A stretch of DNA of 64,000 bases from Torpedo marmorata (taxonomy: Eukaryota), in assembly GCA_977017645.1 (NCBI GenBank), contig OZ360247.1, positions 51,088,001 through 51,152,000 of the forward strand, in the 5' to 3' direction. A model generated the notes under the pieces. The model did no database searches. It saw only the letters and a list, made by a program, of their open reading frames with translations, and was not told where the DNA came from. The translations under genes were made by a program, and so were the position numbers. Positions 1 to 64,000 of the stretch are shown in pieces. Position 1 is the first letter of the stretch. Each line of letters starts with the position of its first letter.

Positions 1-638
1 CATTCCCAGTCTCGTTGAAGGGTTCTGGCCTGAAACGTTGGCCATTCTTTCCCTCCCACTGTTGCTGCTCGACCCGCTGAGTTCCTCCAGCAGCAGATTG
101 CGTTTAGCTTAGGAATCAGCCATGTCAGCATGGGTCTGGAGTCGCATTTATGTCATTGTTCTGATGAAGGGTCTCAGACCTGACAGGTTAACTCTGTGTC
201 TCTTTCCACAGACGTTGACTGACCTGCTGTGTGTTTCCAGCATTTTCTGTTTTTATTTCACGTTTATCTCAAACAGCAGAAAGCAGAAAATTGCTTTCCA
301 ACAGCACCCTCGTGAACTGATTGGATGCTTATAAAAAGTTGACGGTTTAATGCTCACTTTTATTTTACCTTCTCTCCTTTAAGATGAATCTGAATTCATG
401 AGCTATTGTGACAGGAGTCAGCCTCATATTTTCTGAATGACTTATCTAGCAGCGTAACCACTCCAAAGTGTCTGTCATCTCGTCTCAATCACAAGCACGG
501 TGTTGTGTTGGATTGACACCAGCCAGTATTGATGACAAAGATGGGGGTCTTTCAGTCACCAACTTGAGGCATTTATTTTGGGGTACATGAGCCTCTCCTC
601 ACCTTCTCATTGACCCCAGTCTCTTTCTTCCATTGCAG

Positions 639-877
639 ACCCGTCTTTACCGTCCGTACCTGCCAGGTTCCCCCCTCCCTTGACCTCCAAGTTGACCTAC
701 ATGAACAGCACCTTCCGAGTTATCCAGAAGCCCCTCACGTGGCAAGAGGCTGCCTGGCTGTGCGAAACTCGAAACGAAACCCTGGTCACCGTGGTGGACC
801 CCTACCACCAGGCCTACCTGACACAGGTGGTCAACAGTGTCCAGCTGCCCCTCTGGATTGGACTCTCCAATGAAGAG
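639..877 (+). CDS. MRC2: MRC2 coding exon (linker and first half of CTLD7); gene continues upstream of the window
   Basis: Acceptor ttccattgcag, donor GAG|gtaact. Translates (D)PSLPSVPARFPPSLTSKLTYMNSTFRVIQKPLTWQEAAWLCETRNETLVTVVDPYHQAYLTQVVNSVQLPLWIGLSNEE, which matches my recollection of mammalian MRC2 (LSYLNGTFRLLQKPLRW...DPYTQAFLTQ...PLWIGL). Phase 1 to 0. Confidence 0.93.
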
Positions 878-892
878 GTAACTCCAGTTCCC

Positions 893-1398
893 AAGCACTT
901 GGTCTATTGCGAGGAGTTTTGGGCCCCATATCGAAGGATGATCCCGGGGATGAGAGGGTTAATGTATGAGGAGCGTTTGATGGCTCTGGGACTGTACTCA
1001 CTGAAGTTTAGAAGGATGAGGTGGGGATCTCATTGAAACATTCCGAAGATTGAAAGGAATGGATAGAGTGGATGTGGAGAAGATGTTTCCAGTAGTGGGA
1101 GAGTCTGGGACCAGAGGGCACAGCCTCAGAATAAAAGGCCGTCCATTTAGAACAGAGATGAGGAAAAGTTTCTTCAGCCAGAGGGTGGAATCAGTTGCCA
1201 CATGGGGCCGTGGAGGCCAAGTCTTTGGATAGATATAAAGCAGAGGTTGATAGGACCTTGGTTACTGAGGGTGTCGAAGGGTATGGGCCAAAAGCAGGAG
1301 AAAGGGGTTGAGAGGCAAAATACATTAGCCATGATTTGAATGATGAGGCAGACTCGATGGGCCGAAGGCACAATTCTGCTCCAACGCTATATGGTCTG
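893..1398 (+). mobile_element. CR1 LINE 3' fragment
   Basis: Decayed HLxYCxxFWAP...MIPGMRGLMYEERL...LGLYSL...RRMRG and GHSLRIKGRPFRTEMRKSFFSQRV, the CR1 ORF2 C-terminus, followed by the 3' UTR. Confidence 0.85.
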
Positions 1399-1755
1399 GC
1401 ACTTGTATCCGATTGTGATCCTTCGATCTGCATGGTCGTTGATAGTGACTGGTGAATAATTTCAGGTAGAAGGGAGATTGGAGATGCAATGTGACTTTGA
1501 GGGGATTACCGTGAACTGTGCGGTGGAGCAACAGCTCGGTCTAAATAGCAAATGCCAGAATTTCTGAAGTATCCAGACGAGAACTTGAATCACCAAGGCA
1601 TGGAAGGCAAACCAAGCCATACATGTTGATAAACGGGATGAGTATAGATGGGTGTTTGATGGTCAGGACGCATGAGATGGGCCATGGGACCATTTTCAAT
1701 GCTGCATCACACAATGATTCGTGACAGTTTTGATCACGTCACTGTGTGAAAACCA

Positions 1756-4700
1756 CCCCCCCCCACGTTACAGATCAGTGAATCCCCCCCCCCACGTTAC
1801 AGATCAGTGAATCCCCCCCCCAGTTACAGAGCAGTAAATCCACCCCCAGGTTACAGAGCAGTGAATCCCCCCCCCCCACGTTACAGATCAGTGAATCCCC
1901 CCCCCACGTTACAGATCAGTGAATCCCCCCCCCATGTTACAGATCAGTGAATCCACCCCCAGGTTACAGAGCAGTGAATCCCCCCCCCATGTTACAGATC
2001 AGTGAATCCCCCCCCCAGGTTACAGATCAGTGAATCCCCCCCCCAGTTACAGATCAGTGAATCCCCCCCCCAGGTTACAGATCAGTGAATCCCCCCCCCA
2101 GTTACAGATCAGTGAATCCCCCCCCCAGTTACAGATCAGTGAATCCCCCCCCAGTTACAGATCAGTGAACTCCCCCCCAGTTACAGATCAGTGAATCCCC
2201 CCCCCAGTTACAGATCAGTGAATCCCCCCCAGTTACAGATCAGTGAATCCCCCCCAGTTACAGATCAGTGAATCCCCCCCAGTTACAGATCAGTGAATCC
2301 CCCCCCAGTTACAGATCAGTGAATCCCCCCCCCCAGTTACAGATCAGTGAATCCCCCCCAGTTACAGATCAGTGAATCCCCCCCAGTTACAGATCAGTGA
2401 ATCCCCCCCCAGTTACAGATCAGTGAATCCCCCCCAGTTACAGATCAGTGAATCCCCCCCCAGTTACAGATCAGTGAATCCCCCCCCCCAGTTACAGATC
2501 AGTGAATCCCCCCCAGTTACAGATCAGTGAATCCCCCCCAGTTACAGATCAGTGAATCCCCCCCCAGTTACAGATCAGTGAATCCCCCCCCAGTTACAGA
2601 TCAGTGAATCCCCCCCAGTTACAGATCAGTGAATCCCCCCCCCAGTTACAGATCAGTGAATCCCCCCCCCCAGTTACAGATCAGTGAATCCCCCCCCCAG
2701 TTACAGATCAGTGAATCCACCCCAGTTACAGATCAGTGAATCCCCCCCCCAGTTACAGATCAGTGAATCCCCCCCAGTTACAGATCAGTGAATCCCCCCC
2801 CAGTTACAGATCAGTGAATCCCCCCCCCAGTTACAGATCAGTGAATCCCCCCCCAGTTACAGATCAGTGAATCCCCCCCCCAGTTACAGATCAGTGAATC
2901 CCCCCCCCAGTTACAGATCAGTGAATCCACCCCAGTTACAGATCAGTGAATCCCCCCCCCAGTTACAGATCAGTGAATCCCCCCCAGTTACAGATCAGTG
3001 AATCCCCCCCCCAGTTACAGATCAGTGAATCCCCCCCAGTTACAGATCAGTGAATCCCCCCCCCCCAGTTACAGATCAGTGAATCCCCCCCCCAGTTACA
3101 GATCAGTGAATCCCCCCCAGTTACAGATCAGTGAATCCCCCCCAGTTACAGATCAGTGAATCCCCCCAGTTACAGATCAGTGAATCCCCCCCCCAGTTAC
3201 AGATCAGTGAATCCCCCCCCAGTTACAGATCAGTGAATCCCCCCCCCAGTTACAGATCAGTGAATCCACCCCAGTTACAGATCAGTGAATCCCCCCCAGT
3301 TACAGATCAGTGAATCCCCCCCCAGTTACAGATCAGTGAATCCCCCCCAGTTACAGATCAGTGAATCCCCCCCAGTTACAGATCAGTGAATCCCCCCCCA
3401 GTTACAGATCAGTGAATCCCCCCCCCCAGTTACAGATCAGTGAATCCACCCCAGTTACAGATCAGTGAATCCCCCCCAGTTACAGATCAGTGAATCCCCC
3501 CCCCAGTTACAGATCAGTGAATCCACCCCAGTTACAGATCAGTGAATCCCCCCCAGTTACAGATCAGTGAATCCCCCCCCAGTTACAGATCAGTGAATCC
3601 CCCCCAGTTACAGATCAGTGAATCCCCCCCCCAGTTACAGATCAGTGAATCCCCCCCCAGTTACAGATCAGTGAATCCCCCCCCAGTTACAGATCAGTGA
3701 ATCCCCCCCCAGTTACAGATCAGTGAATCCCCCCCCAGTTACAGATCAGTGAATCCCCCCCCCAGTTACAGATCAGTGAATCCCCCCCCAGTTACAGATC
3801 AGTGAATCCCCCCCCCAGTTACAGATCAGTGAATCCCCCCCAGTTACAGATCAGTGAATCCCCCCCCAGTTACAGATCAGTGAATCCCCCCCAGTTACAG
3901 ATCAGTGAATCCCCCCCCAGTTACAGATCAGTGAATCCCCCCCCCAGTTACAGATCAGTGAATCCCCCCCCCAGTTACAGATCAGTGAATCCCCCCCCAG
4001 TTACAGATCAGTGAATCCCCCCCAGTTACAGATCAGTGAATCCCCCCCCAGTTACAGATCAGTGAATCCCCTCCCCAGTTACAGATCAGTGAATCCCCCC
4101 CAGTTACAGATCAGTGAATCCCCCCCAGTTACAGATCAGTGAATCCCCCCCAGTTACAGATCAGTGAATCCCCCCCCAGTTACAGATCAGTGAATCCCCC
4201 CCCCAGTTACAGATCAGTGAATCCCCCCCCCCCCAGTTACAGATCAGTGAATCCCCCCCCCAGTTACAGATCAGTGAATCCCCCCCCAGTTACAGATCAG
4301 TGAATCCACCCCAGTTACAGATCAGTGAATCCCCCCCCAGTTACAGATCAGTGAATCCCCCCCCCCAGTTACAGATCAGTGAATCCCCCCCCCCCAGTTA
4401 CAGATCAGTGAATCCCCCCCCAGTTACAGATCAGTGAATCCCCCCCCCAGTTACAGATCAGTGAATCCCCCCCAGTTACAGATCAGTGAATCCCCCCCAG
4501 TTACAGATCAGTGAATCCCCCCCCAGTTACAGATCAGTGAATCCCCCCCCCAGTTACAGATCAGTGAATCCCCCCCAGTTACAGATCAGTGAATCCCCCC
4601 CCAGTTACAGATCAGTGAATCCCCCCCCCAGTTACAGATCAGTGAATCCCCCCCCCAGTTACAGATCAGTGAATCCCCCCCCAGTTACAGATCAGTGAAT

Positions 4701-7700
4701 CCCCCCCCAGTTACAGATCAGTGAATCCCCCCCAGTTACAGATCAGTGAATCCCCCCCCCAGTTACAGATCAGTGAATCCCCCCCAGTTACAGATCAGTG
4801 AATCCCCCCCAGTTACAGATCAGTGAATCCCCCCCCCCAGTTACAGATCAGTGAACCCCCCCCCCCAGTTACAGATCAGTGAATCCCCCCCCCAGTTACA
4901 GATCAGTGAATCCCCCCCCAGTTACAGATCAGTGAATCCCCCCCAGTTACAGATCAGTGAATCCCCCCCCAGTTACAGATCAGTGAATCCCCCCCAGTTA
5001 CAGATCAGTGAATCCTCCCCAGTTACAGATCAGTGAATCCCCCCCCCAGTTACAGATCAGTGAATCCCCCCCCAGTTACAGATCAGTGAATCCCCCCCAG
5101 TTACAGATCAGTGAATCCCCCCCCCAGTTACAGATCAGTGAATCCACCCCAGTTACAGATCAGTGAATCCCCCCCAGTTACAGATCAGTGAATCCTCCCC
5201 AGTTACAGATCAGTGAATCCCCCCCCAGTTACAGATCAGTGAATCCCCCCCAGTTACAGATCAGTGAATCCCCCCCAGTTACAGATCAGTGAATCCCCCC
5301 CCAGTTACAGATCAGTGAATCCCCCCCCCAGTTACAGATCAGTGAATCCCCCCCAGTTACAGATCAGTGAATCCCCCCCCCAGTTACAGATCAGTGAATC
5401 ACCCCCAGTTACAGATCAGTGAATCCCCCCCCCAGTTACAGATCAGTGAATCCCCCCCAGTTACAGATCAGTGAATCCCCCCCCCAGTTACAGATCAGTG
5501 AATCCACCCCAGTTACAGATCAGTGAATCCCCCCCCCAGTTACAGATCAGTGAATCCCCCCCAGTTACAGATCAGTGAATCCCCCCCCCAGTTACAGATC
5601 AGTGAATCCCCCCCAGTTACAGATCAGTGAATCCCCCCCCAGTTACAGATCAGTGAATCCCCCCCAGTTACAGATCAGTGAATCCCCCCCCCAGTTACAG
5701 ATCAGTGAATCCCCCCCAGTTACAGATCAGTGAATCCCCCCCAGTTACAGATCAGTGAATCCCCCCCCCAGTTACAGATCAGTGAATCCCCCCCCCAGTT
5801 ACAGATCAGTGAATCCCCCCCAGTTACAGATCAGTGAATCCCCCCCCCAGTTACAGATCAGTGAATCCCCCCCAGTTACAGATCAGTGAATCCGCCACAG
5901 TTACAGATCAGTGAATCCCCCCCCAGTTACAGATCAGTGAATCCCCCCCAGTTACAGATCAGTGAATCCCCCCCCCCAGTTACAGATCAGTGAATCCCCC
6001 CCAGTTACAGATCAGTGAATCCCCCCCCAGTTACAGATCAGTGAATCCCCCCCCAGTTACAGATCAGTGAATCCCCCCCAGTTACAGATCAGTGAATCCC
6101 CCCCAGTTACAGATCAGTGAATCCCCCCCAGTTACAGATCAGTGAATCCCCCCCCAGTTACAGATCAGTGAATCCCCCCCCCAGTTACAGATCAGTGAAT
6201 CCCCCCAGTTACAGATCAGTGAATCCCCCCCCCCAGTTACAGATCAGTGAATCCCCCCCCAGTTACAGATCAGTGAATCCCCCCCCAGTTACAGATCAGT
6301 GAATCCCCCCCAGTTACAGATCAGTGAATCCCCCCCAGTTACAGATCAGTGAATCCCCCCCAGTTACAGATCAGTGAATCCCCCCCCCAGTTACAGATCA
6401 GTGAATCCCCCCCAGTTACAGATCAGTGAATCCCCCCCCAGTTACAGATCAGTGAATCCCCCCCAGTTACAGATCAGTGAATCCCCCCCCAGTTACAGAT
6501 CAGTGAATCCCCCCCCAGTTACAGATCAGTGAATCCCCCCCAGTTACAGATCAGTGAATCCCCCCCAGTTACAGATCAGTGAATCCCCCCCCCAGTTACA
6601 GATCAGTGAATCCCCCCCCCCAGTTACAGATCAGTGAATCCCCTCCCCAGTTACAGATCAGTGAATCCCCCCCCAGTTACAGATCAGTGAATCCCCCCAG
6701 TTACAGATCAGTGAATCCCCCCCCAGTTACAGATCAGTGAATCCCCCCCAGTTACAGATCAGTGAATCCCCCCCCCAGTTACAGATCAGTGAATCCCCCC
6801 CAGTTACAGATCAGTGAATCCCCCCCCCAGTTACAGATCAGTGAATCCCCCCCCCAGTTACAGATCAGTGAACCCCCCCCCAGTTACAGATCAGTGAATC
6901 CCCCCCCCAGTTACAGATCAGTGAATCCCCCCCCAGTTACAGATCAGTGAATCCCCCCCAGTTACAGATCAGTGAATCCCCCCCCCAGTAACAGATCAGT
7001 GAATCCCCCCCCCAGTTACAGATCAGTGAATCCCCCCCCCAGTTACAGATCAGTGAATCCCCCCCAGTTACAGATCAGTGAATCCCCCCCCATGTTACAG
7101 ATCAGTGAATCCCCCCCAGTTACAGATCAGTGAATCCCCCCCCCCAGTTACAGATCAGTGAATCCCCCCCAGTTACAGATCAGTGAATCCCCCCCCAGTT
7201 ACAGATCAGTGAATCCCCCCCCAGTTACAGATCAGTGAACCCCCCCCCAGTTACAGATCAGTGAATCCCCCCAGTTACAGATCAGTGAATCCCCCCCCAG
7301 TTACAGATCAGTGAATCCCCCCCCCAGTTACAGATCAGTGAATCCCCCCCCATGTTACAGATCAGTGAATCCCCCCCAGTTACAGATCAGTGAATCCCCC
7401 CAGTTACAGATCAGTGAATCCCCCCCCCCAGTTACAGATCAGTGAATCCCCCCCCCAGTTACAGATCAGTGAATCCCCCCCAGTTACAGATCAGTGAATC
7501 CCCCCCCCAGTTACAGATCAGTGAATCCCCCCCCAGTTACAGATCAGTGAATCCCCCCCCCGTTACAGATCAGTGAATCCCCCCCAGTTACAGATCAGTG
7601 AATCCCCCCCCCAGTTACAGATCAGTGAATCCCCCCCCCAGTTACAGATCAGTGAATCCCCCCCAGTTACAGATCAGTGAATCCCCCCCCAGTTACAGAT

Positions 7701-10700
7701 CAGTGAATCCCCCCCCAGTTACAGATCAGTGAATCCCCCCCAGTTACAGATCAGTGAATCCCCCCCAGTTACAGATCAGTGAATCCCCCCCAGTTACAGA
7801 TCAGTGAATCCCCCCCAGTTACAGATCAGTGAATCCCCCCCAGTTACAGATCAGTGAATCCCCCCCAGTTACAGATCAGTGAATCCCCCCCAGTTACAGA
7901 TCAGTGAATCCCCCCCAGTTACAGATCAGTGAATCCCCCCCAGTTACAGATCAGTGAATCCCCCCCAGTTACAGATCAGTGAATCCCCCCCAGTTACAGA
8001 TCAGTGAATCCCCCCCAGTTACAGATCAGTGAATCCCCCCCCCCGTTACAGATCAGTGAATCCCCCCCCCAGTTACAGATCAGTGAATCCCCCCCCAGTT
8101 ACAGATCAGTGAATCCCCCCCCAGTTACAGATCAGTGAATCCCCCCCAGTTACAGATCAGTGAATCCCCCCCCCAGTTACAGATCAGTGAATCCCCCCCC
8201 CAGTTACAGATCAGTGAATCCCCCCCAGTTACAGATCAGTGAACCTCCCCCCCAGTTACAGATCAGTGAATCCCCCCCCCAGTTACAGATCAGTGAATCC
8301 CCCCCCCAGTTACAGATCAGTGAATCCCCCCCAGTTACAGATCAGTGAATCCCCCCCAGTTACAGATCAGTGAATCCCCCCCAGTTACAGATCAGTGAAT
8401 CCCCCCCAGTTACAGATCAGTGAATCCCCCCCAGTTACAGATCAGTGAATCCCCCCCACGTTACAGATCAGTGAATCCCCCCCCCAGTTACAGATCAGTG
8501 AATCCCCCCCCCAGTTACAGATCAGTGAATCCCCCCCCCAGTTACAGATCAGTGAATCCCCCCCCCCAGTTACAGATCAGTGAATCCCCCCCCAGTTACA
8601 GATCAGTGAATCCCCCCCAGTTACAGATCAGTGAATCCCCCCCCCAGTTACAGATCAGTGAATCCCCCCCAGTTACAGATCAGTGAATCCCCCCCACGTT
8701 ACAGATCAGTGAATCCCCCCCCCCAGTTACAGATCAGTGAATCCCCCCCAGTTACAGATCAGTGAATCCCCCCCACGTTACAGATCAGTGAATCCCCCCC
8801 CCAGTTACAGATCAGTGAATCCCCCCCAGTTACAGATCAGTGAATCCCCCCCCAGTTACAGATCAGTGAATCCCCCCCCAGTTACAGATCAGTGAATCCC
8901 CCCCAGTTACAGATCAGTGAATCCCCCCCAGTTACAGATCAGTGAATCCCCCCCCAGTTACAGATCAGTGAATCCCCCCCAGTTACAGATCAGTGAATCC
9001 CCCCCCCAGTTACAGATCAGTGAATCCCCCCCCAGTTACAGATCAGTGAATCCCCCCCCAGTTACAGATCAGTGAATCCCCCCCAGTTACAGATCAGTGA
9101 ATCCCCCCCACGTTACAGATCAGTGAATCCCCCCCAGTTACAGATCAGTGAATCCCCCCCCAGTTACAGATCAGTGAATCCCCCCCCAGTTACAGATCAG
9201 TGAATCCCCCCCCAGTTACAGATCAGTGAATCCCCCCCAGTTACAGATCAGTGAATCCCCCCCACGTTACAGATCAGTGAATCCCCCCCCAGTTACAGAT
9301 CAGTGAATCCCCCCCAGTTACAGATCAGTGAATCCCCCCCCAGTTACAGATCAGTGAATCCCCCCCAGTTACAGATCAGTGAATCCCCCCCCCAGTTACA
9401 GATCAGTGAATCCCCCCCCAGTTACAGATCAGTGAATCCCCCCCCAGTTACAGATCAGTGAATCCCCCCCAGTTACAGATCAGTGAATCCCCCCCACGTT
9501 ACAGATCAGTGAATCCCCCCCACGTTACAGATCAGTGAATCCCCCCCCAGTTACAGATCAGTGAATCCCCCCCCAGTTACAGATCAGTGAATCCCCCCCA
9601 GTTACAGATCAGTGAATCCCCCCCCCCAGTTACAGATCAGTGAATCCCCCCCCAGTTACAGATCAGTGAATCCCCCCCCCCAGTTACAGATCAGTGAATC
9701 CCCCCCCCAGTTACAGATCAGTGAATCCCCCCCCCCAGTTACAGATCAGTGAATCCCCCCCAGTTACAGATCAGTGAATCCCCCCCCCAGTTACAGATCA
9801 GTGAATCCCCCCCCAGTTACAGATCAGTGAATCCCCCCCCCAGTTACAGATCAGTGAATCCCCCCCCCCCAGTTACAGATCAGTGAATCCCCCCCCCAGT
9901 TACAGATCAGTGAATCCCCCCCAGTTACAGATCAGTGAATCCCCCCCCAGTTACAGATCAGTGAATCCCCCCCCAGTTACAGATCAGTGAATCCCCCCCC
10001 CAGTTACAGATCAGTGAATCCCCCCCCCAGTTACAGATCAGTGAATCCCCCCCAGTTACAGATCAGTGAATCCCCCCCCCAGTTACAGATCAGTGAATCC
10101 CCCCCAGTTACAGATCAGTGAATCCCCCCAGTTACAGATCAGTGAATCCCCCCCAGTTACAGATCAGTGAATCCCCCCCCAGTTACAGATCAGTGAATCC
10201 CCCCCCAGTTACAGATCAGTGAATCCCCCCCAGTTACAGATCAGTGAATCCCCCCAGTTACAGATCAGTGAATCCCCCCCCCAGTTACAGATCAGTGAAT
10301 CCCCCCCAGTTACAGATCAGTGAATCCCCCCCCAGTTACAGATCAGTGAATCCCCCCCCCCAGTTACAGATCAGTGAATCCCCCCCCCCAGTTACAGATC
10401 AGTGAATCCCCCCCAGTTACAGATCAGTGAATCCCCCCCCCAGTTACAGATCAGTGAATCCCCCCCAGTTACAGATCAGTGAATCCCCCCAGTTACAGAT
10501 CAGTGAATCCCCCCCAGTTACAGATCAGTGAATCCCCCCCAGTTACAGATCAGTGAATCCCCCCCAGTTACAGATCAGTGAATCCCCCCCCAGTTACAGA
10601 TCAGTGAATCCCCCCCCCAGTTACAGATCAGTGAATCCCCCCCCAGTTACAGATCAGTGAATCCCCCCCAGTTACAGATCAGTGAATCCCCCCCCCCAGT

Positions 10701-13700
10701 TACAGATCAGTGAATCCCCCCCCCAGTTACAGATCAGTGAATCCCCCCCCCAGTTACAGATCAGTGAATCCCCCCCCCAGTTACAGATCAGTGAATCCCC
10801 CCCCCCAGTTACAGATCAGTGAATCCCCCCCAGTTACAGATCAGTGAATCCCCCCCAGTTACAGATCAGTGAATCCCCCCCCCAGTTACAGATCAGTGAA
10901 TCCCCCCCAGTTACTGATCAGTGAATCCCCCCCAGTTACAGATCAGTGAATCCCCCCCCCCAGTTACAGATCAGTGAATCCCCCCCCAGTTACAGATCAG
11001 TGAATCCCCCCCAGTTACAGATCAGTGAATCCCCCCCCAGTTACAGATCAGTGAATTCCCCCCCCAGTTACAGATCAGTGAATCCCCCCCAGTTACAGAT
11101 CAGTGAATCCCCCCCCAGTTACAGATCAGTGAATCCCCCCCCAGTTACAGATCAGTGAATCCCCCCCAGTTACAGATCAGTGAATCCCCCCCAGTTACAG
11201 ATCAGTGAATCCCCCCAGTTACAGATCAGTGAATCCCCCCCAGTTACAGATCAGTGAATCCCCCCCCCAGTTACAGATCAGTGAATCCCCCCCAGTTACA
11301 GATCAGTGAATCCCCCCCCCAGTTACAGATCAGTGAATCCCCCCCAGTTACAGATCAGTGAATCCCCCCAGTTACAGAGCAGTGAATCCCCCCCAGTTAC
11401 AGATCAGTGAATCCCCCCCAGTTACAGATCAGTGAATCCCCCCCAGTTACAGATCAGTGAATCCCCCCCCCAGTTACAGATCAGTGAATCCCCCCCAGTT
11501 ACAGATCAGTGAATCCCCCCCCAGTTACAGATCAGTGAATCCCCCCCAGTTACAGATCAGTGAATCCCCCCCCCAGTTACAGATCAGTGAATCCCCCCCC
11601 CAGTTACAGATCAGTGAATCCCCCCCCCAGTTACAGATCAGTGAATCCCCCCCCAGTTACAGATCAGTGAATCCCCCCCAGTTACAGATCAGTGAATCCC
11701 CCCCAGTTACAGATCAGTGAATCCCCCCAGTTACAGAGCAGTGAATCCCCCCCAGTTACAGATCAGTGAATCCCCCCCCCGTTACAGATCAGTGAATCCC
11801 CCCCCAGTTACAGATCAGTGAATCCCCCCCCAGTTACAGATCAGTGAATCCCCCCCCCAGTTACAGATCAGTGAATCCCCCCCCAGTTACAGATCAGTGA
11901 ATCCCCCCCCATGTTACAGATCAGTGAATCCCCCCCCCAGTTACAGATCAGTGAATCCCCCCCCCAGTTACAGATCAGTGAATCCCCCCCCCAGTTACAG
12001 ATCAGTGAATCCCCCCCCCCAGTTACAGATCAGTGAATCCCCCCCAGTTACAGATCAGTGAATCCCCCCCCCAGTTACAGATCAGTGAATCCCCCCCCCG
12101 TTACAGATCAGTGAATCCCCCCCCCCAGTTACAGATCAGTGAATCCCCCCCAGTTACAGATCAGTGAATCCCCCCCCAGTTACAGATCAGTGAACCCCCC
12201 CCCCAGTTACAGATCAGTGAATCCCCCCCAGTTACAGATCAGTGAATCCCCCCCAGTTACAGATCAGTGAATCCCCCCCCCAGTTACAGATCAGTGAATC
12301 CCCCCCCCAGTTACAGATCAGTGAATCCCCCCCAGTTACAGATCAGTGAATCCCCCCCCCAGTTACAGATCAGTGAATCCCCCCCAGTTACAGATCAGTG
12401 AATCCCCCCCCAGTTACAGATCAGTGAATCCCCCCCCCCAGTTACAGATCAGTGAATCCCCCCCAGTTACAGATCAGTGAATCCCCCCCCAGTTACAGAT
12501 CAGTGAATCCCCCCCCCCAGTTACAGATCAGTGAACCCCCCCCCGTTACAGATCAGTGAATCCCCCCCCCAATTACAGATCAGTGAATCCCCCCCAGTTA
12601 CAGATCAGTGAATCCCCCCCCAGTTACAGATCAGTGAATCCCCCCCCCCCAGTTACAGATCAGTGAATCCCCCCCCAGTTACAGATCAGTGAATCCCCCC
12701 CCCCAGTTACAGATCAGTGAATCCCCCCCCAGTTACAGATCAGTGAATCCCCCCCCAGTTACAGATCAGTGAATCCCCCCCCAGTTACAGATCAGTGAAT
12801 CCCCCCCCAGTTACAGATCAGTGAATCCCCCCCCAGTTACAGATCAGTGAATCCCCCCCCCAGTTACAGATCAGTGAATCCCCCCCAGTTACAGATCAGT
12901 GAATCCCCCCCCCAGTTACAGATCAGTGAATCCCCCCCCCAGTTACAGATCAGTGAATCCCCCCCAGTTACAGATCAGTGAATCCCCCCCCCCAGTTACA
13001 GATCAGTGAATCCCCCCCCCCAGTTACAGATCAGTGAATCCCCCCCCCGTTACAGATCAGTGAATCCCCCCCCAGTTACAGATCAGTGAATCCCCCCCAG
13101 TTACAGATCAGTGAATCCCCCCCAGTTACAGATCAGTGAATCCCCCCCCAGTTACAGATCAGTGAATCCCCCCCCGTTACAGATCAGTGAATCCCCCCCC
13201 AGTTACAGATCAGTGAATCCCCCCCCAGTTACAGATCAGTGAATCCCCCCCAGATACAGATCAGTGAATCCCCCCCCAGTTACAGATCAGTGAATCCCCC
13301 CCAGTTACAGATCAGTGAATCCCCCCCCAGTTACAGATCAGTGAATCCCCCCCCAGTTACAGATCAGTGAATCCCCCCCAGTTACAGATCAGTGAATCCC
13401 CCCCAGTTACAGATCAGTGAATCCCCCCCAGTTACAGATCAGTGAATCCCCCCCAGTTACAGATCAGTGAATCCCCCCCCCCAGTTACAGATCAGTGAAT
13501 CCCCCCCCCAGTTACAGATCAGTGAATCCCCCCCAGTTACAGATCAGTGAATCCCCCCCCAGTTACAGATCAGTGAATCCCCCCAGTTACAGATCAGTGA
13601 ATCCCCCCCCCAGTTACAGATCAGTGAATCCCCCCCCAGTTACAGATCAGTGAATCCCCCCCAGTTACAGATCAGTGAATCCCCCCCCAGTTACAGATCA

Positions 13701-16700
13701 GTGAATCCCCCCCCCAGTTACAGATCAGTGAATCCCCCCCAGTTACAGATCAGTGAATCCCCCCCCAGTTACAGATCAGTGAATCCCCCCCAGTTACAGA
13801 TCAGTGAATCCCCCCCCAGTTACAGATCAGTGAATCCCCCCCCAGTTACAGATCAGTGAATCCCCCCCCAGTTACAGATCAGTGAATCCCCCCCCAGTTA
13901 CAGATCAGTGAATCCCCCCCAGTTACAGATCAGTGAATCCCCCCAGTTACAGATCAGTGAATCCCCCCCCAGTTACAGATCAGTGAATCCCCCCCCAGTT
14001 ACAGATCAGTGAATCCCCCCCAGTTACAGATCAGTGAATCCCCCCCCAGTTACAGATCAGTGAATCCCCCCCCCAGTTACAGATCAGTGAATCCCCCCCA
14101 GTTACAGATCAGTGAATCCCCCCCCAGTTACAGATCAGTGAATCCCCCCCAGTTACAGATCAGTGAATCCCCCCCCAGTTACAGATCAGTGAATCCCCCC
14201 CCAGTTACAGATCAGTGAATCCCCCCCCAGTTACAGATCAGTGAATCCCCCCCCCCAGTTACAGATCACTGAATCCCCCCCAGTTACAGATCAGTGAATC
14301 CCCCCCAGTTACAGATCAGTGAATCCCCCCCCCAGTTACAGATCAGTGAATCCCCCCCCAGTTACAGATCAGTGAATCCCCCCCAGTTACAGATCAGTGA
14401 ATCCCCCCCAGTTACAGATCAGTGAATCCCCCCCCCAGTTACAGATCAGTGAATCCCCCCCCAGTTACAGATCAGTGAATCCCCCCCAGTTACAGATCAG
14501 TGAATCCCCCCCAGTTACAGATCAGTGAATCCCCCCCCCAGTTACAGATCAGTGAATCCCCCCCCAGTTACAGATCAGTGAATCCCCCCCAGTTACAGAT
14601 CAGTGAATCCCCCCCAGTTACAGATCAGTGAATCCCCCCCAGTTACAGATCAGTGAATCCCCCCCCCAGTTACAGATCAGTGAATCCCCCCCCAGTTACA
14701 GATCAGTGAATCCCCCCCCAGTTACAGATCAGTGAATCCCCCCCCAGTTACAGATCAGTGAATCCCCCCCCAGTTACAGATCAGTGAATCCCCCCCAGTT
14801 ACAGATCAGTGAATCCCCCCCCCAGTTACAGATCAGTGAATCCCCCCCAGTTACAGATCAGTGAATCCCCCCCCCAGTTACAGATCAGTGAATCCCCCCC
14901 CAGTTACAGATCAGTGAATCCCCCCCAGTTACAGATCAGTGAATCCCCCCCCAGTTACAGATCAGTGAATCCCCCCCCCAGTTACAGATCAGTGAATCCC
15001 CCCCCCAGTTACAGATCAGTGAATCCCCCCCAGTTACAGATCAGTGAATCCCCCCCCAGTTACAGATCAGTGAATCCCCCCCCCAGTTACAGATCAGTGA
15101 ATCCCCCCCCAGTTACAGATCAGTGAATCCCCCCCCAGTTACAGATCAGTGAATCCCCCCCAGTTACAGATCAGTGAATCCCCCCCCCCAGTTACAGATC
15201 AGTGAATCCCCCCCAGTTACAGATCAGTGAATCCCCCCCCCAGTTACAGATCAGTGAATCCCCCCCCAGTTACAGATCAGTGAATCCCCCCCAGTTACAG
15301 ATCAGTGAATCCCCCCCCAGTTACAGATCAGTGAATCCCCCCCCCAGTTACAGATCAGTGAATCCCCCCCAGTTACAGATCAGTGAATCCCCCCCCCAGT
15401 TACAGATCAGTGAATCCCCCCCCCAGTTACAGATCAGTGAATCCCCCCCAGTTACAGATCAGTGAATCCCCCCCAGTTACAGATCAGTGAATCCCCCCCA
15501 GTTACAGATCAGTGAATCCCCCCCCCAGTTACAGATCAGTGAATCCCCCCCCCAGTTACAGATCAGTGAATCCCCCCCAGTTACAGATCAGTGAATCCCC
15601 CCCAGTTACAGATCAGTGAATCCCCCCCCCAGTTACAGATCAGTGAATCCCCCCCCCAGTTACAGATCAGTGAATCCCCCCCAGTTACAGATCAGTGAAT
15701 CCCCCCCAGTTACAGATCAGTGAATCCCCCCCAGTTACAGATCAGTGAATCCCCCCCCCAGTTACAGATCAGTGAATCCCCCCCCCCAGTTACAGATCAG
15801 TGAATCCCCCCCAGTTACAGATCAGTGAATCCCCCCCCAGTTACAGATCAGTGAATCCCCCCCCCAGTTACAGATCAGTGAATCCCCCCCCCAGTTACAG
15901 ATCAGTGAATCCTCCCCAGTTACAGATCAGTGAATCCCCCCCAGTTACAGATCAGTGAATCCCCCCCAGTTACAGATCAGTGAATCCCCCCCCCAGTTAC
16001 AGATCAGTGAATCCCCCCCCCAGTTACAGATCAGTGAATCCTCCCCAGTTACAGATCAGTGAATCCCCCCCCCCAGTTACAGATCAGTGAATCCACCCCA
16101 GTTACAGATCAGTGAATCCCCCCCCCAGTTACAGATCAGTGAATCCCCCCAGTTACAGATCAGTGAATCCCCCCCAGTTACAGATCAGTGAATCCCCCCC
16201 AGTTACAGATCAGTGAATCCCCCCCCCCAGTTACAGATCAGTGAATCCCCCCCCAGTTACAGATCAGTGAATCCTCCCCAGTTACAGATCAGTGAATCCC
16301 CCCCCCAGTTACAGATCAGTGAATCCCCCCCCAGTTACAGATCAGTGAATCCTCCCCAGTTACAGATCAGTGAATCCCCCCCAGTTACAGATCAGTGAAT
16401 CCCCCCCAGTTACAGATCAGTGAATCCCCCCCCAGTTACAGATCAGTGAATCCCCCCCAGTTACAGATCAGTGAATCCACCCCAGTTACAGATCAGTGAA
16501 TCCCCCCCAGTTACAGATCAGTGAATCCCCCCCCCAGTTACAGATCAGTGAATCCCCCCCCAGTTACAGATCAGTGAATCCCCCCCAGTTACAGATCAGT
16601 GAATTCCCCCCAGTTACAGATCAGTGAATCCTCCCCAGTTACAGATCAGTGAATCCTCCCCAGTTACAGATCAGTGAATCCCCCCCAGTTACAGATCAGT

Positions 16701-17280
16701 GAATCCCCCCCAGTTACAGATCAGTGAATCCCCCCCCCAGTTACAGATCAGTGAATCCCCCCCCCCAGTTACAGATCAGTGAATCCCCCCCAGTTACAGA
16801 TCAGTGAATCCCCCCCAGTTACAGATCAGTGAATCCCCCCCCCCAGTTACAGATCAGTGAATCCCCCCCAGTTACAGATCAGTGAATCCCCCCCCCCAGT
16901 TACAGATCAGTGAATCCCCCCCCCCAGTTACAGATCAGTGAATCCTCCCCAGTTACAGATCAGTGAATCCCCCCCCCAGTTACAGATCAGTGAATCCCCC
17001 CCAGTTACAGATCAGTGAATCCCCCCAGTTACAGATCAGTGAATCCCCCCCAGTTACAGATCAGTGAATCCCCCCCCCCAGTTACAGATCAGTGAATCCC
17101 CCCCCCCCAGTTACAGATCAGTGAATCCCCCCCAGTTACAGATCAGTGAATCCCCCCCAGTTACAGATCAGTGAATCCTCCCCAGTTACAGATCAGTGAA
17201 TCCCCCCCAGTTACAGATCAGTGAATCCCCCCCCCAGTTACAGATCAGTGAATCCCCCCCCAGTTACAGATCAGTGAATC
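1756..17280 (+). repeat. Intronic satellite, unit C(7-12)AGTTACAGATCAGTGAAT (~27 bp), roughly 570-590 copies
   Basis: Directly visible tandem array with a nearly invariant 18-nt core and a variable C-run; variant units at the 5' edge. Confidence 0.99.
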
Positions 17281-17646
17281 ACAGACCAGATTGGGCCATT
17301 TAATCAGAGCTGGTGATGGTTAGTGTCGCCGTCAAAACGTAGTCAAAAGCTTTCCTTGAACCTGAATGAGAATCGCTGAGTTATTTTGTAGGCTGCCTTT
17401 TCGAGCTGACGGAGTTGGTCACAACCGGCCGTATCTTGGGTGGGTATTTTACTGGTCAATGCAATAATAATCAGTTGCAATGGTTGAATCATTGGCCTGG
17501 TGGGGGCAGTTGTAGTGGAGGGGCTCTGCTGGTTGACTGATGTGAAGAGTTCAGGGCTCAGGGTGGCACCTGCATGTGGAATGTCACCGGGAGAAAGAAA
17601 GTTGAGAACCAGGAGAGAGCGGTTCTACAGTAAACATCCTCATACT

Positions 17647-19860
17647 ACCCCGTCCCATGTACACCCCGTCCCGTGTAAACCCCGTCCCGTGTAAACCCCG
17701 TCCCGTGTAAACCCCGTCCCTTGTACACCCCATCCGTTGTACACCCCGTCTCGTGTACACCCCGTCCCGTGTACACCCCGTCCCGTGTACACCCCGTCCC
17801 GTGTAAACCCCGTCCCGTGTACACCCCGTCCCGTGTACACCCCGTCCCGTGTACACCCCGTCCCGTGTAAACCCCGTCCCGTGTACACCCCGTCCCGTGT
17901 ACACCCCGTCCCGTGTAAACCCCGTCCCGTGTAAACCCCGTCCCATGTACACCCCGTCCCGTGTAAACCCCGTCCCGTGTAAACCCCGTCCCGTGTAAAC
18001 TCCGTCTCGTTGTACACCCCGTCTCGTACACCCCGTCCCAAGTACACCCCATCTGTTGTAAACCCCGTCCCGTGTACACCCCGTCCCGTGTACACCCCAT
18101 CTCGTGTAAACCCCGTCCCATGTACACCCCGTCCCGTGTAAACCCCGTCCCGTGTAAACCCCGTCCCGTGTAAACCCCGTCCCATTGTAAACCCCGTCCC
18201 GTGTAAACCCCGTCCCGTGTAAACCCTGTCCCGTGTAAACCCCGTCCTTTGTACACCCCATCTGTTGTACACCCCGTCCCGTGTACACCCAGTCCCGTGT
18301 AAACCCCGTCCCGTGTAAACCCCGTCCCATGTACACCCCGTCCCATGTAAACCCCGTCCCGTGTAAACCCCGTCCCGTGTACACCCGGTCCCGTGTAAAC
18401 CCCGTCCCGTGTAAACCCCGTCCCGTGTACACCCCGTCCCGTGTACACCCCGTCCCGTGTAAACCCCGTCCCGTGTAAACCCCGTCTCGTGTAAACTCTG
18501 TCCCGTGTAAACCCCGTCCCATGTAAACCCCATCCCTTGTAAACCCCATCCCGTGTAAACCCCGTCCCATGTAAACCCCGTCCCGTGTAAACCCCGTCCC
18601 GTGTAAACCCCGTCCCGTGTAAACCCCGTCCCGTGTAAACCCCGTCCCACGTACACCCCGTCCCGTGTAAACCCCGTCCCTTGTACACCCCATCCGTTGT
18701 ACACCCCGTCTCGTGTACACCCCGTCCCGTGTACACCCCGTCTCGTTGTAAACCCCATCCCGTGTACACCCCATCTGTTGTACACCCCGTCTCATGTACA
18801 CCCCATCCCGTGTACACCCCATCTGTTGTACACCCCGTCCCGTGTACACCCCGTCTGATGTACACCCCGTCCCGTGTACACCCCGTCCCGTGTACACCCC
18901 GTCTCGTTGTACACCCCATCTGTTGTACACCCCGTCTTGTTGTAAACCCTGTCTCGTTGTACACCCCGTCCCATGTAAACCCCGTCCCGTGTACACCCAC
19001 ACCCCATCCCATGTAAACCCCATCCCGTGTACACCCTGTTTGTTGTACACCCCGTCCCGTGTACACCCCGTCCCGTGTACACCCCGTCTCGTTGTAAACC
19101 CCATCCCATGTACACCCCATCTGTTGTACACCCCGTCTGTTGTACACCCCGTCCCGTGTACACCCCGTCTGTTGTACAACCCGTCCCGTGTACACCCCGT
19201 CTGTTGTACACCCCGTCTCGTTGTAAACCCCGTCCCGTGTACACCCCGTCTCGTTGTAAACCCCGTCCCGTGTACACCCCGTCTGATGTACACCCCGTCC
19301 CGTGTACACCCCGTCCCGTGTACACCCCGTCCCGTGTACACCCCATCTGTTGTACACCCCGTCTTGTTGTAAACCCTGTCTCGTTGTACACCCCGTCCCA
19401 TGTAAACCCCGTCCTGTGTACACCCCGTCTGTTTTACACCCTGTCCCGTGTACACCCCATCCTGTGTACACCCCATCTGTTGTACACCCCGTCCCGTGTA
19501 AACTCCGTCTTGTTGTACACCCCGTCTCGTTGTACACCCCGTCCCGAGTACACCCCATCTGTTGTACACCCTGTCTCGTGTACACCCCGTCCCGTGTACA
19601 CCCCGTCCCATGTAAACCCCGTCTCGTTGTACACCCCGTCTCGTTGTAAACCCCGTCCCGTGTACACCCCATCTGTTTTACACCCTGTCCCGTGTACACC
19701 CTGTCCGATGTACACCCTCTCCATTGTACACTCTGTGTGGTACACAGTGTCTATGGTGTACACCCCATCTCTTGTCCTCCCTGCCTGTTGTACACCCTAT
19801 CTCTTGTTGAACACCCGATCTGTGTTGTGCACCCGATCTGTGTTGTGCCCCAATCTGTTC
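17647..19860 (+). repeat. 16-bp minisatellite GTGTA(A/C)ACCCCGTCCC, degenerating at the 3' end
   Basis: Period of 16 (e.g. gtgtaaac at 17673 and 17689); yields 16-aa repeat ORFs in several frames. Confidence 0.97.
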
Positions 19861-19869
19861 TGCACCTTG

Positions 19870-20260
19870 TCTGAACCCTCCACCCCATCACCAACACTGC
19901 TCCCCTACCCTTCCCCCATCCCCAGAACTTCTCCCCTCCCCCTCCACCCCACCCTCAGCTCTGCCCTCTCACTCCCTCTCTCCCCCCACCCCCAGCTCTG
20001 CCGTCCCCCATCTCCTGCAGTTTTCCTCCCCCTCCACCCACCCCCACCCGCAATGCTGTAATCCACCCTGTCTCCCCCACATCCCCAGCACTGCTCCGTT
20101 CCCCCTCTCCTCCATACCCCCAGTGCTGCTCCCCTCCTTCTCTCCCTCACCCCCAGCACTACTCCTCCCACTACCCCCAGCTCTGCCCCTTCCCAACACC
20201 TCCAGCTCTGCACCCCTCTCACCCCCCCCTCACCCCCAGCTCTGCCCCCCTCTCACTGTA
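19870..20260 (+). repeat. Degenerate C-rich low-complexity tract (CCCCAGCTCTG/CCCCAGCACTG-like units) just before an exon
   Basis: Recurrent ccccagctctg motif in a pyrimidine-rich tract. Confidence 0.7.
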
Positions 20261-20280
20261 CCTGCTGTGACTTTACGCAG

Positions 20281-20449
20281 GGGGACAGGACGTACTCGTG
20301 GCTGAGTGGGGAGGAGCTGTTCTACACCAACTGGCAGGACGGTGAGCCGCACCAGGTGTCGGGTTGCGCCCACATGGATCTGGACGGGACATGGCAGACG
20401 TCCAACTGCGACACCAAGCTGATGGGAGCCGTCTGCCGAGCGGCTGGAG
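20281..20449 (+). CDS. MRC2: MRC2 coding exon (second half of CTLD7)
   Basis: Acceptor ctttacgcag, donor G|gtagga. Translates GDRTYSWLSGEELFYTNWQDGEPHQVSGCAHMDLDGTWQTSNCDTKLMGAVCRAAG, with CTLD cysteines and the W..GEP motif. Phase 0 to 1. Confidence 0.93.
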
Positions 20450-21226
20450 GTAGGATGGGGCGCAGCCCCTTCCCCTGGTGGCAGGGGCGAAGGTGCCAGT
20501 GGTTTTGGGGAGAGTGGGAGGATGTGTAAACCCTGACCTACTGGGCTAAGGATTCACCGCTCCAAAAGACAAACCGTGCAGGGACAGAGGATAAACTTTC
20601 GTGATTGTAAACTATTCCTTTAAATAACAAGCCCTGCACAAACGTGCTGGAGAAAATGAGCAGGTCACACAGCATTCACAGGAAGGAAAAGGTAACCAAT
20701 GATTGGGGCCTGAGCCTTTCGTCAGGAGTTGGAATAAAGAGAAGCAGGTGCCTGAATATGACGGGCGTCACAGAGGCTGATAATTTGCATATTTAAAATT
20801 AGTACCCTCATCCCCACACTCTCTGTTCTTTATTATCTGATGTTTCAGACCTTTCACCATATGTAAAATGTTTAAAAGGTTAAAAAAGTAGACACATGAG
20901 ACTGCAGATGCTGGAATCTGAAGTGACAGATTTTGGGACAGAGCCCTTCATCAAAACGTCAAGACGGACGCAGTCTTCTGGCCCGAAATCTCGACCATTC
21001 TTTTTCTCCCGCTGACGCTGCTTGACCTGCTGAGTTCCTCCAGCAGATTGTGTTAAAATTCTTCCCCCCTTCCCTCCCCATCAGCTTACCTTCCCCCTGC
21101 CCTCACCGCCTCCCTCCCCTCACCCCCTCCCTCTCCTTCCCTTCCCCCCCTCTTGTACCTTTCCCCTTCCTCCCCTTGCATCATCCCCATTCCTTTCCTC
21201 TCACTCTGTGAGCTCATCTTCATCCT

Positions 21227-22258
21227 CCCCCCCTCCCCTCACCTTCCACCCCCTTCCTGTACCTACACCCCCTCCCCTCACCTTCCACCCCCTTCCTGTA
21301 CCTCCCCTCCCTCCCCTCACCTTCCACCCCCTTCCTGTACCTACACCCCCTCCCCTCACCTTCCACCCCCTTCCTGTACCTACACCCCCTCCCCTCACCT
21401 TCCACCCCCTTCCTGTACCTACACCCCCTCCCCTCACCTTCCACCCCCTTCCTGTACCTACACCCCCTCCCCTCACCTTCCACCCCCTTCCTGTACCTAC
21501 AACCCCTCCCCTCACCTTCCACCCCCTTCCTGTACCTACACCCCCTCCCCTCACCTTCCACCCCCTTCCTGTACCTACACCCCCTCCCCTCACCTTCCAC
21601 CCCCTTCCTGTACCTACACCCCCTCGCCTCACCTTCCACCCCCTTCCTGTACCTACACCCCCTCCCCTCACCTTCCACCCCCTTCCTGTACCTACAACCC
21701 CTCCCCTCACCTTCCACCCCCTTCCTGTACCTACACCCCCTCCCCTCACCTTCCACCCCCTTCCTGTACCTACACCCCCTCCCCTCACCTTCCACCCCCT
21801 TCCTGTACCTCCCCTCCCTCCCCTCACCTTCCACCCCCTTCCTGTACCTCCCCTCCCTCCCCTCACCTTCCACCCCCTTCCTGTACCTACACCCCCTCCC
21901 CTCACCTTCCACCCCCTTCCTGTACCTACACCCCCTCCCCTCACCTTCCACCCCCTTCCTGTACCTACACCCCCTCCCCTCACCTTCCACCCCCTTCCTG
22001 TACCTACAACCCCTCCCCTCACCTTCCACCCCCTTCCTGTACCTACACCCCCTCGCCTCACCTTCCACCCCCTTCCTGTACCTACACCCCCTCCCCTCAC
22101 CTTCCACCCCCTTCCTGTACCTACACCCCCTCCCCTCACCTTCCACCCCCTTCCTGTACCTACACCCCCTCCCCTCACCTTCCACCCCCTTCCTGTACCT
22201 ACACCCCCTCGCCTCACCTTCCACCCCCTTCCTGTACCTACACCCCCTCGCCTCACCT
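21227..22258 (+). repeat. 39-bp pyrimidine-rich minisatellite CCCCTCCCCTCACCTTCCACCCCCTTCCTGTACCTACAC, ~26 copies
   Basis: 13-aa periodicity (SPHLPPPSCTYTP) in the ORF track; units nearly identical. Confidence 0.97.
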
Positions 22259-22651
22259 GGTGCTCTGCCTGCACCCACTCCTTTGCTGGGGACTTGTATT
22301 AATCCTCACTGCATCCTCAATTCCCAGATCATGGATTCTGCAGGATGTGCATCCTTACATACTGGACTCTTGTGATGTATTGATTCTATACTGTGTAATC
22401 ACACAATCCTCTTCCTCCTGTCAATGATAATTAGTCTAGAACATTTTAGTAATTACTTCTGGCTGTGGTGATAGCATTTCCCCCCTCCCCCAGCCGTGTG
22501 AAGTTGGGTGAATGACCCTCTCTGAGCTGGGACCATGACACTGATGATTGAGGACAGTGAATGTTCTGCACAGTTGGAGAGCTTGGTGCAGTGTGTCTGG
22601 TGCCAACACCCCCCTCTGCTGGTGGGAACCTAGTCTGCAGCATCAGCTCTG

Positions 22652-22840
22652 GGGTGAAGCACGAAAGTCTGCAGACGCTGTGATTGTGGTAACAACACAG
22701 AAATGCTGGAGGAACTCAGCCAGTCTCGCAGTGTCTGTAGGAGGTAAAGATATATAACCGACATTTTGGGCCTGAGCCCTTCCTCAAGTAAAAAACAGGC
22801 AGGCACCTGAATTAAAAGGCTGGGGAGAAGGGAAGAAAGG
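22652..22840 (-). mobile_element. Penelope-like terminal repeat fragment
   Basis: Reverse complement of the repeat at ~24440-24628, including a degenerate hammerhead-like motif. Confidence 0.7.
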
Positions 22841-22944
22841 GTAGGTCTCGAGCAACACCGTCCCCTTTTTCAAACAACAGGGGTCCCGACTTCAATTCCT
22901 GCGAACATACACCCCAATAAACACCCTTCCACTATTGTCTATGG

Positions 22945-23368
22945 GCCAGCTAATTCTGTACCCAGACTATCATTTCAACGTGGATCCCATCTACACCTTT
23001 TGGATCACCCTACCATGAGGAACCTTGTCGAATGCCTTACTGAAGGCCATGTAGGCAACATCCACTGCCCTGCACTCATCAAACACCTTTGTCACTTTCT
23101 CAATAACTCAGTCACATTGGTAAGACGTGACCTGCCCCTCACAAAGCCATGTTGACCATTTCTAGTCTGACATTGACTTTCCAAATGTGCATAATTCCTA
23201 TCCCTCAGTATCCTCTCCAATAGTTTGCCAACCACTGATGTGAGGCTCACTGACCTATAATTTCCTGGATTTTCCCTATTTTCCTTAGTGAACAGAGGTA
23301 CAACATGAGCTACTCTCCAGTGCTCTGGGTCCTTGCCTGTTGCTAGTGTGAATGCAACGATCTTCATC
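22945..23368 (-). mobile_element. CR1 RT fragment
   Basis: PEHWRVAHVVPLF...NPGNYRSVSLTSVVGKLLERI...QHGFVRGRS. Confidence 0.85.
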
Positions 23369-23369
23369 A

Positions 23370-23850
23370 ATCAGAGTCAGAATTTATTGTCATGAACAAG
23401 TCATGAAATTCGGAGTTTTGCGGCAGCATCATAGTGCAAACATTCATATTATAACCATCTTACGATATTACTATAAAAAATATATACCGGTAATTAATAG
23501 TGCACGAAAAGTAAGGCAGTGTCTTTGGTTCATTGATTATTCAGGAATCTGATGGCAGCGGGGAAGAAGTTGTCCTTGTGCCGTTGAGTGCTCGTCTTTA
23601 GGCTCCTGTACCTTTTTCCCGATGGTAGCAGAGTGAAGAGGGCATGGCCTGGGTGGTGGGGGTCTTTGAGGATAGAGGCTGCTTTTTTAAGACACCGCCT
23701 CATGTAGATGTCCTCGATGGAGTGAAGTCTGGTGCCTGTGATGTCACAGGCCGAGTTAACAACCCTCTGGAGTTTATTCTTGTCCTGGGAGTTGGCGCCT
23801 CCATACCAGGCAGTGATGCAACCAGCCAGAATGCTCTCCACGGTACACCC
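23370..23850 (-). mobile_element. Rex1/Babar-like LINE 3' end (related copies at ~25700-25860 and ~39112-39700)
   Basis: CTVESILAGCITAWYG...DPHHPGHALFTLLPSGKRYRSL...FFPAAIRFLN, followed by AATAAA and a short microsatellite tail. Confidence 0.75.
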
Positions 23851-24169
23851 GTTCCTCCTTAACTTTGCCATGCTGACCACATTTCAAGTGTACTTCTTTG
23901 ACTTTGAAGCATGTTAGGACATCCTGAGATCTTTACAAATGTGGTTATCGCCAATGTTCTCATTTAAAACCCATATTGTCATAAAATGTGCTGTTTAATT
24001 ACTCCACATGATCTATATGAAACACTTCACTTCTGGCTGTGGTGATAGAATTTGCCCCCTTCCCCAGCCGTGTGAAGTGTTCTGGACAGTTGGAGAGCTT
24101 GGTGCAGTGTGACCGGTGCCAACAGCCCCCTCTGCTGGTGAGAATCTAGTCTGCAGCATCAGCTCTGAG

Positions 24170-24628
24170 CTCCATTGAGGTCCAAACAGGACCTCATCTT
24201 CCGCCTGGGCACCCTCCAACCAGATGGCATTAATATTGACTTCTCTGGTTTCCGTTAGAAACCACTCCCCTCCCCATCTTGTTCCTCCTGTTTCCTTTCC
24301 TCAAGCTCTGTCTTTCTCTTCCCTTTTCCCTCTGTCTCCTTTCACAGCACCAAAATCAATTCTCACCTTTCCTGTTGTCACATCCAATTAACACCTTTTG
24401 TCTGTTGGTCTGTTCTCCTCCCCCTCCCATTCTTCCCCCTTTCTTTCCCCAGCCTTAAATTCAGATGCCTGTCCTTTTTCACTCATTCCTTGAGGAAGGG
24501 CTCAGGCCCGAAACGTCGATGATATATCTTTGCCTCCTCTGGACGCTGTGAGACCGGCTGAGTTCCTCCAGCATTTCTGTGTTTTGACCACAATCACAGC
24601 ATCTGCAGACTTTCGTTTTTCACTCCAG
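24170..24628 (+). mobile_element. Penelope-like element 3' end (endonuclease C-terminus plus terminal repeat)
   Basis: LIFRLGTLQPDGINIDFSGFR*, then a pyrimidine tract and the motif TTGAGGAAGGGCTCAGGCCCGAAACGTC. Confidence 0.8.
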
Positions 24629-25182
24629 TGAGTTGATCCACATTTTGCAAAGGCTGATACACATCTCACTATCAAGCAGATTATTCAGGGAAGTCTTTTA
24701 CCCACAGTGTGAGCAGCAGAAGTTAGCCTGGTGGTTTGACTTTGGACCCATGCATTGCAACCTTTCGGCAGAAGGTGCAGAAGCCTCTAGATTAAAGAAC
24801 AGTTTATCTCGAACAGCAATCAACCTCCCCTTGTTACACTAACCATGGACTGCTCCGACACCACAAAAGGACTGTCTGTACAGTCACTTTTATTTGCACT
24901 AGGATAACTGTCAATACTTATTATCTAACTATCTTTTGTACTTATTGTCTCTCCTTAATTCAATAAATATATACTAATATAGAGGTTTATTTTTACAAAG
25001 TACGAATTCAGCTGCTGCAAGTAAGAATGTCAGTGCATCTGTACATTGTACAATGTGCATGACAATAAACTCATTATCATCATACAAGAACAAGTAATCA
25101 CTGGACAAGGGCTAACTTCAAGTTCATTATCATCTGACGTACATATACAACCAGATGAAACAGCGTTTCTCTGGACTACGGT

Positions 25183-25640
25183 ACACACAGACACATACTC
25201 ACAGTCACACACTCACACACATGAACACACCCACATGCACATACACACATATGCACANNNNNNNNNNNNNNNNNNNNNNNNNNNNNNNNNNNNNNNNNNN
25301 NNNNNNNNNNNNNNNNNNNNNNNNNNNNNNNNNNNNNNNNNNNNNNNNNNNNNNNNNNNNNNNNNNNNNNNNNNNNNNNNNNNNNNNNNNNNNNNNNNNN
25401 NNNNNNNNATACATGAACACATGAACACACACATGCACACACTCACATGCACTCACATGCACACAATCACACATGCACACTCAGACTCACAGACACACAT
25501 GAACACGCACGTGCACGCGCGCACGCACACTCACAGACACACTCACAGACACACACTCACAGACACACACTCACAGACACACACTCACAGACACACACTC
25601 ACAGACACGCACACTTACAGGCACACAGACATACACAATA
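25183..25640. repeat. CA-rich microsatellite with a 151-N assembly gap (25258-25408)
   Basis: Directly visible. Confidence 0.95.
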
Positions 25641-26207
25641 CATGGCACATAATAATCACAAATATGAATATGAATAAAGATATAAAAAAGGAATACATGT
25701 AAATATTTTGGGATGATTTACTCAGTTACAGGATACCGTTCATCAATCTCACAGCCTGCGGGAAGAAGCTATTCCCCAGCCTGGCAGTCCTGATTTTGAT
25801 GCTCCTGTACCTCCTTCCTGATGGTAGTGGGTCACAGATACTGTGTGATGGATTATTATCGTCCATGCATTCTCTTGCTCCATCTCTCCTGCTTTGTCCA
25901 TTTGGCTGTGATGTTCGTGTTTGGACAGTGCTCTTTCTCACCTTCCAGTATCTTGCCCTGCATCAAACAGCAGGGGAAGGCTGGGAGTGTGTGTGTCCAT
26001 CGCCAGAGGCCCTTTCATTGCCTGGTTCTGGATGCTGAGCCCTGAGGCGCCCCAGGCCGCTGGAGCTGGGTGGCTGCAGCTCTGCTGGCTGTGCCCCTGT
26101 GTCACCCACCAACTCTGGGGAATAATGTGGCTAGAAGTAGGGATGGAGAGACAGGGAGAAAGGACAATATGTTTCTGTGGGAGGAGGGAAGGCCAAGCAT
26201 TCAATTA

Positions 26208-26586
26208 AAAAAACACAAATGCTGGAGAAACTCAGCAGGTCAAACAGTGTCTTTTATGTAGCAAAGGTAGAAATACATAACCGACGTTTCGGGCTTGAGC
26301 CCTTCATCAAAGTATGAGAAAATACCGGCAGGCGTCCGAACAAAAGAGTGAGGAGGGAAGGGGGGTGGCAAAGGCAGGGGATGATAGGTCCCTCCCCCCC
26401 CTCACTCTTTTGTTCGGACGCCTGCCGGCATTTTCTCATACTTTGATGAAGGGCTCAAGCCCGAAACGTCGGTTATGTATTTCTACCTTTGCTACATAAA
26501 AGACACTGTTTGACCTGCTGACTTTCTCCAGCATTTGTGTTTTTTACTTCAACCACAGTGTCTACAGATTTTCATGTTTTACTTTT
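26208..26586. mobile_element. Penelope-derived fold-back insertion with 14-bp TSD
   Basis: ~145-bp near-perfect inverted arms; TSD CAAGCATTCAATTA at 26194-26207 and 26587-26600. Confidence 0.88.
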
Positions 26587-26763
26587 CAAGCATTCAATTA
26601 CTTCTGCGCTGCATTCTAACCCATTAGCTCAATTTAATTTTTAATTTAGACATACAGCTCAGTCACAGGCCCTTCCTGCTCATGAGCCTGTGCCTCCCAA
26701 ACACACCCATGTGATCAATTAACCTGCTAACCCCGTACGTCTTTAGAATATGGGAGGAAATAT

Positions 26764-27005
26764 GGGGTGGCACGGTTAGCGCAACGCTATTACAGCGCCA
26801 AGAATCAGGACCAGGGGTTCGAATCCTGCACTGTCTATAAGGAGTTTGTACGTTCTCCCCGTGTCTGCGTGGGTTTTCTCTGGGGGCTCCGGTTTCCTCC
26901 CACCCTTCAAAACGTACCGGGGTTGTAGTCTAATTGGGTGTAAATTGGGCGGCACGGACTCGTGGGCCGAAATGGCCTGTTACCGTGCTGCATCTCTAAA
27001 TTTAT
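26764..27005 (+). mobile_element. tRNA-derived V-SINE (HE1-like); other copies at ~28553-28790(+), 30835-31090(-), 37315-37560(+), 41613-41838(-), 46232-46400(+), 47272-47500(+), 49245-49630(-), 56590-56760(-), 59930-60175(-)
   Basis: Box A/B-like head (GGTTCGAATCC), central GGAGTTTGTACGTTCTCCCCGTGTCTGCGTGGGTTTT V-domain, and a CR1-like tail (GGGCCGAAATGGCCTGTTACCGTGCTG). Confidence 0.85.
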
Positions 27006-28876
27006 TTAATTTATAAAAACAACCCCCCCTCCCCCAATCAATTCTCAACTTTCCTCTCTCCTGTCCTCCTATCGTATCCAATTAACCCCTTTTGTCTGTT
27101 GGTCTGAACTCCTCCCCCTGGCCTTTCTTCCCATCTCCCCAGCCTTTTAATTCAGGTGCCTGCTGGCTTTTAACTCACACCTTGAAGAAGCGCTCAGACC
27201 AGAAACGTCGGTTATATATCTTTACCTCCTATTGTCACTGCGAGAGCTGCTGAGTTCCTCCAGCATTTCTGCGTTTTTACAGAAAAGTTAGAAAACCAGT
27301 GTGTTTTCTGCAGCAGGGGAGGGGTGGGTGGAGAATACAGAGGAAGCTCTGGTATAGATTTGCTCACCAAGTAACAGTGCATTCAGACGCTAGCAGGTGG
27401 AGACAGCAGCAGAAAGAGTAGCGACCCTCTGTCTGCCTTACGGTCGACAAAGTTAAAGAATTTCATGTATGTTACATTCTAAATGTAGTATTACGTGACA
27501 ATAATGGAACCTTTACCTTTAGTTGGGATAGAAAGATACAGCCCCTGGTGGAGTGAGAAACAGAGAGAGTCAAGACCCTCCATTCTTAGAACCATTATTG
27601 AGATTCAAAGGCTGCAACCTGTGAAGGCGGCAGCTGAGAGGCTGTTGCTGGAACTCTCATTGAGTGTCATTTACAACAGTGAAGGTCTGCAGGAATGCTT
27701 CTTGATCCCACAATAATTATAAAGTATATTTCTCTTGATTTGCACTCTCCCACCAGAGAAAATACTCTCTCTCTCCTCCCGTTCACTCCCCTATCCTTCC
27801 CTCTCTCTTCCCCATTATCTCTCTATTCCTCTCTTTATCCCACTCTCCCCCACCTTTCCTACCTCTCCCTCCTCCCTCCCCCTCTCTCTCTCTCTTTTCC
27901 CCTCCCTCTCCCCCTCTCTCTTCCCTCTCTCACACTCTCTCTCTCTCCCCCTCCCTTTCTACCCTGTCGAACACGTTAATAATCTTATCTCCTCAATTAC
28001 ATCACTGGATCACCCCCTTATCTACAGTACCTTTCATAACTTCCAACGTGCTTCATGTGAATTGCTTTTAAAGTGTAATCGCTTTTGAAATGTAAACCTG
28101 AGGCCATGAATGTGTGTAAACTGGAACAGATCGATTGTCCATTATAGAATCTGTCAGGTTGGAATCAGTGAAGGGGTGCTGTGTGAGTGCCAGGAATGTT
28201 AACATTTAATTCTGTATTCCTTTTGTTCAAAGATACCTAAGAAAAAAATACCAGCTACCAAACTATTAACTGGATTCCTCAAACTTAAACATAATTAAAC
28301 ATAATCTGATGGAGATCAAAGAAACCTCAGTACTCAAATGGCAAAAATCCCACTGGTTATTGCCATTGAAGCAGGACAAGTAACAATGAGGTGAGAGGTT
28401 ACAGTGGAGCCGGTGCAAGGTAATGAGTGAGGAAAGGTCCTCCACTCCCTGCTCATAGCCTCTACCCTGACGTGTTGCAGAGTTTTTATTTCACCACCAT
28501 TTGCTTGATGTATTTATTTTAAATTCGTCTTTGCATTTCCCACAACAAACGAGAGCTGTACGGTTAGTGTAACGCTGTTACAGCGTCAATGACTGGGGTT
28601 CGAATCCCGCGCTGTCTGTAAGGAGTTTGTACGTTCTCCCTGTGTCTGTGTGGGTTTCCTCCGGGTGCTCCGGTTTCCTCCCACCTTTCAATACATACGG
28701 GGTTGTAGGTTAATTTGAATGTAATTGGGCGGCACGGGTTTAAATGGCTGGAATCGACTTCTACCATGCTGTAAATAAAATAAAAAAAATTTTTTAAATG
28801 AACATGCAACTCAGTTATTCAACATTGATATACTCCTGTTGATTCTGAGCAGGCAGCAGCTTGCTGGTGTTGGGTG

Positions 28877-30056
28877 TGTTACGAACTAACAAACCCTGTT
28901 AGTACTAACAAAGGAACAGCAATGGAATATGCACCAGACAATGGTAAATGCAAAAATAGTTTTTATTTAAACTATTAATAACATAACATATCTTACTTAT
29001 CTCTAAACTTAACTCTAACTTAAACCTCACTATGCGCAAATGTAAATGTGTGTGTGTTAAAGTCCAAACTATTTCAATTTAAACTTAAATCTGAAAAAGT
29101 CAATTTTTAAAGTCCAGTTTCCAACTTCTTTTGTTGAACTTCAGGATCCCTTTAAATTGTGATTCAGAAGTTATTATAAAGCAAGAATGGAGTATTCGAT
29201 TTCTTTCAAACTCACACGTCTGTTGATGAGTGGTCTTTCAGAGATAGTCTTCATACGAGTGTGTTCACAAGTTTCCCCCTATCTTGTTAGGGTTACGGAA
29301 CTGTGATCTTCACGATGATTTCTTTCTTAATCAGGAGTAACATACGGTGATGTTCTCTTTTCTTAGAAACAATTTGAAAGTGGTCTTATTTATTTTAAAA
29401 GCCACTTATATGGTGTATCTCCTATGATAAGGATAATACACAGAAACAGCACCTCTATTCATTCAGAGATCACTGCTCATAAAATGATTCTGTCTTTCCA
29501 GAATGTCAAAGTTCTTCAGACTTTAAATCTTTGTCTTTCCAAAGTGTCTGAGTTTCTTCAGTCTGGTGCAGTCTGTTTCTTTCTAAAATGTCCCTCTCCT
29601 TTCATTATATATTTCTCACATCATGTGACATTACATCAGCACAGTTTTAGTTTCATTTTCGAAAGCATTACCTCATGCCTTTCTTCAAAATCACTTACAT
29701 CCAAAAAAACATCTGACCTCACCTCTGTTCCAAGATTATAAGTGATTACGACTCCGAACAGTCTGGCACTTGTCACTCAAATGGCACTTGAGTTTGCAAC
29801 AGCTGCTATCATAAGGCTTTTAAAAACCACACATTGTCCTTAAGTCACTTAAATGCACTTCTGTTTCATTATTGGCTGTTGTCTTCTTAGACGCAGTGAC
29901 TCCAAACTGAACTCTCTCTCTGAGTAATGGGTTTTTCCTGCAAATGTGCTGTGACCTGTGTGTGACCCTGTACCAGCCCACAACTAACCTCACAAAGATA
30001 TATAATTCTATAACTTAACTTTAAATATTAATTTTAACATTAACACATCCGTTACA
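28877..30056. mobile_element. Solo LTR (Gypsy-type), 1180 bp
   Basis: Termini TGTTACG...CGTTACA; 4-bp TSD GGTG (28873-28876, 30057-30060); start resembles the LTR at 45387. Confidence 0.8.
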
Positions 30057-30297
30057 GGTGTAAGGGAAGTGTTTCAGCCACCAGCAAGGACTGTCCTTGT
30101 GTTATATGGGAAATTCAGAGTGGGGCAAAAGGGGAGCTGGACTCTCAGAGGACATTGTGATCTTAAGCGCCCGCATTTTTAAAACATCTTTCACTGGCCG
30201 TTTAAAGCCCATGATCCTCTGAATATATAGATACTCTTGCGAACTTGGCAGCCAATGTGTGCGCAGCCAAGGTTCTGCAAACCCAATAAGCACTCGA

Positions 30298-30735
30298 GTT
30301 GAACAAGAAAATCTGCAGCTGCTGGGGTCTATGGCAGTACACAAAAGTGCTGGAGAAACTCAGCAGGTTACGCAGCATCCATAGGAATTTAAAGGCAGTT
30401 GACGTTAAGGGCCTGAGCCCTTCGTCAGGAAACTGGAGAGGCAGGTAGATGCCTGAATAAAATGGTGGTGGGAGGAGGAGAGGAAGGGGAAGGGGGAGGA
30501 ACATAGGCGAACAGGTAATAGGTGGATGCAGGTGGGAGGGTAGAAGAGAAAGAAGCTGAGAAGGGATACGGGGAGTGGGTAGAAAGACATGGAACTTCCT
30601 CCCTTCTCTCCACCTTTTTATTCAGGTGTCTACCTGTTTTTCCAAACTCCTGACGAAGGGCCCGAAACGTCGACTTTTACTTCCTATGGATGCTGTGTGA
30701 CCTGCTGAGTTTCTCCAGCACTTTTGCGTACTGCA
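30298..30735. mobile_element. Penelope-derived fold-back insertion with 15-bp TSD (1 mismatch)
   Basis: Diverged inverted arms; TSD CCAATAAG(C/G)ACTCGA at 30283-30297 and 30736-30750; CTGACGA...GAAACGTC at 30650-30671. Confidence 0.82.
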
Positions 30736-31218
30736 CCAATAAGGACTCGATTCCTTTTGAGTGATTCTCTTTGAAGGACACACATTGGCCAGGACAACAG
30801 TAGCTGACACAGCAGCATGGGATTATTTTAAATTTAAATTTTAAATTTAGACATACAGCACGGTAACAGGCCATTTCGGCCCACGAGTCCGTGCCGCCCA
30901 ATTTATACCCAATTAACCTACACTCCCGGTACGTTTCGAACGGTGGGAGGAAACCGGAGTCCCCGGGGAAAACCCACGCAGACACAGGGAGAACGTACAA
31001 ACTCCTTACAGAAAGCGCGGGATATGAATCCCGGTCCTGGTCGCTGGCGCTGTAAGGCGTTGCGCTAATCACTACGCCAACCGTGCTGCCCAAATAATTT
31101 GTAATAAGAAGATAGACTGGGCCTCAGATGATTGTGTCGGCATAAGACAGCACCTCTGCTGGTGCAGCACTCGCTCAGTGCTGGACCAAAGGGTCCTCCA
31201 AAAATCATAACTCAAATA

Positions 31219-32025
31219 CACTGGACAACAATTTTTTTCAAAAGGTTTGCTTCCTGAAAAAAAAATGGGGATTATGATAGACAACCTCAAGCTGAACACA
31301 AAGATATTTTCAGAATTGCTGTATCACGTAGGAAGTTGGAGAAACATTAAATTAACGTTTATTGAATTTAGCATGTTTAATCGCATAATGATGCTCTCAG
31401 GTTGACTGCACACGTTGCACAACAAATGTGAGGAGCCCAGGGTTTGTCTTGTCACCAATTTTACAACCGAAGTAGAGCTCATAGACTTTCTTAATAAGTG
31501 CAGTCGTGAGCCTTAAGTGAGCCTTTGAGCCTTGTGTATACTCGCCACAAATGTAACAGAATGTATCGCAGCTGTTGCGACATTGACGAGACATTTCTGC
31601 TGTATTGAATCTTCCTGAAGACAATAAATACTATTGTTAAGTACACTCACTATGCTATTGCCTGAAGAACATGTGCATCAACTTGCGTTCAATCTATATC
31701 AATGTAATGCACAGCATCTGTACATGTGAGCTGCTTTTATAGCCTGTCTGCATCTATCCTGACTAAGCATGCCCAGGCCTAAGACAACATTTACATAGCA
31801 CCTGCACTGAGTGCATGCCCAGGCATGCTTGGACTGACCAAAACAGCTTGCTTTGTGGGAAATATACTAGTAGACTTAAAATATGACAGGAAATCACAAA
31901 AATAAGTTATATCTAAAAAACGGTACATGATAGGAAACTTTTAAGTTGATTTTTGTGATCAGCAGCCCAAAATCCATAAGATACACCCAAAAATGTTCAG
32001 GAAGCAAAATCTTCGTTATCCAGTG
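31219..32025 (-). mobile_element. Internally deleted Chapaev3-like (CMC superfamily) DNA transposon
   Basis: TIRs CACTGGACAAC / GTTATCCAGTG, 3-bp TSD ATA, and a minus-strand transposase N-terminal zinc finger MSRQCRNSCDTFCYICGEY...KKVYELYFGCKIGD. Confidence 0.75.
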
Positions 32026-32151
32026 ATATCCATGCTGTGACAGAGAGTGGCTACCACTGAGCTATAGGAATGCAGTTTCTCATCAAGCCAGAGCTGACAG
32101 TTCTTGAGCCAATCAAAACAGGATAACCACATGTTCTATAGGAGAAGGCAC

Positions 32152-32720
32152 TAGTGAGACCTCACTTGGAGTATTGTGAGCAGTTTTGGGCTCCTCATTT
32201 AAGAAACGATGTGTTGATGTTGGAGAGGGTTCAAAGAAGGTTCACTAGGATGATTCTGGGAATGAAAGGGTTATCATATGAGGAGCGTTTGACAGCTCTT
32301 GGACTGTATTCGTTGGTATTTAGGAGAATGAGGGGGGATCTCATTGAAACATTTTGAATGTTGAAAGGCGTGGACAGAGTAGATGTAGAAAGGTTGTTTC
32401 CCTTGGTGGGAGAGTCTAGGGCAAGAGGGGATAACCTCAGGATTGAAGGGCGTCCGCATAGAACAGAGATACATATGAATTTCTTCAGCTAGAGGGTGGT
32501 GAGTCTGTGGAATTTGTTGCCACAGGCGGTTGTGGGAGGTCAAGTCATTGGGTGTAATTAGGACAGAGATTGATAGGTTCTTGATTAGCCAGGGCATCAA
32601 AGGTTATGGAGAGAAGGCCGGGCAGTGGGGCTGAGTGGGGAAATGGATCAGCTTATGATTGAATGGCAGGGCAGACTCGATGGGCTGAATGGCCTTATTC
32701 CTGCTCCTATATCTTATGAT
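32152..32720 (+). mobile_element. CR1 LINE 3' fragment
   Basis: VRPHLEYCEQFWAPHL...LERVQRRFTRMI...GLSYEERL. Confidence 0.88.
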
Positions 32721-33434
32721 CTAAGAAGGAGATTTGTAGGTTTGAGCTCAGTACTGCCATTTTATCAATTTATAATGGAACAGCTGCGTAATTGTGCATT
32801 CCGAATTGTTAACTGACATTATGTGCAATTACCTCAATCGACAAATGTTACTTCAATAAAAGGAGTAAGAATTAATTGTGATCCAACAGAGGGCCAGTGG
32901 TACGTGAGCCCAGAGGCTCGGTCGTTTGAATGCATCATCCTCCAATTTGTCATTTCATGGTTCTTCTCACCTTCTCTCCCTTGGTACTGCATTTCCGTAA
33001 ATCTTGTAACATCTCAAACTGTTCCCACCTCTAACGGGTGTCATTGATGAGAGACATTAACTCTTTTCTCTCCCTTCAACATTCTTCCAGCTTTTTCTGT
33101 TCAGATTTCCAGCATCCTTGGTATTTTGCCTTTATAGTAGTTACGGCACTAAAGTTACAAATCAAAGGGGCGGACCTCCCAGTGAACTCTAATTCATCGA
33201 GGATTATCGAGCTTACGTACAGGTCAGTCAACATCGTTCCATTAAGTAGCTGCACTCCCCCATGGAGTGACTTGGGGGTCCCCTCTTGTTCTTCGATACC
33301 AGAAGCCCGGTTGTTTGTAATTACAATGCAAAGCATTCAAGGTACCAAGAGGAAAGTAGCTTTTATATTGTTTCTGCCAGTTCGATTCTGAATTTGATCT
33401 CCTCCTTTTCAAGTGCTGGTTGTTCTCTCCTCAG

Positions 33435-33581
33435 ACTCGTGGTTCACCAAGTCGAATTTCTCTGGAAGTTGCCCAACTAGCCTGGAAGATTCATCTTGGA
33501 TCCCCTTCCGCGATCACTGTTATACCTTCCACCTGGAGAAAAAGGCAACGGCCAAGGATGCAGCCAAGTTCTGTCAGAAAG
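33435..33581 (+). CDS. MRC2: MRC2 coding exon (start of CTLD8)
   Basis: Acceptor ttctctcctcag, donor G|gtgtgt. Translates (D)SWFTKSNFSGSCPTSLEDSSWIPFRDHCYTFHLEKKATAKDAAKFCQK. Phase 1 to 1. Confidence 0.92.
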
Positions 33582-33593
33582 GTGTGTCATGTA

Positions 33594-34159
33594 CCGTATA
33601 CCCTCGTGTAATAGTCGATCCCATGTAATAGTTGACCCCCCTTTTTTGGCCCAAAAATCGCGTGTTTTCAGTATGACCCATGTAAAAGTCGAGCCCACCT
33701 ATTTTTGGCCTCGATCGCCCGCCCATCCGAGCTCCCGGCGCCCCGACCGCCCACCCACTGGAACTCCCGACGCCCTGGCCACAGACTCTCTCATAGGCCC
33801 TGACCACCCGCCCATCTGAGCTCCCGACGCCCTGACCATTGATCCTCGCCCCGGCCGCCCGCCCACCGGAGCTCCCAATGCCCTATCCACAGACTGTCTC
33901 CTAGGCCCTGACCGCCCATCCATCCGAGCTCCCGACGTCCCACCCGCGGATTTACGCCCCGGCCGCCCGCCCATCCAAGCTCCCAATGCCCCGACCGCAG
34001 ATCCTCGCCTCGCGGCCCACCCATCCGAACTCCCGACACCTTGAACGGTGCAGGTACTTACCGCGGTCAAAAGTATGACCCGTGTAAAAGTCGACCTTCC
34101 CCAAATATGACCCGAACCATTGGTCCAAAAAATTTTGGCGATTACGCGAGTATATACGG
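33594..34159. mobile_element. Non-autonomous Tc1/mariner-pogo (Tc2-like) element with GC-rich internal repeats
   Basis: TIRs CCGTATACCCTCGTGTAAT / ATTACGCGAGTATATACGG, TA TSD on both sides. Confidence 0.82.
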
Positions 34160-34277
34160 TATACATCAGACAACGAGTGTTTAATATGTGCCAGGGGTTA
34201 GGGGGGAAACATTGTCCATCTTATTGAACTCGTGCCCTGCTAACGTACGTGTACATCCTGTGATTGTGTTTGAACAG

Positions 34278-34400
34278 TACGAGGGGCGGAGATGCTGTCC
34301 ATTCTCGATGAGACAGAGAACGTCTTTATATGGGAACATCTACAGACGTTTGAAAATGATATCAAAGGTGCATGGCTGAGTCTCACGTATAACAAAAAGG
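34278..34400 (+). CDS. MRC2: MRC2 coding exon (middle of CTLD8)
   Basis: Acceptor tttgaacag, donor G|gtaagt. Translates (V)RGAEMLSILDETENVFIWEHLQTFENDIKGAWLSLTYNKK; compare MRC2 VLSILDEMENVFVWEHLQ. Not present in the ORF track. Phase 1 to 1. Confidence 0.92.
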
Positions 34401-34639
34401 GTAAGTGTATATTGCCATAGTAACTGGAAAAGAGGCAGATAGCTCTTAAATACTGTTAATTTTATGTAGGACGTGGATCCTTCGGCAGAGTGCGATGCAG
34501 TGCAGAGGGCGAGCAGAGTACCCGTTCTTTTAAAGGACAAGCTTTGAAATTGTATTACCACTATTTAATGGCATTCAAATGGGTGGCACCGTTGGCACAA
34601 CGCTATTACAGTGCCAGCGATCCATCAGACCATAAGACG

Positions 34640-37297
34640 TCTTTTTCTTTTTCAATCTTTTTTATTGATTTTTATAAGAAATACAATACAATGAAGAAAA
34701 GGGAACAAAATTGAAAATACAATATCACATATGTATATATATTAAAATAAAACTTTAAACAGTATAAATTCGATCCCCCCTCCACTGCAATAGGTGACAA
34801 TGAAAAAAAACCATCAAAAGTATTATATATATATTAAAAAAAACACCTAACCTACTCTAATAAAAAAAAACCAACTAACAAAAAACAGCTGAGCAGCTTA
34901 TCCTGAAGGTTATATATATTTTGTAATTTTTGGTTCCTACCGTAAATCAAAAAACAAAGGAAGAGTAAATACATCTAATCACATTAGAAACACTTACATC
35001 ATATGAAAATAAGACATAAAAGGTCTCCATGTATCTTCAAATTGCACCGATGAATCAAATACATGATATCTAATTTTTTCTAAGCTTAAACAAGACATAA
35101 TATGAGAAAACCATTGAAACACTGTTGGAGGTCTAGAGTCTTTCCATTTGAATAGGATGGCTCTTCTAGCCAACAATGTAGAGAAGGCCACAACCCGTTG
35201 AACAGGTACAGAAAAACTCTCTATGTCTGGGTCAATAACCCCGAAAAGAGCAGTTATTGGATTGGGTCGTAGCTCCACCTGGAGTTTTCTAACGATGAAC
35301 AAGACCAAAACATATGTGTCAATGTAGCAATTTCAGATTTGCATCTGTCACAAATAGGGTTAATAATAGAAAAAATACTAGCCAATTTATCTTTGGACAT
35401 GTGAACACGATGCACCACTTTGAATTGGATTAATGAATGTCGGGCACATATAGAAGATGTATTTACCAATTTTAAAATCTTGTCCTATAGATCCTCAGAT
35501 AAGGGTCTTGTAAGTTCCAGTTCCCAAACCTTTTTAATCTTATCATGAAGTACTGGATGTAATTTTAATAATCTATCATATATAATTCCAATTAATCCTT
35601 TCTGAGAAGGATTCAATTGAAAAATATTATCAACTAAATCTGGTGGATATATAAATGGAAAATCCCGTAATATGATATTTAAGAAATTTCTAATCTGTAA
35701 ATATCTAAAAAAAATGAGTATTTGGTAAGTCATATTTACTTGCAAGCTGTTCAAAAGACATTAAACAACCTTCCTTAAATAATTTTGCAAAAGAAACAAT
35801 ACCTTTGATTTTCCATATAGAGAAAAAAGATCTGACTGAATGTACTTCCTATAGGCCAATTTCTTTGTTGAATGTAGATTTTCAAGATTCAAGATTCAAT
35901 TTATTGTCATAGCAATAAGACAGTGTCATATACCACAAAATTTCTTTTTTTGCCTGCTGCAAGGCAGACAGATTCGCCACCGGCAGAAATTGCCTAAGCG
36001 CCTCTAACATTCCTTACAGTCAGAGAAAGAGAAGCAAAAGAGAGTCCCCCCAGAGTCACCGAGTGTCCATAGATTCGCCTCCAGCGCTTCCACAGCCACA
36101 CAGAGACCAGTCCAAACGATCGGCATCCCGAGCTCCAGATCCGAACCTCCAACACGGTCAGGACGCCCTCGGCACCCCTCACATCCCGGTTCCGATACCT
36201 GGTACTCCTCCAGCCAGTTCGAGCCAACCTCCAGCAGTCCGCAGCCCGGCGTGAGTCCCCCCGACAGCAGTCTCCAACAGCCCACAGCCTCCGCGGGTTC
36301 CTCGCCTCAAGTCGCCAGCAGCCCGCCACATGCACTGGTCCTTCAGCCTCAGAGCCCCTCACCGGTCCGCCGCTGTGCTCACCATCCCGTGGGTCGTCTC
36401 CTCCACTTCTCCTTCTCAGACGGGGGTGATCTTCCCGTCTACTGGTGCCCTGCTCCAGTCCCCTGCTTCCCCGGAGTCTGCAGCCCCTCGTGGCTGCTGC
36501 CGATTAATAGGCGCTGCCATCTTGGGCGCAGACCCCGCGGTCGCGGGATCTCAAATAAAACCACCGTCGGCTCCTTTAACGGGCCGTTCAAAGCCCGTGC
36601 GGAACCGACGGCAGTCGACTGGGTGGTTGGACCCCGCGGGAGAGCTGTATCTCTGCTCCCTGCGGGTCCGCACCAGCGGCAGCGCTGCCTCTACAGCGGC
36701 TCTGGCAGCACCGCCATTTCCATAGATTCGAGCTGGCAAGTTGGAAAATATTCTTTCTTCTGTTATATCTAAAGATCAGACTGGATTTATTAAAAATCGA
36801 TATTCACATTTCAACATCCGTAGATTAATGAATATTATTTATTCCCCTTCGGACACAATTCCAGAATGTGTAGTTTCTCTGGATGCAGAAAAGGCTTTTG
36901 ACAGAGTTGAGTGGAGCTATTTATTTGAAAAATTAAGGAGATTTAATTTTGGTATGGGTTTTATATCATGGATTAAATTGATCTATAGTACCCCCTTAGC
37001 TATGGTTGTTACTAATAATAACAAATCCTCCTCATTTAAGTTGTTTAGGGGAACTAGACAGGGATGTCCCCTTAGCCCCCTGTTATTTGATCTAGTTTTA
37101 GAACCTCTGGCAATAGCCCTTAGAGACTCTCATGAGGTTCAAGGGATTGCCAGAGACGGAGGAACTCATAAGGTTTCTTTGTATGCAGATGACTTATTCG
37201 TTTATATTTCAGATCCCGAAAGATCTATCCCAGTTATGTTATCTGTGTTTTCTGAATTCAGCTCTTTCTCTGGATATAAATTAAACCTTCATAAAAG
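34640..37297 (-). mobile_element. L1-clade LINE, 5'-truncated with an inverted RT segment, interrupted by a younger insertion
   Basis: Minus strand 34640-35825: ORF2 C-terminus with CDRC...HMFWSC zinc finger and A-rich tail. Plus strand 35825-35882 (SYRPISLLNVD) and 36741-37297 (QTGF...LDAEKAFDRVEW...GTRQGCPLSP...YADD). Confidence 0.85.
35883..36721 (-). mobile_element. Non-coding GC-rich non-autonomous retroposon (related copy at ~40298-41085)
   Basis: Interrupts the L1 RT. Minus strand starts GAAATGGCGG and ends AATAAATTGAATCTTGAATCTTG. A second diverged copy exists. Confidence 0.7.
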
Positions 37298-37574
37298 TCA
37301 GACGCGGTCTTATGGTTGGCGTAGCGGTTAGCGCAATGCCTTTACAGCGCCAGCGATTGGGACCAGGGTTCGAATCCCGCGCTGTCTGTAAGGAGTTTGT
37401 ACGTTCTCCCCGTGTCTGCATGGGTTTTCCCCGGGGGCTCCGGTTTCCTTCCACTGTTCGAAACGTACCGGGGGTGTAAGTTAATTGGGTGTAAATTGGG
37501 CGGCACAGACTCGAGGGCCGAAATGGCCTGTTACCGTGCTGTATGTCTAAATTTAAATTTAAGATGTAGGAGCA

Positions 37575-38375
37575 TAGAAACATAGAGCATTACAGCACAG
37601 AAACAGGCCCTTCGGCCCTTCTAGTCTCTGCCGAACTATTATTCTGCCTAGTCCCACTGACCTGAACCCAGTCCATAGCCCTCCATACCCCTCCCATCCA
37701 TGTACCTGTCCAAATTCTTCTTAAATGTTAAAATTGAGTCTGCATTCACCACTTCAGCTGGCAGCTCGTTCCACGCCCCCACCACTCTCTGTGTGAAGTA
37801 GTTCTCCCTAATGTTCCCCTTAAACTTCTCACCTTTCACCCTTAACCCATGTCCTCTGGTTTGTATCTCACCTACCCTAAGAGGAAAAAGCCGACGTACA
37901 TTTACTCTGTCTATACCCCTCATAATTTTTAAATACCTCTATCAAATCTCCCCTCATTCTTCTACGCTCTAGGGAATAAAGTCCTAACCTGTGTAATCTT
38001 TCCCTGTAACTCAGTTCCTGAAGTCCGAGCAACATTCTGGTAAATCTTCTCTGCACTCTTTCTATCTTATTGATATCTTTCCTGTAGTTAGGTGACCAAA
38101 ACTGCACACAATACTCCAAATTTGGCCTCACCACTGTCTTGTACAACTTTACCATAACTTCCCAACTCCTATACTCAATACTTTGATTTATGAAGGCCAA
38201 GATGCCAAAAGCTCTCTCTGAATAGCAGAAATAGGCTATTCAGCCCATCGAGTCTGCCCCACCATTGAATCATGAGCTGATCCATTTTCCCACTCAGCCC
38301 CACTGCCCGGCCTTCTCCCCATAACCTTTGATGCCCTGGCTAATCAAGAACCTATCAATCTCTGTTTTAAATACC
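37575..38375 (-). mobile_element. CR1 LINE 3' fragments
   Basis: LYKTVVRPNLEYCVQFWSP...ERVQRRFTRM and a 3' UTR; a near-identical subfamily copy lies at 58915-59432. Confidence 0.88.
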
Positions 38376-38589
38376 GGGGATCGAATCCACCACTTTCTGT
38401 AAGGAGTTTGCATGTTCTCCCCATAACACCTCATCTGGAAGACAGCACTTCTGTTGTTAGGGATCCTCCCTCAACACTGCCGTGGGATGAGCGCAGCTGA
38501 AATTATGCACCAGCATCTCTTAGAACGTTGCTCGTACACACCACCTCCCAACTGAGATGTAAGAGTCTTTCCTGCAAATCAGTTTCTTT

Positions 38590-39075
38590 TTCCAAAAATG
38601 AACTTTATTCATGATTATATTTTTACAAATGGAAAACCGTTCAAAATCCTTGTCACATCCACAGTGTCATATCAATACATTTCCATCAATGCACATTGTT
38701 ATGTATGTTCTCTATTTAGCACTATTGCCACCACTGTGGTACCTTGTCATTTCTCCCAACTCTGCTCACCCCCCAGACTCAGCCCCTCAATGTCCAGTGA
38801 CGGGAGGACTCTAGATTGTGGTTCTTCCCCACAGCGCCCTCTCGTTGGCTGCACCAAGCCTCAGTGCGTCCCTCAGCACGTACTCCTACAGCCTGGTATG
38901 TGCCAGTCAGCAGCATTCCCTCACTGACGTCTGCGTGTGCTGGAAGACCAACAAGTTTCGGGCAGACCAAAGGGAGTCTTTCACCGAGTTGATGATCTTC
39001 CAACAGTTCTGGGTGTCTGTCTCTGCGTGTGTCCACGGAAACAGCCTGTAATCAGTGCCTCGGTTTCACCTTGTC
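38590..39075 (-). mobile_element. Tx1-like LINE 3' end
   Basis: Minus-strand translation CWKIINSVKDSLWSARNLLVFQH...EYVLRDALRLG, then an A-rich tail. Confidence 0.65.
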
Positions 39076-42000
39076 AATATTCAGAGTGTCCTCTGTGAAT
39101 GAATGTTAAAGAAATCAGAATCAGAATTTATTGTCATGAACATATCGCAAAATTCATTGTTTTGCAGCAGCATCACAGTGCAAACATTGCTATAAATTAC
39201 ATTAAAAAATAAAGAAATTAGTGCAAAAATAAGAGAAAGTGAGGTAGTGTCTGTGGTTCATTGTCTAATCAAATAATCTGATGGCAGAGGGGAAGAAGCT
39301 GTTCATCTTCAGGCTCCTGTACCTTTTTCCCGATGGTAGCAGAGTGAAGAGGGTATGGCCTGGGTGGTGGGGGTCCTTGAGGATAGAGGCTGCTTTCTTA
39401 AGACACCGCCTCATGTAGATGTCCTCGATGGAGTGGAGACTGGTGCTCGTGATGGCACTGGCCTAGTTCACAACTCTCATTTTTTTCTTGTCCTGTTCAT
39501 CGGTACCTCCATACCAGACAGTGAAGCAACCAGTCAGAATGCTCTCCTCGGTACACCTGTAGAAATTTGCAAGTTTTTTGGTGGGACGTACCAAATCTCC
39601 TCAAACTCCTCACTAAGTGTAACCGCTGGCGAGCCTTCATGATTGCATCGACATGCAGGCCCCAGGAGAGGTCTTCAGCAATGTTGACACCCAGGAAGCA
39701 TGCATAATGGTCGCAAAACCCCAATAAAATGACTTATTGTTGAATAGCAGTCCCTGCCGAGTATTGTTTAAAGAGAAGGTTTGAGAAATAAAAGCAGATT
39801 GATCAGTAACAGATAAAAGGACAAGGATTCACATCAAAGCTATTTCCCAATTGGACGTCTTTTAAATATTGATCAACAAATGATCGGTGTAGAGAAGAGG
39901 ATTGAGTGCTGAAACATCCACTGGTTACAATGAACAAAACATCTTTGACCAAAATGAGAAAACAATGGAGCAGGACACAAAAACGGGCTGGATTTACACT
40001 AGAAAGGCAGGGTGTCCACTCCAGTGTCTGTTTAATCATTGATCAACTTAACGAGCAGGCTTATCCTGCACTGTGCAGTGCCCTCTCTCTGCTGAACAGA
40101 AGCTGTAAATTTTAGCTGCTTCAGTGCAATGTCAAATTAGATGTTTTTAGTGTCCAGCCCATAAAGGGCTGTCAGTAATTTAGAATGATGAATCAAAGGA
40201 GATCCTTTTGCTTCCAGTTAGTTAACTATTTATTAACGGTTCTGATAACGCATAAGAGCAAAATGCTGCAGATGCTGAACATCTACAGATACAGATGCTA
40301 TTTATTGTCATGTAATAAAACAGAAATGTAATATTACACGAAGTTGCCTATAGTCTGCAATAAGGCAGACAAAAACTCGCCATTAGCAATGCCCGGCACC
40401 GCTGACAGTCCAAGAAAGAGAAGCACGAGTTCCCTAAGAGTCAATGAGTGTCCGTGGATTTGCCTTCAGCGCTCCCACGGCCTCTGCAGCTGCACAAGAC
40501 TCCAATTCATTTCAAACCATTGGCAACCCGAGCCCAGATCCAAACCTCCGACACGATGAGGAAGCCTTCAGCGCACAAGGCCCTTCGGGAACCCATCTTG
40601 CCCTCAGCACCCTCTCGAATCCCATTCCGAAACCTGGTTTTCATGAGCCGGTCTCCAGCAGCCCGCTGCCTGGTGTGTGTCCTTTGACTTCAAGTTGCCA
40701 GCAGCCCGCGGCCTGTGTGGGTTCCTCGCCCGCAAGTCGCCAACAGCTCGCCGCCTGTGTGTGTCCTTCAGCTGCAGAGCACCTCGCTGCTCCGCCACCG
40801 TGGTCACTGTCCTTAGGGTCATCTCCTCTTCTTCTCCTTCTCAACAGGGGGGGAGAGGGGGGTGTTCTCCCTGTTACTGGTGCCCTGCCCTGGTCCGCTG
40901 CTCCCCCGGAGTCTGCAACCCCTTGTGGTTGCTGCCGAACACAGGCGACGCCAACTTAGGCACAGACCCACAGTCGCAGGAACAGGCCACTTAAAGCCTG
41001 ATTGGAGCCGTCAGTAGTAGAACTGGGTGGTAGGACCCCCGTAGGAGAGCGCTGTGTCTCCGCTCCCCACTCTCCGGGGGTCTGAAGTGAAAACAGAAAT
41101 TCTCAACAGGTCAGGCAGCATTTGAGAAAGAGAAACAGAACTTTTACTATAATTATTCAATTACCAATCAATGTAGTTAGTTAGTCCAGTTACCATGTGA
41201 TGCATTGGTTATGGTAGTTATTTTGCTCATCATGCAATATCAACTTGATTTCCAAACAGTGAATTCAGTGATAGAGTTAATATGGTTACCAGTAGTGAAT
41301 CCATTTGGTTTGCTTTGTGCAGTTACTGGTTGTGTAATTAGTTATATGTGGGAGTCTCATTTGGTTACTGCAGTTAGATCCTTTACTGTGTAGTATCAGC
41401 TGATGTTACTATTAGTAAATTGTAAAGCAGTGTTATCAGTTATAGATGTGAGTGGTTACTGGGCCATGTATTCTGTGATGTTATGTTAGTTTGATAGTTG
41501 TACAGTCAGCAGTTATTGTAGTTAATCTGCCTCCCCTGAAGTGTGATCTATTGCTGCAAATAGTGCAGTTACCAGGTGATTTTAGCAGTTGCTGTGCTGT
41601 TCTTTTTTTAAATGTTAACGATACAGCACGGTAGAAGGCCCTTCCGGCTCATTGAAACCCATTTACATCCAATTATCCTCCCAATCCTGTACGTTTTGGA
41701 GGGTGGGAGGAAACCGGAGCACCCGGAGAAAACCCACGTAGGTCATGGGAGAACGTACAAACTCTTTACATACAGCGCCGGATTCGAATCCGGGTCACTG
41801 GCGCTGTAACTGCGTTGTGCTAACTGCTACGATAACCGGCTGTTCTAAATTAGGTGACTTAAGCACAGGTTGGTGGCATAACATGGCTTTCAATTTGACA
41901 AATGCTTCCTGACAACCTGTCGACCATACAAATTTTTCTCCCTTTCGAAGCAAATTTGTGAGAGGGAGCGCAAGATCAGCAAAGTTTTTACAAAACTTGC

Positions 42001-43978
42001 GGTAGTAGCCAATCATTCCCAGGAACCTCCTCAGAGTTTTCTTACCAGTTGGAACAGGGAACTTGGAAATAGTCACAACCTTGGCCTCTACTGGCGCCAA
42101 CTGCCCCTGTCCTACTACATAACCCAGATAATTAACAGTCCCATGACCCTCTCTGAAACTGGTTTTATCTGTCTCCTCCTTACCCCGGTCAATAACCAGT
42201 ACCTCTGGTAAATGTTCAGTCCCTTTTTGCGGCACCTGTTCAAAATATGGCTTAATCATATTCACATGACAGACCTGTGTGTCTCGTCTGCGATTAGGTG
42301 TTTCTATGACATAGGTGACCTCATTAATTTTAGACTTAACTCTATAGGATCCTGAAAATCTAGCCCTAAGAGGATTTAAATGTGTGGGAAACAGAACTAA
42401 TATGTTCTCACCAGGTTTAAAAGTTCTCATCTCAGCCTTTCGATCATACCAAACCTTCATTCTCTGTTGAATGGCCTTTAAATTCCCCTTTGCCATATCA
42501 CAAGCCCTATGCAACCGATCCTTAAATTTGGAAACATAATCTAACAGAATTAAATGCACATCACTATTAATCCACTGTTCTTTTAATAATCTTAAAGGAC
42601 CTCTCACCTCATGTCCGAAAACTAACTCGAATGGACTAAAACCAAGTGATTCTTGGACAGACTCCCTCGCTGCAAATAACAACAAATGAACCCCCTCATC
42701 CCAATCCTTTTCCTTCTCACAACAATAGGTTCATCATGTTTTTCAAAGTTGAATGGAACCTCTCCAAGGCCCCTTGACTTTCTGGATGGTACGCAGAGGA
42801 TACAATCTGTTTAACTCCCAGTCTATCAACCACTTGTTGGAAAACGCCTGACATGAAATTACTGCCCTGATCTGATTGAATTTCCCTTGGCAAACCTACC
42901 AAGGTGAAAAACTTTACCATAGCCTTTACAATTACTTTTGCTTTAATATTTCTCAGAGGAATGACCTCTGGAAATCTGGTGGATGCACACATAATTGTTA
43001 ACAAATACTCATTCCCCACTTTGGTTTTGGGCAATGGGTCAACACAGTCCACAATTACTCTCGAGAAAGGCTCACTGAAAGCAGGCATAGGTTGCAAGGG
43101 TGCCACCGGGGGACCCTGATTAGGTTTACCCACCACCTGACAAGTGTGACAGGCCCGGCAAAAGCTTACAACCTCCCTTCTCAAACTGGGCCAATAAAAT
43201 TGTTTCATTATTTTCAGTATAGTTTTCTTCACCCCAAGGTGACCACCTCAGGGTGTGCTATGAGCCAAAGTTATTATTTCGTCCGTATACACTTTAGGGA
43301 TCACTACCTGCTGCACTACTGCCCATTCTTCACTGGCAGGAACATCACATGGTCTCCACTTTCTCATCAACACCCCATCTTTTTCATAATAACCCACTGG
43401 CACCTTCTTAATCTCCTCTTCAGAGAGAACCTAATCCCTCACCTCAGCAAGATCAGGATCATCCTTTTGCCTTGCTATTAGCTCCTGTCGGCATAGTGAC
43501 AAATCTGTGCCTTTAGGTGTCTTATCAGTGGATGGGTGTAATACAGGAGATTTCTCAACCTTTTCCAGGTGTTTTTAATTATCACCGACTTTTCTTTCAC
43601 CTATTTATTTTCCACTGCCTTCTCTACAGTGACATTTTTCTTAGACATGGCCCTGGTTATGGCACATGCCGGATAAATATCAGAGTCCTTCTCTGACTTA
43701 TCAATGACTGACTTAGTGGTCATTCGCACTGCAGGAACTACTTTACCCTCAGCCAAGTCATTGCCTAGCAACAGTGAGATTCCTTCTTCTGGCAACTCTG
43801 ATCTCACTCCTATTATAACAGGTCCTTCCACCAAGGCTGAGTCCAACACTATTTTGTGCAAAGGAATGGACTCAACATCACCCCCAATTCCTTTAATTAA
43901 ATTCATTTCACCGGTGTCAGTAGCTTCACAAAATTCCAAGACACTATCTAACACAAGTGACTGAGCAGCTCCAGTATC

Positions 43979-45250
43979 TCAGAAGATTTTCACTGGAACT
44001 TGCTTTGCTCCTGCCTTAACTGAAACAAAACCATCAGTCACAAAAGGTTTAAATACATCCCTAACTTTGTCAGCAAATTTGTCTCCTTCCTGGGTGTTAT
44101 GCCTCTTCTCACTCTGAATACAAGCATTAGGTGTTGCATCCTTTTCTCTCTTCTTTTTCAACACTGGACAGCTTGCTAGCATATGACCAGCCTTCCTACA
44201 GTAGTGGCAAATGGGACCCAAAGGGTTTTCCCTTTTGCACTTCCCTTCTTCTCTCTCCTTAACAACACTTCCAAATTTACTTTCCACTTGTTTGGGATTA
44301 TCCACAGTTTGGAAAATTCTGCCTGACGTCCACTTAGGCTTGTCGGTTAAAGCATATTCATCTGCTAATTTACCTGAATTTTGCCAAGTTTTCACCTCCT
44401 TTTCATCTAAGTATGCCTTAATATCCTCAGGAACACACTTTTTTATCTCCTCGATTATTATCAATTCTCTCAATTGATTGTAATCATTGTTTACCACCTT
44501 GGATGTGCACCACCGGTCAAAACATACAACCTTTTCATAGGCAAACTCTGTATAAGATTGGGTTGCTGATCTTTTTAAATTTCTAAACTTCTGTCTATAA
44601 GCCTCTGGAATTAACTCATAAACCTGGAGTATAGCCTTCTTCACCGTTTCATAATCAGTAGCTTTCTCCGTGGCAAGAGTAGAATAAGCTTGCTGAGCTT
44701 TTCCTTTAATTACACTTTGTAACATAAGAGACCATTGGTCTTGTGGCCATTTTAATTTCACAGCCACCTTCTCAAAATGTTGGAAGTACTTATCTATTTC
44801 TGCCTCCTCAAATGGAGGAACCAACCTAACTTCTCTACTGGCCAAAAACCTCTCAACAGGATGACGAATTTGATCTTGGTGCTCTTCTTGTCTCCTCTTA
44901 TTTTCCAACTTAATCTTTTCCAGCTCATATTGCCTAATTTTCTCCTCATTCTCTAATCTCTTTTGTTCCCTGGCTACCTCAAATTCCAATTTATTTTGTT
45001 CCAATTCCAATTTCTTTAGTTCCAACTGTATGTTTTCAGGTTTACCCTTGGGAAACTGCTCTAACACGCTCTCCTCAAACTTTTTTCCTTTTATATAGTA
45101 TTTGACAATTTTTCTCCCAATCTCTGCCTTTTTCATTGATGGTTTTACAGAAGCAATGCCAAACTCTGTTGCTATAGCCACTAACTGTTCCTTTTTAGCC
45201 TTTTTTAAAGTATCAGGTTCAGGTGATTCCAAAAATCTTTCTACATCCAT
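43979..45250 (-). pseudogene. Gypsy gag ORF (423 aa), terminated by a TGA at the expected Arg codon just before protease DTGA
   Basis: Coiled-coil, SCAN-like PEAYRQKFR and CCHC knuckle; DTGAAQS continues in frame after the stop. Confidence 0.85.
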
Positions 45251-45386
45251 TGTTGCTGGGGTTTTTTTTTGTTACACACACACTAGCTTTTAATTAGCTT
45301 TACAAAAGGAATGTCTTAAACCAGAATGGGATTCCTTCAATTACCAAGATGGATCTTGATTCAAATCCTGGGACGAGCCCCCAATT

Positions 45387-46231
45387 TGTTACAAACTCAA
45401 ACCAGCAACGACAGAAGACGCAATGCAAAAGGGGTAAAATTGAAATTTATATTTATTAAAGACAATTAAACATATAATTTCACAACAATTAACCCCACTA
45501 TAAATGTCTGTAAACACTATTCTTATCTAAAGAGTGTGTGTGTGTAAAGCCCAGACCATTACAGTCTGTGCCCAACCCTCATGTAAAAATGGAAAACCTT
45601 CCCCAAAACCCCCAGGTCAGTCATAAAACAAGTCAGTCCCAAAAATACAATCCACAAAAATTCACTATGTTCAGGGTCCAAATTCAGCTCTGTGTGCTGG
45701 CAAGAAGGACTTCTTCATGAACGTTGGAGAGAGACAATGACTGTTTAAGCTTACGAATGCTTGGCCTGCTTTTCTTCTCTGGTGACTTTCCCTTTTTGGT
45801 AGATTCACGAGGATTGCGACTCCAAATCCGTTTTGGATTGAGGCGTGTACTTGGATCTCACAGCCTGTCTCGCTGATCTCACGCTTGTTCTTCACAAAAG
45901 TTGTTTTAACTCAGGATTTTGCTGAGACAGGAGGCCATGTGCTATTCTCCCAGCCTTTTCCCCTGGGATGCACAAGCCTGGATTTGCTGTGTTCTCCAGC
46001 CTTTGCAACTCCAAACACAACTGAACCTCAATGCTTTTTGCAGAGGTTTGCACCTGCTTTTGCAAAAGTGCAACAAAGTATCTCTCCACAGTCTGTCTCT
46101 CTCTCTCTGTGAGTACAAGAAGTCCTGGGCAAGTTAACTCTTTCAGTACCTGGTCCCAGTGTATACTCCAGAAGACCTCATCCTTCCTGCTGACCGTCCG
46201 CAGTCCAAATGGTCAGTCATGGTCCATAACA
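45387..46231 (-). repeat. 5' LTR of the Gypsy element (845 bp)
   Basis: TG...CA inverted termini, adjacent PBS at 45365-45383; the outer end abuts the body of a split V-SINE. Confidence 0.85.
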
Positions 46232-46508
46232 GTACGTTCTCCCTGTGTCTGCGTAGGTTTTCCCCGGGTGCTCCAGTTTCCTCCCGCCCTTCAAAACATA
46301 TGGGGGTTGTAGGTTAAAACACAATGCTGGGGGTGTATTTGGGCAGCACGGGCTTGTGAGCTGGAAGTGCTTGTTACTGTGCTGTATGTCTAAATTTAAA
46401 ATTTAACACCACAAACTGCTGGAGAATCCCGGTGAGAAAGGCAGCAGGAGGAAAACAAAAAATCTGCAGATGCTGGGTTCTTGAGCAGTACACAAAAGTG
46501 CCGGAGAA

Positions 46509-47097
46509 TTACGAGGGTAAACTTTCCGCTGGACCCGCAGTTGTACCTTCTGGGAAATTTAATGGACATAAGCTATAAATTATCCAAATTTCAGATTCAA
46601 TTTGTAAAGATTGCTTTGTCCGTGGCAAAGAAATGTACAGCAATAACTTGGAAGTCCGACTCCCCCCTTCTCATCACTCGATGGACAGCAGAGATGCGCA
46701 GCTGATTTCCCATGGAGAAGATTACATATAACATCAGGAATAAATACGACTCATTTGTGAAGGTGTGGCAACCATATCTGGAATATATTGGGGCCCAGTT
46801 ATAAAAATAAACCCCAAGCTACAGTAAAATGTAATATATTAAAATCAATGGTCTGATGCCTCCAAAAATACAGGAAAAATAATGTAAGCACTGACGGTAC
46901 GTTTAGTTTTCCTTTCTTTTTATTTGTATATTTCTTTTTTTTTTTTAAGTCTTGTCTTATTTTTTTTTCTCTTTTTTTTGGTTGGGGAGGGAAGGGAAGT
47001 TTGATGATGATGTTGTATACAATTGAAAACTGTATGAATATGTTTATATTGTTAAAGTTTTTTGTGAAAAATTTAAAAAATAAAATATTCCATAGAA
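46509..47097 (+). mobile_element. L1 3' fragment inserted in a Penelope-like repeat
   Basis: FPLDPQLYLLG...AKKCTAITWKS...EKITY...KVWQPYLEY; TSD AAAAGTGCC(G/A)GAGAA at 46494-46508 and 47098-47112. Confidence 0.78.
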
Positions 47098-47656
47098 AAA
47101 AGTGCCAGAGAAACTCAGCTCACGAAGCATCCACAGGAAATAAAAGGCAGTTGACATTTCGGGCCTGAGCCAGGCAGCATCTGTGGAGGGAAGTGGACAG
47201 GGCGAGCAGCAGGGACCTCGTGTAATGTTGGGGGGTCTGGATGGAGGACGAGGAACACGAAGAATCGCTGATAGCGTGGCGGTTGGCAACATTGTTACAG
47301 CGCCAGCGACCCTGGTTTAAATCTGGCACTGTTTGAAAGGAGTTTGTACGTTCTCCCCGTGTCCACATGGGATTCCTCCGGGTGTTCCCGTTTCCTTCCA
47401 CCCTCCAAAGATGCACGGGGTTAGGGTCACATGGGTGTATTTGAGTGGCACGGGCTCGTTGGCCGGAAGGGCCTGTTACCGTGCTGTATCTCTAAATTAA
47501 ATTAAGTGGATCTGGTGGATTCCAAGAAGAATAACGGTCCTGAAACAAGGTTTTGATCCTAAAGGTCACCCATCCATGGACTCTCATTGGTTGGCGTGGT
47601 AACCGTGCTGTGTCACAGTTTGTTGAGTAATCACTGTGCATTTTCTGTTGCTTCAG

Positions 47657-47833
47657 GTGGCTCACTTGTCTGGCCCGATAAGACGCCCTTGAACTATTCA
47701 AATTGGGGTCCGGAAACGGATATGAGTTTAATGAGTCCCAACACCTGCTATTGGATCAGGAGCTACACCGGCATCTGGGGGACCAGTCCTTGCATCCCCG
47801 CCACGCTTGGCATCATCTGCAAAATGGCGAGAG
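47657..47833 (+). CDS. MRC2: MRC2 coding exon (end of CTLD8)
   Basis: Acceptor ttgcttcag, donor G|gtatga. Translates (G)GSLVWPDKTPLNYSNWGPETDMSLMSPNTCYWIRSYTGIWGTSPCIPATLGIICKMAR. Phase 1 to 1. Confidence 0.92.
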
Positions 47834-48254
47834 GTATGAGTGAACCGTTCGAGTTAAACAGAATCTAAGGCAGCTCCACACCTGCGCTAGAACAGGCAGG
47901 ACCATGGACTCAGGCCTACACCTGATGTGCAATGTAAAGCAAAACTTTTTTTTGTTATTTTCTCTTGACAATTTCTCCCCTGCTCCCCTCTCTCGGCAGT
48001 GACTCACTTCAGAATGGTACAGAAGGAGACTATTCAGCCCCATTTGTGGGGTCTATCCCAACCAGACGTGGCCCTGACATCATCTACATCACACTGATGT
48101 CATGCCCTGCAGAGACGGTTGGTGGAGGGTCAAAGAGCAGAAACTCGCTGAGCCCCGCCACTGTTTCCACCCCCACCCACAGCCATGCTATGACTCACGG
48201 GCACAAGAGGCCATTGTTCTGCCATTTCCAAGGGCCTAGCCAAGCTCTGCAAGG

Positions 48255-48625
48255 AAGTAAACACGAAAATCTGTAGACACCGTAATAATGTAGTAAAAAA
48301 CACAAAAGCTGGAGAACTCAGCAGGTCAAACAGTGTCTTTTATGTAGCAAAGGTAGAAATACATAACCGACGTTTCGGGCTTGAGCCCTTCATCAAAGTA
48401 TGGGAAAATGCCGGCAGGCGTCCGAACAAAGGAGTGAGGGGGGAAGGGAGGTGGCAAAGGCAGGAGATGATAGGTGGAGAAAGGAGGGAGGGGACAGCAG
48501 CAAAGAGGGGGAGGAGGGATGGCTGGGTGGGTGGAAAAAAACAGGTAAGGGGGGAGGGGGGAGAGAGAACAACAAACAGGTTAGTGGAAAGCAGAAAAGT
48601 CAATGTTAATGACACTTCTGACTGG
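48255..48625 (-). mobile_element. Penelope-like terminal repeat, same subfamily as 26208-26586
   Basis: Near-identical to the arm at 26208-26380. Confidence 0.8.
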
Positions 48626-49783
48626 AACTTAATGAGCTCTAAACTACGGATGGAAAGGTTTTGAGGGATATGGACAATGTCGGCAAATGGGGCAGTTTGG
48701 TTGGCATGGATACAAAGTTGAAGGGCCTTTTTCTGTGCTGTATAACTCTGTGAACTACATAAGATCACGTTGGGCCACTCTTTTGTTCCGGAACCTTCTG
48801 TGAAGCCATCCCTTCCACCCCAACCGCTTTGTTGCTTTTCGCTCCATCCTCTTTTATTTTGGTTCTTTTGAAGTTAACTTCTTGGGAAAAATTATCTGGG
48901 ATCAGATCATGCGTGGACAGTAAAGAACTCTTTAATTGGAAGCATTTTGTTACAGATGCAAAACAATTTAAAAAGAAAGACCAGTTGTTTCCTCCATCCC
49001 TGGGGAGCACGAAGAGATCTACAGACAGCCTTTTTAAGCCAAACTGTACAGAAACCATTGCCCTCGGAATGACCTCAGGAAGTACTTAACAGGAAGTGAC
49101 CTCTCATTGACCCAAACAAGTTCTTATTTACAGCGATTAGACCATATGATTTTTGAAGTAAAGCAGCTCCTTGTTAAAGTTAGTGCAAACCTTGCGATGC
49201 TCTCAACACCCCTGTTTTGGTTATGATTTTAATTTTACTTAATTTTAACGATGCAGCACGGTAGAAGGCCCTTTCAGCCCATGAAACCCGTGCCGCCCAA
49301 TTACACCCAATTAACTAACCAACCCTGTACATTTGGAGGGTGGGAGAAAACCGGAGCAGGTCATACGATCACAAGATATAGGAGCAGGTAGGCCAATCGA
49401 CCCATCAAGTCTGCTCTGCCATTTTATCATGCGCTAATCCATCCTCCCACTCAGTACCACTCCCTGGCCTTCTCCCCGTAACCCTTGATGCCGACTAATC
49501 AAATACCTGTCAATAATCCACAGGAAACCCACGCAGACATAGGGAGAACATACCAACTCCTTACAGACAGTGCTGGATTCGAACCTGGGTCACTGGCACT
49601 CTAATAGTGTTGGGCTAACCGTGCCACCCAAATTTGGTCAAAGCCAATCAAGAGACACTTGAACCAGTTTGGCTCTCCTCTGTAGCGTTGTGCAAAGTCA
49701 AAATGCACTCGGTGCTTTAGCTCGGAATCAGCTTGTTAATTCCTCTGGTAGTTAATTTCTTTTCTTTTTATTTCTTCATACAG

Positions 49784-49810
49784 TTCAAGAGAGCGATTTT
49801 GCTGTTTCCT
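49784..49810 (+). CDS. MRC2: MRC2 27-nt micro-exon (juxtamembrane stalk)
   Basis: Long polypyrimidine tract plus cag, then TTCAAGAGAGCGATTTTGCTGTTTCCT, then gtgagt. Translates (V)QESDFAVS and preserves frame; compare the mammalian AEQSSFSPS stalk. Confidence 0.8.
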
Positions 49811-49912
49811 GTGAGTAAAATCTGTTTTTTTTTTTGCTGCATGTTTTGATTTGAACAGTCACTCCGAGTTGGCAATTCATTTGTCTTTGCTGGTTCGTGT
49901 TTGCTCTTACAG

Positions 49913-50142
49913 CCAACCTGCGCGTCCGCACCTTAGACATCGTCTTGTACCTGCTGGGTGCCCTGGTGCCACTGGCGGTGGTAGTGGTCGTCCTGCTGCT
50001 GTACCGCCAGCGAGCGGCCTCGGGCTCACGGCACGGAGCCTTCGAGAGTGCGCGGTACAGCCGGACGTCCTCGACGCCCAGTGAGTCCGTGGAGAAGAAC
50101 ATCCTGGTCTCGGACATGGAAATGAATGAGCAGCAGGAGTAA
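49913..50142 (+). CDS. MRC2: MRC2 terminal coding exon (transmembrane helix and cytoplasmic tail)
   Basis: Acceptor ctcttacag. Translates (S)NLRVRTLDIVLYLLGALVPLAVVVVVLLLYRQRAASGSRHGAFESARYSRTSSTPSESVEKNILVSDMEMNEQQE*. The C-terminal EKNILVSDMEMNEQQE is characteristic of MRC2. Confidence 0.96.
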
Positions 50143-50422
50143 CGCTGCGCCTCTCCTCATCCTCGAACAGCGTGGAAAGAACAGGCTGGTGATCGGAACA
50201 GAAGGCAGAATCCCATTACAGTAACACTTGGGATACAGTTGGCACTGTTTAATGGGGACATGCCTTTCTTAGGATACTTACCCCAGGCACCCATTAATTC
50301 CCATGTGTGTATGTATGTATATATAATATATGTATGTATTATATATAGATATATATTTGCATCATTTTTCTTCATGAGGATGATCTGATGAAGGAGGCAA
50401 TTTGTATCCATTAGGGCACCCC

Positions 50423-50428
50423 AATAAA
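50423..50428 (+). promoter_or_regulatory. Candidate polyadenylation signal (duplicated at 51946-51951)
   Basis: First AATAAA I found after the MRC2 stop codon; use is not demonstrated. Confidence 0.3.
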
Positions 50429-51499
50429 CAATCTTCAACTGTGTTATTGACCAGGGCACAGGAGTGTTTCTATGTAAAAATGCATAATTCTAGTGTAAAA
50501 TTGTCATGCACTGCACACAATGAGCCTTCCCTCAGCTACAGCATGGTACAAATGTTGGCCACAGTGTTCCCAATCTGTGCTTCTGGCAGACAAACATTTG
50601 AGGAGTGCGCTGTCGCTGAGTGAAAGCAAGCGGAGCTCCTTGAAACAGTTCCCGGGCGCAACTGTTAATTTCTGCGTTCCCCCCGATCCCCAGGAAACCT
50701 TGGGAAGCTGTTGGCACGGAGCAGCATGGAAAGTAAATGCAGGAGACACGGGAGAATCTGAGAGATTGGGATGTGCGCTCGATTAGCACAGGGTGGCTTG
50801 GAACCCCTCTGACCCGTCCCTTGTCACACTTTAAATGGTTTGAAAGGAAGGAAAAAAAAAAACTTTTCTTTTAATGGGGAACTCCAGAACAAGATGGGGT
50901 GGGACGGGGGGATAATCTTGACTTTGATGCCAGGTACCACAGGGGCACAAATCTAGAACTTTCTGCCCACAGAAACATGGAGTTACAGATCAACTGAAAA
51001 TGTTAAAATTGGGTTGGAAAGGATTGCAGAATGAAATGGGTAAATGGAGTTGGGCTTCAAATTAGGCATAACGTATGAGAAGGGAAGAATGGGTTTGAGG
51101 GCTGAATGGCCTACTGCTCTGTTCCAATTTGCATTCCGCCAGTAGTTAAAAAGCCTGCGTTTAAAAGATGTTTGAATGAGATGGACACCTTGATTGTTCA
51201 TTATGAAGGTTGGTGAAATAAGGCCGAAAATGAAATGGAAGGTGTTGAAGTAGATGGATGTGGAAACATCATCTCTCCCACACTGTGATGCTGCCGCTAA
51301 ACACCGAATTTCATGATCTCCAGAGCGCTCAGCCTGAAGTGCAAGGAGATGAAATATGGGCATGATGTGAAAAATGTGCATTGGAACTGGGATGAACTTG
51401 AAGTCCATGGATACAGTGGGCCAAATAATCCTCTGTGTTGTAAACATTTCCAAATCTCTGGTCCAAGTTCCAGATTTGAAACTCCCAGGGACATACCAT

Positions 51500-51596
51500 T
51501 GATGCAGTGAAATACGAAAGTCTGCAGACACTGTGATTGTAAATGCTGTTAAATTACAATCACAGTGTCTGCAGACTTTCGTATTTCACTGCATCA
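51500..51596. repeat. Perfect inverted repeat, 43-bp arms and 11-nt loop
   Basis: TGATGCAGTGAAATACGAAAGTCTGCAGACACTGTGATTGTAA and its exact reverse complement. Confidence 0.95.
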
Positions 51597-53173
51597 GAGA
51601 AGAATGATACTGGTAAAGGACAGAATGTTGGGTTTGTGAAGGGGAAGAGGTAACCATGGCTTACAGTTTGGGAGGACTGCAGTTCTTGCTCAGATACAGT
51701 GCACAAGCACTGAGAAGAATGGCAATCAGCTGGAAAGGGGCAGATGTAAAACATGGAGAGAACTTCATCCTGTAACAAGCAATTGAAAAAGTGAAGGTAA
51801 GAATTTATATCTCCCCTTAATTCCCATGTGTGTATGTATGTATATATAATATATGTATGTATTATATATAGATATATATTTGCATCATTTTTCTTCATGA
51901 GGATGATCTGATGAAGGAGGCAATTTGTATCCATTAGGGCACCCCAATAAACAATCTTCAACTGTGTTATTGACCAGGGCACAGGAGTGTTTCTATGTAA
52001 AAATGCATAATTCTAGTGTAAAATTGTCATGCACTGCACACAATGAGCCTTCCCTCAGCTACAGCATGGTACAAATGTTGGCCACAGTGTTCCCAATCTG
52101 TGCTTCTGGCAGACAAACATTTGAGGAGTGCGCTGTCGCTGAGTGAAAGCAAGCGGAGCTCCTTGAAACAGTTCCCGGGCGCAACTGTTAATTTCTGCGT
52201 TCCCCCCGATCCCCAGGAAACCTTGGGAAGCTGTTGGCACGGAGCAGCATGGAAAGTAAATGCAGGAGACACGGGAGAATCTGAGAGATTGGGATGTGCG
52301 CTCGATTAGCACAGGGTGGCTTGGAACCCCTCTGACCCATCCCTTGTCACACTTTAAATGGTTTGAAAGGAAGGAAAAAAAACAACTTTTCTTTTAATGG
52401 GGAACTCCAGAACAAGATGGGGTGGGACGGGGGGATAATCTTGACTTTGATGCCAGGTACCACAGGGGCACAAATCTAGAACTTTCTGCCCACAGAAACA
52501 TGGAGTTACAGATCAACTGAAAATGTTAAAATTGGGTTGGAAAGGATTGCAGAATGAAATGGGTAAATGGAGTTGGGCTTCAAATTAGGCATAACGTATG
52601 AGAAGGGAAGAATGGGTTTGAGGGCTGATGTTGGTCTGTACTTGTACCATTAAAACTGTAAGGCCGAGAAGAGAGGGGAAAAAAAGAGTTTTAAATTGTT
52701 GAAGACATCTTTACCATAGCTGGGGTAAGAGGAATCTCCAGAATTGAAGAAAAGTCCCTGAATTTTAACCTTTCGTAATATATTCTCCAGACTGGGTCCA
52801 TGGGTAAACTACAATACGAACATCAGTATGAACCAGCTGGTGGTTGGGTATAAAACCAGTCCCGGAGAACCGGAACACGGAGTATATGCACTTGTTGGTA
52901 GTCCCTGAATACAGGGACACGGAGTCCAAAGGATTAACATGGTGCCATACCACCCCCCAGTATGCAAATGAACAGGCCATAGTTTTAAGAGGTAGGAGTT
53001 TGAAAAGGGATCTAAGTTTTTTTTTCCCCACACTGAGACGGTTAATATCTGGAACACTCTGTGGTGGAATTAGATACAATGAGTACGTTTAAGGGGAATT
53101 TGGACAAATACTTAAATTGGCAAGATATAGAAGGATGTGGTCTGAAATGCAGGATAATGGGATTAGTGTAGAT

Positions 53174-53304
53174 CAGTGGTTTTCAAACTTTTTCTTTCCA
53201 CTCACATACCATCTTAAGTAATCCCTATGCCATAGGTGCTCTGTGATTAGTAAGGGATTACTTAAGGTGGTATGTGAGTGGGAAGAAAAGTTTGAAAACC
53301 ACTG
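53174..53304. mobile_element. hAT-Charlie-type MITE, 131 bp, inside a CR1 3' end
   Basis: TIR CAGTGGTTTTCAAACTTTT, long hairpin, 8-bp TSD GTGTAGAT. Confidence 0.9.
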
Positions 53305-54386
53305 GTGTAGATGGGGAGAAAGGTGGACACCAAGATGGGCCGAAAGGCCAGTTTCTGTGCTGTTCAACTCGACGACCTTCTTCTGATCAAAATAAATCTT
53401 TTCTCTAACATTCTTTCAATTGAAGGGTTTGTAACACTAGAGACCAACATTTTTTTTCCTACCATTACAAAAAATTTTGCAGGGCACTTTATTGTAATAG
53501 GAGACTGAGCGAAGAGTCTCGATGACAATCATACTGTACAGGGTGTGGTTGCGGTGATGTTGGTCTGTACTTGTACCATGAACAGGCTCATTACATGCGA
53601 GTGGCCACATAGTACTTGGATCGTCTGAAAGCAGGAAGGAATTAAAACAAACAAGTGTAAAGCAACCTATAACTTGTAATGAGCCTACTCAATGTGACTG
53701 GTTGAAGCCACTTCATCTATGCAAATGGTCCAAGTATTTTTAGAATAAAATTCATTTTGGTGTTATGGGGTTAGGAATGCAGTTGGGATTTTACCCTTTC
53801 CCATTCTGGAAGTTATTTCAAGCTTTTCATTCATACACATTTACTTTGAATTGAGGAGCTCCAAAAAAAAAATTTTTTTTTAATTTTGATTTTCTGTCCA
53901 CTTCTATTGCTGAACATAACAGACAGAAGGCAGAAAAATTGCCAAACAGGATTCTCAGAATAAAGTGTTTTTTTAAGTTGATGTTCTGAAGTATTTTTAT
54001 TTTGCCATAATTCCCCCACGGATCACCTTGAAGAATTAAAATATAACACGGTCAACTAGAGTTATGGATCGTGTCTTCGGTGGGGAGAGTCAAGTATGCT
54101 GAAATTGATTTTAATTTCCCCTGCCTGGTGGTGCTCATTAGCAGGACAGAGTCCAGGGAGAAATGTCAGGCTATCATTTCATACATCTTTCATTATTTCT
54201 CTCTCCATTCATTGAAATTACAATCCTATATGGTCCAATAAACCAACCAATCAGAAAATGACCATGATTAGAGCTTCACCTGCATCTTACGAAGTTATAA
54301 AACTTGGGTGCAGGGGAAGGCTCCAAAGCAATCAGTCCCCTTGTCTGCCTGAGGTTTATCATGTCCACTCTACCTCTCGCTAAGTA

Positions 54387-54524
54387 AAAAACACAAATGC
54401 TGGAGAACTCAGCAGGTCAAACAGTGTCTTTGCTACATAAAAGACACTGTTTGACCTGCTGAGTTTCTCCAGCATTTGTGTTTTTTACTTCAACCACGGT
54501 GTCTACAGATTTTCGTGTTTACTT
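54387..54524. mobile_element. Short Penelope-derived fold-back insertion with 13-bp TSD
   Basis: ~50-bp inverted arms; TSD CTCTCGCTAAGTA at 54374-54386 and 54525-54537. Confidence 0.88.
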
Positions 54525-54599
54525 CTCTCGCTAAGTATGTCTTAATTCAAATTCCAAAATTAGCTCGAGTGCCTGTTTAAGCAGATTGCTTAATGATAG

Positions 54600-55562
54600 A
54601 ATATCGAACATTACAGGCCCTTCAGCCCACGATGTTGTGCTGACCTATCTATGGAAACTTACTCCACAACAATCTAGCCCTTCCCATAACCTTTTTGCAT
54701 CCATGTGCCTATCTAAGAGTCTTTTGAATGACCCTCTTGTACCAGCCTCCACCACTTCCAGGCACCCTCCACTTACTGAGTAAAAAAAAACTTACCTCTG
54801 GCATCTCCCCTTAACTTTCCTCCACTCACCTTAAAGCAATGTCCTCTGGTATTTGCGGTTGTTGCCCTGGGAAAAAGGTGCTGGCTGTCCACCCTATCTA
54901 AGCCCCACATAATCTTATATACCTCTTTTAAGTCACCTCTCATCCTTTGTCACTCCAAAGAGAAAAGTCCCTCGCTCTGTCAACCTTGCTTCATATGACA
55001 AGCAACATCCTGATAAATCTCCTCTGCACTCTCTCCAAAACATCTACTGTATATGCTTCCTATAGTGAGGCAACCAGAACTGAACGCAATATTCCAAGTG
55101 TGGTCTAACCAAAGTTTTATAGAGCTGCAACATTACCTCATGGTTCTTGAACTCAATTCCTCGACTAATGAAGACCAGCATACCGTACGCCTTCTTAACC
55201 ACCCTTCAACCTGCGAGGCAACCTTCAGAGATCTATGGATCACAACCCCAAGATCTCTCTGTTGCTCCACACTGTTAAGAATCCTGCTGTTAACTACCTT
55301 CTCCACCTTCAACCTTCCAAAATGCATCACTTCACACTTATCTGGATTGAACTCCATCTGCCACGTCTCTGCCCAACTCTGCATCCTGTCTATTTCCTGT
55401 TGTAACCTATGACAACCTTCTACACTATCCACAACACCTTCAACCTTTGTATCATCTGCAGATTTACTGACCCACCCCTCCACTTCGTCATCCAAGTCAT
55501 TTATTAAAATCACAAAGAGCCAGGTTTCCAGAGCAGATCCCTGCGGAACTCCACCAGTCACT
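54600..55562 (-). mobile_element. CR1 LINE RT to 3' end
   Basis: VTGGVPQGSAL...INDLD...ADDTK...WAETWQMEFNPDKCEVMHFG. Confidence 0.88.
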
Positions 55563-56220
55563 GAAAAGTCACTGATGGTGGAGCAAGTTGAGTCCTGGAT
55601 TCCCTTCCTGACCAGGCTGTCTTCATTCATTCCCCACACTTGGATCAAAGAGTGAACAACATGTACAAGCCCAAAAATCCACCTTGTAATGGTTATTGCT
55701 TTTGAATGGCAAGCTTTCCATCTCCTTTGTAAGTGACTACAGATGCTGGAATCTGGAGCAAAAACAAACACGTAACTGAAGGAACTCAGCAGGTCAAGCA
55801 GTATCTGTGAAGGGAGTCTTGATGAAAGGTCTTGTCCTGAAACATCGTCTCTCCATTTCCCTTTACTGATGCTGCCTGACCTGCTGAGTTCCTTCTGCAG
55901 CTCGAGTTTTGTTTGCTGACAGAGGAGATGTGTGACAGGTAGTTGATTTTAGACTGAATTTACTGGAAAGTTGGAACTGTTCAACAAGAATTTGTTTACA
56001 GAACAGTTTTTGAGTGTGAATCTAGTCACTGCCAACACCATTAGTGACCTTGGGTGCCCCATGTCACTGAGGGTTAGTTTTGTTACATCCTGTGTGGAGG
56101 GATACACTGTACTTTGTAAGGCTTGGCTTACTGGAATCTGTTAAAGAGTGATCTGAGAAATTGTGGTTCAGCAGCATTTCCCAAGAACTTGAGACCAAAC
56201 TCCACCTGCCTAGTTTTGGA

Positions 56221-56446
56221 AGTAAACAAGAAAATCTGCAGACGTTGGGGGTCGAGTGCAATACACGAGAGTGCTGGAGAAACTCAGCCGGTCACGCTGC
56301 ATCCATAGGAAGTAAAAGACAATTTCTGACGATGGGCTCAGGCCTGAAACATCGATTGCCTTTAATTTCCTATGGATGCTGAGTTTCTCCAGCACTCTTG
56401 TGTAGTGCACTCAACCCCAGCCTCTGCAGATTTTCTCGTTCAACTA
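56221..56446. mobile_element. Penelope-derived fold-back with a hammerhead-like motif in the loop
   Basis: Diverged inverted arms around CTGACGATGGGCTCAGGCCTGAAAC (56326-56350). Confidence 0.75.
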
Positions 56447-57987
56447 CTTTTGTATACTGCCCAGTTTTTATTAGCTTTTGTCAACAGAGTCACACAAAAT
56501 GTCCCTTCACATCACTGAGTCCATACTATCAAGCATAATTTCCACTGAAATCCCATTTTATACACCCCACATTCTACTCCTCATCTACACACTAGGGGCA
56601 ATTTATAGTGGCACATCTTTGGGGTGTGAAAGGAAACCGGAGTACCCGAAGGAACCCACGCAGTCACAGGGAGAACGTGCAAACTCCACAGAGACAGCGC
56701 CGGAGGTCAGGATTGAATCCAGGTGCCTGAAGCAGTGAGGCAGCAACTCCACCACTGCACCTCCATATTCATCTGTGAAACAAAATGACTCAAATCAAAT
56801 TTCTTGGTGGTTATGAGGGTTTCAACGGCCCTATTTAAGAGTTAAAGAATTAAGATTGCTCCTGAACTCCATCAGAGAGAGAGAGAGAGATTTGGGATTA
56901 AACTGCACAAAGACAAAAGCATGCTGTGAAGTTTGATTCTGGTTTTGCTAATGATTGCCGTTGAGGGCAAGACTGATTAGTGAACAAGTTTTAACTTTGC
57001 TGCTTTCAGAAGAGGTCCCATTGCAACAGAGGAGTGAATGTTTTATCCTTTCTCATTCACTTAATTTACCAGCATTGGCACTGTCTGCTTCACTGGGATT
57101 CCCAGCTGAACCTCTGTTCTAGCAGTATAGCAGCGGGGTACTACTAATGATGTGTGAACTGCCTTCCTGCATGGTACTAAACAAGAAAGTCTGCAGATGC
57201 TGGGGTCAAGTGCAATGCACATACGTGCTGGAGAAACTCAACAAGTCACGCAGCATACATAGGAAAAAGTAAAAGGTAGCCAAGCCCTCTCCCCCATCAC
57301 TTCTCCTTCTACCCTCCCACCTGTAACCACCAATAATCTCTTATCTGTTCTTCCTCCTCTCTACCTTTTAATCCCACTTTTTTTATTCAGGTGTCTACAT
57401 GTCTTTCCTATTCCAGACAAAGGGCCCAGGCCTGAAACGTTGGTTACCCTTTACTTCCAATGGATGCTGTGTGAGTTTCCACAGCATTGCATTCCTGGGT
57501 GTTACTGCCCAGTTCGCAGTGAGTAGTAACTCAGCAGAAACAAGTAGCCTGATCTCAATGAAAGAAAATAGATGAGGAAGGATTGACGATGCTACTGACT
57601 GACAATGAGAGTTGCCTGGAATTCCAAGAGCAAGATCACGCATTGCCCTGCCCTTGCAGAGTTCGGCATAGGAACAGCAATTGTGCACAGAGTCACTGCT
57701 GATGGTTACTAATGTCATTACAACATGGTTACAAAGCAAGGTCTGGCAAATTCTGATAGATTAATCCCAGGAACGCATCGCAGGGCGTTCCATAAATCCA
57801 AAGTTTAACTTGTCTTCAACAGAGTAATCTGGATGTTCAGGTTGAGTTTAGAAATATTAGCATTGTATTGTGTAACATTTCTGCAGGGGTATTTCACCTT
57901 TTGGGGGTGATTGCATTTCCGAATTGTAGTTCATTCCTTAAGGACATCCTGGAGCACTTTCGAATTAAATGAGAAAGTTTGTAGTTG

Positions 57988-58640
57988 CACCTCCTCCCTC
58001 ACCACCATTCGGGGCCCCAAACACTCCCTCCAAGTGAAACAACACTTCACGTGAATTTGCAGGGGTCACCTACTGCATCTGGTGATGCTGTGGCCTTCTC
58101 TACATCGGAGAGACTGGACGCAGACTGGGAGATCGCTTTGTTGAGCACTTTCAATCTGTCCACTGCAATAGTGTGGACTCCCAGTGGCCACACCGACATG
58201 TCTGTCCGTGGCCTCATGCACTGCCAAATCGAGACTACCCGCAAATTGGAGGAACAACACCTTGCATTCCGTCTGGGCACTCTCCAACCAGATGGCATGA
58301 ATAGAGCTCTCCTAGTTCCGTTAACCCTCTCCCCCGGTATCTCCTTTCCTCCAGCTCCCCACCCCCTTCTATCAGGGAGTTACCCTCTCCTCTATCACTT
58401 CTCAGGTTTCTTTCTCCTACCGTCCCATTTGCATCCACCTATAACCTCTTACCTGTTAGCCGGTGCTCCACCCCCTGCCCCTTCCTCTCCTCTCCCCACC
58501 TTTTATTCAGGCACCTGCCTGCCTTTGCTTATTCCTGACGAAGAGCCCAGGCCTGAAACGTTGGTTACTATTTACTTCCCATTGGATGCTGAATGGCCTG
58601 CTAAGTTTCTCCAGCACCTTTGTGTATTGCACTCAGCTCC
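57988..58640 (+). mobile_element. Penelope-like element 3' end: GIY-YIG endonuclease remnant plus terminal repeat (another copy at ~62333-62830)
   Basis: CGLLYIGETGRRLGDRFVEH...RKLEEQHLAFRLGTLQPDGMN; downstream CTGACGAAGAGCCCAGGCCTGAAACGTT. Confidence 0.88.
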
Positions 58641-60289
58641 TCAAACCTGTCCTGCCATCCATTATGCCCAACCTCAACTCCTCTTCTGCGCGACACTCCC
58701 AACCCCGCGCATCCCTCAGACGCTGGTTTACTTTCCACAGTTGCTGCCTGACTTGCTGAGTCTTTCCAGTGTTTTCTGTTTTTATTTCAGATTTTCAGCA
58801 TCTGCCGTATTCTGATTTTCATTTACACTTGGTGTGCATGTCAACATTTTGATGAAGGAAGCTGGAAAGGTGGTTGGAAAGACCATTGGGACTCTATTGG
58901 CCTAGAGTGCAAATAGAACCATAGAACATTACAGCACAGAAACAGGCCCTTCGGCCCTTCTAGTCTGTGCCAAACTATTTTTCTGCCTAGTCCCACTGAC
59001 CTGCACCCAGTCCATATCCCTCCATACCTCTCCCATCCATGTACCTGTCCAAATTCCTCTTAAATGTTAAAATTGAGCCTGCATTCACCACTTCAGCTGG
59101 CAGCTCATTCCACACCCCCAACACTCTGTGTAAAGAAATCCCCCCAAATGTCCCCCCTAACCCTTTCCCCCCTTAACCCATGTCCTCTGGTTTGTATCTC
59201 ACCTACCCTCAGTGGAAAAAGCCTACCTACATTTAATCTGTCTATCCCCATAATTTTTAAATACCTCTATCAAATCTCCCCTCATTCTTCTACGCTCCAG
59301 GGAATAAAGTCCTAACCTGTTTAACCTTTCCCTGTAACTCAGTTCCTGAAGTCCCGGCAACATCCTGGTAAATCTTCTCTGCACTCTTTCAATCTTATTG
59401 ATATCTTTCCTGTGGTTAGGTGACCAGAACTGTCTTGGTTTGTCCTTCCAACCTCACAGATGCAATGTGAGAGGAGCACGTGCAGTCATAGTGGAACAAC
59501 GTGGAAACAGGCCCTTCAGCCCGACTCCTCCAGCCTGACCAAGTTGCCCATCTGAGCTAATCACATTTGCCAGCATTCAGCCCATATCCCTCTAACCCAG
59601 TCCTATCCCTGTTTGGAAGTCTTTTAAAAGGCAAACCACGCTGGAATAGTATAAAACACTAATTGGATCTCATCTGGTAGACTGAACGCAGCGCTAGTCA
59701 CCACACTAAATGAAGAGCAATTATAGGGTTATTGCGAGTGTTGAGATGTGTGCAGACGTCAAGGATGGAAAATATTAACTCTGAGGAGAGATCGGCAAGG
59801 CTGGCGATTTCTTTGGAATAACATAAAATGAGAGATTTAATCATGTTGTGCAAAATGATGAGAGCCCTGGCAAGAATGAACGGAAAGGCCAGACTGTCCT
59901 CAGAGATGTCAATAAGTTAAATTAAATTAAATTAGACATACAGCACTGTAACAGGCCAATTCGGCCCTACGAGTTCGTGCCGCCCAAATTAAACCCCATT
60001 AACCTACGTTTTTGAAGGGTGGGAGGAAACCGGAGTCCCCGGAGAAAACCCACACAGACACGGGGAGAACGTACAAACTCCTTACAGACAGCACCGGATT
60101 CGAACCCAGGTCCGGTCCCGATCGCTCGCGCTGTAAATGCGTTGTGCTAACCGCTACGCCAACCGTGCCGCCCAGTTAGGGACTTTAATTCAAACAAAGT
60201 GGAAGAAAAGTTTTTCAGGCAGGAGTGTTTGGAAGGAGGACTGTGGCAGCTATAGACAGGTAGGATCAAGCGAATTTTGAAGCATATCA

Positions 60290-61080
60290 GAGATCCAGGA
60301 GTTCATTTAAAGGGGAACACGGGAGGGCAGAGAGGACATGAAAGGTCTCCGGCTAATAAGATAAAGAGATTCTCTTAGTGTAGAGTAACTCGGGGAGAAA
60401 TGTCATTGGATATGTGGAACCACAGCCTGTGGATGAAGTCTTGAATGAATATATCACATCTATATTAACCATGGAGAATGTCGGAGAAGCTCTGGAATTA
60501 AGGAAAATGAATAATGAGGTCTTGGAACACATCCACATTGCAAAGGAGGAAGTACACGAGGTTTCAAAGGTGGATAAATTCCCAGAGCCTGATCAAGTGT
60601 ATCCTAGGGTATTGAGGGAAGCCTGTGAAGAAAGTGATGGGGTCCGGGAAGAGATACTTCCATTATCGTTGGGCACAGGTGAGGTACCGGAAGACTGGAG
60701 GGTGACAAATATTGTGCCTTTATTTGACAGGGAACTACAGGCCGGTGACTCTAACATCACAGGTCGCAGATTTACATCCACAAAACAATACTTTGTCTCC
60801 TCTCACCAAGCCAATTATAGAGTCAGATTGCCATGTATTTCATGAGCTTTTACCTTTTGGACCAATCATATCTTTTGGACCTTATCAAAGGCATTACTGA
60901 AGCCTATGGAGGCTATGTCAACTACACTGCCCTTATTGACATGCTCAGTCACCTCTCCGAAAAGTTCAACCAAATGAGTCATCCCCATAACAAGGTCATG
61001 CCTGATCAATGCCTGCCTCTCTACATGCAGGTTAATTCTGTCCCTCAGAATCCTATCCCTTGGTAAGCTCTCCTCGGTCT
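60290..61080. mobile_element. Old CR1 fragment with an internal inversion
   Basis: Plus strand EVPEDWRVTNIVPLF..NYRPVTLTS; the continuation ILRDRINLH..FSNAFDKV is on the minus strand. Confidence 0.75.
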
Positions 61081-61844
61081 TTGGCACTTAGCAGCGTGGG
61101 CCATGGCCATGGGTTGTTTGAGGATGTGAGTATTAGCGGGTTACTGCATCTTCTGCACCTACCATCTGCCAGTATTTTGTTGCCCCTTGTTCCTTGGTTG
61201 CCTATAGAGCAGTTTAAATGCATGAAGGAGTTTCCAATGCAAACACACCCTGCATTGATCTTTTCTGATCTACCCAGCTCCTCTCACACACACCCTTCTT
61301 TCCAGCCTCCACCCCTTCAGCTGCCCCAACCACATCTGCCCATCATCCACACACACTTCAGAGGTTCTGGATCCCTTCCCCAACCACTCATCATCCCTCT
61401 CTTCCTGGGTTTCCCGCTTCATTTCTTGTCAGATTCCATAGCTCTTCGCTGTCTCTACTCATTACCTCCCCACTCCTGTCACACTCTGGACCCTTCCCTC
61501 CCTCACCTTACCCTATCTGCCCCCTCATCAGGATCCATCAATCTCCTTTCATCTCCTGCTTCACCACTCTCCCTCACTTCTTTAAAGTGACTATTTCCCC
61601 TCTACTCTTTCAATCCAGCTATCGATTTCCCTCCACAGATACAGCCTGATACGCTGAGTTCCTCCAACAGTTTTTTTTTTAAAGTTGCATTTATTTAGCT
61701 CCTGGATATGCTGGTTAAACTCGTCCTGGTGTTTTCTGAATAGACCAGTACAGCTCAGTTAAGGTCATTTGGCCTGCGATGTTGTGCCGAATATGTAAAC
61801 CTACTGCACAACAATCTAATCCTTCCCTACCTCACACCCATAAC

Positions 61845-62225
61845 TACTGTTCCCTCTAAGCTGTGCGCGCACACACCCGTTTTGCAACCAGCGCACAAAG
61901 GAAATTAATGTGTGCACAAAAGGTTAGTTACCTAAAATAATGTAGTAATTAATAATTATACTTATTGAAAATAATCTCTTAGCTAACTGTTTCTGTTAAC
62001 TAGTTAGTCGGTTAAACAAGTAGTTAATCGTACTTGTATTATATTAAAACATGCCAATACAGTTTTATTAGCCATGAGAGATAGGCTGTGCCAAAATTAT
62101 CTTGAAACAATTTCAAGTTTACATTTGCACAAGCATTCAGTGTGCACACACTTTTGTCACGAAAAAAATTTGCACAACATAAGATTTTTGCACACACTGA
62201 CTACTAAAAATTAGAGGGAACATTG
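61845..62225. mobile_element. Non-autonomous hAT element inside a CR1 tail
   Basis: TIR TGTTCCCTCTAA / TTAGAGGGAACA, 8-bp TSD CCCATAAC (61837-61844, 62226-62233). Confidence 0.88.
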
Positions 62226-63744
62226 CCCATAACCCTCTATTTTTCTTACATCCATGTGCCTGTCTAAGAGTCTTTTGAATGTCCTTATTGTACCAGCCTC
62301 CACCACCACCCCCGGCAATGCATTCCAGGCACCCATTTCCACACCAACATGTCTATTCATGGCCTCATGCACCGCCAAACTGAGGCTACCCGCAAATTGA
62401 AGGAACAACACCTAATATTCTGCCTGACCACTCTCCAACCAAATGCCATTAACATTGACCTCCAGTTTCCATTAACCCCCTCTCCCGAGTCTCTCTCCTT
62501 CCTTATCCCTCTGTCTCCTTTCCTCCAGCTCCCCACCCCCTTCCCTTCCCTCTCCATTCAGAGAGCTACCCCTCCCCCTTTCACTTCTCGGCTTTTTTTC
62601 TTTTCTACCCTTCCACCCATCCACCTATGACCTCTTACCTGTTAGCCTGTACTCCTCCCATGTCCCTCCCTCCTCTCCCCCTCCCCACCTTTTTATTCAG
62701 GTGCCTGCCTGTTTTTGCTCATTTCTTGATGAAGAGCTCTGGCCTGAAACATTGGTTACCCTTTACTTCCAGTGGATGCTGTATTACCTGTTGAGTTTCT
62801 CCATCACCTTTGAGTGTTGCAGTACAATCTGCTGGTGGGAATGCATGAGTGGAAGAAAAAGAATGGTCAACCATTCAGGTCATAACCCTTCATCAAGACT
62901 GAAAGTGTCAAGGGAGGCAGCCAGTATAATAAGGACAGGGTGGGAGGGTTTGGACAGGGGCCAGGAGGGGATTGGTGAACCAGGGAGGGGTGAAGGTGGA
63001 CGGACAGATTGGGAGGATGAGGGATGGAGTTGGGTGACAGAGGCAGTTGATTGGCAGGTGCCAGATGGAGGCAAGAAAAAAAAAAAGTGGGGTCAGGTGC
63101 AGGAAGATGAGCCACACAAGGTGAAGCTGTAGAGGGTGATAAGTGTAAACACTTGTGTGCAGATGCTCCACCTCTTCCCTCACCACCATTCGGGGCATTG
63201 TACTGCCTCTCACATAAAACAGAGGCTGAACGTAAAACGAGCAGGAAGAAGGCTTCATCGGAATGAGATATCCCTCCTTCCTGCACCGTGTCACATCGCC
63301 TGACCCAACCCTCTGCTGTATCGACTGACTAGTGCCAGGAAAATGACTCACTGGTTCCTTGCTGCTTGTCACAACTGGGAGTCTATTCCAAAAGTTAATT
63401 ACTCTTTCTATGAAGAGATTCTTTTGACGGTCCAAAATTAATTCTCATCACTTTGAAATTCTCCCACTCCCACATTGCACTCCTGTTTAATCCTACTGCC
63501 ACATCTTACTCTGAAATAACTCAAGCTGAACTTTTTCTGCCTTATTTAATGGAATATATTCAGCCAATAAGTCCCCTGAGGTCATTAGAGACATTGTACA
63601 AGTGGAATCTTACTTTTATTCATCTGCTAAGCCGACCATAGATTTTCCCTCTTAATGATGCAGATATCCCAAATGCCTCTTCCTCCAGTTCCAAACAACT
63701 CGTAGAATTGATTATAAACAAGTTTGCAAGAAGTTTAACGTGCA

Positions 63745-64000
63745 GTAATGTGTTCAGTTCTGGTCACCTCATTACAGGAAGGATGCAGATGCTTTGGAGA
63801 GGGTGAAGAAGAGATGTACCAGGATGTTGCCTGGATTGGAGAACATGTCTTATGAAGCAAGGTTGACAGAGTTAGGGCTTTTCTCTTTGGAGTGACGAAG
63901 GATGAGAGGTGACTGAATAGAGGTATATAAGATGATAGGGTGGACAGCCAACACCTTTTTCCCAGGGGGATAGTAGCAAATACCAGAGGACATCAGTTTA
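63745..64000 (+). mobile_element. CR1 LINE fragment, running off the window
   Basis: VQFWSPHYRKDADALERV..RMLPGLENMSYEARL. Confidence 0.85.

Follow-up and report, generated by a model that had tools for sequence, protein, structure and literature searches.

Head-to-head insertions of a Penelope-like element (PLE) in the genome of Torpedo marmorata are best explained by priming at two fixed RNA positions: both 3'-OH ends of a staggered cut would prime cDNAs, at different fixed sites on RNA of the same source, and the two cDNAs would be end-joined. We put the probability of this reading at roughly 0.7. It draws on the observed ends of the copies, the pairing of these ends, the target-site duplications (TSDs), the junctions between arms, the haplotypes of the arms and a coding partner with reverse transcriptase (RT) and GIY-YIG endonuclease (EN). 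Our starting point was a stretch of 64,000 nucleotides (the window), for which an earlier reading of the sequence, the original prediction, had described a family of fold-back mini-elements with fixed asymmetric ends. The genome searched comprises 6.2 Gb.

Three insertions in the window (26208-26586, 30298-30735 and 54387-54524) have one architecture, with inverted arms, TSDs and a one-sided tail, as the original prediction held (Table 1). One arm stops at a short end point, S, and the other runs on to a long end point, L; the extension had been put at about 35-40 nt and measures 35 nt. The TSDs claimed at 14 and 13 bp are exact, and the one claimed at 15 bp has a single mismatch (30283/30736), with 8 bp exact within the 15 bp. 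In the first insertion, the arms 26208-26357 and 26396-26545 pair over 150 nt and are 98% complementary. The second lies in flipped orientation, is a member of an older related family (family B), and retains an intact CUGAnGA core at 30650-30671.

Table 1. Positions in the window of the fold-back insertions, related copies and host-gene exons.
Feature	Position	Strand	Remarks
Mannose-receptor-family gene, consecutive C-type-lectin-domain exons	854-47832	+	family from PDB search
C-type-lectin-domain exons	~20281-20451, 33435-33581, 34270-34402, 47657-47832	+	boundaries approximate
PLE open reading frame, last 24 codons, then pseudo-LTR (pLTR) and tail	24184..24630	+	related family G
14-bp TSD, left copy	26194..26207	+	exact repeat of 26587..26600
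S (short-end) arm, inverted	26208..26389	-	L001; 184 nt into pLTR, outreaching partner arm
Minimal hammerhead-like core of S arm	26283..26310	-	motif scan; U3-G8 wobble replacing C3-G8
6-nt filler between arms	26390..26395		
L (long-end) arm	26396..26586	+	152 nt deep, plus tail
Minimal hammerhead-like core of L arm	26443..26470	+	motif scan
35-nt tail	26548..26582	+	spans S to L end points
14-bp TSD, right copy	26587..26600	+	
Family B fold-back	30283..30750	both	15-bp TSD (30283, 30736; 1 mismatch); L arm ~30298-30600 (-), S arm 30595-30735 (+)
Single-armed, L-ended, 5'-truncated family A copy	48254..48626	-	young variant
Family A fold-back	54374..54537	both	exact 13-bp TSD at 54374 and 54525; S arm 54387-54431 (-), L arm 54428-54524 (+); 4-nt junction microhomology
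Long/short fold-back of more distant PLE family	55735..55915		TSD not found
Older fold-back, tails on both arms	56221..56446		asymmetry exception; TSD not found
Decayed long/short fold-back	57179..57491		TSD not found
Decayed GIY-YIG endonuclease end, then pLTR	57974..58635	+	S-ended, family B-like

Judged by the sequence criteria of PMC8557442 (RT, CX4CxxC linker, GIY-YIG, minimal hammerhead), the repeat is a Neptune-type PLE. Open RT+EN frames (P0003, 451 aa, and P0002) occur in copies with this same arm at their end; in them Pfam matched RVT_1 at E 5e-5 and GIY-YIG at E 1e-3, neither of which reaches its curated cut-off. The layout is one open reading frame (ORF) with RT followed by a C-terminal GIY-YIG domain, as in EN+ PLEs. 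Marks of the Neptune clade are a CX2-5CxxC linker between RT and EN and a CCHH motif (PMC8557442); P0002 and P0003 contain CARRRCNTC and CxxC...H...H. The linker also occurs in Nematis. The arm corresponds to the end of the pLTR, which is found in inverted and tandem pairs with a 35-nt tail (30-40 bp in the published definition), and in tandem copies the tail continues into the ORF of the next unit. The link to Penelope-like elements made in the original prediction is supported by the RT + GIY-YIG partner and by the genome-scale tests below. Its evidence from GIY-YIG remnants was sound in one of two cases: there is a real domain at 57974-58302, and 24184-24255 is just the last 24 residues of the ORF. 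The N-terminal part of the partner ORF contains an expanded proline/alanine-rich tandem repeat (L086:1430-1900), with a decayed match at 33742-34011 in the window.

A motif scan located a minimal hammerhead-like core, with predicted cleavage, 78-105 nt upstream of S. The window has 10 core-stemII-GAAA motifs, and every one lies inside these repeats. An Rfam search found no hammerhead; its sub-threshold miRNA-hairpin look-alikes were rejected as generic stems. The core of the most abundant family (family A, 26443-26470) has U3-G8, and in a young variant the core has changed again; cleavage may therefore be dispensable. Just past the hammerhead in the family A pLTR, a 60-nt stretch (26472-26531) begins with GT, ends with a branch-point-like word and CAG, and has a stop codon in frame; the 1-nt deletion that marks the youngest variant falls within it. 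We speculate that it might be an intron, albeit one with a weak donor that family G does not conserve.

The end points are fixed. Among 99 consecutive core matches on contig C1, 37 copies end at S, 62 at L and none between; the two points lie 35 nt apart, each at a GTGTTTT(TT)AC motif. They are also paired. One S and one L end were found in 46 of 50 sampled fold-backs (the rest being two with S and a shortened tail, one LL and one SS), in 49 of 50 from the youngest set, in 14 of 15 family B fold-backs and in 27 of 30 pairs with long arms (from 29 of 50 loci, the other 21 giving no clean call). We considered whether the variant with the 1-nt deletion favours tail-tail insertions and rejected this on its 49/50 one-of-each. 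Genome-wide, we counted 108 tail-tail and 2972 tail-core pairs, whereas independent ends would give at least about 500 tail-tail pairs (estimated from 62/99 and 35/64, with slightly different spacer windows). Samples are the first matches along contigs C1-C2, exact-match patterns favour young copies, and the frequencies exclude the first genome search, which was biased to best matches.

The TSDs have a mode of 14 bp. Duplications of 13-17 bp flank 67 of 86 fold-backs, against 4 of 418 shuffled flank pairs, and a TSD is present in 48 of 50 of the youngest set; among single-armed copies, where nested insertions blur the boundaries, 20 of 56 have one. An uninterrupted paralogous target was recovered for 23 of 73 insertions, and in 21 cases the TSD sequence is present there just once; some of these matches lie inside the same locus, and two misfit. 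Contigs of four runs gave a filled left junction in X1, which may be the source sample, and thin coverage of unique flanks in the other three; they revealed no empty orthologous site. Contigs of other organisms' runs have loose ends at the L point (X2, X7) and the S point (X2). There is no strong target consensus, just T/C at the TSD ends, which fits 1-4-nt microhomology, and a weak base bias outside both TSD ends that is alike on the two sides. The original prediction had named random ends, a lack of TSD enrichment, and fixed-length terminal inverted repeats (TIRs) linked to a transposase as outcomes that would tell against it; none of the three was found. Two independent fold-backs with differing haplotypes (L321 and L322, G000:C1 24.90 and 25.22 Mb) sit ~15 bp apart in paralogous sequence copies, a possible local hot spot.

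We compared the two arms of the same insertion. In 34 long-armed pairs, arm haplotypes were discordant at 37 of 334 sites, as opposed to 148 for permuted partners and 121-130 in an age-binned permutation, for which arm-arm divergence is a noisy measure of age. Rare variants common to both arms numbered 45 where ~6 were expected, and just 2 were unseen in other copies. Together with 400 arm-private differences, this argues for a shared source with little later homogenisation or conversion. Three of the 34 pairs are chimeric, their two arms differing in haplotype, which shows that separate cDNAs can supply the arms. Neither arm is consistently the longer one: of 80 insertions, 34 have the deeper arm on the S side (30 of these by >20 nt) and 32 on the L side. 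Wherever the S arm is deeper, as in the copy at 26208 (184 versus 152 nt), each arm has sequence that its partner lacks, and hence neither was copied from the other. Junctions show 0-5-nt microhomology or short fillers, as in end-joining. The 5' ends of the arms cluster immediately 5' of the hammerhead core: 28 fall within the 13 nt at 100-112 nt upstream of S, compared with 29 in the flanking 52 nt (p 8e-7), which may mark an RNA start or an RT stall. The predicted hammerhead cleavage site was rejected as the arm end, as merely 5 arms end near it.

These observations would fit the following course of events. A staggered cut, probably made via two protein subunits, would leave 3' overhangs of ~14 nt. 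One strand would prime at S and the opposite strand at L, on RNA of the same source element, and both cDNAs would terminate early, often just 5' of the hammerhead. Their 3' ends would anneal via microhomology or a self-complementary word and then likely be end-joined; single-armed copies would arise when one cDNA alone is retained. In this scheme, the geometry of the cut, the dimer, the sequence of steps and the number of RNA molecules used (one or two) are our inferences. The original prediction's central idea, that two short cDNAs are primed on opposite strands from two fixed RNA positions, gains support from the genome-scale tests of ends and haplotypes. L116, a single-armed S copy with a 14-bp TSD, has a 5' filler that resembles an 11-nt L-arm remnant, the outcome predicted when both strands are primed but almost nothing of one cDNA survives.

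A stronger form of fixed-site twin priming, which we hold tentatively and at rather less than even odds, makes PLE integration obligately two-ended. A dimer would hold one RNA at a tandem pair of GUGUUUUAC motifs with a spacing of 35 nt, and each strand of a cut with a 14-nt stagger would be primed at one motif. The inverted pLTRs, the one-sided tail and the mini fold-backs would be the direct record of this process, in place of the self-priming model. Two features set out below, an excess of equal-depth arms and 112 palindromic junctions, count against fixed-site twin priming in general, in that self-priming predicts both too; the low share of single-armed copies with a TSD (20 of 56) also counts against it.

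The most probable alternative is itself a variant of fixed-site twin priming and differs solely in the number of templates: each subunit of an asymmetric complex would use its own, either separate RNAs from a single active locus or a pair of units within one tandem transcript. Here, one RNA molecule and two sibling transcripts of one locus cannot be told apart. We regard the two-RNA variant as unlikely, although it would accommodate the chimeric pairs, the existence of insertions with both arms >1 kb deep and the occurrence of tandem copies, because a mixed RNA pool would yield far higher discordance than observed and an extra asymmetry would be needed to arrive at ~95% one-of-each.

Self-priming, in which one cDNA or antisense template folds at a palindrome and copies itself (Arkhipova et al. 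2013), is the model put forward in PMC3846280, and we judge it improbable. It misfits the 34 of 80 insertions in which the tail-less arm is deeper and neither arm contains the other, offers no reason for the stop at the fixed S site and the clean joining to a TSD, and does not allow for chimeric pairs. It does agree with the shared haplotype of the arms, with equal-depth arms being over-represented in the long-armed set (6 of 28, 1.05 expected) and with the recurrence of perfect palindromic junctions, 112 copies turning on one self-complementary word; such palindromic words, however, would equally anneal two identical cDNAs. As a general route self-priming is already contradicted, and it survives for the equal-depth subset.

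Fold-backs are very abundant. An exact 38-mer of the arm has 43,028 matches genome-wide. One 17-mer, with a spacer of 30-330 nt, gave 5809 pairs in head-to-head, 283 in tail-to-tail and 1021 in tandem arrangement, and further head-to-head counts were 3519 for the younger variant and 1205 for family B. In all, the count of mini fold-backs exceeds 10,500, with 20 times as many of them as of tail-to-tail pairs; these genome-wide counts cover spacers of up to 330 nt, and long inverted insertions were sampled. Among 97 classifiable arms of the 99 consecutive core matches on contig C1, 41 are in inverted insertions and 56 outside them, approximate figures because nested insertions blur boundaries. 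Arms are between ~30 bp and 3.3 kb deep, in an unbroken range up to near full-length copies. The ~50-145 bp or more given in the original prediction therefore describes part of the range, which exceeds 3 kb elsewhere in the genome, and the minis occupy the lower end of a continuous size range of head-to-head PLE insertions; they do not form a separate family.

The same data speak to the proposal, also part of the original prediction, that the minis are a MITE-like family. An independent non-autonomous element that moves as a whole hairpin, by a DNA transposase or by re-retrotransposition, would account for inverted arms with TSDs, for one junction occurring 112 times and for a few identical junction positions in the samples. 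Lengths are continuous into RT/EN-coding copies, however, 56 of 97 arms are not in inverted insertions, the ends are asymmetric (46/50 and 49/50) where a MITE would have symmetric TIRs and uniform length, and the coding partner is RT+GIY-YIG, not a DNA transposase. A retrozyme-like element would be expected to leave many copies of a single master that agree in junction and haplotype; the commonest junction examined, that of the 112 copies, sits on five haplotypes among the 15 loci read, and so arose repeatedly. Moreover, among 74 fold-backs with 52 A>G and 47 T>C changes we found no A>G-clustered copy that would indicate an ADAR scar (largest, 5:0). Whole-hairpin mobility is thus refuted as the main route and very improbable overall; the minis are mostly dead-end products rather than a replicating unit, and may at most have a minor role as a replicating non-autonomous element. 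Two adjacent independent insertions, or a later DNA fold-back rearrangement, are scarcely credible and are refuted for the bulk by the 20-fold excess over tail-to-tail pairs, the single TSD around both arms and the shared haplotypes, despite the high copy density and one tail-tail copy, L265, whose host flanks are likewise inverted copies and which took a different, DNA-level fold-back route.

The weaker fold-backs listed in the original prediction fared unevenly. Those at 57179-57491 and 55735-55915 have the long/short look and lack a TSD, 56221-56446 is two-tailed without a TSD, and folding of 20890-21055 gave no long hairpin, its sole repeat being 7 bp and AT-rich. A perfect 43-bp palindrome with an 11-nt loop and no TSD at 51500-51596 consists purely of family G tail sequence and is symmetric, in contrast to the main fold-back class. 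On either side of it lies an 816-bp direct duplication (50290-51105 and 51813-52628, 99.6% identical).

The host gene, which we take to be MRC2-like, carries the hairpins at 26208 and 30298 in the intron between exons ~20281-20451 and 33435-33581, and both are predicted to fold into ~150-bp stems. Their intronic position and long predicted stems are in keeping with the original prediction's suggestion that such copies seed dsRNA into host pre-mRNA. Very large minisatellite arrays (1755-17280, 17500-19900 and 21030-22300, with units of ~25-28, 16 and 39 nt) apparently also lie within introns of this gene. The window also contains a broken Gypsy-like LTR retrotransposon (41795-45271, minus strand; SCAN, zinc-knuckle and integrase domains) and, unrelated to the PLE, a short hAT-MITE-like TIR element with an 8-bp TSD (53174-53304); an element resembling the latter sits within one family B copy.

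In L1 twin priming, both target strands prime on one RNA and microhomology joining leaves an inverted structure within one TSD; the annealing site of the second primer is internal and variable, and the inverted part does not overlap the first. The fold-backs described here likewise point to two-strand priming, microhomology joining and one TSD. Unlike in L1, both starts have fixed positions, separated by 35 nt; the arms therefore overlap, and a hairpin results.

The layout is already known. EN+ PLEs have been described with an inverted 5'-truncated copy and a one-sided tail of 30-40 bp (PMC8557442), and Adineta Pen2a/Pen2 with an inverted pLTR, a tail and a TSD of 8-10 bp, explained by self-priming (PMC3846280). 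Our insertions share with them the inverted 5'-truncated copy at the 5' end, the one-ended tail, the single TSD (PMC3846280; PMC8557442, Fig. 2) and palindromes at some junctions (PMC3846280, PMC8557442). They differ in a TSD mode of 14 bp as against 8-10 bp in Adineta (PMC3846280), in number (>10,000 copies) and in the near-strict one-of-each pairing, the tail being called optional in the pertinent parts of PMC8557442 and PMC3846280. The formation of the inverted ends and one-sided tail is called unresolved in PMC8557442 and deferred to later work in PMC11167929. What we add on mechanism comes from the genome-wide numbers.

Closest to fixed-site twin priming is the Poseidon element PAc of Anolis. 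In vitro, both strands were nicked and extended (Frangieh et al. 2024, PMC11167929), with two RT start sites bounding the tail and a protein predicted to be a dimer; we count this two-site, two-strand extension and the predicted dimer in favor of twin priming. PAc resembles our element in its two start sites bounding the tail and in a hammerhead ~100 nt upstream with an ATG inside; it belongs to the Poseidon clade, and our element is Neptune-type (PMC11167929). In the text consulted on PAc the two sites are not paired within one insertion, and inverted insertions and TSDs are not discussed (PMC11167929). We found no paper that pairs two start sites within one insertion, in a search that excluded Arkhipova 2006, Evgen'ev and Arkhipova 2005 and the supplements of PMC11167929. 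In Schistosoma PLEs, Cervera and De la Pena (2014, PMC4209133) noted two minimal hammerheads on opposite strands at a distance of 100-700 bp, probably the same mini fold-backs seen via their ribozymes; the account is one sentence in the relevant part of that paper, without analysis of ends, TSDs or junctions. Our fold-backs are short, non-coding and of high copy number, like MITEs and Non-LTR retrozymes; the retrozymes also derive from pLTRs and carry hammerheads (10.64898/2026.07.22.740005). Retrozymes, however, are tandem head-to-tail units (10.64898/2026.07.22.740005) and the fold-backs are head-to-head, and the fold-backs differ from MITEs in having no fixed length, symmetric TIRs or transposase.

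More than 10,000 young fossil products thus offer ends, junctions and haplotypes that discriminate between models of PLE integration, and this large fossil record favors fixed-site twin priming over the published self-priming model. Fixed-site twin priming makes predictions for the existing in vitro assay: one S and one L start, a 14-nt stagger and the same template. If true, it would be a form of twin priming distinct from that of L1. For the host, there are thousands of near-perfect 50-500-bp hairpins in the genome, some of them intronic, which are possible dsRNA substrates.
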